Below are positions 1-64,000 of a DNA stretch of 64,000 nt, in pieces. This DNA comes from Botryllus schlosseri (taxonomy: Eukaryota). How positions within the stretch are numbered: the stretch's first letter is position 1; each line of letters starts with the position of its first letter. The DNA is taken from positions 19,220,001-19,284,000 of the forward strand of contig CM119386.1 of the NCBI GenBank assembly GCA_051294905.1. The letters run 5' to 3'. A model generated the notes under the pieces. That model was not told where the DNA came from. It did no database searches and worked only from the letters and a program-made list of their open reading frames with translations. A program made the position numbers and the translations under genes.

Positions 1-224
1 ATAGGGTTACCATATATGTCCTCCTTTAGGAGGATTTCTCCTCCTTTTTCAGGAAATCGAAAATGTCTTCCGGGAACGCCTAAATATCCTCCTCTTTGGT
101 AATTCGTCATTCTTTATAGCTTTGACAGTCAGGCTAATGGACAGGCACAGCTAAAAACGCCATAAATGACGAGATATCTGCAATGCGGATGTACGTATGG
201 GTCTTTCAACGACTTTAGGAATTA

Positions 225-333
225 ATTCAGATTTAGCGACTTTTTTTAGCGATTTTGTTTCAAGATTTAGCGACATCTAGCGATTTTCGACACCAGTTTA
301 GCGATTTTTGTCCATCCGGAGTTGGCAACACTG
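225..333. mobile_element. Right end of a hAT-like non-autonomous DNA transposon (partial)
   Basis: Ends in GTTGGCAACACTG (rc CAGTGTTGCCAAC, a hAT-type terminus) preceded by multiple subterminal TAGCGA repeats. Positions 2-12 (TAGGGTTACCA) look like another hAT-type end. No TSD can be verified at the window edge. Confidence 0.5.
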
Positions 334-1231
334 CTGCAGTGTGAAAGTATAGATTATAGAATGTAAACGTCTACATTCTATAGTGAAAGTGCATATTTTC
401 AGCGTACGCCGTGCGCTGCATGTGGAATGTTGATTGAGGAGTGGCGAAGTCGGTCATGCAGTTGAATTATAGGTAATGTATCGATAGATATAATTGATCT
501 GTGTTAAGACTTATTGCCGACTACTTTCGTGCCTGTATGATAAACACTTAACATTACTATTGGATTGAGCAATCTGGCATATCCTGAAATTTGGAAATTG
601 CCCTTGACATGAACTGTTGGGGTTAGTCAACAGACATGTATCGTACCCCACTTGTCAACCGTTTTCTCGAGTACTTTTGGACTGACCCAAAGTGTGTCCT
701 GCTTCTATAGGACTGATATATTACATACGGTAATATGCAGTTGTGCCCTAATTCAGCTTACCAGGTATATATTTTGAGCTTGATAAAGAGATGTGTCAAA
801 AAGTTTGAGAACCACAGTTGGGCTATATGACTTTTCTTTGCCTTTCATGAATTTTTTAGACATTGCACAGAATCATTAAAAAAGTTGTTAGAGCAGGTAG
901 ATGAAAAGTCGGTGATATGAAAGAACTTCATATTTACCGTATTACAGATTTTGATTTACACTATTCTCTGTAGCGCGATTGACAAATACCGGGTGGTTGC
1001 TTTCATTTTTCAGAAACATTTCATTTCAAGTGTTAGTGGTTGTTAGCGACAAACTCTCGAAATCTCTGCTTCACTCACTGCAATTCAGGCTAAATTGTAT
1101 TTTAAATGACAAACTCTTACGTGATAAGCACAGTTTCATTTTATGATTCTCCTTTAATATTTTGAGTGTAATATCTTGAACGACTTCATTTTTTATATCA
1201 GCCTACTTTTTCTGCTTACATAAATTCCACA

Positions 1232-2479
1232 ATGGAAGCCGAAAATCCCAGTCACAAAGTCGGAAATAGCACATTGCCTTCACCGCGCCATACCGACGAC
1301 AGTGAAACTGTTTGCGAGAAAGCATTCAGTTCCGAAAACGCAAGAATTGGACACGTGAAAATCCATACGGGAGAGAAAGAGCATGAGCGTGACAAATGCG
1401 GGAAAGGTTTTGTGCAAAAAGTCCAACTGAAGAAACATTTGCGTGTTCACACTGGAACTAAATATCACAAATGTGCTGTATGCGGTGTGGGATTTGCGCA
1501 GAAGTCTGCCCTCAAATATCATTTGTCAATCCACACTGGAGTGAAAGACCATAAGTGCGAAGTATGCGGGATGGGCTTTGTGTGGAAGTCTTTACTCAAG
1601 TATCATTTAACTATCCACACCGGAGTGAAAGACCATAAGTGTGCTGTATGCGGTATGGGATTCCGTCTGAAGTCAAATATGAAAAAGCATACGAAGATTC
1701 ATTCTGCCGCAACAAAGTATGAGTGTAATATATGCGGTATGGGATTCCGTCTGAAGTCATCTATGAAAAAGCATACGAAGATGCATTCTGCCGCAACAAA
1801 GTATGAGTGTGATATATGCGGGACCGGCTTTATGAAGAAGTCTTTACTCAAAAATCATTTAAGTATCCACACCGGTGAAAATGACAATAAGTGTGATGTA
1901 TGTGGGCTGCTTTTTGTGACAAGCAGTCGACTGAAACGTCATTCGTTGATTCACAGGAGATTGAAAGAATACGAGTGCTATCTTTGTGGGAAGTCGTTTC
2001 GACAAAAGTGTAATTTAAAAACCCATGCGCTAGTTCACTCCAACGTCCAACAATACCAATGCGAGATATGCGACAAAAAATTTCGTTACAAAGCACAGTA
2101 CGATCGACATCTCGAAGATCATATCGGCATCCGAAAGCATGAATGTTCTATTTGCGGCAAGAAGTTCGGTCACAGCAAGAACTTGAATTTGCACCTAAAA
2201 ATCCACTCTACTGTGAAATCCCACGTCTGCGAGATTTGCGGAAAAGGATTTGCTCGCCGTGGTCACTTGGAATACCATTTGAAACTTCATTTTGGAATCA
2301 AAGAACATGCGTGCCAGTTGTGCGGAAAGGAATTCTGTTTCAAGTTTCAGTTGAAAAGTCATATGCTGAGGCACAGCGACGTCAGAGAGCATCGCTGTAT
2401 GATATGCAACAAGCAATTTCGTCGCGCGGCAGGATTGAGGACGCACATTGGTAGGCACAACGGGACGGAATGTAATTAA
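1232..2479 (+). CDS. C2H2 (Kruppel-type) zinc finger protein, 415 aa, single-exon ORF
   Basis: 12 intact CxxC-x12-Hxxx-H fingers with TG(E/V)K-like linkers, plus 2 degenerate N-terminal fingers lacking the first Cys. No effector domain is visible. An upstream exon cannot be excluded. Confidence 0.9.
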   Translation: MEAENPSHKVGNSTLPSPRHTDDSETVCEKAFSSENARIGHVKIHTGEKEHERDKCGKGFVQKVQLKKHLRVHTGTKYHKCAVCGVGFAQKSALKYHLSIHTGVKDHKCEVCGMGFVWKSLLKYHLTIHTGVKDHKCAVCGMGFRLKSNMKKHTKIHSAATKYECNICGMGFRLKSSMKKHTKMHSAATKYECDICGTGFMKKSLLKNHLSIHTGENDNKCDVCGLLFVTSSRLKRHSLIHRRLKEYECYLCGKSFRQKCNLKTHALVHSNVQQYQCEICDKKFRYKAQYDRHLEDHIGIRKHECSICGKKFGHSKNLNLHLKIHSTVKSHVCEICGKGFARRGHLEYHLKLHFGIKEHACQLCGKEFCFKFQLKSHMLRHSDVREHRCMICNKQFRRAAGLRTHIGRHNGTECN

Positions 2480-5400
2480 GAATCCATTTGCGAGATCTAC
2501 ATAAAAGCTTTTGACAACTCTGGGTACTTGAAAGAGCACATGCAACTTCATACTGGATTCAACTGCTTTGGATATGGGAAGGCAAGAGTTGGTTGGTGTG
2601 TCATTCGCTAATGGATCACTGGCAGTGGCAGACTCGTACAAACTATTGGATTATCAAGATGCGCAACTAGAACTGGACCTACTCTCTTTTCAAAACTTGC
2701 AACTAGTACTGAAACTAGAACTAGCGACGTCTAAAACTCTAACCAAATCACAACTACCTAAATTCAATTGTGAAGCAGCCCATTCATCAGTACCAGTTCA
2801 AAATGGGATGGGTTTCAACCTCCAAGTGTAGTAATGACTCGGAGGTAGCAATGGCTGCAAGAACATCACTCAACACAACTAATTTTCTTTCAAATGTGCT
2901 CCTAGAACTAGGATTACTAAAGTTTCAAAATCTGCAAACAGAACTAGAACTACTCAAAAAACCATTATTAGTTGATTCACCATCAACTAACTTGACTGGT
3001 TAGCTGGTGTATCATTTCCGAATTCACTGCTTGCACCATTGATAGTTGTTGGTGCTGGAGTTGCCTTTGTTTGTAAATCCACTGTCAGCGACGTGAAAGA
3101 CGCCAGTTCGAGTCTATGTGGTAGCACGTTTCAAAGTGTCTAATGTTTATCAGCGATCCTCCTCCCTCATCTTTACAAAAAAGCCAGACAAAGACCAGGG
3201 TAAGGACGAATGGAAAGCAAATGGAAAGGCAAGGAAAAGTGCCTAAAAATGACGGCCAAAATTCAAACACTGTTACGTCAGGCATTAATTAGGCCCTTCA
3301 TAACCTTTTCAGTGTTTAATTCAAATCATATTCGTCCAAGTCTCAGTATGTAGGCTACTTCGTTTTTTATCAAAACCAAATGCATTATCGTTGATTTGCA
3401 AAAACAAAGCGCAGTGTTTTTATTCTTTCTGTTTGGCTTTAGACTAAGATTATTGCTTTTGCTAATATTGCTATACCGTAATTTGTATATATAGTTGCAC
3501 CGTATTGCATTTGTATTACTGTAAATTATTTCATGAGAGTTATAACGGACCTAAGACAATTTGAACTTTTGGTAAAAATAGTTGAGAATCCCTGGTCTAG
3601 GTGAAGAATTTGTTAGGTTTCCTAATAACGCAGCACACCAAATTTGACTCGATTCCAACCATTGCAAGGGCCGCATGCCCAAATTGAAATTTCTAGCATT
3701 TTTGGAAATACTAGTATCTACGGCCACAAATGCCATCACCTCGCCATGACCAAACATCGACTTCCAGTCGTGCCTGAAAGGAGAGTGATGCTTTTATGCG
3801 TTTTCACGTAGCCAGTTGATTTTGAATATTTTTAAACACCCCTACTGTACAGGTTATTGGTACTGCAGCGACTAAGATGAATTCATCCTAGTATGACATC
3901 CATGTTAATGTTATCGCTGCTTTAATCGATCAACCCCATCTATGTTATCACCAACTAATGACCAACTCTTCTAGTGAACTATACATTCCCTATCTTTACA
4001 ATTAAGCTGTAAGGTTGAATTCTGCATCGGTGCTTGTGAGGATAATCCGGTTCATGTAATATATAATTATACATATTAATAGGCTGATGAATTAATAAAG
4101 AAACATATAGCTGCTACCAATCAGTACCGCCTTGCCATCTGTTGAAAATTGTATATTTCACATGCCCCTTTTAACACATTATAATTATATCGGTACGTTC
4201 GAAAGAAAGTTTGATCGGTTGATTGCACCAAGTCGTTTTGACTCTTCGTATCTTTCTTTGCATTGCAATCTTGCGGTGTTTGATCTGATAACATTGTTAA
4301 TAAACTGAACTGACTTGCGAATGTGCACATTTTTGTTTCATGGTGGATGAAGTATCTATTCCTCTATAAGCCAATTTTTGGAGGGGTGTGTAGCCTACTC
4401 TACTTGATCTCGGGTATGTACTCACCATACTTGAACGTATTTACATGCAGTACTCGTGTCTTAGACCTAACAAAGCTTCTTAAATTGATTTGAAGTTATC
4501 ACCTTATGAAGGGAGAGTTAGACAAGCTTTTCTATATTGGATTAAGATAGAATTAATCGCATTTCAGAATTAGAATGAGTTCATATCAAACCAGAGTTCA
4601 GTCTTGCAAGCATGAGAAAGTCAAAAATGTCTGTACGCCAAGCTTGGGTCATTTTGCGCTGTACTACACCATTTTCATGAATTAGGTTAGAATCGAATTT
4701 ATAGCATAAGAACGTTTCACAAATTACATTAGTGTTTGATTACCAACATTCCACTCGAATCAGACAATCTGGCTGTCCAAGTCTATATGCAGGGCAAAGT
4801 GCTGATTATATGACACAGTCGGTAGATGCTGGAACAATGCAGTGACTACTAGCGTAGCTTGGGAGAATCGTGTTTTTTTGGCTTGATCATTGTTATTTTA
4901 TCTCTACTTTGGATGGCAACTGGTTCCATGACACGCCAGTGTTGAAAAATCATAGCTCCTGAATTTTCTACTTTCTCACCCTTCCAGGACCACAGACAGT
5001 ATCAACTGATTATTATATTATCGCATATATGAGTATCCTTCACATCACGCATAAATTCTGCCATAAACCGCCACCAAAGCATACTAGAAACGATACACCT
5101 AAAAATGGAATTCCTTGCCGGACATGTTCACTCACACGACCAAAGCAATAACGTCTTATTCGTAGAGATTCGCGTATATCTATAAAACCAGCAGCCTGAC
5201 GAATCCACTTTTGCAGAAAACAACTACTAAATTGCCGTCAACAACTTATTCGTAGATATTGGCACTTCAAGATGAGAGAAATAACTCTGATGAAGAAATG
5301 ACGATAAATAGATCGCGATTCACTTCGTCGTTCTGTACCATCGAGTCTTTTTACACGGCTGCACAGACATTGGATATCTATCTTTGCCATTGCTGTATTT

Positions 5401-6250
5401 ACACGCTGGCAGCCGAAATTTGTCTATACACAGAAGGCCTGTTCCCGCACTTGTATGAGGCAATACTACCTGGGCTGGGCATAACGATTCTACAGCTAGA
5501 ATCCGAATAGAGTGTTAATTGCAACAATTCTACTGAAGTAGTGAGAAACGATTTTTTCAGGTAGAGATTATATAAGTCACTTTCTGCCAAGAGTTTAGTA
5601 TCAAATATCTTGCCATCCTGAAAACCTTGCATTTTCTACTTGAAATAAAAGCTGGACAAAATGATTCAAGTACTCGAATATGAATCGGGCATCGACTCTA
5701 ATGATTGATAATGATGTGATACCACTGATAGTGAGTGATGATTTCTGCAAGTGCGGAAACTATAAGCTCTTGCCCCAAAGAGAACTATTGTTTTGATTCT
5801 ATTTACCCAACGAGGAAGCATTGAAACCCCCATCTGTAGTATCACAGCATCCAAAACACAATACAAAGCAACTCACAAAGCCAAAATGATAATTCCGTGA
5901 AGCTAAGACCAACCCATAGCATCGTCACAAAGTCCAATGAAATAGATATGACTGTAAAATACCAGATTTTCATGTGGTGTAGAACTGTGATCATTTTCTT
6001 CATGGTCGCAAAAAATGGATGTATTTAAACTGGCCCTATCGTCCATACTCTTCGAACTATTTGTCATTATGTTATAATGAGTGATAGTCATCCCGAAGCC
6101 TAATATTCAATTCAGAATCGAAATAGCCTGATACTCGATTTAGCCCAGCCCCAGTTATTAGTTCACAATACCGACGGGTAAAACGCGGCATTAAATTCGC
6201 AACAAAAGTTCAACGACACAGGCAGACACCAATCTGCCCTCCGGACAATT

Positions 6251-9200
6251 TCAAACTCTCAATTGCGTCGCGATCTGCAGCATGCTCTTCAGACCCGGCA
6301 TGAACGCGGAAATCTCGGAAAAGTTTGAGTTCGACACGATCTGCGTGTGCAGGCGAAGACCGCCGGCTAGATCTCCAGAACCGATGGACTGCGCGAGTTG
6401 ATGCAGGCCCGTGACTATATGCGGTGATAGCTGAAATGCGTAATGTAAGTTATTGAGAGCCATATGGTGGATAAGGCGAGTGTGTTCTCACGGTGTTGGC
6501 ACGCAATTTGTCGTACAAGAATTCCATCCTACGTTCGCAATCATCCAGTTTCCTTTTCATTTGCTGCAGATTGAAAACAAATAAAAAACGTCAGTCAGAG
6601 GCGGTCAAAGCAGTCGATGTTGGTGCACAAGGAGAAGTAACATTGTAACATTTCGCAAAGATGTCAAAACTACTTCAAGTGGAATTCGAAAACGTCGGTC
6701 TGGGAAGTATTCAGGTAATTTTAATAAGGAGATTTGGTCCAGGTGTCGTGAACTTTTAACAGTAGATCGGAGATGTCTACATTGTAAGTTGCATGGTGCG
6801 GCTATTCAAATCACTGCGACAGCACAAAAAGTGGGATTTTGGAGTATATATATTCGGCTACCGCAATACAGATGCTATTTCACGTATTTGTTTCGACACT
6901 TTCACTCACAAATGTGATCCAAAAATATCTCAAAACTACCTTCTACTTCACAAAATATCGAGTGTAAAAAGTGAGTGGATTTGCACAAAAAAATTGTTGA
7001 GCATCAGAGCACAAATCATAACTGCTCGAGTAACTAGCACAAGTAGGAAAACCCTATACAAGTACTCAGAAAAATTAAAAGTACTTTGATACTGACTACA
7101 TCTGATAAGAACAGACTCAATCGGATATAAACAAGCACAAAATAACAGATTTGAATAGTATATTCATATTGAAAGGAACCCGAATATTTTCGGCTGACGA
7201 TTACCCCTGACGAGTGCCAGCCGAAAATATTCGGGTTCCTTTCAATATGAATATACTATTCAAATGTGTAATTTTGTGCTTGTTTATATCCGATTAGAGT
7301 TTGTTCTTATCAGATGTAGTCAGTATCGAAGTACTTTTACAAGAGATTCTTAGAGACACAGAACTTCAATATACAATTGAATAGTATATTCTTATTGGAA
7401 TGAATCCGAATATTTTCGGCTGACGATTACCCTAGACGAGTGCCAGCCGAAAATATTCGGGTTCATTCCTATCGGTAATGGTCATTAACCGTTTCAAAAA
7501 ACGCTTGGCTACTAGCTGTCGCCAAGCTCATTAATGACTGTTGAAACGACGTTGAACTAATGCCGCAAAATCCTTCAAAAAGACGAGTTACCGGATTAGC
7601 AGCGCTGGCCGAACAGCGCTTGATGAGCCCTTCGAATTGCGTTTGCAAAATCTGATGTTCCGCGGGGATGGGAGCTTTCGGCATGTCCTTTGCGGCTTTG
7701 GTGGGAAGAGACGGAGCAGGTGCCCGTACCTAAACAGACAGACAGACATTTCATTTTCAAATTGTGATTTTCTTCAAAACATTCACCTTCATTTTCAAAT
7801 TGTGATTTTCTTCAAAACATTCACCGACGATACATATTAGCGAGAACAAACAATACGACACAGTGACGGAATTTGATGACCTTGTGGTGGAGAGTACCAG
7901 TACTCTAATTTGAGCAAAGTAAGCTACTCTAGCGAGCCGACGATACCTGCACTACACCACCAAAAATCTCGACAACGGTGAAATCAACTAGTTTCGGACA
8001 AATGCTCGAAAGGTGTGACTTGAAACAAAACAACAATACAACCGCACGTTATAGGAGCTGAACTTCAAGCTACACACTTGCACGCAAATAGCCTTCATAA
8101 ACAAAGACAAGGGGGCATCGGTTCAACAACAAACAATCGTTCCAGTTCTATATAGAGATTGTTGGTGATTGGCAGCGGAATAGTCTATAAGTCCTTAACT
8201 AATTGTTGACAGAAGAAATCTAGACAGCGTTGCTACGATCCGGTCACATCCTTCGTGAATTCTTACAATTCAACGTAAACGTAGATGTCACAAATAACCT
8301 TAGATTAGCAACAGTCCCTTCTTGAGTAAGAAATATCGAAATCACAACCATTATAAATATCAGCGAGTCTGCGGTCCCGTCTGAAAATATCATTTTTACT
8401 CGTTTTCTGAGACCCCGTGTTGCGTCAGCCACGCTGAATATTTAAATTTAATTTGCTATCTACTATTTCGCTGTGGGCCTACAGTAATTTGGTTGATAGG
8501 CTGGCTTCATGAAGACTTTACAATTAGTTTTGAAACTATAATTTCCGTTGATACTATAACTCATACTAGAAAGGGGCATTTAATTTCAGTGCTTGAAAAC
8601 AATGTCTCTTACTACTAGACGCAAGTCGTTACAACTAATACTTAATTCAGCCTTGACTACTCGAATCATTTTGACCAGCCCTAGTCACAATTCAAAAGAC
8701 GTGACTCGGAAGAATTTGCGCTATGCTGATTTTCGATTTCAATTTGCAAACCGGATTCGAATTAATCGGATTTATCAACCCCAATTACAGCCTGTAATTA
8801 AAACATGGTCTCTAGTAAAATTCCAGGCACTGAATCTACACCATAGCCACCACCCGGCTCTACACAATACCTCGTTGGCAAAATCACTCTCTTCCGTTAC
8901 CTCCGAAGACGTGTTCAAGCCATCCTGACAAGTACATGAAGCATGAAAATGCAATACATTCAAAATCGTATCAAACAAAGATGCATGTCAAATAAATTCA
9001 CTCGATTGTACCTGGTGACCGGCCGGTGCCCCGGGCGGATTCTGCTGCATGGCGTACGGCATGTTGTTAGCATGGGGCTGGTTCGGCATCATCGGTGCCA
9101 TAGGCGCGGCCGCTGGCTGCATGGGGGTCATGAAGTTGTAATCTTGAGGTTGATACGACGGTACGCTTGTCTGTTTATAAACGGAGACAATTTAATTGGC

Positions 9201-12200
9201 GACACTGAAATTTGAGTTCACACACACACGCAAATTAATAACAGTTGTGTAAATCCTTGCGACAATCGCAAGAAAATGGTACACACGATTTTTGGTAATT
9301 AAAGTATATAAGCTGGTGAATAAGACAAAGATTAATATGTCCAGCTCCGATAAACTGTTTGAATATTATGTTCAAAGTACCACAGTCATGTACATAGTTG
9401 ATGCATCAAAGATTCAAGTTAGCACGCTGGCAGCATACACAAACAATTAATCACCAAAGTTGTAAAAGCTATTCAGCACAAGAGGGGTGAAGGAGTGTTT
9501 AAATCTCTCCAATCGAACTGAGAAACAAAGATTTGAAAATAGTGAATGAAATCAGTATAAACAAATTGGTATTGAAAATATCAAATAACATACGAGCATA
9601 CGAGTAAATACTAGATCAGCGGTTCTCAACCGGGGGTCCGCGGACCCCTAGGGGTCCGCGAAGCAATTTCAGGGGGTCCGCGAGACCTCTAAATTTTCAG
9701 AATGGTTGATAACCTTTTTTTTAATTTGAGAAAGCATGAGGCAGTTTCGCACCACAACTGGTAAAACCTCATGACTCATATCAGCATAATAATCGTCTGA
9801 CATCAACTATCGTAGTGTCGAAATTCATTTTCATTGCCAATTTTCCAATAACCTGCTAATAGAAACATATTGCTGTTTAGAGACGCTTTTTTGGGGTTTG
9901 TGGAAAAAAACATGAAGATAGTAACGTCAATCAGGGTGACTTCGTAATGTCTGCGAAACCTTCTCGATTTGACGTTGTCAGTCTCATCAAATTAGTGACC
10001 AGTGGCTTGAAATAAAATTTCCGAAGCATTTCCCTAATTTGTCCCATTGCCGGAATTGAAACCTCGCCACCAAGCCCATTATATCCTGTAATATACATAA
10101 CCACTATTTGAACAGCTTCTTGAAGGTACAGAACTTCAATATACTATTGAATAGTATATTCAGATTGAAATGAACCCGAATATTTTCGGCTGACATTCGT
10201 CATAAATTGGACAATGATACCAGCTCTTAAAGCTTGGCTATCAGATTTGGCGCATTCTTATTGCGGATGCGCTATCAAAAAGGCTGGTTTTTTGATGAAC
10301 AAGGAGTGTTTCGTTGCTATCGAAGCATCACGCTCCAACCCTGCCATTCATATCACCAGTTATATTGGTATGCAGCCTTGTCTTGTTAATGTTTAATTGT
10401 TCATGGTCGAAAATATTTCCTCGTAAATATATATATGTAAACCCGAACAGAACAAGTCGTTTCATGACAGTCTTTATCAGGTTGGAAAACTTGGATCCAT
10501 TCTTCGGCGCACAAAATTTGTCTATACTTTTAGATTAGGATTTTTCACTTTGACGGTAGAAACTCTCTGCGGGTCAATCAAAATGCCGTCGTGGGCCGAA
10601 TCCGACCCGTGACCCTATGCTGCCCGTCCCTGCGCTAGATGCTGGGCGTGATATGTTCATAAAATATATGTTTCCTCATTTTGGTGTCATAAATGTTGCG
10701 ATCACACCATAAGTATCTTCAGAAGCGTTATGCGTTAATATTGCATTAGCCTCCATCTATCTTTGCGGAAATGGTTTCCGGATCTCCTCGTTCATATCAA
10801 AACGAAGACGCGGATTTTCAAGATACGACCTCGTACTTCAAGAAATACAGCAGCAAAATTAATAAAATAATAAAAGGCTACCAATTTCTACATAAATAGC
10901 ATCATGTTATTTTCAAGAATAATCATCATTTTGCTGTTTATCACAAGCCTACAGTTCATATTTGCACGTAACAGATGAAGGTTGCACCATAATAGAGCTA
11001 AAATTGAACTAAACCTTGAGGGGGTCCGCGAGAGTCCGTGACGGTCAAAAGGGGTCCGCGAAGCCAAAAAGGTTGAGAACCACTGTACTAGATGACGGAT
11101 CGAGAGACTGCATAACCTACAACCAATATTCGAGCAGAAAATTATTACAGAATTTTGGACGACACCACAAGCACCAAATAATCAACATTTGCATGACTGC
11201 AAAAATGAAGACAGTCAAATCTAAGAAATGACAAATCCCCTACTCCACCAGTAAAATGTGTGGAATGCGATTGAACGGAAAATTTTCATCACATGCACCA
11301 GATAAAATACATGCAATGGTCAACGAATTTGCTTCTAGGTAAGTACTGTGTATGCTGAGGTGTTAGTCTTGAGATATATACCGTAGAGTCAAGTGTACAG
11401 TTCAATCTCAAATTGTTTCACTGCAGCATAGAGTACGATACACATGGAGGCTGGCAGTCGCACTTCTTGAAACGTATCCTTCCCTACATTGAATCTTTTA
11501 ATTCTAGCCTGTAAGTCGACATTGTTTGGTGTACGTACGATGTCGGATATTGAACAGCTTCATGCTTTCGAGATCGCGTGGACGACGATTGAAGTAGCCA
11601 AGCAATATGCCTATTACTTTTACGAGAATCAAACCTCTAACTCGATCAATTTTGGTCGGTTGATCGCAGCTTCAAATAAACAGAGTGGAAGAACTTCAGA
11701 CACATGCATAACACGATTTGGAAAATAAAATTTTGATTTGTTCAAAGTTCAAACATTGAGTCTTGCGGCAAGTTGTGAGAAGCAGATGGGCATTTTTCAT
11801 GATCTTGTTCATAGCTGAATTTCAATAGAAATAATTTAACATTTGACAGTAATCAGAGCTGGGCAAAACGAGCACCTGGGAGATTCGAGTCTGAGCCGAG
11901 TATTAAGATCTGAGTGAAGTATTCGAGTATGTATTATTTTTGGTAAATGATGCCACTTACATGATATCCAAAATAACTTCGTATTACGATGCTAAGGTAG
12001 ACCACAGTCAATCAAAGTATCGCGGCCCCAATGGTGGGAATAGTCGTAAAACTATATTTTTCTCTGATAAAATATTACTAGTAGAAGAGACCATTGGAGG
12101 TACTGAACTTTGGAATATCTTTTCTGCTGACACTCATCAGGGGAAAACGTCAGCAGCTGGTAGAGAATTCAAAAGAACATTGTATCTCAACAGTCGCATT

Positions 12201-15200
12201 ACCAGGGTTGTAATGCCTCGAGTCATGAGTCTGACTCAGACCACAAATTTTTGGTGACTCGATTCATTTTATCAAATGCGCAAAATGACTCGCCTCTAGT
12301 CAATATATGTATTGAACTGAAAACTGATCAGTGAAGGCTAGCTATGACTCGGAATCGACCCTCAACTAGCTGACTTGGACTTGAATTGAAAATGACTTGA
12401 CTTGAGTCAAACTATAACAGAGAGATTGACTTGTGACTCGGAACCTTGTGACTTGGTTACAACCTGGCATATTAACAATTATTATGACACCAGCAACGGC
12501 ATAAAGATTCGAATGATCATACAAACAGACTGTTTAAGCTCAATCTACTATTTCTTAACTGTTATTTTGAAAAAGCCTAATCTAAAAATAGGAAATGCGA
12601 ATCTTTATGCCCGTGACGTCATATTTGGTGATACAACTGTTGATATAGAAAGTTATGTTCAATTCTTCACTAGTTGCTGACGAGTGTCAGCCAAAAATAT
12701 TCGCGATTTACTCCATTAAATTTACTTTACTCTTGATAAAAAACATCGATTCTCAATACAAGACTCATTACAATTGATACTCGAGTCCTCAAATCGTTAT
12801 GCCCAGCTCTAGTCGTAATCACTGATTTCGGGGTCGATTTCGACAACGTGATTAAGAACATATCGATGGATCGACAATCCGTCATCACTTGTACATCCTC
12901 CTGCGACGTTTGCTCCACAGTGAAAGGCAAGTCTCCGCTTCTTTTCCCAAACGGAGACAGCGGCTTAAAATAACTGGCCATTTTGGACATAATCCCATCG
13001 CCGGGTTCGTCCTTGTCAATAAACGGAATGTTAATATTTTCAAGGTCTACATCGCACACGACGAAGCCGAAAAACCTTTCTATCTGACGGCGGGGGCATC
13101 GCCACGGCGGAGTTATATGCCGTGGTGACTGGCAGTGGTCCGAAATTCGTCACGTCTGATTGCTGGGAAAAGGTTCAGTGAATCAACACATGACTCCCGG
13201 TTTACAGTATTCCAGTGAATTCGAAACTTGATGAATTTGGCATTTCATCGCCCTAATCCCTTATCCACAACACTAGCCTAGCCTAACTCCCAAGCACAAC
13301 CTAACCCTAACAAGAGTGACAATTCACCAATTGCCTTACTCACTGGCACAACCATTCAGTATATGCAATATATTTCCAAGTGATTGTCAGTCAGTCTGAT
13401 GTCTGTCATTACCAATGGGTCGTAACTGGTGGGCCACGGTTCACTTTGCATTTTACGTCGAGCAATTCGATGTGGGCCAAAGTGCTATTTTGAAAATTGT
13501 TAGATGATAAATTCTTTTTCGTTTTGTTCTTTTATTCCAGTAAATAACATATTCTGTTGCCAAATTTTTTCAACTTCAGTAAACTTCAGTAAAAAGAGTT
13601 TTGTTACGGCGATGTAAAGGGCACAATGCGATTTTACAGAACGGCAGCGGTAAATCTGTACAGTAACGCATCATTAGATTGCATTATGATCAAGATGATA
13701 CAAAATTATATTAAAACATTTAACGAATATGAACCGTAACTACCAGGAGACACTGTCAGACATATCATTCACTAAGCATGATACGCTGCATGCTTCACAC
13801 CACGTTTGTGCTAGCTTAGGATGAAAAGCTCGCCTACGTTTGATCACATATGCACAGATCAATGAAGAATGCTGTGCATTAGAAGCCACCGCATATGAAA
13901 TGATACAATTGCATGCACCGATTTTGTGAGGGTGAAAGCTGTGAACTGATTTATGATGATATTACATGAAAGGGGGTTCAATGTTGAATCTTACATTGAA
14001 CTATGATAGTAAACTATGATAAAAACTACTTCTTCAAGAATCAGGATTAAAAACTGGGTGTATGAGAGTCTTGACTCGTAGGGGTTATGATCACAATTGC
14101 CAGAACAAAGTGCAATAAACAAAGATCCACCGTCATAGTATGAACAAGCTCCAGGCTCATGTCGTAGAACAAGGAGCCTAGTGAGTTGAAATATGCCCGA
14201 CAATTATCTGTGACGGCATATTTCAGATTAACAATGCCGCAAAATGAAGTCAAAACGAAACCATCGGTGTTTTCATCACCAGCACGGTAAAATATGATGG
14301 TTTAGTCGGTAGATATTGCGTCTATACAAAGTGCACTGATATTGAGCTTTAATAAGTGGGAAAATTAAACCAGGAAGAAACAATTTCATACAGGAAGCAA
14401 AAAACCACAGTCCAGAGCCCCTCGGTACAAAGTTAGGAACACTATTCTACTGTGAGCCACAAAACATTGCAAAAAAGCACACCACATTATTTTCATAATA
14501 GCATCCATTGCAATGATACACAACTTGAAGAGTTATCTCCGATCAAGAGTTATCGGCAAGCTACAATGTGAATTTCATGGTGTGTAATACTCATTGTTAT
14601 ATCATACTTTGCCAGATTGGTTTCACTTTTGAATCTGATTTCCTTTATTGTGCCGATAACTCTTGTAATGATGCACCCGAAAAGTCTTCAAGTTACGTTA
14701 CGATAAATGTACTATTGGAATGGATGTTATGAAAGCAATCTGCCACCTCGGTACCACGAACCAACTATTTACACCACTACATGAGATCCCATGCAAAGAA
14801 CCAAATAGTGATCAATAAAACAAAAACAGAAAAACACGTCCATGTACCAAGACCTGTGCATTACAACCGGTTGCCGGGCACACAACGGACGGTATTGAGA
14901 TATTAGCAATCAGACATTGAGTACCATGCGAGTCTGTGGTCAACATGCTGTTACAGTAGAGACCCCCTGAAATCTGACAAGAGGGCAGAAATTAGGGACA
15001 ATAATCGACAACGTGGCGCAACAGCAAGATTTCCTACGATGGAGCAATAGCTGATGCAGAACTATTTTTTGATGCAACCCTTGAGCAACAAACCACAGTG
15101 GAATGCAGATGTAGTGAGTAATGAAGTGCTTGATACTTGGCAGCCAAACAGCTTACTTATTAGGCCTATCTTCTATACCTTGTTTGAGTATGAACTTTTT

Positions 15201-18200
15201 AAATGGGGTTTGTATCATTTCCAAGATTGAAATCGTCGTAACCATCGCTCAAATGAGACATGTCTTCAGACCACATTTACTGACGTTTGCTCTTGACGAG
15301 AGTAAGCCGAAAAGATCGGAGTGGACTAAATTTGGCAATATGAACGTATTGTTTGGGATTTTCACTTCTACTGAAGATTATCGATGCAGCACCTTGGATC
15401 TTGTGTAGCATAAACTAGTTTTGGGATGTTTCTATCACTTTTACGAGTGAATTGTTACCGTAACCGGCGAAAATACCCCCTGAATTAAGGTAACCGAAGA
15501 TATTTTTAAAACTTGTCCTATTCGTTAGTGTCATAAGTGATTTTACGTTAGTCTTGAATATACATGTTACAATTTCAAAACTAGTCACCCCCGATTAACG
15601 ACTGAAAGTATGTGATCCCTCAAACAAATCAACTGTGCGAAACTATTGGGTATGTTAAGACCATTCAATTTCTACACCCACTTGAAGTAGTTTTAATAGA
15701 GTAGAATCTACTGCGTTACTTCTGCTTGCGCACTAGGGCTGTTCAAAAATGACCTTTTTTCCTGAATCTTGCTGATTACTTGATTAAATCGTTAGGTTGA
15801 CTTAAAAAACGACGCACACCAAATTTGAATTCATTCCAACCAATAATCGCGGATTTCGTAGAGTTTGAAAATTTTGAATTTGCCAAAAAATGCAAAAAAA
15901 AATTTTTCAAATTTTTCTGCCAACCCCATGAAATTGTTGCGCGGTCTTCAAAAACGATGCAGAAGCGGAGTTATTCAAGTTTTTTTATGGTAATTCTGGG
16001 ATGATCCACCAATCAAGGATAATCCCAGAATTATCAAAGAAAAACTGAAATAACTCCACTTCTACGGCTTCAAATTGAGTCAAATTTGTTTTGCATCGTT
16101 TTTGAAGACAGCACAACAATTTCATGGGGTTGGCAGAAAAATTTGAAAAATTTTTTTTTGCATTTCTTGGCAAATTCAAAATTTTCAAACTCTACGAAAT
16201 CCGCGAATATTGGTTTGAATGAATTCAAATTTGGTGTGCGTCGTTTTTTAAGGCAAACTAACGATTTAATCAAGTAATCAGCAAGATTCAGGAAAAAAGG
16301 TTATTTTTGAACAGCCCTATTGCGCACACATGCCTATATGTCTGAGGACCTAACTATCATGTCTCAAGCACACGTCTCGAATGGATCAAACGGTGTTATT
16401 ATGCAATCGTAAACCAACAACATACAACCGTGCATGACAAATCGTGAGTATGAAATCCGCATGAGAATGGTTGAATCCGTGCATGGTTCTTCACAATGTA
16501 CAGAGCAATCTTCAACATACCTTCTTTTTTCTCGGCACCCTGTTGGGATCGACGGCAGGCGGGTCGTTCCAACCGCCCTGGTCTGGAATAGCGGATTCCG
16601 TGGGTATGCTGATGGGCTGTCTGGGTGGTGCTCCGTACGAGATATTAGGCTGGAGGGGTTGGCTTGTCACTGGCATGCTGGGTGCCGGCGCCGGTGGGAA
16701 TTGTGGCACACCTGGTTGCTGAAGCTAAGAAAAACGGAAGACTATGCACAACGTCCATCGATGACATCATGATTCAAAATTTCTGTATGAATCTAAGTAA
16801 TCGAGTTATTGAAGAGACTGTTGAACGCATAAAGGTCAATAAACAATGGAATACTATTTTCATCTTGAAATAAACCCAATATTTTCAGCTTGCACTAGTA
16901 GAGAATACAAAAGAACATTGCATATGAGCAATCGTATCACCAAATATGACCAGACGTGTTTCTGAGCTCATTTGATATCTCTAGTCTGTTTACGAACGTT
17001 CCGCTGCATGAGACTATTGATATTTGTGCCAACGCGCTGTACGGTGGTAAGTTACCACCACCATCAATCCCGCGTAACGTCTTTGTTGAACTTTTACAAG
17101 CGGCAACTTGCTCCGGCAACTTGCTCCGTGGAATTTAGCTTTAACGAGGTCATGTTTCGCCAAATAGACGGCTTAGCCATGGGTAGTCCCCTGGGACCTA
17201 TTTTGGCCAACATTTTCGTAGGGTATTACGAGGGCGAGCTTCTCTCCCAGCGTGAGTCCGCCAAACCACTATTGTACCGCCGATACGTAGATGATACATT
17301 TGTCATTTTCAGGAATGAATCGGAGTGTGACCAATTTCTCATTCGCTTAAACTCGCTTCACACGGCCTTGCAATTCACAATAGAAAAAGAAAGCAATAAC
17401 TCATTATCATTTCTGGACGTATTAGTTGAAAAGCGCAATACCAACAAATTTGAAACGTCTGTTTTCAGGAAACCGACATTCACAGGCCAATACCTTCGCT
17501 GGAATTCATTTAGTCCTCGGCGCAGAAAAATTAACCTCATAGGCACACTCGTGCATAGAGCGTTGATGATATGTTCGGGTAACAAACTGAGTTTAGAACT
17601 TGACTACATCCGAAAAATCTTACTGGATAACGGTTACCCTGAACACGTCATCAGCCGCGGCATGGAGAGGAAATTAACGCAATTCATCGCAGAAAAACGA
17701 ACAGAGCCCACCGCACGAACAATAAAAGATGTTTATATCCATCTACCTTGGATTGGCCCCATTTCCACCCGCTTTGAAAAACAATTGATTTCTGCTGTCA
17801 GTAAGTGTTACGACACAGTCAAAACCAATGTGATTTATACAACAACACAACTGCTCCCTTCAACACGCAAAGACATGCTTCCTGCACTTCAACAAAGTAA
17901 TGTAGTGTACGAATATAGGTGCCACTGTGATTGTGGCTACGTGGGAAGAACGTCAAGACGTCTGCAGGACCGCATAAACCAACATGTCCCCAGATTTATC
18001 AGAACACGCTCAGTGAAAAGCTCACCCTTAACTCATCCACTTAAGATTGATGCTGATCGATCAAAGGCCATTAATTCTGCCATCGGCAAACATCTGTTGG
18101 ATAATCCGATTTGTGCGAATAATTATCGAGACGACCGATTTCGAATCGTAGGGCGAGGTCGCACACAATTCCATTTGTGTGCCTTGGAATCAACTTTTAT

Positions 18201-21200
18201 CAAAATACACCAACCAAAACTCTGTCAACAAAAGGAGTTCATGTACCACCTAAAAATAGTACATTGAACGCTCTCTCTTTCATGCTGGTGACGTCATATT
18301 TTGTGATACGATTGTTGATATACAATGTTCTTTCCAATTCTCTACTAGTTGCTGACGATTACCCCTGACGAGTGTCAGCCGAAAATATTCGGGTTCATTT
18401 CAATATGAATATACTATTTAAATATGATTGTTGATATACAATATTCATTCAATTCTGAACAAGTTTCTTACGATTACCACTGACGAGTATCAGCCGAAAA
18501 TGTTCGGGTTGATCTCAATATGAACACAGCATTGAAAATCAAGTAGGCTGCCTGAGCCATATGATTCCGAGTCGAGTATTAGGATTTGAGAATCAAGTAT
18601 TCGAGTATCACTCATTACTAGGGCAAGTTTTTGTTGCAGTTAAATCCGTGGAAAGTTGCATTTATTCATTTGTTTTCGAAAAAAGTTGCAGAAGTTGCAT
18701 TTTGACCACATTTTGCTCGGTTGACTAAAAAAAAGGTCAATTTTCCGGCTCAGCTCCCGAAATACCCGTAAAAGCGTTACTTCGGTGCTGATTTACGGTG
18801 TTTCAGTCGAATTTGGCCATGTATTTCACCAAAATCGAAAATACCTTCATGAAAAATCGAAAAAGTTGCATTAAAAATATGGACAAAAGCTGCAAAAAGT
18901 TGCACTATAAGATTCCTTCAAACAGCTTTAAACAGCATTCTACATATCTTACAATTATTTAGGAAGCTGCCGGAAGCTGTAAAAAAAAGTTGCAAAAGTT
19001 GCAAAAACTAGCCCTACTCGTTACGATGTTATAGAACGACGTTGATGTCAAGCAGTGACCAATCTTTACAATGTTCATGAAGTGATACAAAGCAGTCATT
19101 GTTCTGAATTATGAGGCTATTCTTGCTAACGTGAGATGGATATCATTGTCCTTTTGACCGCAAAAAAGATATTTTAATCTGGGCGTCTTATGTTTGTTGA
19201 ATTTGAATTTGTGTACTCGAACACTCGACTAAACTGTAAGGATAATGCTCAACTTGGAAAATCAAATCCCCGGGTACCCATTGTTGAATAGTTGAATTCT
19301 CAAACCCTCAAAGCAGCATAGCATAGATTTGGATGAAAATAACGCATCACAAGATCTCACGGAGTGTCAGGATAACAAAGAAAACTGGTACGTACTGGTG
19401 CTGGATTGTATCCGTTAACAGGGACGACTGGAGGACCGGCAGGCGTCATCGGCTGTTGCGGTGTGTACAAATTGGTCGGGGCTGAAAGAATATCGTATAA
19501 AATTATGATGCTTGATATTCCCCGAACCATTGTTCACTTGAACATAAAAAATTGTGTCAGAAAATACAACTAAAAAATGGCAGCCAAAATGTGTAGTCAA
19601 GTCAAGCACCCGAAACGTTAATAATCGACTGATGGCCATAATTGAGTAACGTACAATCTTTGAAATTTAAAATCACACAAATTCAAAAGCGATGTAACAA
19701 CAGTATTATAATAATGCTACAATTACAACTACAAACGGTTTGCCACGTGCATCATAAACAATCGACAAGTGAAACATTTCTGGCAAAAAACACAGTTCCT
19801 GCACTTCACAGAACAGGTGGACACACCCACACCGACAGTGTTCTGACAGACGTAACTCGCATCACACATTCACCGTGCGCCACTCCAAAAATCTATCCAC
19901 AAAATTTGTGCGGCTATAAAAACCAGGAGCAACTTTGTGACGAGATACCTTGACGGTGAACATAGTAGATATCATTCTGCGGCATTCTCGTAATCTGTCG
20001 ATGCGACCACACTGGGACAGAAAGACAATTGAGGAGAGCAGTGCATCCTGCAGGTCAGAGGTGGTCAATAACAATAGACCACTTTTTCACAGAAATCAAG
20101 CGGGTTTCGCGTGCTCGCGCTATGTACGTCCTACTCAACTAAGTCAAGTGATAATGATTTATGACTACTTCCTGCCTTCCACTCCAACTCTGCACCATTA
20201 CGCTATCTTGTAGGTGACGCCAAGACTCACTCTGTAGCTAATCTAATTGGGCAAATACTACTGGATCAATCGTTACGACCATTCATACTACAGTTGTTCG
20301 AACATCAGCATAAAGTAACAGAGTTCAAACCTCACATCGCTAATCGGAAAATCTACAAAATTTACTCACCGGCATAACCTGGTCTAGCTGCAGCAGGTCT
20401 GCGGTTTGATTTGTAAGGATTGTTTGAAGGCGAATTCGATCTGCAGGGCGACACCGGTCTCTCGGGCCGTCTGGGTACGGCCATCGGATTCATGGTGTTC
20501 ATCTGCGACGGGAAGAGAAAGGATAGAAACACCAGATGCTGCGACGTTTTCACTTGATCTGTGATTCCTACATACGACTGATTTAAAACATGCGTCATGC
20601 TGTCAACTTGGTTTGCTGGCTACGGGAAAATATCTATAAAAATGGGAAAAACTGGAGAGGCTTTGAATACAAAGAAAGTTTAACCTATCGAGAGGGCATA
20701 GTGAATGTCTATCTGTCCATCTCCAGCAGAGCTTGGCAGCAATCAAGATTGAAAAGACAAATACCTGTTTAGGTTGTTGATATGCTGACGGGTTGTACGG
20801 CTGTCGTCCTGCAAACAAAGCAACGTCGTTTAAACGTTTCCGATCAGATTAGAGATAGGGTCGTGTAAAGTCGGGTACTTGAGGGATTCTACGTGAAGTA
20901 ATAGGCTTTTGTGTATCATCCATAACAGTGCGGAAAGTTCAGATGCGAACCATTGATGCGGCCACAAAGAATACAGCGCACATTCTACACCAGTGGTTCC
21001 CAACGTGGGCGATTAGGCGGTCTAGGGGGGCGAAAATAACGAAGGGGCGATAGGGGGGCAAAAACGGACAAAGGGGGCGATAGGGGGCGAAAACAACAAA
21101 GGGGGCGATAGGGCGTTAAAACGGCTATATTGAAGTCGGGACCGTAACTACCGCACCCAAACCCCCCGATTGGGGGTGGGGGCTTGAACTCGATGGGGGC

Positions 21201-24200
21201 CCAAAATCATTTCGTCAATTACCATAAATTATAGAGTAATTTTTAAGAAATTCGTACAACTTTTTCAAGAATTTTTCGCGCTGCGCGCGATTTAATATTT
21301 TCATATATCTTGATTTTGGGGTACTCGTCAGTCCGTCACCCAACAAAAATACGCATGATTTATGGAAATAGGAGACTTCGGCGTCGGCCATTACTGCACC
21401 ACGACGCACCAAGACATATGAAGTTAGAGGCCATGTAACATGCGACTCCGAAAAGTGTGCCAGAACGATCAGCAGCAAGAAGACCTTGGCCGAAAAGGGA
21501 TGCCCTTGTGCTGACCGAAAACTTCGATATATATACATATATGTTTAATTGTCCATAGGCGCCGAATGTTCCTGTCCTCGCGACCTTAACCCTACAGGAC
21601 AAACCCTACAGGACAAATGCCATCCCGCAAGAAAAAAAATATTTGCCAGGGAAGAAATACCAATTTGAAATCATGTGCGTCTTTTAGTTCGGTACGTTTC
21701 GACGATTTCCATATCTTCTGACACGAAATAGCATCATGTAACGAAGTCAATATAACAACGGTTCCGCCCGAAGATTTTCAATTATTATTTCGGGGTCGTA
21801 CCTTTTCCAACACAGCACACTCAGCTCTACCGGTAAATCTGATTACGTGAGCAGAAAGAGGATAAAAAATTGATAGCAATGCAATTCCCGACCATATTGA
21901 CCGATTCAAAGTTCAAACATGAATTATATAAATTTGTTGCACTTCGCTCGTTTAGGCGAAATACGGTGACTTACCAAACAGTACATGAAAAAGGGCATAG
22001 CTGATATGTAGCGACAAAAAGCCCACTGACTGAGGGGGGGTCTGGGGTTTGGTTTATCAGCCTGTGGGGCCAAAGACCAACGTTTTTTTGGGGGGAGGCT
22101 GACGAAGTGCTGTTTTTCGGTTCCCAATATTTGCGGGGCGATGATCGGTGTGGAGCTTCAAAAGGGGGCGATGTGTCGAAAAAGGTTGGGTTCTACACCA
22201 TATTAAAGATATTCTGGAATTATTTTCGACCATGCCTATTTCATTGCACGTTGTGAGAATGCTGTGAGTTGATCACGATTTCACAGATGTGTCATTTCCA
22301 CAAATTAGTTTTGTAATACGTTTTATATCCTACAATATGACTAATCGAGGTTTAAAGCTGTTCACAGTGTAAAATGCTATCGAAACTATATTTCTCACTG
22401 ATAAATTTACTCTTAATGGCATGGAGCGTATCATTTATATCAATTTCAAACGTCTCCTACTACTTGATTGACCCGAAAAGCGAGTAGCTTCGTTTTACAT
22501 GTTTCATATACTGCGATACAGCAGAGCTTGTAAGGCTTCCACAGTGGAAAATGCTATTGAAACTATTATTTTCGTTGATACATCAATTTTTGGTGGTAAA
22601 GAGTGTATCATTAAAATTAACACTCGATTCCGATTCGAGTACCCAGCTCTAATTAAGGACACGATGAGATACCTTGCAATCCGCGGTACGGTGATGGGTT
22701 AGCTTGCGTTTGCACTTGATGCTGCTGAGTTCCCAAGGCGTAGTCGAGTCTTTGTTTCAGATAAATTATCGCAGGCTGGAAAAAAGGCTCACTATTTCTG
22801 CGGCAACTTTGTATTAGAATGGAATAACAATAAACCATTAGAACACGACTTCTTAACCTGGGGTCCAAGGACTAGTCTCAAGGGTCCCGGAAAGGCCATT
22901 GTTGAAACTTTAACAAACAAAAAAAACATTTGCGTTTATAAGATCTGTCCTTATTTGTCCGCGCCACAGGTCACAAGCTCAAGTGACAGCCTTTTAATAG
23001 TTATCATGCACTTTTTCAGGCATCAGTTATACTATATCACAATGTGAAGCTGTTCTCAGTAGTGGGCGAAATTGACAACCCTTTTTCCGTCAAGAGATTT
23101 TCAATACGCGGCCCACGCAGCCATTCAAAAAAATTTAGGGGTCCGCTCTAAGAAAAGATTAAGAACTAGATGAGCATGACTGATATCATATTATGTTGGA
23201 GCAAGATTATCTGATCCTTGTTGCCACAAACTAATCTAGTAGTATTTAGAACATTGTCTGTTTTCAAAATATGCCTCTTCTCCCCTCTTTTGTGTCACCT
23301 CTCCCTCCTCTCGGCTGGCTACGTGTGTGGCCAACCACACAACCTGTTTTAGCATTTGCAAATTTAGTATTTGAATATTATAGGGGCTCTGAAGACATGC
23401 GAAAATAGCTGTCGACAAAATCGTTTTCACACCTTCAACTCCAATTTCAAACCATATATAAGCACAGTGTCCCTTTAAGACCGTAAATAATCACCTTATC
23501 GGACGCCGCCGGTAAATATTGCATGGCCGCGTTCAGTTCACCCTGCGATGCCAGCAAGCTCGCGTAGTTAGCCAGCTTCTCGGAAGCGGCCTGCCCCAAT
23601 CCCAGCTCGGACAGGTTTTCAACGGCTTTCACCAAAATCATGACTTTTTCGATCAAATCCTGCAAGGAAACGGAATTCGTTAGACTAAGTCAGCGAAGTC
23701 TCACCTGTAGCTGTGTAATTCAATTCCGATTCAAGTATTTGGCTTCGAGTTAAGTATTCGAGTATCGCTGTTATAACGTCGCAAACGTATAACTCATGTG
23801 CAGAGTTCAAAGTGAAAATTCCAATGCTCGAATCATTGTGCTCAGCCATACTGGCAATGCGGTCGCAAAATTACCTGCTGGGTGTCCGGGGTCGAATTAG
23901 ACTGTCCCGACTCGCGTTTCATGCTGTCCCAGCAGTGCACCAGTTTCTCCACGTTGCCAGAGCAAATGTAACACAGGCAGGCGTGAATTCTCCTGTCCGG
24001 TTCTGTCTCCAGTCGGCTGCCGAGTTCATCTGTAGCCGAGGAAAAGTGTTATGAATGCGAGGTAAAGAATTCATTGAAATTTTTGGGGCAGTGACCGCAA
24101 TGAAACTGACACATAAACTTTGATATTTATAGTTTCCGCATATCTTTTATGTAGGCCACCGAATGAGCAGTGATTTGATGGACGCACATGCCTGGTCCCC

Positions 24201-27200
24201 CTGGGGCCCCGGCTACGATACGGAGGACTTGATGTTGTAGTTTTTGCAGTGGCTCGAATGCACTAACACTGGTAGCCCCACCAGCAGAGGATGCTATATT
24301 GTAACTTCGACTGGAATAAGGATTTAAAGAGTATCAAAAGGACCCAGAGTAGCATATAGTCTTTAAGGTTATCAACTATTTCCTGAAAACGAGTTATACG
24401 GATTCGAATGATAAAATCAAACGCGTGCAGTTGGAGACTCTTACCGCAAAGCACGTTCATTTCCTCTTGGCTCGAGTAAGTCAGCACCGTGGCGAGTGCT
24501 TCTTTCCAGTTCGAAAGATCGCAGGACGACACAATATCGGCGTAGTTCTTGGTGGCCACGGCTAGCATGAGCTGTGTAAATAAAATACCAAGGTCGTAAC
24601 CAAGTCCCGGGGTTTCAAGTCACAAGTCAATTTGACTCGAACCCCGGTAGTTTTGACTCGAATACGAGTGCAAGTCATAGTGTTTACTATTTAATATCGA
24701 GTTCAAGTCAGGTTCACTTCTGTGACTCTTGAGTGATATTGAAGACCACGAATTCATGATATACTCATTTTTCTCACTTTAAAGACATAACTTCAAAAAA
24801 AAACCGAAGAAATTTCCGGGCCTGATTTTTCAATTATCGCACCTGATATACAAGACTTCCGGTTTCATTATATCACGGATTAGCAGATTAGGTCTTAGAG
24901 TTGGGTAGGCTAGCTTTGGGAGTCAATCGGAGATTCTACTTTACAAATAACTAATACTTGTAAATTACTAATGAAACTATATGCAGCTACCACAATGCAG
25001 CGGCTATTTCACACAGTTCTTTCCCCAATTTCACTCGTAAAATTCAAAATAAATCTACACTCATCACCCAATTGCTTTCTGATTTTCACAATCCATGACA
25101 TAAGTAGTTTTGCTTCAAATATTATCAAGTAGAAGCACAAGTAGTCGAGAACATAACCACTTGCAGCAGAAGCAAGTCTAATCTACTTGACTACTCTGAA
25201 AAAGTACAAGGACGTCATAACTAACCATAACCAATCGGGCAGGTGATACAGGCAAAAAATCGCCTCAGATTCGGAACACTCAAACACCATATTGCCATCA
25301 TGCTGATGTTTGCATAGCTCTCCATTGGTGTCAAGAAAATTCAATTTGCTAGCCCAGGGTTGGTTTTTGCTATTCACGGCCGCATTTTGAATTTTCATCT
25401 AGCACAATTCCAGGGCATAGTCGTAATGAACCAGCCGGATGTCAAGTACCCATGTTAAATTGTCCATGTCCATTTCCAGACTATTCTATTTAAGCATATC
25501 AACTTACTACGTGCACCGAAATTTCGAGTGGTCATGTTATGGGATTGCTTATGGTTGCATAGAGCGTGAAATATTTTTTAGATTCACGAATGTATTTTGT
25601 CACTATTAATAATAGTTTCACACATTACTATCAAACATTTATCCTTTCTCAGCTCATGTGATCACATTCGCTGATAAAGATTTAAGGCTTAAGCTATAAA
25701 TGATGATTCAGCTTTGGATGGGCCAATTGTTATTGTCACTTTGTTGCATGTTGTTATTTCTTGACCTTCCACCAGGATTGTCGGTATAGCGAAAATATAT
25801 TGGAATCGCACGAACGTACCAGAAGAAATTTCTTTCCTGAGGAGCATATGATTCGATGTTGGTATTTCTATGTGAGGCGCTACTATATTAAAATCGAAAT
25901 ACCAATTCGCATTAAAAAATTCACGATTAATTACAATCAATCATAAATTCGGGAGTACAAATTACTAAATTCAATTTGCATGTCGACGGCTGCCAACACA
26001 TACTAATTGAAAGAAGAGTTGACAGGCCGCACAAATTTTCTTCTATGGCCGCAGGTTGGCCACCTCTGTACTACAGTGTCCTAGGCAAACATACGGAGTA
26101 AGAACATACCCGTCCGATTTTGGATGACGATTTGGCAAAGTATTGCCTCCTGGTTCTCTCCAACAGCTGCTGTCCGCCTGTAATCGCCAACACAATCGCG
26201 TCGGCCATTCGCTGTTCCCGCAGACAGAGATTCACGGCCGACTCATAGTCGCCCACCAGCAGAGCTTGGCTGATGAGACTGTCAGGATCTGGAAACCAAG
26301 CAAGGCACGCGATTACCTTCGATCTCAACAGACTGAGGCCCCTTACCCATGTCAACTACGCAGACATGGCATCGGTACCTCGTTTATTTTCAACAGTCAG
26401 ATTAGTATCAAACAGCACACTTTCACACATACTGGCATCATTTTTCAAGCAATTGTAATCAGTTGAAATTTGAAATGGAAATAACATTATTCAAATGTGC
26501 AATCATTACATTCATTCAAATTTTACCAAAACGTTACACAGAATAAGATAAGTTAACATGTAGTCTGGACATCAACAGAATCACAATTGGCTTGTGTATG
26601 TCCATCAAAAATATCGTGATAGAATTGTATGCGGGCAAACTAGAAACTGCATGCATCAATTTCATATATATTGGTACCAGTTCAATTGTAATGCGAGGAA
26701 ATAAGCTTAATCAAAGTATATAGAAAGAGTGTGGGGAGGCCTCAAGTTTGTATCAGTTCACAGGATTTACGACTGAGAAATACATACATTATGTATCTGT
26801 ACTGATTGTATGCATATGACAATATGCATTAACTCCATAGCAGGTTTATCATACCATCTTATTTGTACAGACAGCAAGGAAATTCAGAATTACCAGTCAA
26901 CAAGGAGCCAATAGGCAATTCATTACATCGTAAAATCCCAGAAGGAGACCTTGATTGACTAATACTTATGTTGGTATATAGCCTAAGTAAATGATGTTAT
27001 TATAGGTATGGAAATCTGGGTCAGGTAAAGCTTCTGAATTGTACTTCTCTCAATAAATAGGAATATTTCAGTTAATACCTTCTCAGCATTGTTAGTATTA
27101 GCAAATGTGTGGTAAATATAGGACAATCGTAACCAGATGTCAGCAACTTACAGTCCTAAACTGTTTCAAGAAAAAAAAATAGGCTACTGAATCAAGCCTG

Positions 27201-30200
27201 TGATCGAATCCTGGAATGACAGCTGCTAAGGACAAGTCACAAAAGCCAACAAATCCAGATAGGGATGGTCTGAAAACGACATATTCAGAGCAATTCAAGC
27301 GCAAAACCGATCAAACAATTGCACTCGGGCAAAACATGTGCGCTGAAAGGTAAAAATATACATCATGTCGCAAGCACTCAGTAGCAGATGGCCCGGCAGA
27401 ATGGGTTGGCTTAGCCAGTAAGGAAAATATTTATGAATGAGAATCTCGAGTGTTTTAAAATAATGATTATTATTAGATGAAAAATTACAAGATAATGCTT
27501 GAATAAAAGCAGTTCATTCACTCCAATGAGTTTATATCTGTATCGGAAAGAAAATTCAGATCCTAGGGGCCTTGAAAATAATCTTAAACTTAGATGAGTT
27601 ACGCTTGACGAACAATGCTTCCTCACCAATTACAGATCACAAACTCAATGACCTGTACACAAGTTACGTTAAATACGATGTTGTAACAAAAGAAATTCCT
27701 ATCACGTAACAGTAAAGAGAAGCGATATGATCACATTTCAGATCAAAATTGAAAATTCCTTTATCGGTTATATATTTTCATTTATCTATAGAGCAAGTTA
27801 CAGATACATAACAGGTCTGCTGATGTCAATAGACAATGCTCTCTAATCACACGCTTAAGATTATCAAGACAGTTGACCAGTAAACTGTTTAGAATTTCAC
27901 AACTTGATAGAAAAAAAGGATAGAAGTTATTTAGAAACTTTTGAGAATCTAATCGTCTACATATTTACGGTGAAAATTAGACACTCTTTAGTCAGTTTAT
28001 TGTAAACACATGGCGGAATGCTGTGGTATGCCTAGTGCGGAAGTAGTAATGAGCACAAGTGCCAAGAGCTTTTATGCAATCAACGGAGCGAGGAATTCTT
28101 AGCAAGGCATGAGACTGGATGTGTCAGAGTTGAATGAACAATGAGCATAAAGATTCCCTGGTATTGAAGAGGATGATCAGAAGAAAATAGTTCCAAGCAA
28201 TTCCTTGGCCTTGCATGGTAAGCCTTATAATTCAAGCTATAAACAATCAGAAACTTTTTGATATTGTAGTAGGCAGTCAAGCAAAAGGGATAGCTACACT
28301 AAATCAATCACTTCACACGGCTTAGTATGTTAGTGTATATTTAGACAGTGTCACACTGAAACTTGGCAGCTACCAAACTACAAGCTGCAGCAGAAAACGT
28401 GACGATTTAAACTTTCTGAATTCGTGATAAATAATCAATCAGATCTAGCGTTCTATGATTGGTACGCAGGCGCAGACTTTAGAAAAAAATAGATTTCTTT
28501 CAGATCACTTTCCAAGGATATAGAATAATGGCATTTGGGAAGTCATTTAGCCGTTGCAAAAGTGAGTGGAAACTTTGGAAATTGAGCTTACACTCGATAT
28601 CATAAATAATTGAGTCACTCCAGGGCATTCACATAGTAATTCTCACAAGTGGAAAAGGGAGGGATAACACCGAGTAGCATACTGTAAATATTGTGTGGTA
28701 TTAGATAGTTTGGCGCAAGTGAGACTACAGCAATGTACAGCATATTACGTTCAACATTCCATGCAACACCGCTTACAAAAGTGATAGACTCCTGGTATAA
28801 AACTCGATGGGAAAGTAGGCTATATCAGGAAAGGATATCAAATTATACCTTGAAGCGTTGTCAGCAAACGCAGTCTTATTACCATGATATAGGTGGTGGG
28901 GCTCATTATAGGATTATTCTTTTGTTACAGGAATGCACACGCCTGTCGTAATAAGGCAATGTCATATTTATGGAGGAGTGACGTAAATAAACAGGTATCT
29001 ATTCATCAGGAAAGGTCTGTGTTGTGTGTACGTACGGCTTGTCAATCAATATCATATCCAGCGGTATTGCAAAAAGAAATCTAAAGTGCTGGATACATGT
29101 AAATTTGGCAATCATGAAGACCATTCGAGCCTCAGGCTATCGACTAGAAGATTGCCGAGTGTCCTATGTGCTTCATGCATGTACTTTATTTGCGACGGGA
29201 ACTAAGCTAGTACAAACTATTACATATTTTGCAACTGTTTTTAAAGTTTGCCATAAGCCAATATGTAAAAGTGTATCAGAAGTTATGTAGCGAACAAGTC
29301 AGCAACATCAAGCCTACGAACAGGCGTATATTTCTGCACCATCTCCAACAATTTCGATCACAAGCACTACAAGATGTCAGACCCAGCTAAGGACAGGAAG
29401 CAGAGAAAGACTCTTGAAAGCAGACGACCAAACATCGGGATGAAGATCAAATTTTACGAGAAAAGTGACGAAAACGAAGCCTCTACCGCGTCAGAGACAT
29501 CCAGGCAAAGACCACGAAATCTCTACTCATCCGCAACGTTGCCTAACCGCCGTAGGACTTCAAAACCGACCGTAGTCGATGTCACCAGCAAGCTTGCGGT
29601 ACCTCCTGCTACAAGCGACAGAAGACTCAGATCAAAGGAATATAACAGTGACCATGTCAGGCTTGACGAGAACGATAATGTGGAATCGTCCTTGTCACGA
29701 AGAAGGAAAAGTGAAGAATTCAAGTTCAGAAAGGTATCGTGCACTGACAAGTTGAATTCTTGCTACTCTGGAATAATTATTTGTTGCTGGCAGGATTGGA
29801 GAGGCGTAGACCTCAATTGGTCGAATCAAAGTTTACAGTTTCAAGTCATTAGAACTAATTTTATTGCCTCCGAAATGTCAGTTATGCCCATAAAAAGTAG
29901 CGCTACTATTATGTAGACTTCATCTATTTTGAATTCCATCAACAGTTCTCGCAATGGGATTACCGTTCACGTATCTTGTTCTTGAGATAAAGTAGCTTAG
30001 TTAGAAATGCAACAAACGGCTGTGTATTCCAGGTATTTTGTACCACTTTACATTTCGACATCTTGGCATGAACGCAATTTCAAGTTCAACCTAGCAAGCA
30101 TTGCATATTCCTACTTCTGTAGGATATATTGTGGTGAATAGCACCTGCTAGTCTTCAAATCACCAGACAATGCTTCATAGGCTGAGTTTAATGGTATCCT

Positions 30201-33200
30201 CTACACTCAACCAAGTTATCAAACTATATAGCTGAGATTCAAGCCTTCATTACAATAAGCAGTCATTAAAATGCTATATGAAGTTTGAAATTATACTGTT
30301 GACCAAAGAAACACCGATATAAATCAAGTTATGCCTATCTTACAGGAAAGAACAACCCGGCTTAATTCACTCGAGGAAATCTCTCCGTCAAGTGCATCCA
30401 GCACAAGCAAAGACGGACAGCTGGTGTCCAGCCCACGGACAGAAGACCAGGCTATTTCCTTCCTCTCTACAGAACAAATAGGCAGAGTTTACCAATCGGA
30501 AAGACGGAGATCTCGCAATAAAGTGGAATCGCTGTCTTTAGACGTAAAGGAATATCATTGGAAAGTAGTGGAAAGCAAGAAAAACCTTGAAGAGATGAAA
30601 AAGTCTTTATCGAAAGAGAATGAGTGGGACGCAAAATACAGAGAATTCGACACAGAGATTCCAAAAGACGACCCGATAGCCATATTGACATCTCCGATTC
30701 ACGAGAGGGTTTCAAAAAAAGATTCAAACAACTCTATCTCTTCAAACGTGTCTACATCATCCGCATTATCTAACAAGCTGCTAACACTGAGTGAAGTTAA
30801 CGAAGAAGACAAGCCTGCAGGCAGAAGATCGTTGAAACGCAGATCCAAATATCTATCGTGGAAAAATTCCAGCTTGGAAGGCAGAGAGCTGGCTCGAACT
30901 TCAGATGGGTTCAGTAGATCGCGTCCGCGAAGGTTGCCAATAAGCGTGTTACAGTATTCCGAAGATGACATCAAGCCTGTTAGTCGGAAAAAAGGCAGTA
31001 GCACCAGTGATAACGATACGTTATCCCCAACCGATAAGCACGAAGAAAAATCAGCAACTACTCAAAATTCCCAAACCAGCGACACTACACACGAGCCGTC
31101 TGCGAGGCAGCAGAACTCATTATATCCGGATGATGATGCTATAAAGACGAGTAGCGAATCAAAGTCCAAGAAATCCAGTGGCAAACCGAGTGCAGAAACG
31201 CAATATGTTTTTAAAGTCGACCTTGATGAGCAATTCGATATCTCTAACAGTCGTGAAGACAGGCGCCTGAAACGGGCCGCTAAGAGCAGTGACGAGACAG
31301 TAGATAGGACATATCGCGAAAAAGAAGCAACAACCATCATCGGTGACAAAGCAAACAGGTATGTTCAAATCAGAAATGATCGTTAATGAGGTTGAAACAG
31401 TAGACCTAAAATTCATGAGTTTTGAGCATATAGTTTTGAAAAACACCCATAAAATCCTCACAAAGGATGTAATTAATGAGTCGTCATGCTCATAAGAAAT
31501 GAGACTGTAGCTTGATCGATTTAATTGCAACGGTCAATCCTCGAAAAACAATTTGAGTTCAGATTTGGAAGTCTAAGTGCAGCAATAGCACTTTACACGT
31601 GCTATGATGTGAGATCTTATATGTGTCTGAAATCGGAAATACTGCACTTATGCTAAGCCTGTGTATCAAGCAACTGCATGCATGCGAAATTTGATGAAAT
31701 AGCCTACATGGCTGGAAAGAGGAACAAACTTGAAAAAACAAGTTTGCTTTAAAGAAATCGTTGACCATTTGGACGTCTTGAATACGTTTCGAACTAAGCA
31801 GAGCAATCAATACCAGGAAACACATACCGTACTGTCACTTAGCTCATGACGAGAAAGGACGCTACGTGACAATTCCGTTTCACAAAGTAACAATAACTTT
31901 TGGCAAATTGCCGAGCATGGTGTCACAATTACTTGCAGTCAACGCGTATTAATGCACTGAAAGTGAGTGAAATTAGTGAACTAGTGCACTACAAACTACA
32001 TTTCAAGTTGACTTGATCTAGACGTCACAAATGAATAAACAAACCAAAACTCAAAATGACTTTACATGTTAGTTCGGGGGAAAATAGACAGCGTCAATTG
32101 TGTCTATCACCGGTAAATGTTGTGTAGTATATTGAAATGGGAACATCACAGGTCACACAGAACAAATTTTCAAGGCCATCAAGGGACAAGTAATGTCACA
32201 GAGGTTATGAACGACAAAACAATGGGAAACCGTTATATCAATTTAGCACAGCAGGAATTTTTCCGAAAACTGTCGTATTCTTTCCAGAGAGCCGACTGAA
32301 ATGGGCGGTGCTTTGAGCCACACTCAGAAAGAAGATGACAAAACCTCGCACACGACACGTTCCAAGCGTCTCCAAGTACGACCGTGGAACTTATTTGGTC
32401 ACCTTTCCAATAACGGCACACAAACCACGTCGAGCGGAGCCTACGGAAGATTAAAGGAGGGGGGAACGGCTGATCCTGACAAGGGAATGTCGCCACAAAA
32501 AACTTTCAAGACTGTCGCCGTTCAGACGGACAATATTACAGAAAAGAGAGAATTCTCAGCGCAAGTATCGCCGACCGTGGCAACAGTTGAAACACAAACT
32601 GCTGACAACTCGTCAGAAGGAACAACGATCAGCCTCGACAGCCTTATTCGCATGGGAGCCATCAAGAGAACAAAATCATTGGCTTTAGGATTACGTGAGT
32701 CAAACTGTGCATGTTTTGCATTGAGGGGGAGGGAGATCACGATTAGGCTGATCCAAATGTCTTTGGGATTCCTTTGTATCACTTTTACGAGTCACCTTGC
32801 CAGGAGGCACGAATTAAAGCCCTATATTTTCGTAACTGAATATAATTTCAAATATTCCACCTACTTGCGGTGTTATCAGTCGTTCCACTTACTTTTTACA
32901 TTTAAAATCTTGGAATTTGTTAAAGTCTTGGAATTTGTCAAGTAGAAAGTCCTGGAAATTCCTACTTCCACGTGTAATTGAGTAGAAATTTACACTTGAC
33001 AGAGTTATTTCTACTTCTACTTGAGTAGCAATGATGGCTACTCTCGCCACGTCTTCTTATTAATTACTAGATCTCAACCGATATCAGAGTTTCAAACTGA
33101 TACCGATATCACCAATGTTTGCTAATAAAACGACACTGGTGCTCTCTGCCGATAGCAAAACTAGACCACCGCAATGACTAAAGAGCTCAATAGATGTATG

Positions 33201-36200
33201 TATGCCCTGTCCCTTTTATCAGGCAAGGGACAGGCACTGAAATAGATTATACTTGATACTAGCTGGGCTTTCGTGTGACAGCTGACGATGGGATTAAACC
33301 CGGGCCAGCAGATCATGAGACCTAACCACCGAGCTACAGCGGCTGTACACATCACCTATTTACCAATTGTGTTTATTCAACTCTAGAAAGCCCAGAACGA
33401 CCTCGTATCAGATCAGCGAGCACAGATTTCGGGACCAATTTACGGATACAGGCGTCGCAACTCACTGACAACAAGGTTCGTGTGGCTATGAAGCTATGGT
33501 AGTCAGTAACTTAGAATGCTCGCACACATCTATATTTTATAGTTTTTTAAAGTATTTTAGGCATGACTAGGTTTGGAATATTGACTTTTTGGTCCAACGT
33601 TTTTACAAACAGTTTTCAGCTCTTTATATAGCGAGCCGGTTGATTGATATGACATAAAAAGAATCCCAAACCCAAGCCTTGCCATTAGGAAGTAACGTTG
33701 ATCAAATTATTATAACACAGCCAACTGCAATATCAACTGAGGGAACGCAAACAAGCGGCAAGATTGCTTCGTACAATTGGAGCGAAAACCAAAAATTCGT
33801 CAAGATATTCGTATCCTACTCCGGTATACATCTGATACAGAGCAAGAACATCCAAGTCAAAACCAATGGTAAGACAGAGTAATAAGCCTACAGCGTCTAC
33901 GTTTGAGTTTGGATAGCGTAACGAAAACATGCAATACTCGTCAAATGCCGACCAAGTGAATTTAGTCACACCTAGATGTCAAAAGCAGATGAAAAGAAAC
34001 GCGTTACTCAATACATATTCAAACAGGGCTCCATATCCATGAACCCAGATATCCAGATTGTCCACCCCAATTTAAATATGAATTCACTAAAACAAATGAT
34101 CAATACATCTATTTGTGTTATCCACTAGCAAGCATTTAGGCAATCGAAGCCAATTAAAAGTCTGACGCGCATGCGATTACAAATTCCACATCATCATCGT
34201 GCAATATTTCTGCTGCAGGTAATATTATATATATAGCACTCAAATATCACCTACAAGCGCATCAGAATTCAACAGAAAGTCTACGTAAGCCTAATCAAAG
34301 TTGGTAAATTCAATTTGTAAGATCACTTTGAATGCGCACTTCCCCAGAACTGAGCCACTAGTACTATGAATGCACAATAATGGAAGATGCGCTTTGTACA
34401 TTGAAACAATGTTTAATTGACATAGCTTTGACAAAAATTTAATATTTTATTCAGTGAAGGTCATTAGGAACCGATTTTCTTAGTGCTGTGGTGTCATTAG
34501 GTAATTTGTATAGCTTGAGTTACGAGTTTGTCTCTGCTATATTATAACTGTGCGTAGTTACATGCTGCTAACGAGTCATTTAACCACAGTTACTTACATA
34601 TCCGTTTCTGATGAGAGTCAGTTAAAGATCTAATAAGAGTGAAATAAATTTGGCAATTTGAATATGTTATTTGTTGAGAAATACGAGTTTTGTGCCTTCA
34701 CAAGCCTATTCCATTTTCCTATGCTACAATCGGCAGTTAAACCCCGTAATATCAAGTCACAATTGTAAAAATGACGCTACATCGAATGGCTTCATTACAA
34801 CTATATCTTGTTTCATGTATTAAATCACGATTTCTTTCAGGAATCAATCTCCTCTTGACAGTGGAAGAATGTGTCAGGCACACGCCAGACGGTGAAGAAT
34901 TGCGAAATATGACAAGCACACTCTATCTGAACAGACTGCGCCGACCTGTGTCTTGCCTAAGTTACAATGTCCAACGGGACATGATCACAATCATGCTACG
35001 CAAGCAGAAGCAGACGCCTTGGAACGCGTTGCTATTCGGCGGCGGTAACGAGTGATCGTTCTTACATCATCCTATCTTCAGTTCAATATTAACATCACGC
35101 TGCCAACACTTCTCTTATTATATGCAATAAAGTTATTCTTCATTTCATTAATTTGACTTCGAACAGATGACACTGAGTTGTCACAATTTATTGTGACAGA
35201 GATACCATAGCCAAGAGTGCGTGGGTTTAGAGAGAGTTTTGCTTATGCTAAAGTCATGGCTTTGAAATCTGTAGGACGGTAAGTGTGTGTTAACATGCAA
35301 ATACATCATCAATACTTATTGGGTGTCTAAAAGGTGGTTGTGTCGATAAAACTACGTACCCTGGTCAATTTGAATTTGACGTAACAACATTGGTTGACAC
35401 GAATCTAGTTGCGAATTCAGTTTAGAAATTCAATCTGGCTAATTCTTTAACACGCTAGGTACTTGGCAGAATTGAAAATGAACTCCCGAGAAAATTCAAA
35501 GCTATATAATCAAGTCAGTAAAGAATGGGGAACATGACTTGAATATTATCGTGAGTTGAAGTGGGCAAAAATCATCAAAGCAGGTACCAACAGAAGTAGA
35601 TGCAACGTACCGAAGCTACAGTAAAAAGCAGTTCTTCTTACTGGCCACTTGTCACAGAGCATCGATTGATGTCTTAGTTTCATCAATGCTATCACCTTAT
35701 CAGAACTGAGTTACAGCTGAAAAGTGTTCAGCGTTTTACAGTATTCTTTGAGATTACAGGCAGCCAGTGCAGGTACCTAGCTACGAATGTGTCAACCCTA
35801 CTTTAGAACAAACTCCAAATTACCGATTCAACGTCTGACATCCAGAAGATCAATCAATCTATCGCCGCAATTACAAAATCTAAGCCATCCACTTCAATCG
35901 AGGCAAAATGCCGATTAATATTTCCACTGCAAATTAACGGCAAGTATTCAAAACTAATCAGTCTGGCACCTTCTTGAAGATACGACAATCGGCTCGCTCC
36001 CTTCTCCAAAACGTCAACACCATTAACGGGTTCTCCTGAATTTGTCGGGTCTGGTTAGATATTGGAGGCTGTGGATATCGTTATGGGATGAAAAGCTATA
36101 CCATTAAAACATGAAGAAGAAAGCAACATGCATGCATGCAAACATTAAAACTAAGCCACGGATCTATTTAGATCAGGCTAAAGTCAGCTAAATTCTTTTG

Positions 36201-39200
36201 ATGCAGACACGCAAAATAACATAGGAAAGTGCAGGACTTCACCAATGACATACATTCCGATTTCGTACAAGCTGTTTGCCTTGAACTCGGACTACCGTAG
36301 GCTACATAACCATCGGACAATGCGGCAGAGTTGGCTAATTCAAATTCGCTCGATGCTAATCAAGGTAAAAATACAATTAGCAATACATAGTTTCCAAATA
36401 AATCTATGATAAAGTATTTAACGTTTGAAAGTAACGAACAAAAGATTCAAATTTTCTACCCATTACTTCCACATGCATTTCGAACGCTTCTTGTATTATT
36501 TGAGACGCAAAAATACATGGAGACGTTAACTTACCCCCATCCCCAGACGGTATGACGAGCTGTTGCTTGCTGGGACTGGCATTGGAGCTGGAAAGTGACA
36601 CGGCAGACTGGGTAGCAGCAATTACCTCGAACGCATCAGACCCATCTCCGGATTCGGAAGACTAGAGAAGGCAACGGCTTTATATTGCTTGGTTATGTAA
36701 ATTAAATTGAATATTCAACACTATACAAGGCTGATTCTGGCATTGGTTTTTGACTATTATGTGGATATGTACTATATCCCAATACTGGAGTGGTAGCTCA
36801 TTTGATAGACATAAATACGGTTTCTTGGAGTGCCACATCGAAAAGTGTCGTTTTAATCGTTTGAGTGACGGAATTTATTTTCTTTATTGCGACACATTGG
36901 CACGTTCTAGCCAAATAATCAACTCTAACCTCTAACCCAAATGTCACTTGAATATTTGTCACTCTATGGACCGATTCGACCCTAACATACTAGTTATTTG
37001 TCACTGAAATGTACACCATTGCCATTTGTAACTCGAATGAAATGGAACTCGTATGAAATAGAACCAAGCTAAGTTTAAATTATTATTCGATCAAATGTCC
37101 GTCAACATTGACATTGAAATGAAATTGTCACTTGTCCCTTATTACTCAGTTTAATGTTTCACATTCCACAAATTGTCTAATGTTTTGCGCTGAATACAGA
37201 ATTTTTTCAATATTTCAATTTCAACCCCCATTCTCAGCTATGTCACGTTTAACTACAGGTATCCTCACCGCAACGCTGGCAGTGAGACCTTCCATTTTGG
37301 CTGACAAGTTTTCCTCTTCGGTGGGACCAATCAGGCCAGTGATCTGGGTAGAAAGAAAAAAGTGAATTCTAACCCAGCACAGAATCTCGATTAAGACTCG
37401 TGTACTCACCTTGCTCTTGATCTTAGCGTGGTCGTAGCCGAGCAAATGCAAAAACTCTTTCCTTGGTTCGGGTTCGAATTTAGCCTGCAAGAAGAACGAG
37501 AGTGCCATAGAAAATTTCACATCTTCCACAAAGAAGATAATTACAATACACCCATCCCATATGCGACAGAGTAAATAAATCAGAAAAAATAACAGGTTAA
37601 ATAGTGCTTGCGGGGTAAGGATTAGAAACCGGGAACTACTTACAGCATTGGAAATGCTGAAATTGACTTGAGTTTCAAAATATTGTTGTACTCCTGTGTC
37701 CAACAACACTATTCCCGAGAGCTGAGCTGAGACGATTTCGGTGATGGCAACAGCTTTCCATCCACGGAGAATCAACTGATATGAATGGGCATATTGCCTT
37801 TATGTGCCATGGCCAAGACTCTGCCATGACCGAAACACTTAGAAAGCAGCTTAAGGCATCCCCACAAAGATCAAACACTACCAGGAGATAGTCTTTCAGC
37901 TAGTACCGTATCTCGCTAGCCACAATATCGATTATTTTGTCGTCAGGTATCGTGTGCAGCTCTTAGTTAGGAAAAATGAAGTTGTTAATCCTCATACAAT
38001 TTGTTGTATTTGTATTTCTTTGATAAAATATTACTTCTTTTGTGGTTACTATGTCCGTCGCCCATGTTGGAGAACACAACGTTGTAGCCTACTGACGTCA
38101 AGATTTAAAAACATAGTTGCTCAACTGTTTGGCCTACGTTGTCTTGATATTGCATTCTTGCAGGCCGCGGCCTCTACTAAATTTGAAAAGTGGCCATGAC
38201 CCGTTTTCAGTTGGTAACCTTTGACTTACAGGGTTACTTTCACCAGTGGTCAAACTTATCACCCACTAATGAGATGAAGAAGGAATTACTCTTGCCTACT
38301 TCTTTAAACACAGGGGTAATTAACTCGAAACGTGGCACAGGTCACTTTTCAAATTTTGTAGAAGCCGCGGGCCGAATGAATTTGTTATCCACACAAAATA
38401 GGCCACATCGGCACACCGCGTCTTTTAAAACTTTATGTCGGTGCAATGCTGTGCTCTCTAACATGGACGAGGCAGGAATAGTTATCACAAAAGAAACGAT
38501 ATCTTATTAAAGAAATACAGATACAACAAAAATATCATTATCAACGCTTTCATTCCATTTTGAACGACCCGACAACACTTTTCAGCGGCTTAAGAATCGA
38601 TATTGGAGTTGGCTAGACACTCGCTGGAAAACTATCTGCTCGTAAAGCTTGATCTCGTTGGGAAGCCCAAAGCCATTTTCTACGCGTCTCGGTCTTGGCA
38701 TTGTCTGGGCCATTGCACGTCAAGGCAATATGCCTATTAGGAAAAAAAGTAATGTATGAGCAACCCTAACACCCATTGATATCAGCCAATTTTTCCGCCA
38801 TGGAATGTTATTACTACCGCCAAGCCCATATCGTCTAGTGAAGAATAGTGCTGCTTGGCACAGGAGAATAGCTTATTTTGAAAAACAATAATATTTTCAA
38901 CTGAAATCAATTTCAGCATTTCAAAACGGCTTACTAAGGGTTCTTCCGAAATCTCAAATCGGGCTGCAAAATATGACGAGGGTCGCATGCTAGGCCACAT
39001 GTTGGTGACCCTTGTTCTAACAGGTCTTGAAAGTAACTCTTAAGCTACTAAATGAGTAGACAGTAGACAAGAGTAGCAAAGCTGACTGCTCTGACCACCA
39101 CTAAGCAACATATATACCAGATTTAAGCTGCTAGATCGCTAATTTCGCCACACAAAACCAACCTTCATAAAACTCCACAAGTCTTCCTCAAACACGGTTT

Positions 39201-42200
39201 CCGCAGATTCCATCTTCTTCTGACAATACTCGGCAAACTGATTCGAGGTCAAGGTGCTTTGAAGCTCTTCGGAACGTTTCACAAAGCTACTCTCTGTCAC
39301 CACCTGCATCGATAAAGCAAGCTGTAACTGAACGGCCCAGAACGGACAATCGCTACCGTGCATCCATATTTGATGACTAGTGGATAAATTGAGACGAATA
39401 AACCTCACAAGTCATCATAAAAGATACATACACAATTGCATAACAGATTTTGTAATTACAAAGGTCAAATATCAATCAAGCGCAGCGCGGAACATAAAAT
39501 TGGGTTTGGCCAAGTATATTTCAACGTGAGCTTCTCGGAGGTACAGAGCTTCAATATACAATTATATAGTATAATCATGACAGAGGTAATAGGCAGCAAC
39601 TAACTAGTACAGAATTGGAATGAACATTGTATATCAACAATTGTAACACAAAATATGATGTAACCAGCATGAAATTTTGAATAACCGGGGCAAAGAGAGA
39701 GCTTACGTTTTATGTACTATTTTTAGATGGTACATGAATTCCTTCTGTAGGTACAGACTTGGTTGGCAAAACATATGGCATGGGATGAAATAAGGGCGAG
39801 CCTTTCGAAAGGTAAAAATAGAAGGTCTTAATGAAAATTACAGATTTTCTTCAGGACTAACCAACACCAAGGTATGACAATAAAGTAAATTTATTCATGA
39901 TTGCTAGGGCTGTGCACAATTATTCGAGTACTCAAATGTGAGACCAGTAGCCTATATATGGAATAACTTGAGTTCAGTAATGAGAATAGATTCAAGATAA
40001 CAAGCACCAAGAGCTATATTTTATCGACGAAAGATGTACTGGGGCAAGAAATGCATGTAAGACGATATAGATATCAGATACAGATACCATTATTATATCA
40101 TAGGTTGGCTATATAGGAATAAAAAAAAACAGGGGAAATCACAAGTTGCCCTATGTGCCCACTAATGTCACCGAGTAAGATAACTAAAGCCTAAACTAAA
40201 TTGTGGCTTTCCTTATCAAGAGCGGCCCTGGGATATTAGATTAGTAAAGTCAGTAATGAGCGCTACACGGGCAAGAAATTGTATGACTAAACCGAGCCAA
40301 AACGCAGAAAATTCAATGGTCTTCGCTGCTATTCCGTCACTTTTATTTCCCATTATTAATAACTTGTTAACATTGTTATAGCGCAGATTTAGAGATGGTG
40401 AACTGGTGCAATATTTCAGTTGGCAAAGCCAAAGCTGATACTCAGTCTCTGCCCTACGCACGGTTAAATGTCTGGTGCGGTACTACATGTACCTGTTGAA
40501 TTGTAACTGTCTTTACGGGTACTTGATTCGCAGCAGGCGCCTTCTGATTTTCCACTACCACGAGTTTGCCCCCAAACTGAAATCGTAACCAAAGAATCGT
40601 TAACAGACGACGGAAATAGGCTGCTGGAAATACAACGAAATGATTACCGAAAACGTCGCGCTACAAGTCTTGTAGATCCACTTGGGTGGGTTCTTCAGTG
40701 GATCCGCCACTACTTTTTTGGGGGTGGGAGCTTGCTGGACCGGGGCGTCCATCAGGGCGCTTCCGCCGAAGGACTCTGCGAGCTGAGATGGACAAAATTA
40801 AAAGCTTATTAACGGAAATTGATATGACGATGATCTTGATTCTGTTTGTGAGTTATGGCAGTGGTCGCAAATTTTTTTTGCAAGGGGACTGGTAAAATCC
40901 AAAACCTTTGAAAATCAAAATTAACCAAAACGTAATTTAGAAAAACGTGTGGACGTTAAAAGCAAACCGGAAACTTCAATTCAATGAGATATTTGCTACT
41001 GGCTTTTTGATGTTTCATTTTCAATTGATGTTCTATTGCTTAAAACCACTAACTTGATTTTGTTTGTTCGGTTTCTTTTGAAATACTTATGACTTTGCTG
41101 TTTGCTAGCCTCTATGATAATGCCAAAATTCGCTACATTGTACCGTCGACATGTCATGAATTTCGGCAATGGCAACATAGCAATTAGTAAAAATTATCCT
41201 CATTTCATATTCTTATTAGAAATAGCGATGATGCCTAGCACAAACTGTTATCTTTTCGACACCAACATCCGCCAAGCTCCTTAGGTTAAAGGAAAATAGC
41301 CACGGCTGCATGGACCTATTCATCATTGAAGTCAGCAGAGTCAAAATAACCAGACAGTCATTCTTGAACTCTCTCTCTCTTTCTCATTTCCTAGCACCTC
41401 GAAATAAGAGAAAGAGCTCACCGCGTCTTGGCGTTGCTGATTGGGCATTTCCATATCGACTGCAGAACCCCCCATCAGCGAATGAAAGGTGATATTGCCG
41501 TCAAACGAACCTAGCGATATCATAGCCGGATTCCGCGGGCACCATTGTACATCGAAGCACCAATGCGGCGTGCTCGGGACTTCATAAACAATCTGTTAAA
41601 TCAATATTAATTAAAGAGAAATGCGCCAGCCAGGACCTATGAAACGAAAAAGAACAAAAGTGCGATGTACGATTACATACCAGGAACAAGGTACTCGCTA
41701 TTAAGTGTAAAACTGAATATTTGTTGAAAACCCTGATTTTGCTATTACAAACCAGTACACCAATCCTGGGATATAGCCTACGGTATGGTTACATGCTAGC
41801 CATTGACTGCGATGTTAAATGAATATTTGCAAAAAACTGTTGCTTGCCTTGACAAATCCAGACACCTATCCCGATTGTCGTCGCGTAAATAGGGTAAAAT
41901 AAATGGCTTCGGTTACGCCAACCAATTGACGCATGAAGCAGGGCGACTTGTTCAATTGTTGCACTGTTACTTATGCTGTTGACTGATGTTGATATCGGCT
42001 AAAATTAGGCTTGCTGAGAGAGTATTTGAGCCTTTGTGAGAAGGCATTGACAATAAACCAGTTGTACTCCCCCGAGTATTACATACATCTGACCTATGCA
42101 CCCAACAGTGACATGCCAGTATGCAGAAGACTGCAAAGTACAACATCGTGTTTATACGTAGCCAAAGCTAAATCAATCTGTGTGTTTAGATGCCAGGGGA

Positions 42201-45200
42201 CAATTCAAGCAAACAAGCAAGTCAATTTACATTGCAATTCAATTAGCAAGGTAAGCTCGATAAGTTCACACATTATTGAAACCAGACTTGCCGGATGGTC
42301 TCTTCCATTCATTCTCTAAATTCACAGTAGCATCCCGAATGTACCAAGGCAATTCCATAAGAGATAGAAAATATTTTCAATCCTTTACTGGCACATGCAG
42401 ACCTCTTGGGACTAAAATCATTTAAAGAGGGAAACCTATTGTACCTAGTGCAGCCTCAAAAACATTGGGTAGCACAAAGCAGCGGGTGTTTGCGGGAAGA
42501 AGCATTTCCTTTAATAAAATCTGGCAAGCAGTACGTTATGTTCGCTTGATCAATTCAATAAAGATTCATGGAAATGTTCAGACACATCTGCTTCCAATGA
42601 GATACATCCGTAAGAGCACCCTGGCCTACAGAACTTAATACCAGGATCAGTGGGGGCTCGGTGATTCAGTGTGTCATAACTTGTTAAAAACAAGCTGTAC
42701 TTTTTAATTGAGCAGTTTGAACTGAGCTGAAGTCTGAGTGTGATATTTGTTGAATTTTGACAGCTGTTGGGCACTTTACAATAGTATGGAGTATTTGCAG
42801 ATGTTGAAGTGAGTAGTTCTAGTTACACACTCAAAATAATATATCAATTGCCGAACACCTAGAAAACACGTCATCTGACATAAATCGTGATACCCATGTT
42901 CTGTTGTATGATGTTCATGCGGCCATTACTAGCTCACAGCCATCACTACTAACAGTGGCGTGGACAGGGAAGCGAGTAGTTCTAGTCGCACATTTTGAAT
43001 ATCCAACAGTTTGTACAATTCTGAATTAGGATCTAATGTTATGATACTCAAGCAGAGATATACAGTGATAGTACGTACTGTACATCACACTCACCTCTGG
43101 AGGAGTCGCATTCGGGTTCCAGCATATCACGCGGTTATCTTTTCCGCAAGTCAACAGCAGGTCCGGATCTCTCTGACACCAGGCCACTGACACAACACCC
43201 CTCTGATGATGTTCCATTGACTATTTCAAAAACAGCACAGCATTACATAACAAGTAAAACTTCTTTACAGTGGAAAGAACTCACCCTTAATGGAGAGTTG
43301 GCGTATCGCAGATCCCACAGTTGCACCACCGGTGAACGGTCGTCTTCTGATGCTAGGACGAGCTGAGTGGCCACGTCCGGGTGCCAAGCAATTTCGCTGC
43401 ACTGCATCTGGAAAACAATACGGTGATTTCAAAGAAAAGACATTATATCGTTGATTATTTATGTAGATAAACATCGTATATCGTGCACTAGACTTATACA
43501 AGTGATTTTAAACCAGTGTTTGGCACCGGCGGAAACCTGCAGCTTCAAAATTGGAGAAATGAATTCCTCCTTGCAAGAGAATAATAAGATAACACATGCA
43601 GCACGTATAAATGTGATATAAAAATACGGCTTCCCCTCCAACTGAAATGGTGGCGTTAAAAAAACGTATCATTTGAAATATCTTGGTTCCATTATTTGAC
43701 ATCAGTTGACTATTTGTTAACTACATCACAGAGAAGAGCTTCTTATTTGTACTTCCGTATTCCAGTATCATCATTTGTGATATCTTGTTGCATTTTGTTA
43801 GGAGTCTGTAGTAGTGTGGGCAGTCAATAAATTCATGCTCGAACAAACCCCAATCAGACTCTTTTGAAGACTGAATATCTTCATTTAATTACAACCCCTC
43901 CTGACAGAAAGCTTGCAGTCAATACGCAATAAAACCATGATATTGTCTGTAACAAGCACTCAATTCAGTATGGCTGAACGCAGGACAGCAGGACTATTTG
44001 TTCGTAAATGATTCAACTTATTATCCACGGTCCAAATTCAAGATGTAACAAGATTTTGGTGGGAAATTGCCTGTGCTCCATATAAGAATTAACAAACTCG
44101 GTCGATATTTCATCAAACGTGATCCCTGGATTATTCACAAATCAGTATCATAACACCGTGAACATGTTCGACTTTCAACACATACCCGCCCAGACGAATC
44201 TTGCACTTTGATGATGGACGCATTTTTCCTCAGATCCCACACATAGCAAGAGGGTCCCGACGTGACACTGGTGGAGGACCCAAGAATGTGCTGTACCTGG
44301 TAATGGTAAACCATGCGATTGCACAACGGCCTGAAACATTCCTATAAATAATTCAGCATTCGCAAGTGGATGAGTGGAGAAAGTTCCTGCTCTTTGTAAG
44401 CTAACAGAAGAGAATTGTTTTAATAGCGACAGTACAGAAGCTACATTATCACAGACAGTCCACAGTGGTTTGCCAAAATACAAAGCATTCAACAGATAGG
44501 ATAACAAAAGCTATTTTATACTGCTGCATCCAAAAATTCTTAGCCTGACCACTTGATTCAGCCACACATTGCATCGTACCATCTTATGTTACCTATTTTT
44601 TCATTTTATCGCAATCTTGGTGTTTGTGAAAGGATAAAAGTATTAACAATAAGCTGAACTGAGCTAAACCAGTTCGGAGTAGTAACACTGGCCATAGTAG
44701 TCACCGACGTGCAGAGGTGGTCAGTAACGAAGTACTTCTACTTTTTCAAAGTACCCAAGTAGTTTTCCTCTACTTCTGGTACTTACTCAAGTAGATCTGA
44801 TTTTTGCTACTTCTACTTCGTAATATTTTGTGATCTACTTACTTACTTTTCGCTATTTTCAGTTTGTCAAGTAGAAGTAGTTCAATCTTCCAATCAGGAA
44901 GATAGCCTGAGGAATTTCGGGGCTGTTTTCACAGAGCATTAACATTTAATTTTCATAAAAGTCGAGTAAACCCCAGAATTTTCGTTGCGCTTCGCGCGCA
45001 GTGGATACGGGGTTACCATTATGATTTCACAAAAGTATCGATGAATATAATTTAGGTAGCGGGTTGGCGTGATTCCGTTTACACAGGGATATCTAGAATT
45101 AGATATCCCTGCGTTCACACCACGTTGTCGCCTTTCGCCCATATGAAATAATTCATCACAGTATATATGGCTCATCATATCGTTTGAAACTGATGTTTCG

Positions 45201-47812
45201 CAATCTATCATTTACTTTTCATATCGTAATCTAGCATGTCCACTGACCATGGCACGTCCTAACCTGGAAAAGTGGACTCTGACTTTTTCGTTAGTTTTCG
45301 TGCTGTTTTAGCATACCGCCTTTGAAACTTTCTGGACTGAAGGCATGTAAAACGTGTTCCGCTTTTAGACGTAGTATTTATGTTTTATTTTCAATTCCCA
45401 GTATCATATACTTTGAGTTATAATTGATATCAGTTCTTTTGTCTGGATAAAATACATGTTGAAGTATAAAAGCAAGTGAAGTAATGCCTTTAATTTCCGG
45501 AAATAAAGCTACACAATATGGCATTTTCACGGTCCCTTATATTTTTATTAACGTTTACTAATCGCGCAAAGTGTTTACACCGTATCCTATACAACTTCCC
45601 CATGTTGCTCTCCGACTAAACTACGGACCATATAATATGGGGGATGGCGCCATACCATGCTATTTTCTAAAACGTGCTGTTCGAGAAAACAGAGGATAAG
45701 TATCGCATGTCCATATTAATACTATCATTTTCATCCTATGATGTGGACAAATGCTTATGCTATCGAAAATTGGACACCTGCTGGTATGCATCAACATGAA
45801 TCAAGCTCGTCACCCTTCGCATAGCTCAATTTGCACCTTTTTACAATCCATGTGAACGAATTAGGATCGTTTTCACAACTATACTTACTTACTTGAGTAC
45901 TTTTAAAGTCAGTAAATTCTACTTCTACTTCTAGTAGTTTTAGGTTGCTTATGGAAGAAGTACTTCTACTTGTACTTGAGTAGATTTTTTTCGTCACTAC
46001 TTCTACTTCTACCTGAGTAGCTTTCTTGACTACTTTGACCACCTCTGCCGACGTGACGACGTGACGTAACTACATGTCTTGCTGTAAGACTCTGTTCAGG
46101 CAGATTTTTTTTAAATACCAGTATTATTTCAAACAAAGTGAAAGCTTCAGAGCAGGCGTACTAGAAGCTTCATGCTCTGCAACCCAATTTTAGATAACAT
46201 ATCTCTGACAAACATAGTGATCACTAAGTTATCCATGCCCAATCATAATGATGATAAAACCAATGTTGGAAAAGCATAGTGGTTTACAATACATAGTATG
46301 AGAAGACCCCTCTGTGGACTATGTTTATCAAAAAGTAACCTGAGAAGATGAATCGTACATTGCCCAATCCAAAAATAGTTACAAATGATAAAATTACAAG
46401 CCGCATACAGCAATATGTATAATTTAGTAATGGTCAAGGTGCCATTTACGCAAGAACTGCGAATACACCAGTTCTTACTTCTACTTGAACAAATATTGTA
46501 TACCTAATTATGCTGATGGTTGATAGACAAACTTTGACTACGGTACTTAAAGTTATCAGGTAAATAGTCGGCCTAGAAGTTATGCAAAGACAAAGAAGCT
46601 AGTGGACACAAACAAACTTATTAAACACTACCAATTAACTAGTTTTAGAATAGGCTACTGTCTAAAAATAGCATACCACTCAATCAAATCATGTGGTTAC
46701 CCAGTTTTGTGTGTAATACCGAACATACCTGTCTATTCCACGCAACACAGCTGATCGGCACCAGCGGTTCTGACTTCTTCCCAGGGGTCATCGGATTTCC
46801 AGGGTTTTTCAGATCCCAAATAAAAATTTCGCTGTCACTAGCTCCAGACGCGTACAAATTTTTCTAAATACAAATTTCAATATATATTTCACAGTGTGCC
46901 CAACTTACAAGCTTTCTTGATTTTATTATTGGGATCACCTGGAATGGATTGAAGTCCAAAGCCTTGACTGGTCCGGTGTGTTTATTATTCGAGGTCACTA
47001 ACGCTGCATCATCAGAGGATTCTGACAGTTTTGCTGGGTCGTATATATTGATAAGACCATTATCTGCTCCACATATGACAAGTCCTCTATTGTCATCTTT
47101 AGACTCGAGTCCGCCATAACCCCATATAACCTTGTAAAACCTGAAGGTACAGATATGAAAATTCAGCACAGCAATAAAGTATATATTATTATTATTTTGG
47201 CATCAGTGTTTTTGTAGATAATGATATTGAAATATACATACTCCCACTGCCATGATTGATTATAATGTTATTATTATTATTACTAGGAATGGGCAATTAT
47301 TCAATTACCAAGTAGCCTACTATAATCTGAAACTACGAGTAAATTCATCAACGAATAATATAGTTTTGATAGTATTTTCTGCAAAGCTATGCACCTTAGT
47401 GAGAATGACATTTTTGTGAAGTCATGATGAACCCACAGAATTGAAATAGGCATGGTCGAAGAAATACAAAATTATTTTTAATATGATGTAGAGCCGGCAG
47501 TCGGTACAAACTTTTTGTTGTAGCGTAAAAGGTACATATGTAAACATGCTGTATCTTACATACTGATTTATCCCCGCATCAATTATTACATCAATAATAG
47601 TCTCACCTGTTCGGAATACTAATCTGGCCAGCCGGTGTCAGCTCCAGAGATTGGTCAGACAAGTCCACAGTATGCAAAGACAGATTCGAGTTTGTGCTAA
47701 AGCTGGCATCCAATTGTTGCGCAGCAGTGGCCGTTACGACCTGAATCGGGTATAATTCCTTCGGGCTCCATGTGTAGTTGGCCGTCACATTCAGTTGTTT
47801 GATCTTCACCAT
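6251..47812 (-). CDS. SEC31: Protein transport protein Sec31 (COPII outer coat; WD40 propeller, ACE1 solenoid, Pro-rich region, C-terminal helical domain), 26 core exons, ~1151 aa
   Basis: Phase-compatible GT-AG exons: 47812-47607, 47140-46939, 46863-46729, 44296-44186, 43407-43285, 43220-43095, 41592-41422, 40782-40648, 40576-40493, 39303-39163, 37484-37410, 37343-37269, 36661-36535, 26288-26110, 24571-24445, 24029-23875, 23659-23495, 22775-22673, 20808-20765, 20502-20370, 19481-19396, 16724-16521, 9170-9012, 7729-7592, 6563-6492, 6430-6251. Sum 3456 nt, open frame. Hallmark Sec31 motifs: [85 protein letters not shown]...[14 protein letters not shown]. Confidence 0.97.
7076..7339. repeat. 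264-bp near-perfect palindrome containing a hammerhead ribozyme motif
   Basis: Arms 7076-7198 and 7216-7339 are reverse complements with a few mismatches. The 17-nt loop is GATTACCCCTGACGAGT. Confidence 0.95.
7203..7236 (+). ncRNA. Minimal type I hammerhead ribozyme motif (intact core)
   Basis: ACCC (helix I) - CUGACGA - G[UGCCAGC]C (1-bp helix II) - GAAA - AUAU - UC - GGGU (helix I). Helix III is the palindrome AAUAUU. Predicted cleavage after C7232. Confidence 0.75.
7358..7469. repeat. Second, shorter palindromic copy of the hammerhead cassette with a mutated core
   Basis: Same arms and loop as 7076-7339, but ACCCCTGACGA is changed to ACCCTAGACGA, so the CUGANGA box is broken. Confidence 0.8.
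8871..8924 (-). CDS. SEC31: Candidate SEC31 cassette exon ([18 protein letters not shown])
   Basis: 54 nt, phase 0-0, tgtcag|GAT acceptor and GAG|gtattg donor; lies between phase-0 exons 9170-9012 and 7729-7592. Confidence 0.55.
9617..11085. mobile_element. Non-autonomous hAT (Charlie-like) DNA transposon, 1469 bp
   Basis: TIRs CAGCGGTTCTCAACC / GGTTGAGAACCACTG (14/15 match), exact 8-bp TSD TACTAGAT (9609-9616 and 11086-11093), subterminal GGGGTCCGCG repeats, no transposase ORF. Confidence 0.93.
11853..12811. mobile_element. Older hAT-like MITE, probably with a second element (~12203-12466) nested inside
   Basis: TIR-like ends CAGAGCTGGGCA / TGCCCAGCTCTA; TSD only 5/8 (ACAGTAAT vs GTCGTAAT). 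The inner element has CAGGGTTGTAA / TTACAACCTG ends and GACTC-rich repeats. Related fragments occur at ~18565-18610, 22620-22650, 23720-23765 and 24590-24720. Confidence 0.55.
12889..13011 (-). CDS. SEC31: Candidate additional SEC31 exon ([41 protein letters not shown])
   Basis: 123 nt, phase 0-0, gacaag|GAC acceptor and CAA|gtgatg donor; separated from 13162-13076 by a 64-nt GT-AG intron. Confidence 0.6.
13076..13162 (-). CDS. SEC31: Candidate additional SEC31 exon ([29 protein letters not shown])
   Basis: 87 nt, phase 0-0, ccttttcccag|CAA acceptor and AAG|gttttt donor. Pro-rich; [10 protein letters not shown] resembles the segment that follows the WNDPP...KKK motif in vertebrate SEC31A. 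Confidence 0.65.
15734..16319. mobile_element. hAT-type MITE with ~235-bp TIRs, 586 bp
   Basis: TAGGGCTGTTCAAAAA...TTTTTGAACAGCCCTA long inverted arms; exact 8-bp TSD TTGCGCAC (15726-15733 and 16320-16327). Confidence 0.95.
16950..18267 (+). mobile_element. 5'-truncated Penelope-like retroelement (RT + GIY-YIG endonuclease), frameshifted
   Basis: RT motifs [46 protein letters not shown]; GIY-YIG-like [29 protein letters not shown] and C-terminal [13 protein letters not shown]. The frame is broken by a 13-bp tandem duplication at 17101-17126. Confidence 0.93.
18361..18394 (+). ncRNA. Minimal type I hammerhead ribozyme motif in the 3' repeat of the Penelope-like element (copy 1)
   Basis: ACCC-CUGACGA-G[UGUCAGC]C-GAAA-AUAU-UC-GGGU; same strand as the RT ORF; predicted cleavage after C18390. 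Confidence 0.8.
18476..18509 (+). ncRNA. Minimal type I hammerhead ribozyme motif, tandem copy 2
   Basis: ACCA-CUGACGA-G[UAUCAGC]C-GAAA-AUGU-UC-GGGU, 115 bp downstream of copy 1 within a ~115-bp tandem unit. The core is intact; helix I has one mismatch. Confidence 0.65.
18619..19016. mobile_element. hAT-type MITE, 398 bp
   Basis: TIRs TAGGGCAAGTTTTTG / CAAAAACTAGCCCTA (14/15); TSD CTCATTAC / CTCGTTAC (7/8); subterminal AAAGTTGCA repeats. Confidence 0.88.
19949..20011 (-). CDS. SEC31: Candidate SEC31 cassette exon ((V)[20 protein letters not shown])
   Basis: 63 nt, symmetric phase 1-1, tctttctgtcccag| acceptor and AAG|gtatct donor; lies between phase-1 junction exons 20502-20370 and 19481-19396. 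Confidence 0.6.
20991..22190. mobile_element. Non-autonomous hAT element with a truncated right TIR
   Basis: Left TIR CAGTGGTTCCCAAC; exact 8-bp TSD TTCTACAC (20983-20990 and 22191-22198); subterminal GGGGGCGA repeats at both ends. The right end reads GGTTGGG followed directly by the TSD. Confidence 0.85.
21130..22110. repeat. Unclassified dispersed repeat; second copy in opposite orientation at ~50500-51855
   Basis: Blocks 21130-21540, 21600-21680, 21770-21910 and 22030-22110 match in reverse order and complement at 51470-51850, 51370-51440, 50680-50790 (also 50340-50460) and 50500-50590. Confidence 0.75.
29374..35055 (+). CDS. Nested gene in SEC31 intron 13: ~724-aa protein with a low-complexity N-terminus and a C-terminal CS (p23-like, CacyBP/SIP-like) domain
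   Basis: Phase-compatible exons 29374-29733, 30346-31358, 32288-32694, 33689-33868, 34841-35055 (2175 nt). The C-terminus [33 protein letters not shown]...[35 protein letters not shown] resembles the CacyBP CS domain. AATAAA at 35126-35131. Confidence 0.82.
33140..33343 (-). mobile_element. tRNA-derived SINE-like element (degenerate)
   Basis: The minus strand carries A-box-like TAGCTCGGTGG (33336-33326) and B-box-like GGTTTAATCCC (33300-33290) at tRNA spacing, followed by a small hairpin. The 3' boundary is approximate. Confidence 0.5.
37787..38735. mobile_element. Old foldback/MITE (possibly PIF/Harbinger-like), ~950 bp diverged inverted repeat
   Basis: GGGCATATTGCCTT...AAGGCAATATGCCT termini; the arms stay alignable but diverged inward (e.g. 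38160-38196 vs 38335-38370). TSD is not resolved. Confidence 0.65.
44712..46047. mobile_element. Non-autonomous hAT element, 1336 bp
   Basis: TIRs CAGAGGTGGTCA / TGACCACCTCTG; exact 8-bp TSD CCGACGTG (44704-44711 and 46048-46055); subterminal CTACTT/AAGTAG repeats. Related fragments near 32940-33030. Confidence 0.93.
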
Positions 47813-48589
47813 TGTGACTAAGCTATTGTTTAATCGCTGGAAAGACTGATGAACAAAGTTGAATTTTTACACTGTCCTTATATACAGTCAATACATTATT
47901 GATCAGGATCAGCAACCAGCCATATTGCGGTTTCAATAAATGCTGACCCAAAAAAAACGAATCAGAAAATATATGGTTAAAAAAGATTGAAAACAAATAA
48001 CCATTTGATCATAACTCTGCACACCCTCTTTGCAACAAAACCCTGTCATAAATGTATTGTAGTTTAATTAAAATATATAGACATATTTACAGAATTTTCG
48101 ATATCATTGCGCATCAAAGCTTCTCAGATTCAGATACATGTAGGGATGTAGCATAGGTGATGCACCGTAGCCGCAAACAGATGGGATTCAAGCTCCTATA
48201 CTACGGTGACCGTCATCTCTGCTTCAAGATTGACAATTTTCCGTCGCGATATATATACCAGTGTATTTCTTTCCACAGTCCGCATATAAGTGAACCAGTT
48301 ACTTTATTTGACATGCCCACAATCCAATATGGAATCGGTGTCTCGTGCACACCAAAGATTCTACTGATAACACACAGGTGTGACGCTGAGAACCGTCTTG
48401 GCACACCAAAGATATTACGCTAAACATACCGGGATTTTAATCTGGCCCACAATTCTCAATGTAGCAGACGGGTATAATTGTTGACCAAGATTTCTACCAA
48501 GTTATAGGATGTCACTATTAGATTCTTAGTCGGAAAACTGCAGAACAAGTTCAACTACATCACTGTCTCATTGCTAATGGGAATAACGG

Positions 48590-48592
<3 letters not shown>

Positions 48593-48623
<31 letters not shown>

Positions 48624-48893
48624 TTTATTTTTCATCGAACCAAAATACATAACAAACGGCAGTGATGGTGGTACAGAAAATATGCGTACACAGTATTCGG
48701 TATTAGATAGGAATGATCGATAAGACCATGAAGGTCATCTAGTCTAATCACACCAGCATCAAACAGGTACACTTGACTCAGAACAGTCTGGCTGTAAAAA
48801 AGTGTTTAGTTAGGAAAGGAAAATAGAAAAAAAATTAAAAAATGGTAGCAAATGATCAATGAAGCAATGTCTGGGCGAGGTAGGGCAACAGTG
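48593..48893 (-). mobile_element. 3' UTR of an L2/CR1-type LINE with a (CT)n tail, here read as (GA)14
   Basis: Reverse complement of 51030-51314 at high identity; ends in AATAAAGAC(TC)n. Confidence 0.85.
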
Positions 48894-50822
48894 AGATTAC
48901 CCTGCTGCCTATACCTGGCTGTATATATATGTAGTCATATACAATACACCTAATTTTAGATCACAGAACATGAAGAATATTCCGGATTCTATATTCAACA
49001 TTTTCCATCGCATATTGACGATATATATCATAAAAATACTATATATCTGGTAATTTTAATTTGCTACCAAATACCAATAAAATAAATGACGAATTTTGTG
49101 ATGGTCTGTTGCAAAAGTCGAAAATAGCAGACAAAAGCCTTTCGGGTATCGTAACATTCGTAAATAATTCATCTTTATAATATAGGAACAACGACCACTA
49201 GCAATCATTACAAACCCCTAAACGCTGGGTCATACCCCAAATTGAAGATCAATGAAACTTTCCCCTATACGCGTGGACACGTCAGAGCGAGACGTAAACA
49301 GAAACTTTTATAGATGTAGCGACACCTCGAGGGTAACATAATTACTCCCAAGAATGATGGATGCAACACGAAATTTAGGAAGATAGCTCAACTTATCGTC
49401 AATCTAATGCTACCAATATTGATTAAATTTTATTTTTAAGCGTATATTATTTGATATAATTTACGAACATTCATAAATGTATCGCTCTAATGGCTCACGG
49501 TATCTAGTTTGTATCTGATCTTCTCATGCGTGACGTGAAGTGATTGTCGTAATAATACAAAATAATGAGATTATACATAATTTCCGAACGCAGTTATTAT
49601 TGTATGGCGATAGTGTGAAAGCTAGGGGAATTAGTTTTCATCCGTTTCTTACTTTTTTCTTCTTTCCTTTCCCTAACAGGGAGGATGGGGAAAGAGGTAC
49701 GGAGTCAGGGCCTGGTCGGCTCGACTCGAAAAGGTTTTCCTCTGTGGTATAAGATCGATTTTTTCGGAAGTATGATTTTAGTAAGTACCTATACAGTAAA
49801 ATACTTTCTATGTCGCTTTGAATAATGTTGATCTACACTGCAGGACATCGCAAATGTACTCTCATCGCAGCTTTTCGGCACCAGTTCAATCTGCCTTAAA
49901 CCCGTCTTGCAATCTCACTCTTCTGTATTTCGTTAACACGAACTATAGTTTGAGACGAAATCGCAGTTTTAACAGTGCTTCAAGCTACAAACTAGCGAAA
50001 ATTATAAATCTCGAGTTTAATGGCCTTTCATGAACCTTACCCGAACATTAGTGACGTTTGCTTCGTTCACTTTTGTTATTAAACTCCCCCACGGTCTCAT
50101 TGAGTTGAATTTATTGTTATTAATTTTAGCGTTACTAAACACCACAAGATTGCGATAAAAGCAAGCAACAAAAATGAGAAGGCATGTGTCGGACTGAGAC
50201 CCAGACCCCCAGACCCCACTCATACTATTCGCTGATTGCCGCTACTTACATATCATCTACATTGAGGGCCGTTTAGTGGGTCAACTTTTCTCGCCAAATC
50301 GCGCGAAGACCGAAAAATTTCTATAATTCATGATTCAATCGGTCAAAATGGTCTATGATCGGGAATTGCATATATGTTGCTATCAATTTTTATCCTCTCT
50401 CTGCTCACGTTATCAGATTTACAGGTAGAGATGAGTGAGACGTGTTTGAAAAGGTAGGACCCCTCAATATTATAATTAAACATCTTCGGGCGTATACCCG
50501 TTGGCAGTTACGAAACAGCACTTCGTCAGGACCCGCAAAAAATCTTGGGTCTTGGGCTCCCATAGGGTGATAAACCTACCCCGCACCATCTTGTTCGTTT
50601 TTGCCACGAAATGAGTGGTACCGCCGAGTGAGCCAGCGCGAAGCGCGAAAAGTTTCGAAAATTCATGATAAAATCGGTGAATAAGATCGGGAATTGCAAA
50701 TATATTGCTATCAACTTGTTGTCCTCTCTACCTCAGGTAATCAGATTTACCGGTAGAGCTGAGTGAGATGTCTTGGAAACTGTAGGGCCCGTTGGTATAA
50801 ATCCTTAGCATGATGTTATTTT

Positions 50823-51314
50823 GTGACCTCTAAACATGTCCATTCTCATGACACGAGATCCTCGTCTGAAGGAAACATCTACTTACCCCCACCCAACAGC
50901 AACCTAACTAAGAGATCTATCGACTACTCGGGACCTATCATCTGGAATGCATTACCACCACATATCCGTGAATTGCCTTATAATAGATTCAAAAAAGCCC
51001 TACTTGATCACCTCTTGTCGTTACACTAACACTGTTGCCCTACCTCGCCCAGACATTGCTTCATTGATCATTTGCCACCATTGTTTTATTTTTTTTCTAT
51101 TTTCCTTCAACTAAACATTTCTTTACAGCCAGACTGTTCAGAGTCAAGTGTACCTGTTTGATGCTGGTGTGATCAGACTAGATGACCTTCACGGTCTTAT
51201 CGATCATTCCTATCTAATACCGAATACTGTGCACGCATATTTTCTGTACCACCATCACTGCCGTTTGTTATGTATTTTGGTTCGATGAAAATAAAGACTC
51301 TCTCTCTCTCTCTC
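50823..51314 (+). mobile_element. 5'-truncated L2/CR1-clade LINE: ORF2 C-terminus + 3' UTR + (CT)n tail
   Basis: HSHDTRS...LPPPNSNLTKRSIDYSGPIIWNALPPHIRE...FKKALLDHL* matches the typical H..TR / KRS..Y.GP..WN.LP / FK..L ORF2 end; AATAAA at 51290-51295 is followed by a CT microsatellite. Confidence 0.85.
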
Positions 51315-51958
51315 CTGTCTGCTATATAAAAAATATAGAATCGCCATAACGTAGGCTAGGAAAGTAAAAGACGCACACGATTTCGAATTGGTATTTCTTC
51401 ACTGGCATATAATTTTTCCATGCGGGATGGTATTTGTCTTGTGAGGTTCAGATTGCCAAGACTGAATTTTGTATATAACGAAGTTTTCGGTCAGCATTAG
51501 GGCAGTCCTTTTCGGCCAAGGTTTTCTCGCTGCCGATCGTTCTGGCAAACTTCTTGGAGGCGCATGTTACATGACCTACTTTATATGTCTTGGTGCGTCG
51601 TGGCGCGGTAATGGCCAACGCCGATATGCCCATTTCCATAAATCTTGCGTATTTTTTCTTTGGGGAAGAGTACCCAAAAATCAAGATAATTGGCAACTTG
51701 AAATCGCGCCCTGCGCGAAAAATTTTTGAAAAAGTTGCATAAATTTTCAAAACATACTCTCTAATTTATGCTAATTCACGAAATAATTTTGGGCCCCCTG
51801 CGAGCTCGCCCCCCTCAATTGGGGGGTTTGGGGTGCGGCAGTTACGGGCCTGGACATATCATATAACGTCCCGTAATCTCGTGGGACGATAAATTTCCTA
51901 ATGATGTAGCGACAATCTTATACCAGAATTTGATCTCATCAATATGTTTCTATTACAG

Positions 51959-52245
51959 CTGACAAACATTTACATCATCAGTTTGTTATTCGCCTCCGCG
52001 TCCACCAACTACCTCTATCTGAGCATACCGAACGAGCTGCTCGTTCACGGGCCGATTATCCTGAACGTTTCCAAACCCGAGTTGCGTGTCAAACCCATCG
52101 TTTGCAACCCGCACTTCAAGCTCTTCCGCGAAAATTACCTCACCGAATCATTGAAGAACCAAGAAGAGGTTTCAAATTCTTTATCTGCCAACTGTATAAT
52201 GGATGTCTTTAAAGCAGCAAGTCGATAGCCTAACGTGATAAACAC

Positions 52246-52294
<49 letters not shown>

Positions 52295-55200
52295 TCGTAT
52301 ACATCACAGGCATAGGCGCCTCATCGTAATTTTATGTGGGTATGCGGGGTCTTGTAACGTCACAGTCACTTTATATCGATGACGTCATAGTCTGACGAGA
52401 GCGCACTTTACCAATGCCATTGGTGTGTACAGCGGTAAAATACTAACGTGAAATTTTTATTCAAGCACTGAACTCAATAATATCAGCCATACCATCCAAT
52501 TTGATGTTGAAATCGTGCGCTAATTCAAATGTAACAGCAGCAAGAGCAATATGAACGCATGTCGCGATCTTATCAATAGAAACCCGCTTTCCATCAAATA
52601 CCCAAATGTTCTAAATTCGATATTGGCACGATCGTTACCATGCATTGCATCGATCAATGTATTCGAATATAGAAGCTTCCCGTTCAAACGAATCGAATAA
52701 AGTCAAGATTTAGGTCACTGAGAATGAGGTGTTGCATCAATATTTGAGGATGTATTTGAGCGCACGATGAGTCGTGTAAGTAATGAACCAAACTTGACAT
52801 TGACAAGTATCATTGTGCAAGAATTCGGGAATATTAGTGGATCAAGCGGACAAGAATAAATACACGTAACAGATGATTACAAATACAAACCAGAAAATGC
52901 GCATCAAGTCAGTTTGTTTGTTTGTTTGTGGTATTCATGGTGTTTGTCGACTACTTTGGTCATTTACACCAGGCCGATATTGTTCATTATTTTCCGTAAC
53001 TGCCGACTTATAGCACGGCCCACTTCTAGGCTTTTTGTAAGACACCGCTAACTCGGATGAGGTGGCGAGTAGGAGCCTAGGTAAACCTGCAACACTTAAG
53101 TTGAGTTCACATCGCTGAAATTGTTCGCATTTGGAGTGCATCGCTGCATTTCCAGATTAACGTTCGCCAAGCCTTATTGCAGTAACGATTCTGCGCATGA
53201 GCAGGTATGAATTTCAATTCTCAGTCATACACAATACCACACTGTCCAATTTAGAACTCCGATCAGAAAGACTATCACGAAAATCTGGCTCAATAATTAT
53301 TGTGAACGTGACAACGCGGATTGCGGCGCTAATCGGAGCAAAAACAAATCAATTTAGAAAGAACCTAACGTGTATTTGCTCGTCTAATCATGAGAGGTTG
53401 AGGTGTTGTCCGACGCGCGTGGGTCCAGATCGACATTGCTTACTAGGTCACAATTAGTGATGTACGTTTGTGGTACACCTGAAGAGTTGCTACAGTTTTT
53501 TTCTGATTAGCATCAACACACTTTGCGAAATACACAATGCTCATTATTTTTCGAACCGCACAGTTGGCCAGCGAGGTTGATGACGAAATTGAGGCGTGCC
53601 GCATGTACCCACATTAATTACAGGGTATATCCTATGCGTGGCATGTCTAGCATACCTTATAGTTCGGCGCCTAAGCATCCCGATCATCATTGCCAAAATC
53701 ACACTCTCAAGTCATAAACCACCCAATTACCTAGCTTACAGGCGGAGATGGTCAAAGTCTTCATGCTTGATAATCAAGCCGAAGTACCAATAACATCGTA
53801 ATTTTCTGCTCAACTACCTAAAAACTGAAATTTCGAAGTAGAAGCAGTCTAAACACATATCCACTTGAGTAAGTGGTGCAAGCAGGCAAGCAGCATAGAT
53901 TCACAACCGAGATTCACTGATGGTGATAGCACTGTGAGTATTCGATTATCACTCGTTATGACGTGAACAGTATGAATGAAGTGAAAGTTCAAATATGTGT
54001 ACATGTTATGCGACTACAAAGAATATAACGCCAGTTCTGCATTACATTTAAAGTTATTTGGTATCTTTTCGACCTATTTCACTGCACTGTGTAGCACGAC
54101 TACACAGATTTGTCATAGTTCCACTAACAGGTGTCGTTTTACTGGTCTACATGATTCGTATGTCGCGATGTGACCAATTGAGAGGTTTGCAGCTTTTCAC
54201 AGTGGACAATCGTATCAAAACTATAATTCTCGTTTATAAATTAACTATTACTGGCAGGGAGCATATAATTTCAGAACTCGATACAATCTACTCTCAATAC
54301 TCGACTCGATTCATTAGGATTATCACTCAATTCAGATTCCAGCACTCGAATCATTGTGCTCAACCCTGCACGGATCAAAACCATTCGTTTTATTCACAGG
54401 CGAAATCCGAGAGTTACTTGGCAGTGCCGGAAGTGAGCGCACTGCTAACTGATATCAACTCGGCTCAAAATCGTACCGAGACTATATTTGGCATGAGTGC
54501 CAATGGTCTGTGCGAGATGATTCCTCCCGCCAACGATTGGGGGGACTGCATAACGCTTACAGAGGTAGGCTTTTTTGTACTCAAATGCAGCTCGGGCTAT
54601 CCCCGCTCTATCATCACATTCTGTGAGCATGGCGATTCATGACATCAATCTGATGTGATATAAATCGCCATCCAGTGTTTTGTTACGCTAAAGTATAGGG
54701 AATATTCCAAAGTAATACTCGTGCTTTCGAGCACTCAACTAAACGTCATTGTAGCTCTACGTTCATCTACGCATTTCGACTTCCTTATTTTCTTTCACTG
54801 TATTACAATTCTTGTAGCGTCTTGAATACATAGAAAAGTAGGAATAAAATGATGCTGGTGATGAGGCGAGTAAATGGATATTGCTATCATGGAATTAGTC
54901 TCATGGTTATTCAAAACATATGTATACTTACTTGGGGGATTTTCAAAACTTGTGATGCTTGATCATATAGATTTAGACGGGACAGTGTCGCTTTTTCACA
55001 TGTTGTCCGTTATATGCAAATGGATTTATTACCGTTCAAAAATGTCTTTTTTATTAGTCAGCAGATTGGGTGAGCGGGGAATTTCGTTTTGTTTTGTCAG
55101 CAGAAATGAAATTTAGCGACCCCATGTGTTTCTTTGTAGTGAACGTCGCTATTTAAAGTACAAAAAATCTTGAAACCCTACTTATTCATCGCAGCAACAG

Positions 55201-56749
55201 CAATCTTCTAATGAAAGTTGAAAACCATAATGTATGACGTTTGTATAGGGGAAGTATGGGTACTTCTCGGCAACTGAGGCGTTCGGCGGCATGTTCTGTG
55301 ATGAGACTATATCTCTCTGTTGGACAACGTAACAAATAAGTTCAACTGCGTTAATAGCTACAGTTCCTATCCCGCTATCACTTAACAAAATGTAGTCAAT
55401 ACACGTCAATTCCTTCTTAGTATAAAGAACAATGTCTCGAGAGCGAATGCGGCTCCGACGCAAGCTTCTGCTTCTGGGACGGCTCCTCCATAGTAACGCT
55501 GTGCGCCTACGTTCAAATATTCACCTACATCACAGCGGTCCTGCTGGTGGGCTAGTGTATATCGTTCAGATCGATAAGGCAGACGACTGTACTTATTGTT
55601 TTTGCGATTTCAGACGTTTGGACTCATGTTCGATCCACCGCCTGCGAACTTTCATCGGCTGGTGAGCCCCACTTCATGTGCGGTTGCGTATGTAGCTTCT
55701 GGTGAGTTAGAGCGAGCTTGTTCTATAAATTCTAACACGCGGAACACTTACGCTAATCTTCAGGCCTTCGCAGGCCTCCCTCAATTTTAGCTGAGTCACA
55801 AGAACAAAATTCTACCACAATACACATCTAATACGCTACTGTAGATGGCTGGTGCTCAACATGACATGTGCACCAACAAAGTGTTAGAAGAGCAAAACTA
55901 TTATAATTTCACACAAAGCGAAAACATTATAATGAATATCTATTGCAAATCACTGATTTCTGCTGTTCCCTTCCAGCGACCAGTTCAGAAATGCGAGGCT
56001 TCACCTTGGAACGTGCCATCGTATTGTTCAGTCCCAACGCAACAGCGTGATACCAATTGCTCAACTACAAATGAGCACATAAATATTTGGGATATAAGCT
56101 AATTGTCATTTCAGATGACGGGGTGTCGAATTCGAACCCCAACCTCCCTGTGAACGCCGCTACACACGTCGTAAGCCTACAACTACAACAATCACGATTC
56201 GGCTACTGGCCGGGTCTGATTACCTGCAAAACATGATGGCCAGGACCAGCCTGTAATCACAAATCATATGTATGCGTTGAGTGTATCCGCGGAACCACTT
56301 ATTCCGCGGATCACCGGTTAAAAATCACTGTACTACAATGGATGTTGCCCTGCAAGAAATATTCACATTCAGTAGCACAAAGTCAAGATGTGTAGAGTTT
56401 TGTTTTCCGGAAGCATCGCTATATGAAACACAGTTCGACTTTTCCGTTTTCAGCTATCTTCGCAATCACGGGTTTGCTGACTTGCGTGATAGGCGTGTCG
56501 CGGTACGCTTCAACCGCCATGTACGACACTTACTCTGAGTTTTACGTGTCTTACGACGCGGCCTGGCAGTGTTTCCTGTTCACTTCGCTGTGTTCGGTGC
56601 TGTTCTCGGCGTGCTACATTTATCTGGCGTGCTTCACTCCGAAATACCCCAGGTTTGTGAATGGAGCATTTTGCGAACTTTCTCTGTTCGAATCTTTTCG
56701 ACACTGCACTAAGTATAGCCCGCATGGCGTAGCCTATATATCGTTATAG
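51959..56749 (+). CDS. Putative four-transmembrane protein (claudin/PMP22 superfamily-like), partial multi-exon model
   Basis: Exon-like segments with AG/GT flanks: 51959-52168 (IYIISLLFASASTNYLYL, TM1-like), 54400-54564, 55421-55546 (IVTLCAYVQIFTYITAVLL), 55614-55661, and a last exon from 56414 or 56454 to 56749 (AIFAITGLLTCVIGVSRY...AAWQCFLFTSLCSVLFSACYIYL). The first exon and the last junction phase are unresolved. Confidence 0.45.
52249..52292. repeat. (AC)22 microsatellite
   Basis: Direct reading. Confidence 0.98.
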
Positions 56750-56864
56750 TTCTGCGAAATTGGACATGAGAGAGAGAGCAAGAGAGAGATAGTCAGCCAG
56801 TTGGTGAGAATACCGGAAAGTGTCAAAACGACTTTTAAGAGAGACTTATTTTCATCCAGAGAAA

Positions 56865-57150
56865 GAGTGAATCTTTATTTGTCAAGTATGTACTGCACAA
56901 TTGCGATCGAGTAAAATATGATGTACAGATAACCAAGGTACAGACGTGAGACTTGATACAACACAGTCTTTAAAGCGAAGCCACCGAGGCTAGGTGCTGA
57001 AGTGGTTGCACTCGAAACCCTAAGTAAAATACATAACACACAAACAACAACAATAGGGATACGGAAAGAAAAATCGCAACACACAGTATTCGGCGTATGA
57101 TAGAAATGACCGACACGGCGTTAGAGATCAACTTGTCCGATTACGCCCAT
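56865..57150 (-). mobile_element. Diverged LINE/SINE 3' end related to the L2-type tail
   Basis: Shares CACAGTATTCGG...GATAG(G/A)AATGA(T/C)CGA with the copies at 48689-48720 and ~51200-51230; the minus strand ends AATAAAGATTC near 56880-56870. Confidence 0.5.
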
Positions 57151-60100
57151 GCGTGTGACTTATTGACTTGCCCGACGATTTACGTCTCCAAGCAACTGGT
57201 GTGATACCGGTCGCTAAAATGCAGAAGGCTTCCTATTTTCAGGCAGGTGAACAAATGGGATTTGCGACGGAAGAATTTTGAGAGAACACTGGCCCACATA
57301 AAAGATAAGGTGGTGGAGGAAGTCTGAAGCCTGTTTCTGCCGTTTCTAGTTCATTGTTCAACATGAATTGCCATTTTCCGAATCTTTGTCGTGTGTTCTT
57401 TATTCCTGGCTGCATGCGAGACTGTGTCTCTGCGGAGTCTTAGGGAACGGTCACGGGGATGGTGTGAGCCCATGAGTACACCTTGTATCTCAGAACGTCA
57501 GAATGCAATGCATCCGAACTGATAGCCTATATATCGGGGTGCTGGGTAAACTTGACATCATTGCAGTTCGATTGTGACATTTCATAAATTATGTCGGAAT
57601 CCAATATCACCTGGTTGACACCGCATGCGAAAACATAGCCCACGCTGAAATGCTACTCCCATTTTCTGTATATCTCCAAGTTAGGATTTCCCTACCTTTT
57701 TAACGCGTTGAAAGAACATCGTTTGAAAATTTTGAAAAATCAATTGTGCAGCAATCTCTCTGTTTATCCGAAATAAATTTCAGTTTATGTATATTTCTAC
57801 CCCATCCTCTTTAGTACAGTAATTAAAATAGGGGGCGGACAAAACATGAATAATTCTGAAAAGGGGCGCTGGATGAAAAAAGTTACGAGTCACTGACGGA
57901 GATTGATGACCTTTTCTTAGTCATCAGCTTCCCCAAATCGTGCATTCAGGGTACTTGACGCGCTTGGTTGCAGCATATTTCTCCCTTTTAGAGGATGTCG
58001 AGAGGTCAAAAAGGTCGAGACCACTAGGTTAGGGGTTCCCAAGCGGACTCCAGCATTTGAAACCACTGACGAGTTTTACCTAAGCTTATATTCGTCATCC
58101 AATCTACGTGTGCGGTGTCTTACAGAAGTATAGGGCGAATTAAGTGTGCTAAAAGCCATCATCCGGGGAGTCTCAATAAATAATATAGACCTGATGTGAC
58201 TATGATGCCATGAGCAATTGGGAACAATAACAACACATTACCAACAACAAATCTTGCCTGAATAGCGGACATCCATTTACTACTTGCGAGACTTGTGATT
58301 TTGACCGAATGTAATAGCCTATAATTGTATTTGATAAGACGGTGACTCTTGACGACAGCCTCCAATATCTTTCAGATTTCCTAAGAGTCCATATTAGCCG
58401 TCTCGCGTAACCGGCGTGACCATATCCGATCTAATGGTTTGATGCCGACGCTAATGATATAAATTGAACTTCTGCGTAACTAAGTGCCGAGTCGTGGAAT
58501 TTGTTACTGAAATGAAGCATACGTTATCTATAAGCTGTTTCGTGACTTTTTAAAACATATAATTATAAAGATAATATTTATGCTGCCACCTCAGAACTAG
58601 AAAATATGTGTACTATGCAAGACAGACAACCAAGCAATCGTGGATATGAAGGAATTTTGTAACCCTTATCTTTGATTTGATAAAAAAAATATACCATAAC
58701 TATCACAGTGTTAATAAGGTTTTAATATCTCACGTATCATTCGCTGAACATGGAACATGATCGCGCCGTATAACTGTCAGCTGCGAATTTTCATAAGTCA
58801 AAAATTAACGCGACCGCGAGCTGGCGCCATCGAAACAATGTCTGGAATGTCGCACGTCATCATGAAAATATTTCATGTTGTTGAATTGAAGAATAAAGTA
58901 CGACTTCCCACATAGCCATTGCCTCGATTTCGGAACGCTTCCAAATAAGGCGTTGGAATTACGGCGCTGTTCTTATAAGCATGTCGTATCTGCACAACTG
59001 TGCATTGCGGGTACCGGTGAAATTGAGAAGCTCGTATAGGCGTTTATCATAATCAACTGCGAACTGTTTTCACAAGGTTCTGGCTCCTTGCGGAAACAAG
59101 AACGTGCTAAGCGATTCCGATAAATAATTAAGAAGTATGAAGTATTGTACCGCATACTGCGTACTGATACCGCGGAAATAGCCTGATTCTGGTAACAATA
59201 TTTTGGTGCCATGCAGTGCTTACAAGAAAACCGGTATTATTGTTAATCTTCTGTATAGGCCTATCTACTATCGAATATCAACTGAATGGGACTCGAAATA
59301 AATCGGGAGGCTAGCCCATTGGTGCGACCAGTGTCTTTCGTTTAATTTTGATTTCCAGCATTGCGTTCGTGTGCACCAGTGTCTTACTTTCATTGCTTAA
59401 AATGTTGTTTCCCGACCAAGATTACGACCCCACGAGTGCACCAAGTACTGCAGGTTTATTGACCACCGTGATTGGCATGTAATGATCTCCAAAAATATTA
59501 TTGGCACTGGCAAATATGCATTTACGCGACAAAACGTTTGACTTACGGTGGCGACGTGCTATTTGGTAAATAACGTATTTCAGTTTCAGCAATGTCAAAA
59601 TATTTAATGTGCGCATTGCTCAGTCTGGAGTTACGTAACGTTGCAGCGTGCAACAAGTTGGCACGTATCGAGAACATGATATGCATGTCAGCACACTGGA
59701 TTACATATAGCTTACGAAAATTGAGTGGCTAGTTGGCTACCGTATCATCTACCCAAAGCAGACCTGCTGATGTAGCGTCACTGCCGAGCGGTGTTTGCAA
59801 CCTCATGCACTGCAGGCCCCGTGATGATGATTGTGTTGTCTGCTGACTAATTTCAAAGTAACATTCACTGTAGCAATGATCAAGTATAGGCATATCGGCG
59901 ATTGTTGCTTGAAGTGTATTTTTTTCGGATTGAGGTCTTCCATAATGAGATACACGATCGCAGATTTTGCTAATAGATACATACTTTTCGCCTACGCCCA
60001 AGATTTACACGCTATATACTACTTCTAGCATGCAGTTTACTATTTGTACATTGTACAATACATGTATAATAGTCAAATATGTGATTATACGGTTTGCCGA

Positions 60101-62542
60101 AACCACGTTTCGAAAACGATTACACGAAAACGGTCTGGTTTCGGCATACGTGACGCAGCGTCGTACGCTGTGTCGGGAAGTAGCACTATTCGCAGGAAAT
60201 TGTTTCCCACAACCGCATAAGCGCTAGCACGATAAGATACAGAGCATGTCACATGAAGCCGGGTATCTCCGATTCGTTGAAATTGTACTTTCGTCCACTT
60301 TCCTACGGGTACGAACTACAAAAAGTGAGAAATAGTGCGTGGGTAAAATCAATACCCGACTCCGCGAAAGGCAACGACACGCCAATGACGGCGAAGAGCA
60401 TTTACGGCGAAACAGCTGTCTTGTGAAGGAAGTGAAAACAAAGGAGTGGGAATGAGTAACGGCTATATTTGCAAAAGAAACTAAGAAATAATACGGCGTG
60501 CGACACGGCCGGGAGCGCAAAAAACGAGAGTGGGAAATCAGCTGTTCGCTTCAGAGTGGGATACCGGCAGCGCGACTATAGTGTTTCAAAAGAGGTTTTT
60601 CGAATGGTGCTTTCTGCGGTACTACTGTACCGTGTGTGTATATAGCGTTCGCTGGAAGAAGCAAAATGCGGAAGCATTGCTGTGTGTACGTAACCGCCAA
60701 CTCATACAATTTTACCGAGAGTCTAATTTGAATCTCATATCATAGCTGTTCTGTACAAGGGTACGAATACCGACCACTCATGGGTTTACAAATCTCTGTT
60801 CGCAACTGCTCGAATTTCTTGTGAGTGGTGCGGCGGTATGTCAAGATTGTCGACGGAATCCATTCGCTTCCTGATATCACCAATTCAAAATGAGTATAAG
60901 ATTGCAACACTGTAAAATCAGGGAGGTGTTGAGTCTACATTCACCTCGTCTCGCGATAGCAATAAAATAGACTGAAGTCAAGTCATAAAAAGGGGTTACT
61001 CGCCGAGCGAGAATTGCAATAACCATAGTTTTCTAGATTTGCTGATAGTTACGACTGGAAATACGGTTTTGTAACTATGTGCGGCGAATTTTAAGTATTT
61101 TCATCACAGTGCACTCTACGTTGAATGTCCTTTAATATGGATATATCATGATGATAATCTTGACAGCTGCTGATCTAGTCCGTGATATTTAGGTATTGCA
61201 TTTTCCGCCGTGTAACCCAGACGTTTGAACAGCAGTATGAACGTGTGAAGCTGCTACCCGGCTTGTATTTATTTAAAAAATCTGTACATCGTACTTTGGT
61301 GACTGACGCAATGACGATATGGGAGCTGGTCATATTTGTACTCCAACCGAAGAAGTTACGTGCATCTGACTCGTGATGTGCAAACCTTACAATCGTTCGT
61401 AACACCACATGGTACTGACGGTGTTGTGACTATCGACCGAAGAGGATTCTATGAAAAGCAGCTACTTGGATACGCAATAATGCTGATGGATACCGTATAT
61501 AGCTAACGAGTTTTTTAATCACAATATACTATTGCAATACCGTAGATGCGACAGTATTGATTCTTTCCATAGAACTAAACGTAGGTAAATGTCACTACAT
61601 TGACACTATGTGAAATCTAACCCATCCAGAGCAAAAGCGGTTTTGTGCCAACAGCATTTGCTTTGAAATTTAGAGAGATTACATTTCAGTTTGGCGGGCA
61701 ATTCAGAGACATCATTTCACCGCTATGCTCAGTGCTCACACATTCGCCCTACAGCTGCTTTTAGGTATAATGCGAATAGCGGATCTTCCTATACCAGATC
61801 AACGCTCAGTTGCTCACGCGCGTTCGCGCATTGCTAATGCGCTCACACTGGTCACAATAAGTTTTCGTCAATTTACTCACAAAAAATAGTGTGCTATACA
61901 CTTTAGACCCAATATTGAATGCTTGTACAGAAAAAGTGTTATAAGGACAACATATTTTACATCAACTCTGTTAAGTGGTGAGTGCACCGGTGTCGTTTGC
62001 AATACCGTACACTGCGTGCCTATAGTCAGCGTGTTGCCAACCGTTATGTATCTAAGGCCAATCGACTGAAGTAATCCGATCATACCAACAACGGCCCGCA
62101 GAAACTCGCGAAACGACGCGGTTTGTTTATTCAGTCGATGTAGTATTGGCATTCCTATCGGTCATTGCCTGGTTAGTGATAAGTACATACGATGATCTCG
62201 GTACACATTATCCTTGCTGTTACATGGAACGCATATTTGACGCAATACCATGATTTGCTACGGATGTTGAAGTGGCGTATTCGACTGGATCTGGTATCAA
62301 CCGCGATAAACAGTCAACCCTCACGATGATAAATTTGAAGATCTCTGTTCATAATCTGTCCAGAATAAAATATACTAATCCGTCACCAGGCAACAATTGA
62401 TGTTATACAAGACTTTCACAAACTACAATCATTTTGGTAAGTTTTGAATGAAGGTATGTGGTATATCACAATATTTTGTATCATGACATCTGGTTGCGTG
62501 TTGATATGACTTCAACTTTCTGGGAAAAATCATTGTTTTCGG

Positions 62543-63454
62543 GGCGCTTCTTCGATATACGCCCGAGATAAAAACAGTGTTCCCCATGACACCCGTAAAT
62601 GTTTCCCCATGAACACGATAAAATTTTATAAACGTCGAAATATTTTTTTTGCATTTGAATAGACGGATATCAGGGTTGGGGAATGGAAATATTGGTGTTG
62701 AAAGTGGGTTAGGGTCAAAGTTGGGGTTAGGGTATCCCAAGATTACGGTTGGGGGAGGGGGTAATAGGGAAGAGGAAGGAGGGATATTAGGGTTGGATGT
62801 GGGTTAGGGTCAAAGTTGAGGTTAGGGTATCCCAAGTTTAGGGTTGGGGCCTGGGGGAGAGGGGGATATTAGGGTTGGGGAGGGGTATTAGGGTTGGATG
62901 TGGGTTAGGGTTAAGGTTGGGGTCAAAGTTTAGGTTGGTGTATCCCTAACCCACATCCAGCCCCCTCCCCCAACCGTAATATTGGGACACCCTAACCTTA
63001 ACTTTGACCCTTACCCTCCCACATCCAACTCCAAGACCCCCCTCCCCCAACCCGAATATACCCATTCCCCAACCCTAATCCTGGGATATCCCAACCTCAA
63101 CTTTGACCCTAACCCTAACCCACATCCAACTCTTATACCCCTCCCCCAACCCTAATATCCCCCTTCCCCAACCCTAATATTTGGATACCCTAACCCCAAC
63201 TTTTACCCTAACCCACATCCAACCCTAATATCCCTCCATCCTCTTTCCTAATACCCTCTGCTCCAACCCTAATCTTGGGATACCCTAACCCCAACGTTGA
63301 CCCCAACCCACCTCCAACCCTAATATATGTCTCTCCAAAGGCAAAAAAAACAATTTATTTTGACGTTTATAAAATTGTATCGTGCTCATGGGAAGCACTT
63401 GCTGGTGTTACGTGAAACACTGTTTCGATCTCGGGCGTATATCGAAGAAGCGCC
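62543..63454. mobile_element. 912-bp foldback DNA transposon derivative with telomere-like G-rich internal repeats (Merlin- or MULE-like, unclassified)
   Basis: Termini GGCGCTTCTTCGATATACGCCCGAGAT / ATCTCGGGCGTATATCGAAGAAGCGCC (perfect 27-bp IR); exact 8-bp direct repeat GTTTTCGG at 62535-62542 and 63455-63462. The left arm has TTAGGG/GGGTTGG units, the right arm CCCTAA/CCAACCC units, meeting near 62940. Confidence 0.85.
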
Positions 63455-64000
63455 GTTTTCGGTACCGGTGGTAGCACGGTCAAAACAGCTGTCGTTGAGA
63501 CCACGCGGCTTGGAATTCGTATGGACGTTCACCTCCTCTGCAATTCCAACTTTATTTACCTTTGTGGTTTGTTTGTCGTGTTTCTACTTAATTCGGACCA
63601 GCCCCAGTAAAGCAACTGGATTGAAAATCACAGCCACGCGCCTATGTCTAACATACGCCCATGTGTATGTAAGGCTTCTAGCACAGTCATAATATCATGA
63701 ATTCCGAATTCGTCAGATTGGTGAGTAAACAAGCTTACGAGTGACATAATTAGCAACATCATCGGGCAACACGCACTGGTATCGCATTATGTATGTGTTG
63801 TGTACTTGTTTTACTGGCCCTCGTTCCATAACAGATATTCGAATTGGTGCATTGGCCAGACAGTGTTTTGTAATCAAATCTGAGTTTGATTCGTCATATG
63901 GTGATCTTCATCGATTGTCCTACAGTAATGTAGTTCCGACGGCGATATCACGGCACGTCTTACGGCGGCATTGTTCTACAACAGGTATTTGTATCCTGAT

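What the first reader, a model, noticed from the sequence alone, without database searches (positions are those of the whole stretch)
7076..7339. Hammerhead ribozyme locked inside its own 264-bp palindrome
Seen: an intact minimal hammerhead (7203-7236) sits so that the 17-nt loop holds its helix-I 5' strand and CUGACGA box. The entire left arm is antisense to the rest of the ribozyme (helix II 3' side, GAAA, cleavage site). The outer ~70 bp of the arms are not shared with the other cassette copies in the window, so the inversion extends beyond the cassette. Established: Penelope-like elements carry minimal hammerheads in their terminal repeats and often make inverted terminal arrangements. Inference: this is either a fold-back product of Penelope-type insertion, or a MITE-like mobile family derived from a ribozyme. 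The hairpin would silence the ribozyme, or allow cleavage only in a kinetic window, and would produce long dsRNA inside SEC31 pre-mRNA.
Basis: partly seen in the sequence, partly recalled or inferred. Interest (0 to 1): 0.8.

Follow-up and report, generated by a model that had tools for sequence, protein, structure and literature searches.

The report
Fold-back palindrome at a dead Penelope tail
The 264-bp palindrome is real, but it is a one-off inverted duplication that pivots on a short inverted repeat inside a dead Penelope-like retrotransposon tail carrying a hammerhead-type motif; it lies antisense in a SEC31 intron and is most likely a neutral rearrangement scar, not a mobile element or a regulated ribozyme.

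Summary
Observation confirmed. The arms are 7076-7198 and 7216-7339 (5 mismatches, 1 indel) around a 17-nt asymmetric centre. Either strand folds as RNA into one hairpin of about -190 kcal/mol.

The centre and right arm carry the hammerhead-like unit of a Penelope-like element (PLE) family. It has the CUGACGA and GAAA boxes, the UC cleavage site, a 4-bp helix I and a palindromic helix III. Helix II is not a hairpin, and Rfam finds no hammerhead.

Public DNA runs show the inner ~70 nt is extremely abundant (summed word depth ~10^6 against ~25 for unique DNA). The outer arms are single or low copy, so this is not a MITE-like family.

The left boundary lies inside an older, unrelated repeat (E, 6934-7104). 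The right arm ends with an inverted copy of E's last 29 nt. The duplication therefore ran past the PLE tail into neighbouring DNA. That fits a fold-back or template switch seeded at the motif's own 6-7-bp inverted repeat, not two-strand insertion.

A second, similar palindrome follows at 7341-7472. SEC31 is on the minus strand, so the ribozyme-sense strand is antisense to the pre-mRNA; only the hairpin would be in it. RNA reads show no cleavage ends.

First readers of this scan noted other Penelope palindromes elsewhere in this genome. Interest is low to moderate.

The parts
6934..7104 (+). Older dispersed repeat 'E'. Its terminus reads CAGATGTAG...AAGTAC on the minus strand. Its last 29 nt (7076-7104) form the outer end of the left arm.
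   Evidence: Colinear, ~73% identical to 44712-44882(-), and also related to 15106-15451(-). Homology runs across 7075/7076 without a break and stops at 7104 in all copies.
7076..7198 (.). Left arm of palindrome 1. It comprises the E end (7076-7104), a low-copy segment Q (7105-7147), the inverted start of the PLE tail U (7148-7191), and the box GGCTGAC (7192-7198), which is the upstream strand of the short inverted repeat.
   Evidence: The X1 contig 6963-7178 joins it to its unique left flank.
7199..7215 (+). 17-nt asymmetric centre: linker GAUU, helix I 5' strand ACCC (7203-7206), CUGACGA box (7207-7213), G10.1 (7214), U (7215).
   Evidence: Same order as in the canonical units at 18351-18400.
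7216..7339 (+). Right arm. It comprises GCCAGC (7216-7221; family consensus GTCAGC), C11.1 (7222), GAAA (7223-7226), AAUAUU helix III palindrome (7226-7231), C17 (7232), helix I 3' strand GGGU (7233-7236), the rest of U to ~7265, Q' (7266-7310), and an inverted copy of the E end (7311-7339).
   Evidence: The X1 contig 7255-7382 and the X6 contig 7231-7371 carry it together with the spacer.
7341..7472 (.). Second palindrome with the same pivot. Left arm 7341-7424 is an inverted longer tail variant (U-A). Centre 7425-7441 has the core mutated to UAGACGA. Right arm 7442-7472 is cut to ~30 nt in this assembly but is full length in runs X6 and X12.
   Evidence: Joint 7341(-)->7474 in X6 (depth 83) and X12.
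7592..7729 (-). SEC31 exon with AG acceptor and GT donor, encoding ...[27 protein letters not shown].
6564..7591 (-). SEC31 intron (1,028 nt) that holds repeat E and both palindromes.
6492..6563 (-). SEC31 exon encoding [24 protein letters not shown]. The last coding exon ends at the stop codon at 6251.
   Evidence: An SRA1-type cluster is only a lead for the C-terminal exon.
16950..18541 (+). Reference copy of the family. A 5'-truncated PLE ORF (RT with YVDD, then GIY-YIG) runs to 18267, followed by the 3'UTR and two tandem 116-nt units carrying the motif.

Best explanation
The palindrome is a locus-specific inverted duplication, made by a fold-back or template switch. It is seeded by the 6-7-bp inverted repeat that every tail of this Penelope-like family carries: GCUGAC upstream, GUCAGC just before GAAA, 17 nt apart.

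Inferred history:
1. A 5'-truncated PLE tail of a rare GCCAGCC subvariant lay in minus orientation, 43 nt from the end of an older repeat E, in a SEC31 intron.
2. A nascent DNA strand that had just copied the first half of the short repeat re-annealed to the second half on the other template strand. This could be a replication U-turn or break-induced fold-back.
3. It then copied back 124 nt, through the tail, the 43-nt segment and 29 nt of E.
4. It returned to the original template at a short AAGTAC/T-rich match at the end of the neighbouring tail.

Shown here: the anatomy, the copy numbers, the boundary inside E, and the orientation relative to SEC31. Inferred: the order of events and the enzymology.

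Consequence: the hammerhead-type motif at this locus is dead weight. Its strand is antisense to SEC31. In any + strand RNA the 124-bp stem would bury GAAA, the cleavage site and helix I. The SEC31 pre-mRNA would carry a ~124-bp near-perfect hairpin, with no demonstrated function.
For: - The arms were copied from one another or from one template. Both carry the same rare variant at mirror positions 7175 and 7239, where ~99% of family copies differ.
- The pivot is exactly the family's native short inverted repeat. Canonical copies read 3'UTR-GCTGAC-17 nt-GTCAGCC. Most family copies in DNA and RNA have the 3'UTR left of 7193, shown by loose ends, 243 of them RNA reads.
- The outer arms are not family sequence. 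Summed word depth is 12.7 (7068-7109) and 37.9 (7278-7319), against ~10^6 for 7194-7235 and ~25 for unique flanks in X1. X6 shows the same pattern.
- Repeat E runs colinearly across the left boundary and ends at 7104. Its last 29 nt recur inverted at 7311-7339. So the copy ignored element borders.
- Each arm sits with its own flank in contigs of X1, and the right arm does so in an independent sample, X6.
- A second palindrome with the same pivot lies next door.
- My own derivation from the sequence: with one proofread primer mismatch, the U-turn model reproduces the + orientation of the centre and the GGCTGAC/GCCAGCC asymmetry.
Against: - No read or contig crosses the high-copy centre, so the join itself is taken from the assembly.
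- The X1 left-arm contig has half the depth of the right-arm contig (12.7 vs 25). That could mean the left arm is the younger, polymorphic one, which is the opposite of my polarity. Holes at 93% likeness in a genome with ~5% allelic divergence prove little.
- Both palindromes share the rare C at 7217/7443. This needs a shared source, duplication or gene conversion.
- The microhomology proposed for the return switch is short and AT-rich.
- A reverse-transcriptase snap-back cannot be separated from a DNA-polymerase event on sequence alone.
Confidence: 0.58

Rival explanations
1. Ordinary Penelope head-to-head insertion. Both target strands are cut and extended, as shown for the Anolis element PAc in vitro. 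The two cDNAs anneal by the GCTGAC/GTCAGC microhomology and give two 5'-truncated tails back to back. The template RNA would have to be a read-through transcript carrying Q' and the E end.
For: - PLEs typically carry an inverted 5'-truncated copy (PMC8557442), and PAc cuts and extends both strands (PMC11167929).
- Two other head-to-head PLE pairs lie in this window: 16840-16950(-)/16950-18541(+) and 12117-12202(-)/12582-12775(+).
- Arm length from the cleavage site is 107 nt. That is near the ~85-92 nt between the hammerhead cut and the reverse-transcription start in PAc.
- This model explains the GGCTGAC/GCCAGCC asymmetry without a later mutation.
- It may well be the origin of palindrome 2, whose arms are pure tail sequence.
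Against: - Staggered target cuts give a direct, not an inverted, duplication of flank.
- The arms hold 43 nt of low-copy DNA plus 29 nt of repeat E, which is continuous with the rest of E on the left only.
- A template RNA with that 3' end would have to come from this very locus.
Confidence: 0.17
2. cDNA snap-back during target-primed reverse transcription. The PLE reverse transcriptase, after copying the upstream box, folds the cDNA 3' end onto the downstream half of the short repeat. It then copies its own cDNA and runs on into the primer (target) DNA.
For: - Same pivot and equal arms.
- A snap-back from a + oriented original with GCCAGC reproduces the asymmetry and the loop orientation exactly (own derivation).
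- Running into the primer strand would explain flank inside the arms.
Against: It makes the right arm the original and the left arm the copy. Yet the E end in the left arm is seamlessly continuous with the body of E, and no remainder of E lies to the right of the complex.
Confidence: 0.1
3. Assembly artefact. The two arms belong to separate, oppositely oriented PLE copies and the repeat between them was collapsed.
For: - No contig or read bridges 7179-7254.
- PLE inverted structures are known to trouble assemblies (PMC8557442).
Against: - Both arms exist as distinct sequences (they differ at 6 sites), each attached to its own unique flank in X1 contigs. The right arm is also found in independent sample X6.
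- The window has no N.
Confidence: 0.06
4. A selected element. The hairpin is kept as a source of double-stranded RNA or small RNAs against the PLE family, or as a gated ribozyme.
For: - The inner arms are 95-99% identical to a family with tens of thousands of copies.
- The hairpin is very stable on both strands.
- The right arm is retained in a haplotype ~5-6% divergent.
Against: - No intron reads at all over the unique parts in the one RNA run sampled.
- No pile-up of read ends and no editing-like changes beyond family variants.
- The arms have drifted ~4-5% apart, about the allelic level.
- The neighbouring palindrome has lost most of one arm in this assembly.
Confidence: 0.05
5. MITE-like mobile palindromic family derived from a ribozyme.
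For: The central 96 nt occur twice, 226 bp apart, as a direct repeat (91%) with a shared rare variant.
Against: - The outer arms are at single or low copy depth in X1 and X6 and absent in X12.
- The boundary lies inside repeat E.
- No target-site duplication at 7075/7340.
Confidence: 0.02

Closest known systems
Minimal, dimer-type type I hammerhead motifs in the pseudo-LTRs of Penelope-like elements (Cervera & de la Pena 2014, PMC4209133; Lunse, Weinberg & Breaker 2017, not readable here)
   Same: - Position just after the ORF and 3'UTR of an RT + GIY-YIG element.
- CUGANGA and GAAA boxes, and a UC cleavage site.
- Short helix I (4 bp).
- 1-2-bp helix III with a palindromic loop (AAUAUU) that could pair in a dimer.
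- Very high copy number as solo tails.
   Different: - No 6-8-bp helix II hairpin. Only G-C plus G-C can form in cis.
- The 3' strand GUCAGC instead matches a box upstream of helix I.
- No Rfam hit.
- At this locus the motif is enclosed by a 124-bp stem and lies antisense to the host gene.
Inverted 5'-truncated copies and 'tails' of PLE insertions (Evgen'ev & Arkhipova 2005; Craig et al. 2021, PMC8557442; Frangieh et al. 2024, PMC11167929)
   Same: Two truncated tails head to head. Other such pairs occur in the same window. Arm length is comparable to the distance from the hammerhead to the reverse-transcription start site.
   Different: The arms continue beyond PLE sequence into 43 nt of low-copy DNA and 29 nt of another repeat, in inverted orientation. 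The junction sits on a native 6-7-bp inverted repeat.
Fold-back or template-switch inverted duplications. These include quasipalindrome correction, replication U-turns at short inverted repeats, and fold-back inversions with a short asymmetric spacer. Named from general knowledge, not read here.
   Same: A short inverted repeat with a spacer sits at the axis. The arms copy whatever lies next to it regardless of element borders. The sequence on the far side of the pivot (the PLE 3'UTR) is lost.
   Different: Small scale (124-nt arms). The seed is supplied by a retroelement's ribozyme-like motif. The enzymology is unknown.
L1 twin priming (Ostertag & Kazazian 2001; from general knowledge)
   Same: A retroelement insertion with an inverted 5' part, joined by microhomology.
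   Different: Twin priming inverts element sequence only and leaves direct target duplications. Here flank is inverted and no duplication is seen.

Membership tests
PLE-type minimal hammerhead (Cervera & de la Pena 2014) | Catalytic boxes CUGANGA and GAAA, with a U-H cleavage dinucleotide | tested here: met
   CUGACGA at 7207-7213, GAAA at 7223-7226, U16.1-C17 at 7231-7232. Seven copies in the window against 0 expected.
PLE-type minimal hammerhead (Cervera & de la Pena 2014) | Helix I of 4-5 bp flanking the core | tested here: met
   ACCC 7203-7206 pairs with GGGU 7233-7236. The same holds in the canonical copy at 18361-18394.
PLE-type minimal hammerhead (Cervera & de la Pena 2014) | Minimal helix III with palindromic 15.2-16.2/loop 3, allowing a dimer | tested here: met
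   AAUAUU at 7226-7231 is self-complementary.
PLE-type minimal hammerhead (Cervera & de la Pena 2014) | Helix II hairpin (6-8 bp) closed by G10.1-C11.1, with one unpaired nucleotide after A9 | tested here: not met
   Only 9 nt lie between A9 and G12, giving at most 2 pairs in cis. The hammerhead fold scores +5.2 kcal/mol against -10.5 (canonical copy) or -6.8 (this copy) for competing hairpins.
PLE-type minimal hammerhead (Cervera & de la Pena 2014) | Alternative: helix II completed by pairing GUCAGC with the upstream box GCUGAC (pseudoknot), as earlier follow-ups of this scan propose | tested here: inconclusive
   - The 6-bp complementarity is present in the canonical copies. Here it has an A.C mismatch, because 7217 is C.
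- By the classical H-type pseudoknot rule (recalled from memory), a 1-nt linker can cross a 6-7-bp deep groove.
- No usable covariation among the copies of this window.
PLE-type minimal hammerhead (Cervera & de la Pena 2014) | Recognised by curated hammerhead covariance models | tested here: not met
   No Rfam hammerhead hit at gathering score or at E<=10 on 7000-7600 and 18280-18560.
PLE-type minimal hammerhead (Cervera & de la Pena 2014) | Self-cleavage | not testable with these tools
   The only indirect test was RNA reads of run X23. At ~360x depth over the motif there is no pile-up of read ends at 7232/7233 (table 6). The same absence was reported for the Anolis element (PMC11167929).
Penelope-like element tail | Same unit directly downstream of an ORF with reverse transcriptase followed by GIY-YIG endonuclease | tested here: met
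   - The ORF at 16950-18267 has YVDD and a GIY-YIG-type motif.
- RVT_1 scores 27.6 bits, just under the cut-off.
- The nearest Atlas clusters carry RVT_1 + GIY-YIG.
- The 3'UTR + motif units lie at 18306-18541.
PLE inverted 5'-truncated pair made by insertion | Both arms consist of element sequence and end at element termini | tested here: not met
   The arms include a 43-nt low-copy segment and 29 nt of repeat E. The boundary at 7076 lies inside E.
MITE / foldback transposon family | Many copies of the whole unit with the same ends and target-site duplications | tested here: not met
   The outer arms are at single or low copy word depth in X1 and X6. No other copy in the window. No duplication at the ends.
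Fold-back / template-switch inverted duplication | A pre-existing short inverted repeat with spacer at the axis, and arms that copy adjacent DNA regardless of element borders | tested here: met
   The pivot is the family's native GCTGAC...GTCAGC repeat. The arms cross from the PLE tail into unique DNA and into repeat E.
Fold-back / template-switch inverted duplication | Microhomology at the return junction | tested here: inconclusive
   7326-7339 resembles both the E end and the 3' end of the neighbouring tail variant when compared with 39512-39535 and a paralog contig. The match is short and AT-rich.
Non-LTR retrozyme (tandem hammerhead repeats giving circular RNA) | Head-to-tail tandem units each with a hammerhead | tested here: not met
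   At 7076-7472 the units alternate in orientation. A short direct tandem (2 x 116 nt) exists only at 18306-18541.

The most novel reading that the evidence does not exclude
The short inverted repeat inside this family's hammerhead-type motif is a recurrent, sequence-programmed hotspot for fold-back. With tens of thousands of tails in the genome, it would seed many intronic long hairpins, and perhaps larger palindromes. Their transcripts would feed double-stranded RNA or small-RNA silencing of the Penelope family itself. Two adjacent palindromes with the same pivot here, and unchecked first-reader notes of other Penelope palindromes in this genome, are compatible with recurrence. Nothing here shows small RNAs or selection.
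Probability: 0.1. Interest if true: 0.65.

Novelty: new member of a known kind. Interest (0 to 1): 0.3.

Why it matters
It gives a concrete, checkable example of how a retroelement's own RNA-structure motif can act at the DNA level as a seed for palindrome formation. It also shows that such a palindrome can swallow neighbouring DNA. How the complex inverted arrangements of Penelope-like elements arise is still unknown, and this case argues that not all of them come from the insertion reaction itself. Practically, it warns that 'hammerhead in a host intron' calls need a strand check. Here the host pre-mRNA carries only the antisense, plus a ~124-bp double-stranded stem.

Tried and rejected
- **Rfam:** searched at gathering score over the whole window, and at E<=10 over the palindrome and over the canonical tandem. 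No hammerhead was found. The only hits were generic long-hairpin matches to miRNA precursors far below threshold.
- **Cis-only hammerhead with a 2-bp helix II:** energetically poor.
- **Upstream-box pairing for helix II:** I first rejected it on topological grounds. I withdrew that after re-deriving it as an H-type pseudoknot with G10.1-C11.1 kept. It remains untested here.
- **Literature search for the motif sequence:** none found. The Lunse et al. paper and the supplements of Cervera 2014 are not held.
- **Two metagenome scans for more copies:** none for the 40-nt pattern. Three unrelated GC-rich contigs matched the 20-nt pattern by chance.
- **Search for the remainder of repeat E to the right of the complex, and for an inverted partner of E's terminus:** none.
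- **Target-site duplications at 7075/7340:** none seen.
- **Two-strand insertion as the origin of palindrome 1:** rejected as the main model, because it predicts a direct flank duplication.
- **Copy-number or junction evidence across the centre:** not obtainable. Contigs stop in the high-copy core, and only one read-laying run was allowed.
Full report
**What is there**

The region 7076-7339 is a near-perfect inverted repeat. The repeat finder reports arms 7119-7196/7218-7295 at 97% and 7076-7118/7297-7339 at 95%. A global alignment of the arms (7076-7198 against 7216-7339) shows 5 mismatches and one 1-nt indel. The unpaired centre is 7199-7215, 17 nt.

As RNA, either strand folds into one long hairpin. 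The minus strand gives -190.2 kcal/mol (z = -31.7) and the plus strand -190.7 (z = -31.1).

**The motif**

On the + strand the centre and the start of the right arm read as follows:
- ACCC (7203-7206)
- CUGACGA (7207-7213)
- G, U
- GCCAGC-C (7216-7222)
- GAAA (7223-7226)
- AAUAUU (7226-7231)
- C (7232)
- GGGU (7233-7236)

This fits the boxes, the UC site, the short helix I and the palindromic helix III of the minimal, dimer-type hammerheads described for Penelope-like elements (PMC4209133). It does not fit their 6-8-bp helix II hairpin. Only two G-C pairs can form in cis. A hammerhead-shaped fold scores +5.2 kcal/mol, against -10.5 (canonical copy) and -6.8 (this copy) for competing hairpins. 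Rfam finds no hammerhead at gathering score or at E<=10, either here or on the family's canonical tandem.

Earlier follow-ups of this scan on other windows of the same genome (a sea squirt, by their notes) propose that helix II is completed by pairing GUCAGC with the box GCUGAC just upstream. I re-derived this. If G10.1-C11.1 is kept as a local pair, the six nucleotides between them can pair with the upstream box, and the single U crosses the deep groove as in an H-type pseudoknot. That is sterically plausible by a rule I recall from memory. I could not test it by covariation in this window, so 'intact hammerhead' stays unproven.

In this copy 7217 is C where ~98% of family copies have T. That puts an A.C mismatch in the pairing.

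**The family**

The same unit follows the 3'UTR of a 5'-truncated ORF at 16950-18267. The ORF has a reverse-transcriptase YVDD motif and a GIY-YIG-type endonuclease motif. Its nearest Atlas clusters carry RVT_1 + GIY-YIG. It is therefore a Penelope-like element (PLE). Two tandem 116-nt units lie at 18306-18541.

Further tails lie at 10103-10203(-), 12117-12202(-), 12582-12775(+), 16840-16950(-) and 39581-39766(-). Two of these sit head to head with another copy. That is the arrangement described for PLEs (PMC8557442).

**Copy number from public runs**

I laid contigs of two DNA samples of the species (X1, X6), one of a second label (X12), and raw RNA reads (X23) on 6480-7720.

| Interval | Run | Summed word depth |
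|---|---|---|
| 7194-7235 (core) | X1 | ~970,000 |
| Unique flanks | X1 | ~25 |
| 7194-7235 (core) | X6 | ~3.1 million |
| Unique flanks | X6 | ~83 |
| 7068-7109 (outer left arm) | X1 | 12.7 |
| 7278-7319 (outer right arm) | X1 | 37.9 |
| 7068-7109 (outer left arm) | X6 | 16.5 |
| 7278-7319 (outer right arm) | X6 | 150 |

The tool warns that summed depth is not a copy number. The contrast is still four to five orders of magnitude. So the inner ~70 nt belongs to an extremely abundant family and the outer arms do not. This removes the MITE-like reading.

In most family copies, in DNA and RNA, the sequence left of 7193 is the PLE 3'UTR. This shows as loose ends, 243 of them RNA reads. So the inverted junction is not the family's normal state.

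Mirror positions 7175 and 7239 both carry a variant that ~99% of family copies lack. The two arms were therefore copied from one another or from one template.

**The decisive anatomy**

The left flank and the first 29 nt of the left arm (6934-7104) are one colinear copy of an older, unrelated repeat, which I call E. It is ~73% identical to 44712-44882(-), with the same spacing, and is also related to 15106-15451(-). Homology runs straight across the palindrome boundary at 7075/7076 and stops at 7104 in all copies.

The terminus motif occurs four times in the window against 0 expected: at 7081-7104(-), 7311-7334(+), 15106 and 44712. So the right arm ends with an inverted copy of E's last 29 nt and nothing more of E. 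No remainder of E lies further right.

The duplicated block is therefore: 29 nt of E, 43 nt of low-copy DNA, then the first ~51 nt of a PLE tail up to the short repeat. An insertion reaction with staggered target cuts would duplicate flank in direct orientation. An inverted copy of flank needs a strand that turned back on its own or its sister's template.

**Mechanism proposed (inference)**

Every canonical tail carries GCTGAC, a 17-nt spacer, then GTCAGC. The palindrome's axis is exactly this repeat, in both cassettes.

If a minus-oriented tail of the rare GCCAGCC subvariant lay 43 nt from E, the following sequence would account for the structure:
1. A nascent + strand ending in the copy of that half-repeat anneals to the other half on the parental + strand.
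2. It copies back 124 nt.
3. It returns to its proper template.

Written out, this reproduces the observed order, the + orientation of the centre and the GGCTGAC/GCCAGCC asymmetry, provided the one mismatched base near the primer end was proofread.

The return point would lie in 7326-7339. That stretch resembles both the E end and the 3' end of the neighbouring tail variant. The match is short and AT-rich, so I rate it inconclusive.

A cDNA snap-back by the element's reverse transcriptase gives the same product. But it makes the right arm the original, which conflicts with E's continuity on the left.

**Second palindrome**

7341-7424 is an inverted longer tail variant, followed by a centre with a mutated core (UAGACGA) and a right arm of only ~30 nt. 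In X6 and X12 a unique-depth contig joins the mirror image of 7341-7386 directly to 7474. So there the right arm is full length, and the assembly's haplotype has lost ~55 nt of it.

Its arms are pure tail sequence, so an ordinary PLE head-to-head origin is possible for this one.

Both palindromes share the rare C at 7217 and 7443. This points to a common source, duplication or gene conversion. I could not decide which.

**Host gene and strand**

On the minus strand there are three SEC31 coding segments:
- An exon at 7592-7729, with AG acceptor and GT donor, encoding ...[27 protein letters not shown].
- An exon at 6492-6563 encoding [24 protein letters not shown].
- A last exon ending ...[24 protein letters not shown] at the stop at 6251.

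This matches my recollection of the C-terminus of human SEC31A. The only tool support is an SRA1-type Atlas cluster at score 0.86.

The palindromes lie in the 1,028-nt intron 6564-7591. The hammerhead-sense strand is the + strand, so SEC31 pre-mRNA contains its antisense. The hairpin, being symmetric, would still form.

**RNA evidence (run X23, about 6% of the run read)**

- No reads fall on the unique parts of the intron, and exon depth is only 1-2. There is no power to see the hairpin, editing or small RNAs.
- Over the family core, first mates lie on + and - equally (181 vs 178), while the few exon reads all lie on one direction. If the library is stranded, the family is transcribed in both senses, as expected for passive intronic copies.
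- No position shows a pile-up of molecule ends, so there is no sign of cleavage at 7232/7233. The same was reported for the Anolis element (PMC11167929).

**Weak points**

- No contig crosses 7179-7254, so the join is taken from the assembly.
That may reflect a divergent or deleted allele rather than a young left arm. It is unexplained.
- Arm divergence (~4-5%) is about the allelic divergence seen in the flanks. The event is therefore old and shows no sign of conservation.

**Verdict**

This is a real palindrome, best read as a fold-back or template-switch inverted duplication. It is seeded by the short inverted repeat of a dead Penelope tail and extends into neighbouring DNA. It is not a mobile family, and it is not a ribozyme within the SEC31 transcript. 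First readers of this scan noted other Penelope palindromes on other DNA of this genome. I did not check those.

Noticed in passing
window 18306-18541: Two head-to-tail 116-nt units (last 41 nt of the PLE 3'UTR + motif + ~35 nt), directly after the truncated PLE ORF. This is a retrozyme-like mini-tandem. The second unit has a degenerate upstream box and a broken helix I.
   Followed up: partly
window 16840-16950 (-) next to 16950-18267 (+): An inverted 110-nt tail fragment abuts the 5'-truncated PLE ORF head to head. This is the classical PLE inverted 5'-truncated pair. Its junction is not at the hammerhead repeat.
   Followed up: partly
window 12117-12202 (-) and 12582-12775 (+): Two tails of sister subfamilies lie head to head, ~380 nt apart. 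The + copy (12677) has lost the 13 nt between the two CTGACGA boxes, so it has a single box. The - copy has an 8-bp version of the short inverted repeat that would also pair G12.
   Followed up: no
window 39512-39766 (-): A PLE 3' end copy in which ~37 nt, including most of the hammerhead-type motif, are missing. The longer tail variant continues behind it.
   Followed up: no
window 6934-7104 (+), 44712-44882 (-), 15106-15451 (-): Repeat E, rich in AAGTAC/GAGTA motifs, with terminus CAGAKGTRGT. From memory this resembles Tol2/hAT-type transposon ends; not tested. The copy at 15106-15451 has a diverged hammerhead-type unit inserted at about 15265-15354, and a paralog contig in X6 joins E to a tail. 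E may therefore be a frequent neighbour or target of these tails.
   Followed up: partly
window 7442-7473: Structural polymorphism. In runs X6 and X12 the right arm of the second palindrome is full length and joins 7474 directly. The assembly's haplotype lacks ~55 nt of it.
   Followed up: partly
window 6963-7178 vs 7255-7382: In run X1 the contig with the left arm has half the word depth (12.7) of the contig with the right arm (25). Two haplotypes are visible at 6767-6985. The left arm may be heterozygous or its allele too divergent to be laid.
   Followed up: no
window 1232-2479 (+): An uninterrupted 415-aa ORF made almost wholly of C2H2 zinc-finger repeats, about 3.8 kb beyond the SEC31 stop codon (6251), on the opposite strand.
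   Followed up: no
window 6648-6689: A short stretch of the same SEC31 intron with ~20-fold elevated word depth in X1 and X6. This is another dispersed repeat, not examined.
   Followed up: no

What the first reader, a model, noticed from the sequence alone, without database searches (positions are those of the whole stretch)
18309..18515. Tandem minimal hammerhead ribozymes at the 3' end of a Penelope-like element
Seen: two ~115-bp tandem units directly after the ORF stop, each with CUGACGA-G(N7)C-GAAA-AU(A/G)U-UC, helix I ACCC/GGGU and a palindromic helix III (AAUAUU). Established: Penelope-like elements encode minimal type I hammerheads with short or palindromic helix III that work as dimers. 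Inference: the two units form a double hammerhead that processes the element's RNA and could release a ~115-nt monomer able to circularise, like a retrozyme. An upstream GCUGAC can pair with GUCAGC in loop II of unit 1 and give an alternative inactive fold, a possible built-in switch.
Basis: partly seen in the sequence, partly recalled or inferred. Interest (0 to 1): 0.85.

Follow-up and report, generated by a model that had tools for sequence, protein, structure and literature searches.

The report
Penelope retroelement tail with pseudoknotted hammerhead
This is the tail of a dead Penelope-like jumping gene carrying the small self-cutting hammerhead RNA motif such elements are known to have; the less ordinary point is that the motif's second helix is made by pairing with a short box just upstream instead of by a hairpin.

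Summary
The observation largely holds. A 115-bp tandem repeat (18306-18524, 1.9 copies, 86% alike) starts 38 nt after the stop of a 5'-truncated, frame-broken Penelope-like element (PLE) ORF (16950-18267). Unit 1 carries a complete minimal type I hammerhead core with predicted cleavage at 18390/18391.

Unit 2 is a decayed copy. Five functional positions are changed, its model score is 35 bits against 65, and RNA depth over it is about zero.

The upstream GCUGAC / loop GUCAGC pairing is real and conserved. In 19 aligned copies, 17 of them from other assemblies, all six pairs show compensatory changes, helix I covaries and helix III stays palindromic. This whole RT clade lacks a hairpin helix II. 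The pairing therefore most likely supplies helix II as a pseudoknot, as in the known pseudoknot hammerheads (PDB 8YDC), and is not an off-switch.

RNA reads show no molecule ends at the cut site and no 115-nt back-joint, so a retrozyme-like circle is unsupported. Almost all reads come from other dispersed copies.

PLE hammerheads are already known; the pseudoknot helix II in a PLE looks like a new variant. Other agents of this scan reached the same reading on other pieces of this genome.

The parts
16894..16950 (-). Inverted fragment of the 5' part of the PLE tail (pLTR). The hammerhead core is deleted.
   Evidence: blastn gives 88% identity to 18293-18349 in reverse. Sequence read. An inverted 5'-truncated copy at the 5' end is typical of PLEs (PMC8557442).
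16950..18267 (+). 5'-truncated, frame-interrupted PLE ORF holding the RT (YVDD), HTH_animal and GIY-YIG endonuclease regions.
   Evidence: tblastn of 620-746-aa relatives: P0008 residues 270-698 match in two frames that change at about 17114/17116. A 13-bp tandem lies at 17101-17128. Translation. Pfam RVT_1. 1763 homologues.
18306..18420 (+). Repeat unit 1, the tail segment with an intact pseudoknot-type hammerhead motif.
   Evidence: TRF. Covariance model R1 scores 65.1 bits, E 3e-14. Nearly identical to L001 from another assembly.
18351..18356 (+). Box GCUGAC, the 5' strand of the pseudoknot helix that stands in for helix II.
   Evidence: Complementary to 18374-18379. All six pairs show changes on both sides across relatives. 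Duplex energy -8.1 kcal/mol.
18357..18360 (+). Linker GAUU between the box and helix I. It is 4-5 nt long and starts with G in the aligned relatives.
   Evidence: Alignments A2 and A3.
18361..18364 (+). Helix I, 5' strand (ACCC).
   Evidence: Pairs with 18391-18394. Helix I covaries in relatives: UUCCC/GGGAA, UUUCUC/GAGAAA, CCCA/UGGG, GCCA/UGGC, UCGUAA/UUGCGA.
18365..18371 (+). Catalytic box C3-A9 (CUGACGA).
   Evidence: Relatives carry CUGANGA or the published U3-A8 covariant UUGACAA (PMC4209133).
18372..18380 (+). G10.1, one spacer U, the 6-nt pseudoknot strand GUCAGC (18374-18379), then C11.1.
   Evidence: G10.1-C11.1 is invariant in 19 of 19 sequences. The same layout is seen in PDB 8YDC (PMC11300833).
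18381..18390 (+). G12 A13 A14, the palindromic helix III AAUAUU (18384-18389), and C17. Predicted cleavage lies between 18390 and 18391.
   Evidence: Relatives keep a palindrome while changing its letters: AAGCUU, AACGUU, AAAAGCUUUU. The AAUAUU self-duplex is only -0.2 kcal/mol.
18391..18394 (+). Helix I, 3' strand (GGGU).
18421..18537 (+). Repeat unit 2, a decayed duplicate. Core at 18480-18486; nominal cleavage site 18505/18506.
   Evidence: Model score 35.1 bits. Box/loop pairing 3 of 6, helix I mismatch, helix III AAUGUU. RNA depth about 0 at >=92% likeness.

Best explanation
The region is the 3' tail of a dead copy of a Penelope-like retrotransposon (5'-truncated, frame-interrupted), followed by a partial, older-looking duplicate of the same tail.

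Unit 1 holds the family's hammerhead motif in intact form. It is a minimal type I hammerhead in which:
- helix I is ACCC/GGGU;
- helix III is only a 6-nt palindrome, which can form a helix only with a second copy (dimer);
- helix II is reduced to the G10.1-C11.1 pair.

The 6 nt inside the loop closed by that pair (GUCAGC) pair with a box (GCUGAC) that lies 4 nt upstream of helix I. This gives a pseudoknot helix that stacks on G10.1-C11.1 and takes the place of helix II.

Shown here: the sequence anatomy, the PLE identity, covariation of the box-loop helix and of helix I, conservation of palindromy in helix III, and restriction of this architecture to one RT clade.

Inferred: that the motif self-cleaves PLE transcripts, probably slowly and with help from a second copy and/or the element's protein, as published for other PLE hammerheads.

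At this locus the element is not transcribed at a detectable level. Unit 2 is probably catalytically dead, so no 115-nt unit is expected to be released.
For: Tandem repeat and motif:
- TRF and sequence.
- PLE ORF.

The same motif about 100-130 nt after the ORF stop in relatives from other assemblies and metagenomes:
- L001-L007, L009-L023, L051, L068, L079, L084-L089.

Box/loop pairs differ between subclades but stay complementary:
- GCUGAC/GUCAGC
- UCUGAC/GUCAGA
- UCCGAC/GUCGGA
- UCUAGC/GCUAGA
- UGACGC/GCGUCA
- GCAUU/AAUGC

Pair counts:
- On the MAFFT alignment A2, which was not fitted to the structure, 85% of cells are paired against 66% in shuffles (0 of 500 reach it). 10 of 11 pairs show changes on both sides. 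The covariation score is 0.48 against 0.18. Slid controls give 29-39% paired.
- On the model-fitted alignment A3, 88.9% are paired against 72.8%, and 6 of 6 pairs show changes on both sides.

Phylogeny:
- In the RT tree, the 23 pseudoknot-type loci and the 20 hairpin-type loci are separated by one branch with 100/98 support.
- The hairpin-type relatives have the published PLE mini-hammerhead with a 5-7-bp helix II (PMC4209133).

Precedents for this architecture being active:
- A crystal structure in which G10.1-C11.1 closes a loop whose 6-bp pseudoknot with a 5' element joined to helix I replaces helix II (PMC11300833).

Energies: box:loop -8.1 kcal/mol against core:loop -4.7.
Against: - No cleavage has been shown. 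The RNA runs show no enrichment of read ends at 18390/18391.
- Published PLE hammerheads cleave poorly in vitro (PMC4209133). One of them needed the element's protein, and no RNA-seq ends were found at its cut site (PMC11167929).
- Helix III of this subfamily (AAUAUU) is very weak, -0.2 kcal/mol.
- Nested MFE folding gives no thermodynamic signal, z about 0 to +1. It prefers a core/loop hairpin and a CCGAA/UUCGG hairpin that would hide the core.
- Covariation shows that the box and loop pair. It does not show that the paired state is the active one.
- The known pseudoknot hammerhead has an extra stem (helix IV) around its pairing partner. I found no such stem here.
- Rfam models do not recognise the motif.
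Confidence: 0.7

Rival explanations
1. The two units fold together in cis as a double hammerhead, cut at 18390 and 18505, and release a ~115-nt RNA that circularises like a retrozyme. The box-loop pairing is an inactive alternative fold that acts as a switch.
For: - Two cores lie 115 nt apart on the same strand.
- The heterologous helix III AAUAUU/AAUGUU can form six pairs.
- Dimer action of PLE hammerheads and circles from tandem type I hammerheads are published (PMC4209133; PMC7229834).
Against: - Unit 2 has lost the box-loop pairing (3 of 6 pairs, +1.4 kcal/mol) and has an A.G mismatch at the first helix I pair.
- Its model score is 35 bits against 65.
- RNA depth over unit 2 is about 0. 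No read ends were flagged at either site, and no joint from 18505 back to 18391.
- Other copies do not have the tandem.
- Animal retrozyme RNAs are about 170-400 nt.
- The whole clade lacks any other helix II, so a pairing that covaries and sits where helix II should be is unlikely to be only an off-state.
Confidence: 0.08
2. The box-loop helix is a plain conserved hairpin with another job, and the hammerhead core inside its loop is not used for catalysis in this clade. The other job could be a binding site for the element's RT/endonuclease, or a fold-back site in the cDNA that produces the inverted copies.
For: - Covariation proves pairing only.
- PLE hammerhead function is unsettled, and some successful PLE clades lack the motif (PMC8557442).
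- Hammerhead mutants did not affect insertion in vitro (PMC11167929).
- The palindrome at 7151-7262 has its inversion junction exactly at the box.
Against: - The core letters, G10.1-C11.1, H17, a covarying helix I and a palindromic helix III are all kept together across subclades. The core also includes the known compensated U3-A8 form. A mere hairpin loop would not need any of these.
- The geometry matches an active pseudoknot hammerhead: a 1-nt spacer, a 6-bp helix abutting C11.1, and a short linker to helix I.
Confidence: 0.15
3. A chance resemblance to a hammerhead in AT-rich repeat DNA.
For: Rfam finds no hammerhead. Helices I and III are very short.
Against: - The motif pattern is expected 0.00 times in shuffles and found 6 times.
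- The same architecture sits after the ORF stop of dozens of divergent PLE copies, with covariation.
Confidence: 0.02

Closest known systems
Minimal hammerheads of Penelope-like elements (Cervera & De la Pena 2014, PMC4209133; Lunse, Weinberg & Breaker 2017, which I could not read)
   Same: - Location in the PLE tail or pLTR.
- Type I topology with a short helix I.
- Conserved G10.1-C11.1.
- Helix III reduced to a palindrome that needs a second copy.
- The U3-A8 core covariant occurs in relatives.
- Many dispersed 5'-truncated copies.
   Different: - The published consensus has a long hairpin helix II of 7-8 bp with an unpaired nucleotide after A9.
- Here helix II is one base pair plus a pseudoknot with an upstream box.
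- The unpaired nucleotide is absent, except in L003.
Pseudoknot-containing hammerheads (Perreault et al. 2011, PMC3088659; Zhan et al. 2024, PDB 8YDC, PMC11300833)
   Same: - G10.1-C11.1 closes a loop whose nucleotides form a 6-bp pseudoknot with an element joined to helix I.
- The pseudoknot takes the structural place of helix II.
   Different: - Those examples are bacterial, metagenomic or designed monomers with a normal helix III. In 8YDC the partner strand is the loop of an extra stem (helix IV) with a triplex-forming linker.
- Here the partner is a single-stranded 5' box.
- Helix III is a dimer-type palindrome.
- The host is an animal retrotransposon.
Animal non-LTR retrozymes (Cervera & De la Pena 2020, PMC7229834; Li et al. 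2026 preprint 10.64898/2026.07.22.740005)
   Same: Tandem short repeats with type I hammerheads that are evolutionarily tied to PLE tails.
   Different: - Retrozymes are arrays expressed as ~170-400-nt linear and circular RNAs.
- Here there are only 1.9 copies of 115 bp and the second is decayed.
- No RNA was detected from unit 2, and no back-joint.
Double hammerheads of newt satellite 2 and ASBVd (Forster et al. 1988, as cited in PMC4209133 and PMC6466107)
   Same: An unstable helix III that becomes a full helix only when two copies pair.
   Different: Those have ordinary hairpin helices I and II and are proven to cleave. Nothing has been proven here.
Non-circularly permuted (type SGC) hammerheads (Eckert et al. 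2023, PMC10085705)
   Same: - The strands of stems I and II are joined directly by a linker of about 3 nt.
- The core stems become pseudoknots.
- Active examples show that such connectivity is tolerated.
   Different: Here the block order is the classic type I. Only the 10.x strand of helix II has moved to the 5' side.

Membership tests
Hammerhead ribozyme (type I) | Conserved core: C3 U4 G5 A6 N7 G8 A9, G12 A13 A14, A15.1-U16.1, H17. | tested here: met
   Unit 1 at 18365-18390 and unit 2 at 18480-18505 carry all core letters. Relatives have CUGANGA or the compensated form UUGACAA.
Hammerhead ribozyme (type I) | Helix I formed by the sequences flanking the core and the cleavage site. | tested here: met
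   ACCC/GGGU in unit 1. All 4 aligned pairs show changes on both sides in relatives. Unit 2 has a mismatch at the first pair.
Hammerhead ribozyme (type I) | Helix II as a hairpin between A9 and G12. | tested here: not met
   Only G10.1-C11.1 closing a 7-nt loop. A pseudoknot with an upstream box takes its place.
Hammerhead ribozyme (type I) | Recognition by the curated Rfam hammerhead models. | tested here: not met
   No hammerhead family at gathering score, nor at E<=10 on 18200-18620.
Hammerhead ribozyme (type I) | Site-specific self-cleavage giving 2',3'-cyclic phosphate and 5'-OH ends. | not testable with these tools
   The RNA-seq runs flagged no excess of read ends at 18390/18391. These libraries are not designed to capture such ends.
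Penelope-like element | Single ORF with a telomerase-like RT followed by a C-terminal GIY-YIG endonuclease. | tested here: met
   YVDD RT and a GIY-YIG-type C-terminus (VVYEY..GYVGRT). Homologues carry RVT_1, HTH_animal and GIY-YIG.
Penelope-like element | Partial tandem or inverted insertion structure: pLTRs, with an inverted 5'-truncated copy at the 5' end. | tested here: met
   Inverted tail fragment at 16894-16950. Partial tandem at 18306-18537. Head-to-head copies in L003, L084 and L086, and a direct pair flanking the ORF in L013. Matches PMC8557442.
PLE minimal hammerhead (Cervera & De la Pena 2014) | Palindromic or absent helix III, implying action as a dimer. | tested here: met
   AAUAUU here. 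Relatives have AAGCUU, AACGUU and AAAAGCUUUU.
PLE minimal hammerhead (Cervera & De la Pena 2014) | Long hairpin helix II (7-8 bp) with an unpaired nucleotide between A9 and G10.1. | tested here: not met
   Absent in the window and in its RT clade. Present in the more distant PLE loci.
Pseudoknot hammerhead (Perreault 2011; PDB 8YDC) | [quoted passage not shown] | tested here: met
   6-bp box-loop helix with covariation. 1-nt spacer, 0-nt junction to C11.1, 4-5-nt linker to helix I. Compared.
Pseudoknot hammerhead (Perreault 2011; PDB 8YDC) | The partner strand lies in the loop of an extra stem (helix IV). | tested here: not met
   Only 4-5 nt separate the box from helix I. By inspection, no conserved complementarity flanks the box in A2 or A3.
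Animal retrozyme | Tandem array expressed as unit-length linear and circular RNA. | tested here: not met
   1.9 copies only. Unit 2 depth about 0, no 115-nt back-joint, and 98% of reads run on into unlike sequence.

The most novel reading that the evidence does not exclude
A whole clade of animal Penelope-like elements has exchanged the hairpin helix II of its dimer-type hammerhead for a pseudoknot with a 5' box. That would be an active 'pseudoknot mini-hammerhead' not captured by current descriptors or by Rfam.

The same 6-nt complementarity in the cDNA could let 5'-truncated copies fold back and self-prime. This would produce the palindromic copies whose inversion point lies exactly at the box, as at 7151-7262.
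Probability: 0.4. Interest if true: 0.55.

Novelty: new variant of a known kind. Interest (0 to 1): 0.4.

Why it matters
Hammerheads in Penelope-like elements are well known, so the finding as written adds only one more locus.

What could matter is the architecture. Motif descriptors used for PLE surveys require a hairpin helix II. They therefore miss this clade, and authors have reported "core only" motifs that fit no descriptor (PMC8557442).

If the pseudoknot form is active, several things follow:
- Counts of PLE ribozymes are underestimates.
- The pseudoknot solution for helix II would extend from bacterial and designed RNAs to an abundant animal retroelement.
- The family would offer a natural series of compensatory variants for testing how dimer-type hammerheads fold.

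It does not open a long-standing question. The function of PLE hammerheads remains as unclear as before.

Tried and rejected
- **Rfam.** Searches at gathering score over the whole window and at E<=10 over 18200-18620 found no hammerhead family, only chance snoRNA-like matches.
- **Nested MFE folding.** Folding L001:1040-1240 and window:18290-18540 gave z-scores of +1.0 and -0.3. It cannot represent the pseudoknot, so it is not informative.
- **Cofolding of two units.** This did not recover the double hammerhead, because AAUAUU is too weak.
- **Alignment-free test.** I scored each upstream region against each loop type over offsets 4-14. Own pairs average 5.6 and cross pairs 4.5, but tolerance of G.U pairs and the relatedness of the types make it weak. 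I rely on the pair counts instead.
- **An extra stem (helix IV) around the box.** None is conserved.
- **Pairing of loop II with the catalytic CUGA box (a "decoy").** It is possible in the window family at -4.7 kcal/mol, but it is lost in the L007, L006 and L004 types, so it is not the conserved interaction.
- **RNA evidence for cleavage or circles.** None was found.
- **Papers not held.** Lunse et al. 2017 and Weinberg et al. 2015 were not in the library. I cannot exclude that a pseudoknot-type PLE hammerhead is already drawn there.
Full report
**1. What is there**

TRF finds a 115-bp tandem repeat at 18306-18524, with 1.9 copies, 86% matches and no indels. It starts 38 nt after the stop codon (18265-18267) of the ORF 16972-18267.

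[quoted passage not shown] Pfam sees RVT_1 weakly. A search of 5.8 billion proteins gives 1763 relatives at E<=1e-10, carrying RVT_1, DUF8422, HTH_animal and GIY-YIG.

tblastn with 620-746-aa relatives shows that the copy covers only residues ~270-698. The match falls in two reading frames that change at about 17114/17116, where a 13-bp unit is tandemly repeated. Directly upstream, 16894-16950 is an inverted fragment of the tail, 88% alike to 18293-18349, with the ribozyme part missing.

So this is a dead PLE copy, truncated at its 5' end. It has the inverted 5' fragment and the partial 3' tandem that are typical of PLE insertions (PMC8557442).

**2. The hammerhead motifs**

Unit 1 reads:
- box GCUGAC (18351-18356)
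- linker GAUU
- helix I ACCC (18361-18364)
- CUGACGA (18365-18371)
- G10.1 (18372), U, GUCAGC (18374-18379), C11.1 (18380)
- GAAA (18381-18384)
- palindrome AAUAUU (18384-18389)
- C17 (18390)
- GGGU (18391-18394)

All conserved core letters are present. The strict pattern is expected 0.00 times in shuffled sequence and occurs 6 times in the window.

Unit 2 keeps the core but differs from unit 1 at five functional positions:
- two changes in the box (UCUUAC);
- one in the loop strand (AUCAGC);
- one at the first helix I pair (ACCA/GGGU);
- one in helix III (AAUGUU).

The covariance model built below scores unit 1 at 65.1 bits and unit 2 at 35.1 bits. Rfam's hammerhead models see neither unit. 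This is understandable, because there is no hairpin helix II and no cis helix III.

**3. Relatives**

I fetched DNA around homologous ORFs from other assemblies (L001-L003, L084-L089) and from 80 metagenome contigs (L004-L083). The loci split into two groups.

- **Distant PLEs, 30-38% amino-acid identity.** These carry the published mini-hammerhead: an unpaired nucleotide after A9, a 5-7-bp hairpin helix II and a palindromic helix III (PMC4209133).
- **Loci at >=44% identity.** These carry the window's architecture about 100-130 nt after the stop: G10.1, one spacer, six nucleotides, C11.1, and a 6-nt box 4-5 nt upstream of helix I that is complementary to those six nucleotides.

The box/loop letters differ between subclades but stay complementary:
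- GCUGAC/GUCAGC (window, L001)
- UCUGAC/GUCAGA (L002, L003, L010 group, L088)
- UCCGAC/GUCGGA (L004, L084, L086)
- UCUAGC/GCUAGA (L006, L085)
- UGACGC/GCGUCA, or GUGUCA with one G.U pair (L007, L089)
- GCAUU/AAUGC (L009)

Helix I also covaries: ACCC/GGGU, UUCCC/GGGAA, UUUCUC/GAGAAA, CCCA/UGGG, GCCA/UGGC, UCGUAA/UUGCGA. Helix III changes letters but stays palindromic: AAUAUU, AAGCUU, AACGUU, AAAAGCUUUU. The known compensated core U3-A8 (UUGACAA) appears in L002 and L088.

**4. Formal counts**

Alignment A2 was made by MAFFT and was not fitted to any structure. Two sequences in it are misaligned to the disadvantage of the model. On A2 the pseudoknotted structure gives:
- 85.1% standard pairs against 66.0% in shuffles (0 of 500 reach it);
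- 10 of 11 pairs with changes on both sides;
- a covariation score of 0.484 against 0.184;
- 29-39% pairing when the partners are slid by 1-3 columns;
- 88.5% pairing in the box-loop helix, with all six pairs changed on both sides;
- G10.1-C11.1 invariant in 19 of 19.

Alignment A3 holds the 52 hits of covariance model R1. It leans towards the structure by construction. On A3 the box-loop helix is 88.9% paired against 72.8%, with 37 doubly changed cells against 9.4.

An RT tree of 72 loci puts all 23 pseudoknot-type loci on one side of a branch with 100/98 support and all 20 hairpin-type loci on the other. One origin of the pseudoknot form is consistent with this tree.

**5. Why I read the pairing as helix II and not as a switch**

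First, this clade has no other helix II, yet it keeps every catalytic letter, helix I and the dimer palindrome under apparent constraint.

Second, the layout has active precedents:
- Perreault et al. [quoted passage not shown]
- In the 2024 crystal structure 8YDC, A9.G12 and G10.1-C11.1 form the short stem of a loop. That loop makes a 6-bp pseudoknot with a 5' element joined to helix I. The pseudoknot "fulfils the same role ... that helix II plays" and stacks on helix III (PMC11300833).
- Direct short linkers between stem I and stem II strands are tolerated in active permuted hammerheads (PMC10085705).

Third, the geometry here fits a classical H-type crossing: a 1-nt spacer across a 6-bp helix, no gap before C11.1, and a 4-5-nt linker from the far end of that helix to the far end of a 4-6-bp helix I. 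This last point is my inference from general RNA stereochemistry. I did not model it.

Fourth, the competing pairing of the loop with the catalytic CUGAC is weaker (-4.7 against -8.1 kcal/mol). It is also lost in the L004, L006 and L007 types, so it is incidental.

What differs from 8YDC: no extra stem surrounds the box, and helix III is a dimer-type palindrome.

**6. The tandem and the circle idea**

I laid four RNA runs of the same species on 16800-19000, at >=92% likeness.
- Reads pile up only on 18280-18427, about 250-400x per orientation in the bulk run. The ORF has fewer than 30x and unit 2 (18428-18575) about 0.
- 98% of the laid reads continue into unlike sequence. They therefore come from other dispersed copies embedded in other transcripts, not from this locus.
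- The common continuation after 18418 in those copies is the one seen in L001, not unit 2. The 115-bp tandem is thus private to this locus.
- No place where molecules begin or end was flagged. No joint from 18505 back to 18391 was listed.

These libraries are poor at capturing 5'-OH or cyclic-phosphate ends and small RNAs, so this is absence of support and not a refutation. The same negative result was published for the Anolis PLE hammerhead (PMC11167929).

Unit 2 has lost its pseudoknot and the first helix I pair. At most, unit 2 could lend its helix III strand to help unit 1 cut. Release of a 115-nt unit is unlikely. Helix III of this subfamily is also very weak at -0.2 kcal/mol, against -4.3 for AAGCUU. 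That fits the low intrinsic activity and the protein or chaperone dependence reported for PLE hammerheads.

**7. Comparison and novelty**

The association of dimer-type mini-hammerheads with PLE tails is established (PMC4209133; reviewed in PMC6765202). Pseudoknots that replace helix II are established too.

In the library I could search, I found no paper that links the two. I could not read Lunse et al. 2017 or Weinberg et al. 2015. I therefore class this as a new variant of a known kind, with moderate interest.

Other follow-up agents of this scan reported the same "pseudoknotted hammerhead in Penelope tails" on other pieces of this genome. I reached the reading, before seeing those notes. 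They are not independent evidence, because the DNA family is the same.

**8. Other copies in the window**

Model R1 finds these further copies:
- 7191-7246: 56.8 bits, inside a palindrome with 46-48-nt arms, loop U>C.
- 7417-7472: 47.7 bits, core box broken.
- 12101-12156(-): 44.8 bits, decayed.
- 15277-15332: 34.6 bits, decayed.
- 12674-12716 and 10164-10206(-): copies with the helix I and core segment deleted.

Only unit 1 of the present finding is intact.

Noticed in passing
window 7107-7472: Two 226-bp units, each with a hammerhead copy (7207, 7433). In the first unit, 7151-7262 is a palindrome with 46-48-nt arms, and its inversion point lies exactly at the box GCTGAC. This is what fold-back self-priming of a 5'-truncated cDNA at the box/loop complementarity would produce. 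As RNA, it would lock the ribozyme in a long hairpin.
   Followed up: partly
window 12117-12202 (-) and 12602-12703 (+): An inverted pair of tail fragments flanks about 400 bp. The + copy lacks the 13 nt between the two CTGACGA direct repeats, that is, the linker, helix I and the first letters of the core.
   Followed up: no
window 17101-17128: A 13-bp unit repeated 2.2 times coincides with the change of reading frame in the PLE ORF. Contigs of two RNA runs that cover this place lack one 13-bp unit, so other copies of the family do not carry it.
   Followed up: partly
window 15727-16326: A 600-bp stretch that is 85% identical to its own reverse complement (a large palindrome), just upstream of the PLE copy.
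   Followed up: no
window 10214-10357: A short fragment matching residues ~80-124 of full-length PLE proteins, next to an inverted tail fragment at 10103-10206.
   Followed up: no
window 62689-63316: Arrays of 95-99-bp repeats rich in CCCTAA/TTAGGG-like telomere motifs, on both strands.
   Followed up: no
window 1467-1802: 84-bp repeats that look like tandem C2H2 zinc-finger coding units.
   Followed up: no
L010, L011, L014-L016, L019, L020, L023 (metagenome loci): An abundant subfamily has the core UUGAAGA, U3 with G8 and so uncompensated. Most copies have U at position 17. This is either a tolerated wobble variant or a family that spread with an impaired ribozyme.
   Followed up: no
L004:2002-2060, L084:7894-7951, L086:7353-7410: These copies have one more A between A14 and the helix III palindrome than the hammerhead numbering allows. 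L079 of the same subclade does not have it.
   Followed up: no
L088:3373-3575: Two pseudoknot-type hammerheads of different box/loop types lie 147 nt apart on the same strand after one ORF. This is a natural heterologous pair.
   Followed up: no

What the first reader, a model, noticed from the sequence alone, without database searches (positions are those of the whole stretch)
29374..35055. Antisense nested gene: CacyBP-like CS domain on a long disordered arm with multiple TQT (LC8-type) motifs
Seen: five phase-compatible exons within SEC31 intron 13. The first ~600 aa are S/R/K/E-rich and low complexity, and contain NNGTQTT (32409-32429), TVAVQTD (32511-32531), TVETQTA (32583-32603) and TEGTQTS (33736-33756), followed by a CS domain. 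Established: TQT/VQT motifs in disordered regions bind dynein light chain LC8 multivalently; CacyBP/SIP has a Siah-binding PxAxVxP just before its CS domain and an SGS domain after it. Here the Siah motif position is occupied by a TQT and there is no SGS domain. Inference: an undescribed lineage-specific co-chaperone or scaffold that dimerises via LC8, with possible transcriptional interference with SEC31.
Basis: partly seen in the sequence, partly recalled or inferred. Interest (0 to 1): 0.7.

Follow-up and report, generated by a model that had tools for sequence, protein, structure and literature searches.

The report
Sea-squirt gene nested inside SEC31
A real, conserved but unstudied sea-squirt gene sits backwards inside an intron of SEC31 and encodes a long floppy protein that ends in a calcyclin-binding-protein-type CS domain and carries conserved Gln-Thr motifs that look like docking sites for the dimerising hub protein LC8.

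Summary
It encodes 743 aa.

Exon number and intron phases (0,2,1,0,1) match Styela clava XP_039272934, an uncharacterised 903-aa protein. That gene is also antisense in the same SEC31 intron. A spliced transcript contig from a third ascidian covers the last four exons.

The C-terminal ~100 aa are a CS domain closest to CacyBP:
- The only PDB sequence hit is the CacyBP CS core 1x5m (E 6.5e-10).
- Pfam CS scores 19.2-19.4 bits, just under the 21.3 cut-off.
- The predicted fold is a 7-strand sandwich.
- There is no Siah-binding N-domain, no PxAxVxP and no SGS.

All four TQT/VQT motifs sit at the stated coordinates. Three are positionally conserved as [T/V/S]-Q-T in all three species. Their Q and T residues make up 6 of the only 15 invariant columns in a 76-column disordered stretch. 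The relatives show six units about 12 residues apart. The fourth motif, just before the CS domain, is not conserved and has an unfavourable flank.

LC8 binding is plausible but untested. Interference with SEC31 is untested. Only these two relatives appear among 1.8 billion representative proteins, so the family looks restricted to styelid ascidians. The only earlier scan note on this gene (s1-278761) is this same stretch.

The parts
29374..29733 (+). Exon 1 (aa 1-120). It starts at the first ATG after an in-frame stop and ends in phase 0 with donor GTATCG. It contains the conserved island GMKIKFYE (aa 22-29).
30346..31358 (+). Exon 2 (1013 nt, ends in phase 2). It is a long open frame of S/K/R/E-rich disordered sequence with four islands conserved in Styela clava.
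32288..32694 (+). Exon 3 (407 nt, ends in phase 1). It holds the RPWNL box, the QT-motif array and the [18 protein letters not shown] box.
32409..32429 (+). QT unit 1, NNGTQTT (Q503). It is VTQT in the close relative and VSQT in Styela clava.
32511..32531 (+). QT unit 4, TVAVQTD (Q537). It is GVQTD in the close relative and ESQTP in Styela clava.
32583..32603 (+). QT unit 6, TVETQTA (Q561). It is DVQTT in the close relative and EVQTA in Styela clava. This is the best LC8-like motif; compare ATMIN SSVETQTS and TSNETQTA.
32628..32681 (+). Conserved box [18 protein letters not shown] (aa 572-589). It holds the only helix predicted in the arm of the relative.
33387..33475 (+). It contains the conserved R-x-R-S-A-S box (33404-33421).
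33721..33868 (+). Exon 5 (148 nt, ends in phase 1), with the corrected acceptor. It carries the non-conserved TEGTQTS (33736-33756) and the first half of the CS domain from 33760.
34841..35055 (+). Exon 6. It holds the second half of the CS domain (to about 35031), a 7-residue tail and the stop codon. No SGS domain follows.
35126..35131 (+). AATAAA polyadenylation signal, beginning 71 nt downstream of the stop codon.
26107..26289 (-). Flanking SEC31 exon of the host gene, downstream in SEC31 orientation.
36521..36661 (-). Flanking SEC31 exon of the host gene, upstream in SEC31 orientation. It is colinear with the Styela clava locus.

Best explanation
This is a functional six-exon gene of styelid ascidians, kept antisense inside one SEC31 intron. 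It encodes a 743-aa protein.

The protein has two parts. The first is a disordered arm of about 630 residues studded with short conserved boxes. The second is a C-terminal CS (HSP20-like beta-sandwich) domain whose nearest known relative is the CS core of calcyclin-binding protein. The Siah-binding and SGS modules of CacyBP are absent.

Just upstream of the CS domain lies a degenerate array of [T/V/S]-Q-T anchors. The ancestor had six units about 12 residues apart. This species keeps three good ones plus one weak A-Q-V unit.

Most likely mechanism (inferred, not shown): dimers of the hub protein LC8/DYNLL bind these anchors on two chains in register. This zips the arm into a duplex and presents two CS domains as a pair to a CS-domain partner, such as Hsp90 or an Skp1-like protein. 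The other conserved boxes would recruit regulators.

My odds:
- Gene real and under selection: 0.97.
- CS fold of CacyBP type: 0.9.
- At least one motif binds LC8: about 0.55.
- Multivalent LC8 duplex: about 0.45.
For: Gene:
- All six exons have GT-AG sites and compatible phases. Exon number, sizes and phases match Styela clava XP_039272934.
- A spliced transcript contig (L002, SRR32906212) joins the last four exons without introns. The exon 5/6 junction falls exactly at 33868|34841.
- dN is 0.06 in the CS domain while synonymous sites are saturated.
- The nesting in the same SEC31 intron is conserved.

CS domain:
- The only PDB sequence hit is CacyBP 1x5m, at E 6.5e-10 with a single sequence and 3.1e-9 with a profile.
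- Pfam CS aligns over positions 2-78 of 78 at E 0.002.
- AlphaFold gives seven strands.
- Nearly all top Foldseek hits are HSP20/CS-fold proteins, and CacyBP has the highest identity at 24-26%.
- 86 of the 100 nearest ESM Atlas clusters are CS-domain clusters.

LC8:
- xQT motifs are enriched in each of the three orthologues (P about 0.001 each).
- The Q and T of units 1, 4 and 6 are invariant. They make up 6 of only 15 invariant columns among 76 in that stretch.
- Position -1 varies only among T, V and S, which matches the degeneracy seen in validated LC8 binders (Table S4 of PMC6607443).
- The flanks of units 4 and 6 resemble validated binders: SON RCVSVQTD, and ATMIN SSVETQTS and TSNETQTA.
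- The region is predicted disordered.
- The motif spacings of 12-34 residues lie within the range of validated multi-site partners.
Against: - No binding data exist.
- Many TQT peptides do not bind LC8 (PMC6607443). G-T-Q-T sequences similar to unit 1 occur among non-binders.
- This species has lost units 2 and 3 of the array. The pre-CS TQT is not conserved.
- Pfam CS is below its gathering score. The structure model is only moderate (pLDDT 62, TM about 0.36 to known CS domains).
- No transcript evidence comes from this species itself.
- The partner of the CS domain is a guess.
- Conservation rests on only three species.
Confidence: 0.55

Rival explanations
1. The gene and its CS domain are real, but the conserved QT anchors serve something other than LC8. 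They could be docking sites for another partner, part of a short beta-strand that packs on the CS domain or on a client, or a cluster of modification sites such as an S/T-Q cluster for ATM/ATR-type kinases.
For: TQT alone is insufficient for LC8 binding. The window protein has 8 S/T-Q dipeptides and the Styela clava protein has 14. Unit 1 resembles some non-binders. Two array units were lost in this species without loss of the gene.
Against: The kinase reading fails at the conserved units. Position -1 is Val in unit 4 (window and close relative) and in unit 6 (close relative and Styela clava), which removes the phospho-acceptor while Q and T stay invariant. That is the LC8 pattern. No alternative reader of phi-Q-T motifs is known to me (own knowledge).
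Confidence: 0.3
2. It is simply a diverged paralogue of CacyBP. It works through its CS domain alone, as an Hsp90 or SCF-type adaptor, and the arm is a fast-evolving spacer whose motifs are incidental.
For: CacyBP is the only significant solved relative. The arm is only about 37% identical between species.
Against: The arm holds about nine conserved islands, including the QT anchors, in sequence whose synonymous sites are saturated. All the other defining CacyBP modules are missing.
Confidence: 0.12
3. It is not a functional gene. The frames would be a chance or decaying open reading frame, or a transposon remnant inside the SEC31 intron.
For: No Pfam hit on single exons. The sequence is low-complexity. 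Transposon debris lies elsewhere in SEC31 introns.
Against: A 365-codon open frame stands in 40% GC DNA. Six phase-matched exons are conserved with Styela clava. A relative has a spliced transcript. The CS domain is under strong purifying selection. No repeats were found.
Confidence: 0.03

Closest known systems
Calcyclin-binding protein / Siah-1-interacting protein (CacyBP/SIP), CS core domain (PDB 1x5m)
   Same: The C-terminal domain aligns over the whole CS core at 24-26% identity, and CacyBP is the only solved relative by sequence. The Y-x-W...KFVKI signature at the first strands is shared.
   Different: It has no Siah-interacting N-terminal domain, no PxAxVxP degron-like motif and no SGS domain. 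The protein is three times longer. The CS domain is at the extreme C-terminus, behind a 630-residue disordered arm.
Multivalent LC8/DYNLL clients (ASCIZ/ATMIN, Nup159, Chica/FAM83D)
   Same: It has a cluster of three to six TQT-type anchors in a disordered region, spaced 12-34 residues apart. Anchors are conserved while linkers diverge. Some flanks match validated motifs.
   Different: There is no sequence homology to any of them. Binding is untested. No known LC8 client combines such an array with a CS domain; a full-text search for CS domain + LC8 + TQT found no paper.
Styela clava LOC120347137 (XP_039272934; earlier auto-named 'spindle pole body component 110-like')
   Same: It is the orthologue. 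It has six exons with the same phases, sits in the same SEC31 intron and has the same architecture.
   Different: It is 903 aa against 743 aa. It keeps all six QT units plus extra ones upstream, has a 15-residue insert in a CS loop, and is about 37% identical overall.

Membership tests
CS domain (Pfam PF04969, HSP20-like clan) | Match to the Pfam CS model at or above the gathering score | tested here: not met
   19.2 and 19.4 bits against a cut-off of 21.3, at E 0.002-0.003, covering model positions 2-78 of 78. Tested on the two orthologues. Single window exons give nothing because an intron splits the domain.
CS domain (Pfam PF04969, HSP20-like clan) | Significant sequence similarity to a CS domain of solved structure | tested here: met
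   CacyBP CS core 1x5m at E 6.5e-10, and 3.1e-9 with a profile. It is the only PDB hit. The window sequence is 82-87% identical to the query used.
CS domain (Pfam PF04969, HSP20-like clan) | Seven-stranded beta-sandwich fold | tested here: met
   The AlphaFold model has seven strands (pLDDT 62.5). Top Foldseek hits are alpha-crystallin, sHSP, CacyBP, Sgt1, p23 and USP19-CS2, though TM is only about 0.35.
CacyBP/SIP family | N-terminal Siah-interacting domain (PF09032) and a PxAxVxP Siah-binding motif | tested here: not met
   No Pfam hit. No P.A.V.P match in any of the three proteins.
CacyBP/SIP family | C-terminal SGS domain (PF05002) | tested here: not met
   The protein ends 7-10 residues after the CS domain. 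There is no Pfam SGS hit.
LC8/DYNLL multivalent client | TQT-type anchors ([T/V/I/S]-Q-[T/V]) inside an intrinsically disordered region | tested here: met
   The four motifs are at the stated coordinates. The region is below the Uversky boundary and has pLDDT under 35 in the relative.
LC8/DYNLL multivalent client | Flanking residues compatible with binding: H-bonding residue at -4, no acidic residue at -3, no pre-anchor proline | tested here: inconclusive
   Judged by eye against the 79 binders and 32 non-binders of Table S4. Units 4 and 6 are compatible. Unit 1 is ambiguous. The pre-CS motif has Glu at -3, unseen in binders. LC8Pred itself was not run.
LC8/DYNLL multivalent client | Conservation of the anchors in orthologues | tested here: met
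   Units 1, 4 and 6 are conserved in all three species. The pre-CS motif is not.
LC8/DYNLL multivalent client | Physical binding of LC8 dimers and duplex formation | not testable with these tools
   Needs ITC, pull-down and SEC-MALS, or at least a multimer structure prediction. None is available here.
Nested (intronic, antisense) gene | The whole transcription unit lies inside one intron of a host gene, on the opposite strand | tested here: met
   The gene spans 29374-35131 on the plus strand. It lies between minus-strand SEC31 exons at 26107-26289 and 36521-36661. The same arrangement holds in Styela clava.

The most novel reading that the evidence does not exclude
This is a lineage-restricted scaffold in which a close-packed LC8 ladder, ancestrally six sites at a 12-residue pitch, rigidifies and pairs two CacyBP-type CS domains. 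That would be a new way of building a dimeric co-chaperone or adaptor. Its strict retention antisense inside one SEC31 intron would reflect functional coupling of the two genes, through shared or mutually exclusive transcription linked to ER export, rather than an accident.
Probability: 0.12. Interest if true: 0.65.

Novelty: new variant of a known kind. Interest (0 to 1): 0.42.

Why it matters
If the LC8 reading holds, this would be the first CS-domain protein dimerised through an LC8 motif array. It would also be a compact natural case for studying how motif number and spacing evolve: six units at a 12-residue pitch in two species, but only three good ones in this species.

It also documents a host and nested-gene pair (SEC31 and this gene) that has stayed together across ascidian lineages whose synonymous sites are saturated.

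The practical gain is a corrected gene model with six exons. The scope is narrow: one small animal family and an unknown cellular role.

Tried and rejected
- **Pfam on single exons.** Nothing was found, because an intron splits the CS domain. This was resolved by testing the orthologues.
- **Five-exon model.** I rejected it after a 20-residue gap against both relatives led to the missed exon.
- **Word-index protein searches.** Three searches found only the queries themselves: Styela clava protein region 600-903, relative region 130-254, and a CS profile at E up to 10. No further family members or CacyBP sequences could be collected, so no phylogeny of the CS domain was possible.
- **Exhaustive representative search.** A search with exon 6 found just two clusters.
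- **ESM Atlas on the full-length Styela clava protein.** It recognised only the CS domain, so the arm has no known family.
- **DNA tandem-repeat search of the QT region.** Run in three species, it found no tandem repeat in the QT array, so the array is not a recent duplication.
- **Literature.** Searches for CacyBP in ascidians, for the Styela clava locus name and for CS domain + LC8 + TQT found nothing.
- **PSSM scoring.** I did not build one from the LC8 training table, to avoid typing many peptides into a script. The comparison was done by eye.
- **Intron number.** I did not verify the number 13, for lack of a full-length SEC31 reference.
- **Canonical CacyBP.** I could not test whether this genome also keeps a canonical CacyBP gene.
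Full report
**Observation**

The plus strand of 29374-35055 carries long open frames, including a 365-codon frame in 40% GC DNA. The four motifs translate exactly as stated at the stated coordinates.

The composition is Ser 14%, with Thr, Lys and Arg about 9% each. Residues 1-630 have a mean scaled hydropathy of 0.371, below the Uversky boundary of 0.424. The last 113 residues lie above it. TQT occurs three times against 0.22 expected from shuffles (P about 0.0015).

**Host gene**

The minus-strand frame at 46864-47169 matches human Sec31A (7sul, E 6.8e-16). The frame at 26071-26355 matches yeast SEC31. So the gene is antisense inside SEC31. Its flanking SEC31 exons are about 26107-26289 and 36521-36661. 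I could not verify that this is intron 13.

**Relatives**

An exhaustive HMMER search of 1.84 billion representative proteins with exon 6 (70 aa) found only two proteins.
- P0001 is 254 aa and 88% identical to the query. It comes from a 1003-nt Logan contig of run SRR32906212.
- P0002 is 903 aa. It is Styela clava XP_039272934, "uncharacterized protein LOC120347137", earlier auto-named "spindle pole body component 110-like".

Three word-index searches added nothing. On present data the family looks restricted to styelid ascidians. Other notes of this scan also place this genome near Styela clava.

**Gene model corrected**

Aligning the five-exon product to the relatives left a 20-residue gap just before the CS domain. 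The Styela clava locus has an extra small exon there.

A relaxed tblastn found the missing piece in the window at 33395-33475. [27 protein letters not shown] aligns with ERPVVRSSSSNYTTSLRKEATEVNSNK at E 1e-6.

The six-exon model is 29374-29733, 30346-31358, 32288-32694, 33387-33475, 33721-33868 and 34841-35055. It gives 743 aa. Its phases (0,2,1,0,1) and exon sizes parallel the Styela clava model (453, 1316, 446, 92, 145 and 260 nt), which I rebuilt exactly from the locus.

An AATAAA begins 71 nt downstream of the stop codon. The ATG is the first one after an in-frame stop.

**Expression and selection**

Contig L002 joins the equivalents of exons 3 to 6 without introns. Its match to the window breaks exactly at 33868|34841. 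It still carries what looks like about 50 nt of upstream intron, so it reads as a partly processed transcript.

Between the window and L002, dN is 0.06 in the CS domain and 0.36 in the arm. Synonymous sites are saturated. This is evidence from relatives. I have no transcript from this species itself.

**Conserved nesting**

In Styela clava the orthologue (L001 10001-15453, plus strand) lies inside a 1230-aa WD40 gene on the minus strand. tblastx shows colinear SEC31 exons on both sides, with L001 3442-3624 matching window 26107-26289 and L001 18469-18576 matching window 36554-36661. The same intron therefore hosts the gene in both species.

**C-terminal domain**
- With the relative's last 125 residues, the only PDB sequence hit is the CS core of calcyclin-binding protein (1x5m, E 6.5e-10). 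It aligns from the strand containing Y-N-W through the final W. A profile gives 3.1e-9, again as the only hit.
- Pfam CS aligns end to end (positions 2-78 of 78) but scores 19.2-19.4 bits against a cut-off of 21.3.
- AlphaFold on a four-row alignment gives seven strands at pLDDT 62.5.
- Nearly all top Foldseek hits in the PDB and in Swiss-Prot models are alpha-crystallin, sHSP or CS-fold proteins. They include CacyBP, Sgt1, p23 and USP19-CS2, but TM is only about 0.35. CacyBP has the highest identity, 24-26%.
- 86 of the 100 nearest ESM Atlas clusters are CS-domain clusters.

I accept it as a CS domain of CacyBP type. It is not a CacyBP. It has no Siah-interacting domain, no P.A.V.P motif and no SGS domain, and the chain ends 7-10 residues after the domain.

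**The QT motifs**

[T/V/I/S]-Q-[T/V] motifs are enriched in each of the three orthologues (P about 0.001 each). They cluster in the 100-200 residues before the CS domain.

In the relatives they form a register of six units about 12 residues apart. The Gln positions are 11, 23, 35, 47, 60 and 71 in P0001, and 641, 653, 665, 677, 690 and 701 in Styela clava. Unit 5 is always a weak A/V-Q-[I/V/A].

The window keeps unit 1 (GTQT), unit 4 (AVQT), unit 5 (AQV) and unit 6 (ETQT). It has lost units 2 and 3.

Of the 76 ungapped columns between HLS and ISLD, only 15 are invariant in all three species. Six of those 15 are the Q and T of units 1, 4 and 6, and a seventh is the Q of unit 5. By my own hypergeometric arithmetic on those counts, the chance that all six anchor columns fall among the invariant ones is about 2e-5. 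The motifs were chosen after the fact, so this is only a rough guide.

No DNA tandem repeat underlies the array. The pattern is therefore maintained at the protein level.

**Is the pattern LC8-like?**

The LC8 motif is an 8-mer in a disordered region, anchored by TQT at positions -1 to +1. It favours an H-bonding residue at -4 and a strand breaker at +2. Many TQT peptides do not bind (PMC6607443).

I compared the motifs by eye with that paper's 79 binders and 32 non-binders (Table S4).
- ATVETQTA (unit 6) resembles ATMIN SSVETQTS and TSNETQTA.
- KTVAVQTD (unit 4) resembles SON RCVSVQTD and ZFPM1 SDKGVQTP.
- SNNGTQTT (unit 1) has both binder and non-binder look-alikes.
- STEGTQTS (the pre-CS motif) has Glu at -3, which no binder shows. 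It is TET and SET in the relatives.

Position -1 varies among T, V and S while Q and T stay fixed. This fits LC8 degeneracy. It argues against an S/T-Q kinase-site cluster, because Val removes the phospho-acceptor.

Validated multi-site clients have motif spacings from 11 to about 36 residues. Linkers as short as 3 residues still support stacked LC8 dimers (PMC10046861). Nup159 forms a rigid row of five LC8 dimers (PMC5963919).

The AlphaFold model of the 254-aa relative leaves residues 1-140 below pLDDT 35. It shows only a short helix at LDNLIR.

**Other conserved boxes in the arm**
- GMKIKFYE, which fits a loose RVxF pattern
- a helix-like [15 protein letters not shown]
- KKDSN...SSALSNKLL
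- YVFKVDLDE
- [11 protein letters not shown]
- [18 protein letters not shown]
- RIRSAS

The functions of these boxes are unknown.

**Verdict**

The gene and the CS domain are solid. The exon model needed one correction.

It remains an inference.

A predicted orthologue already exists in RefSeq, but nothing is published on it. No paper in the library combines CS domain, LC8 and TQT.

I rate it a new variant of known kinds (a CS-domain adaptor and an LC8 multivalent client), of moderate interest.

Noticed in passing
window 1232-2479 (+): An intact 415-aa open frame encodes 11 or more C2H2 zinc fingers (Pfam zf-C2H2, E 1e-58). It lies beyond the last SEC31 exon seen at 6251-6463.
   Followed up: partly
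window 16972-18267 (+): A 431-aa open frame has a weak reverse-transcriptase match (RVT_1, 27.6 bits). It sits inside another SEC31 intron. Earlier notes of this scan call it a Penelope-like element.
   Followed up: no
window 29443-29454 (+): A KIKF motif lies in the conserved N-terminal box GMKIKFYE (RLKF in Styela clava). It fits a loose RVxF pattern for protein phosphatase 1 docking. This is purely a pattern match.
   Followed up: partly
window 33404-33421 (+): The newly found exon carries a conserved basic phospho-site-like box: RIRSAS here, RERSAS in Styela clava and VVRSSS in the close relative.
   Followed up: no
L002 1-60: The transcript contig of the relative has what looks like the 3' end of intron 2, with an in-frame stop and an acceptor-like ttttag. 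Yet it is fully spliced downstream. This suggests either a retained intron or a start inside intron 2 that would give a short QT-array-plus-CS isoform.
   Followed up: partly
L001 14335-14412: In Styela clava the intron between the two small exons is only 78 nt. In this window it is 245 nt (33476-33720).
   Followed up: yes
P0002 aa 829-843 (L001 exon 6): The Styela clava protein has a 15-residue Ser/Asn-rich insert in a loop of the CS domain. The window protein and the close relative lack it.
   Followed up: no
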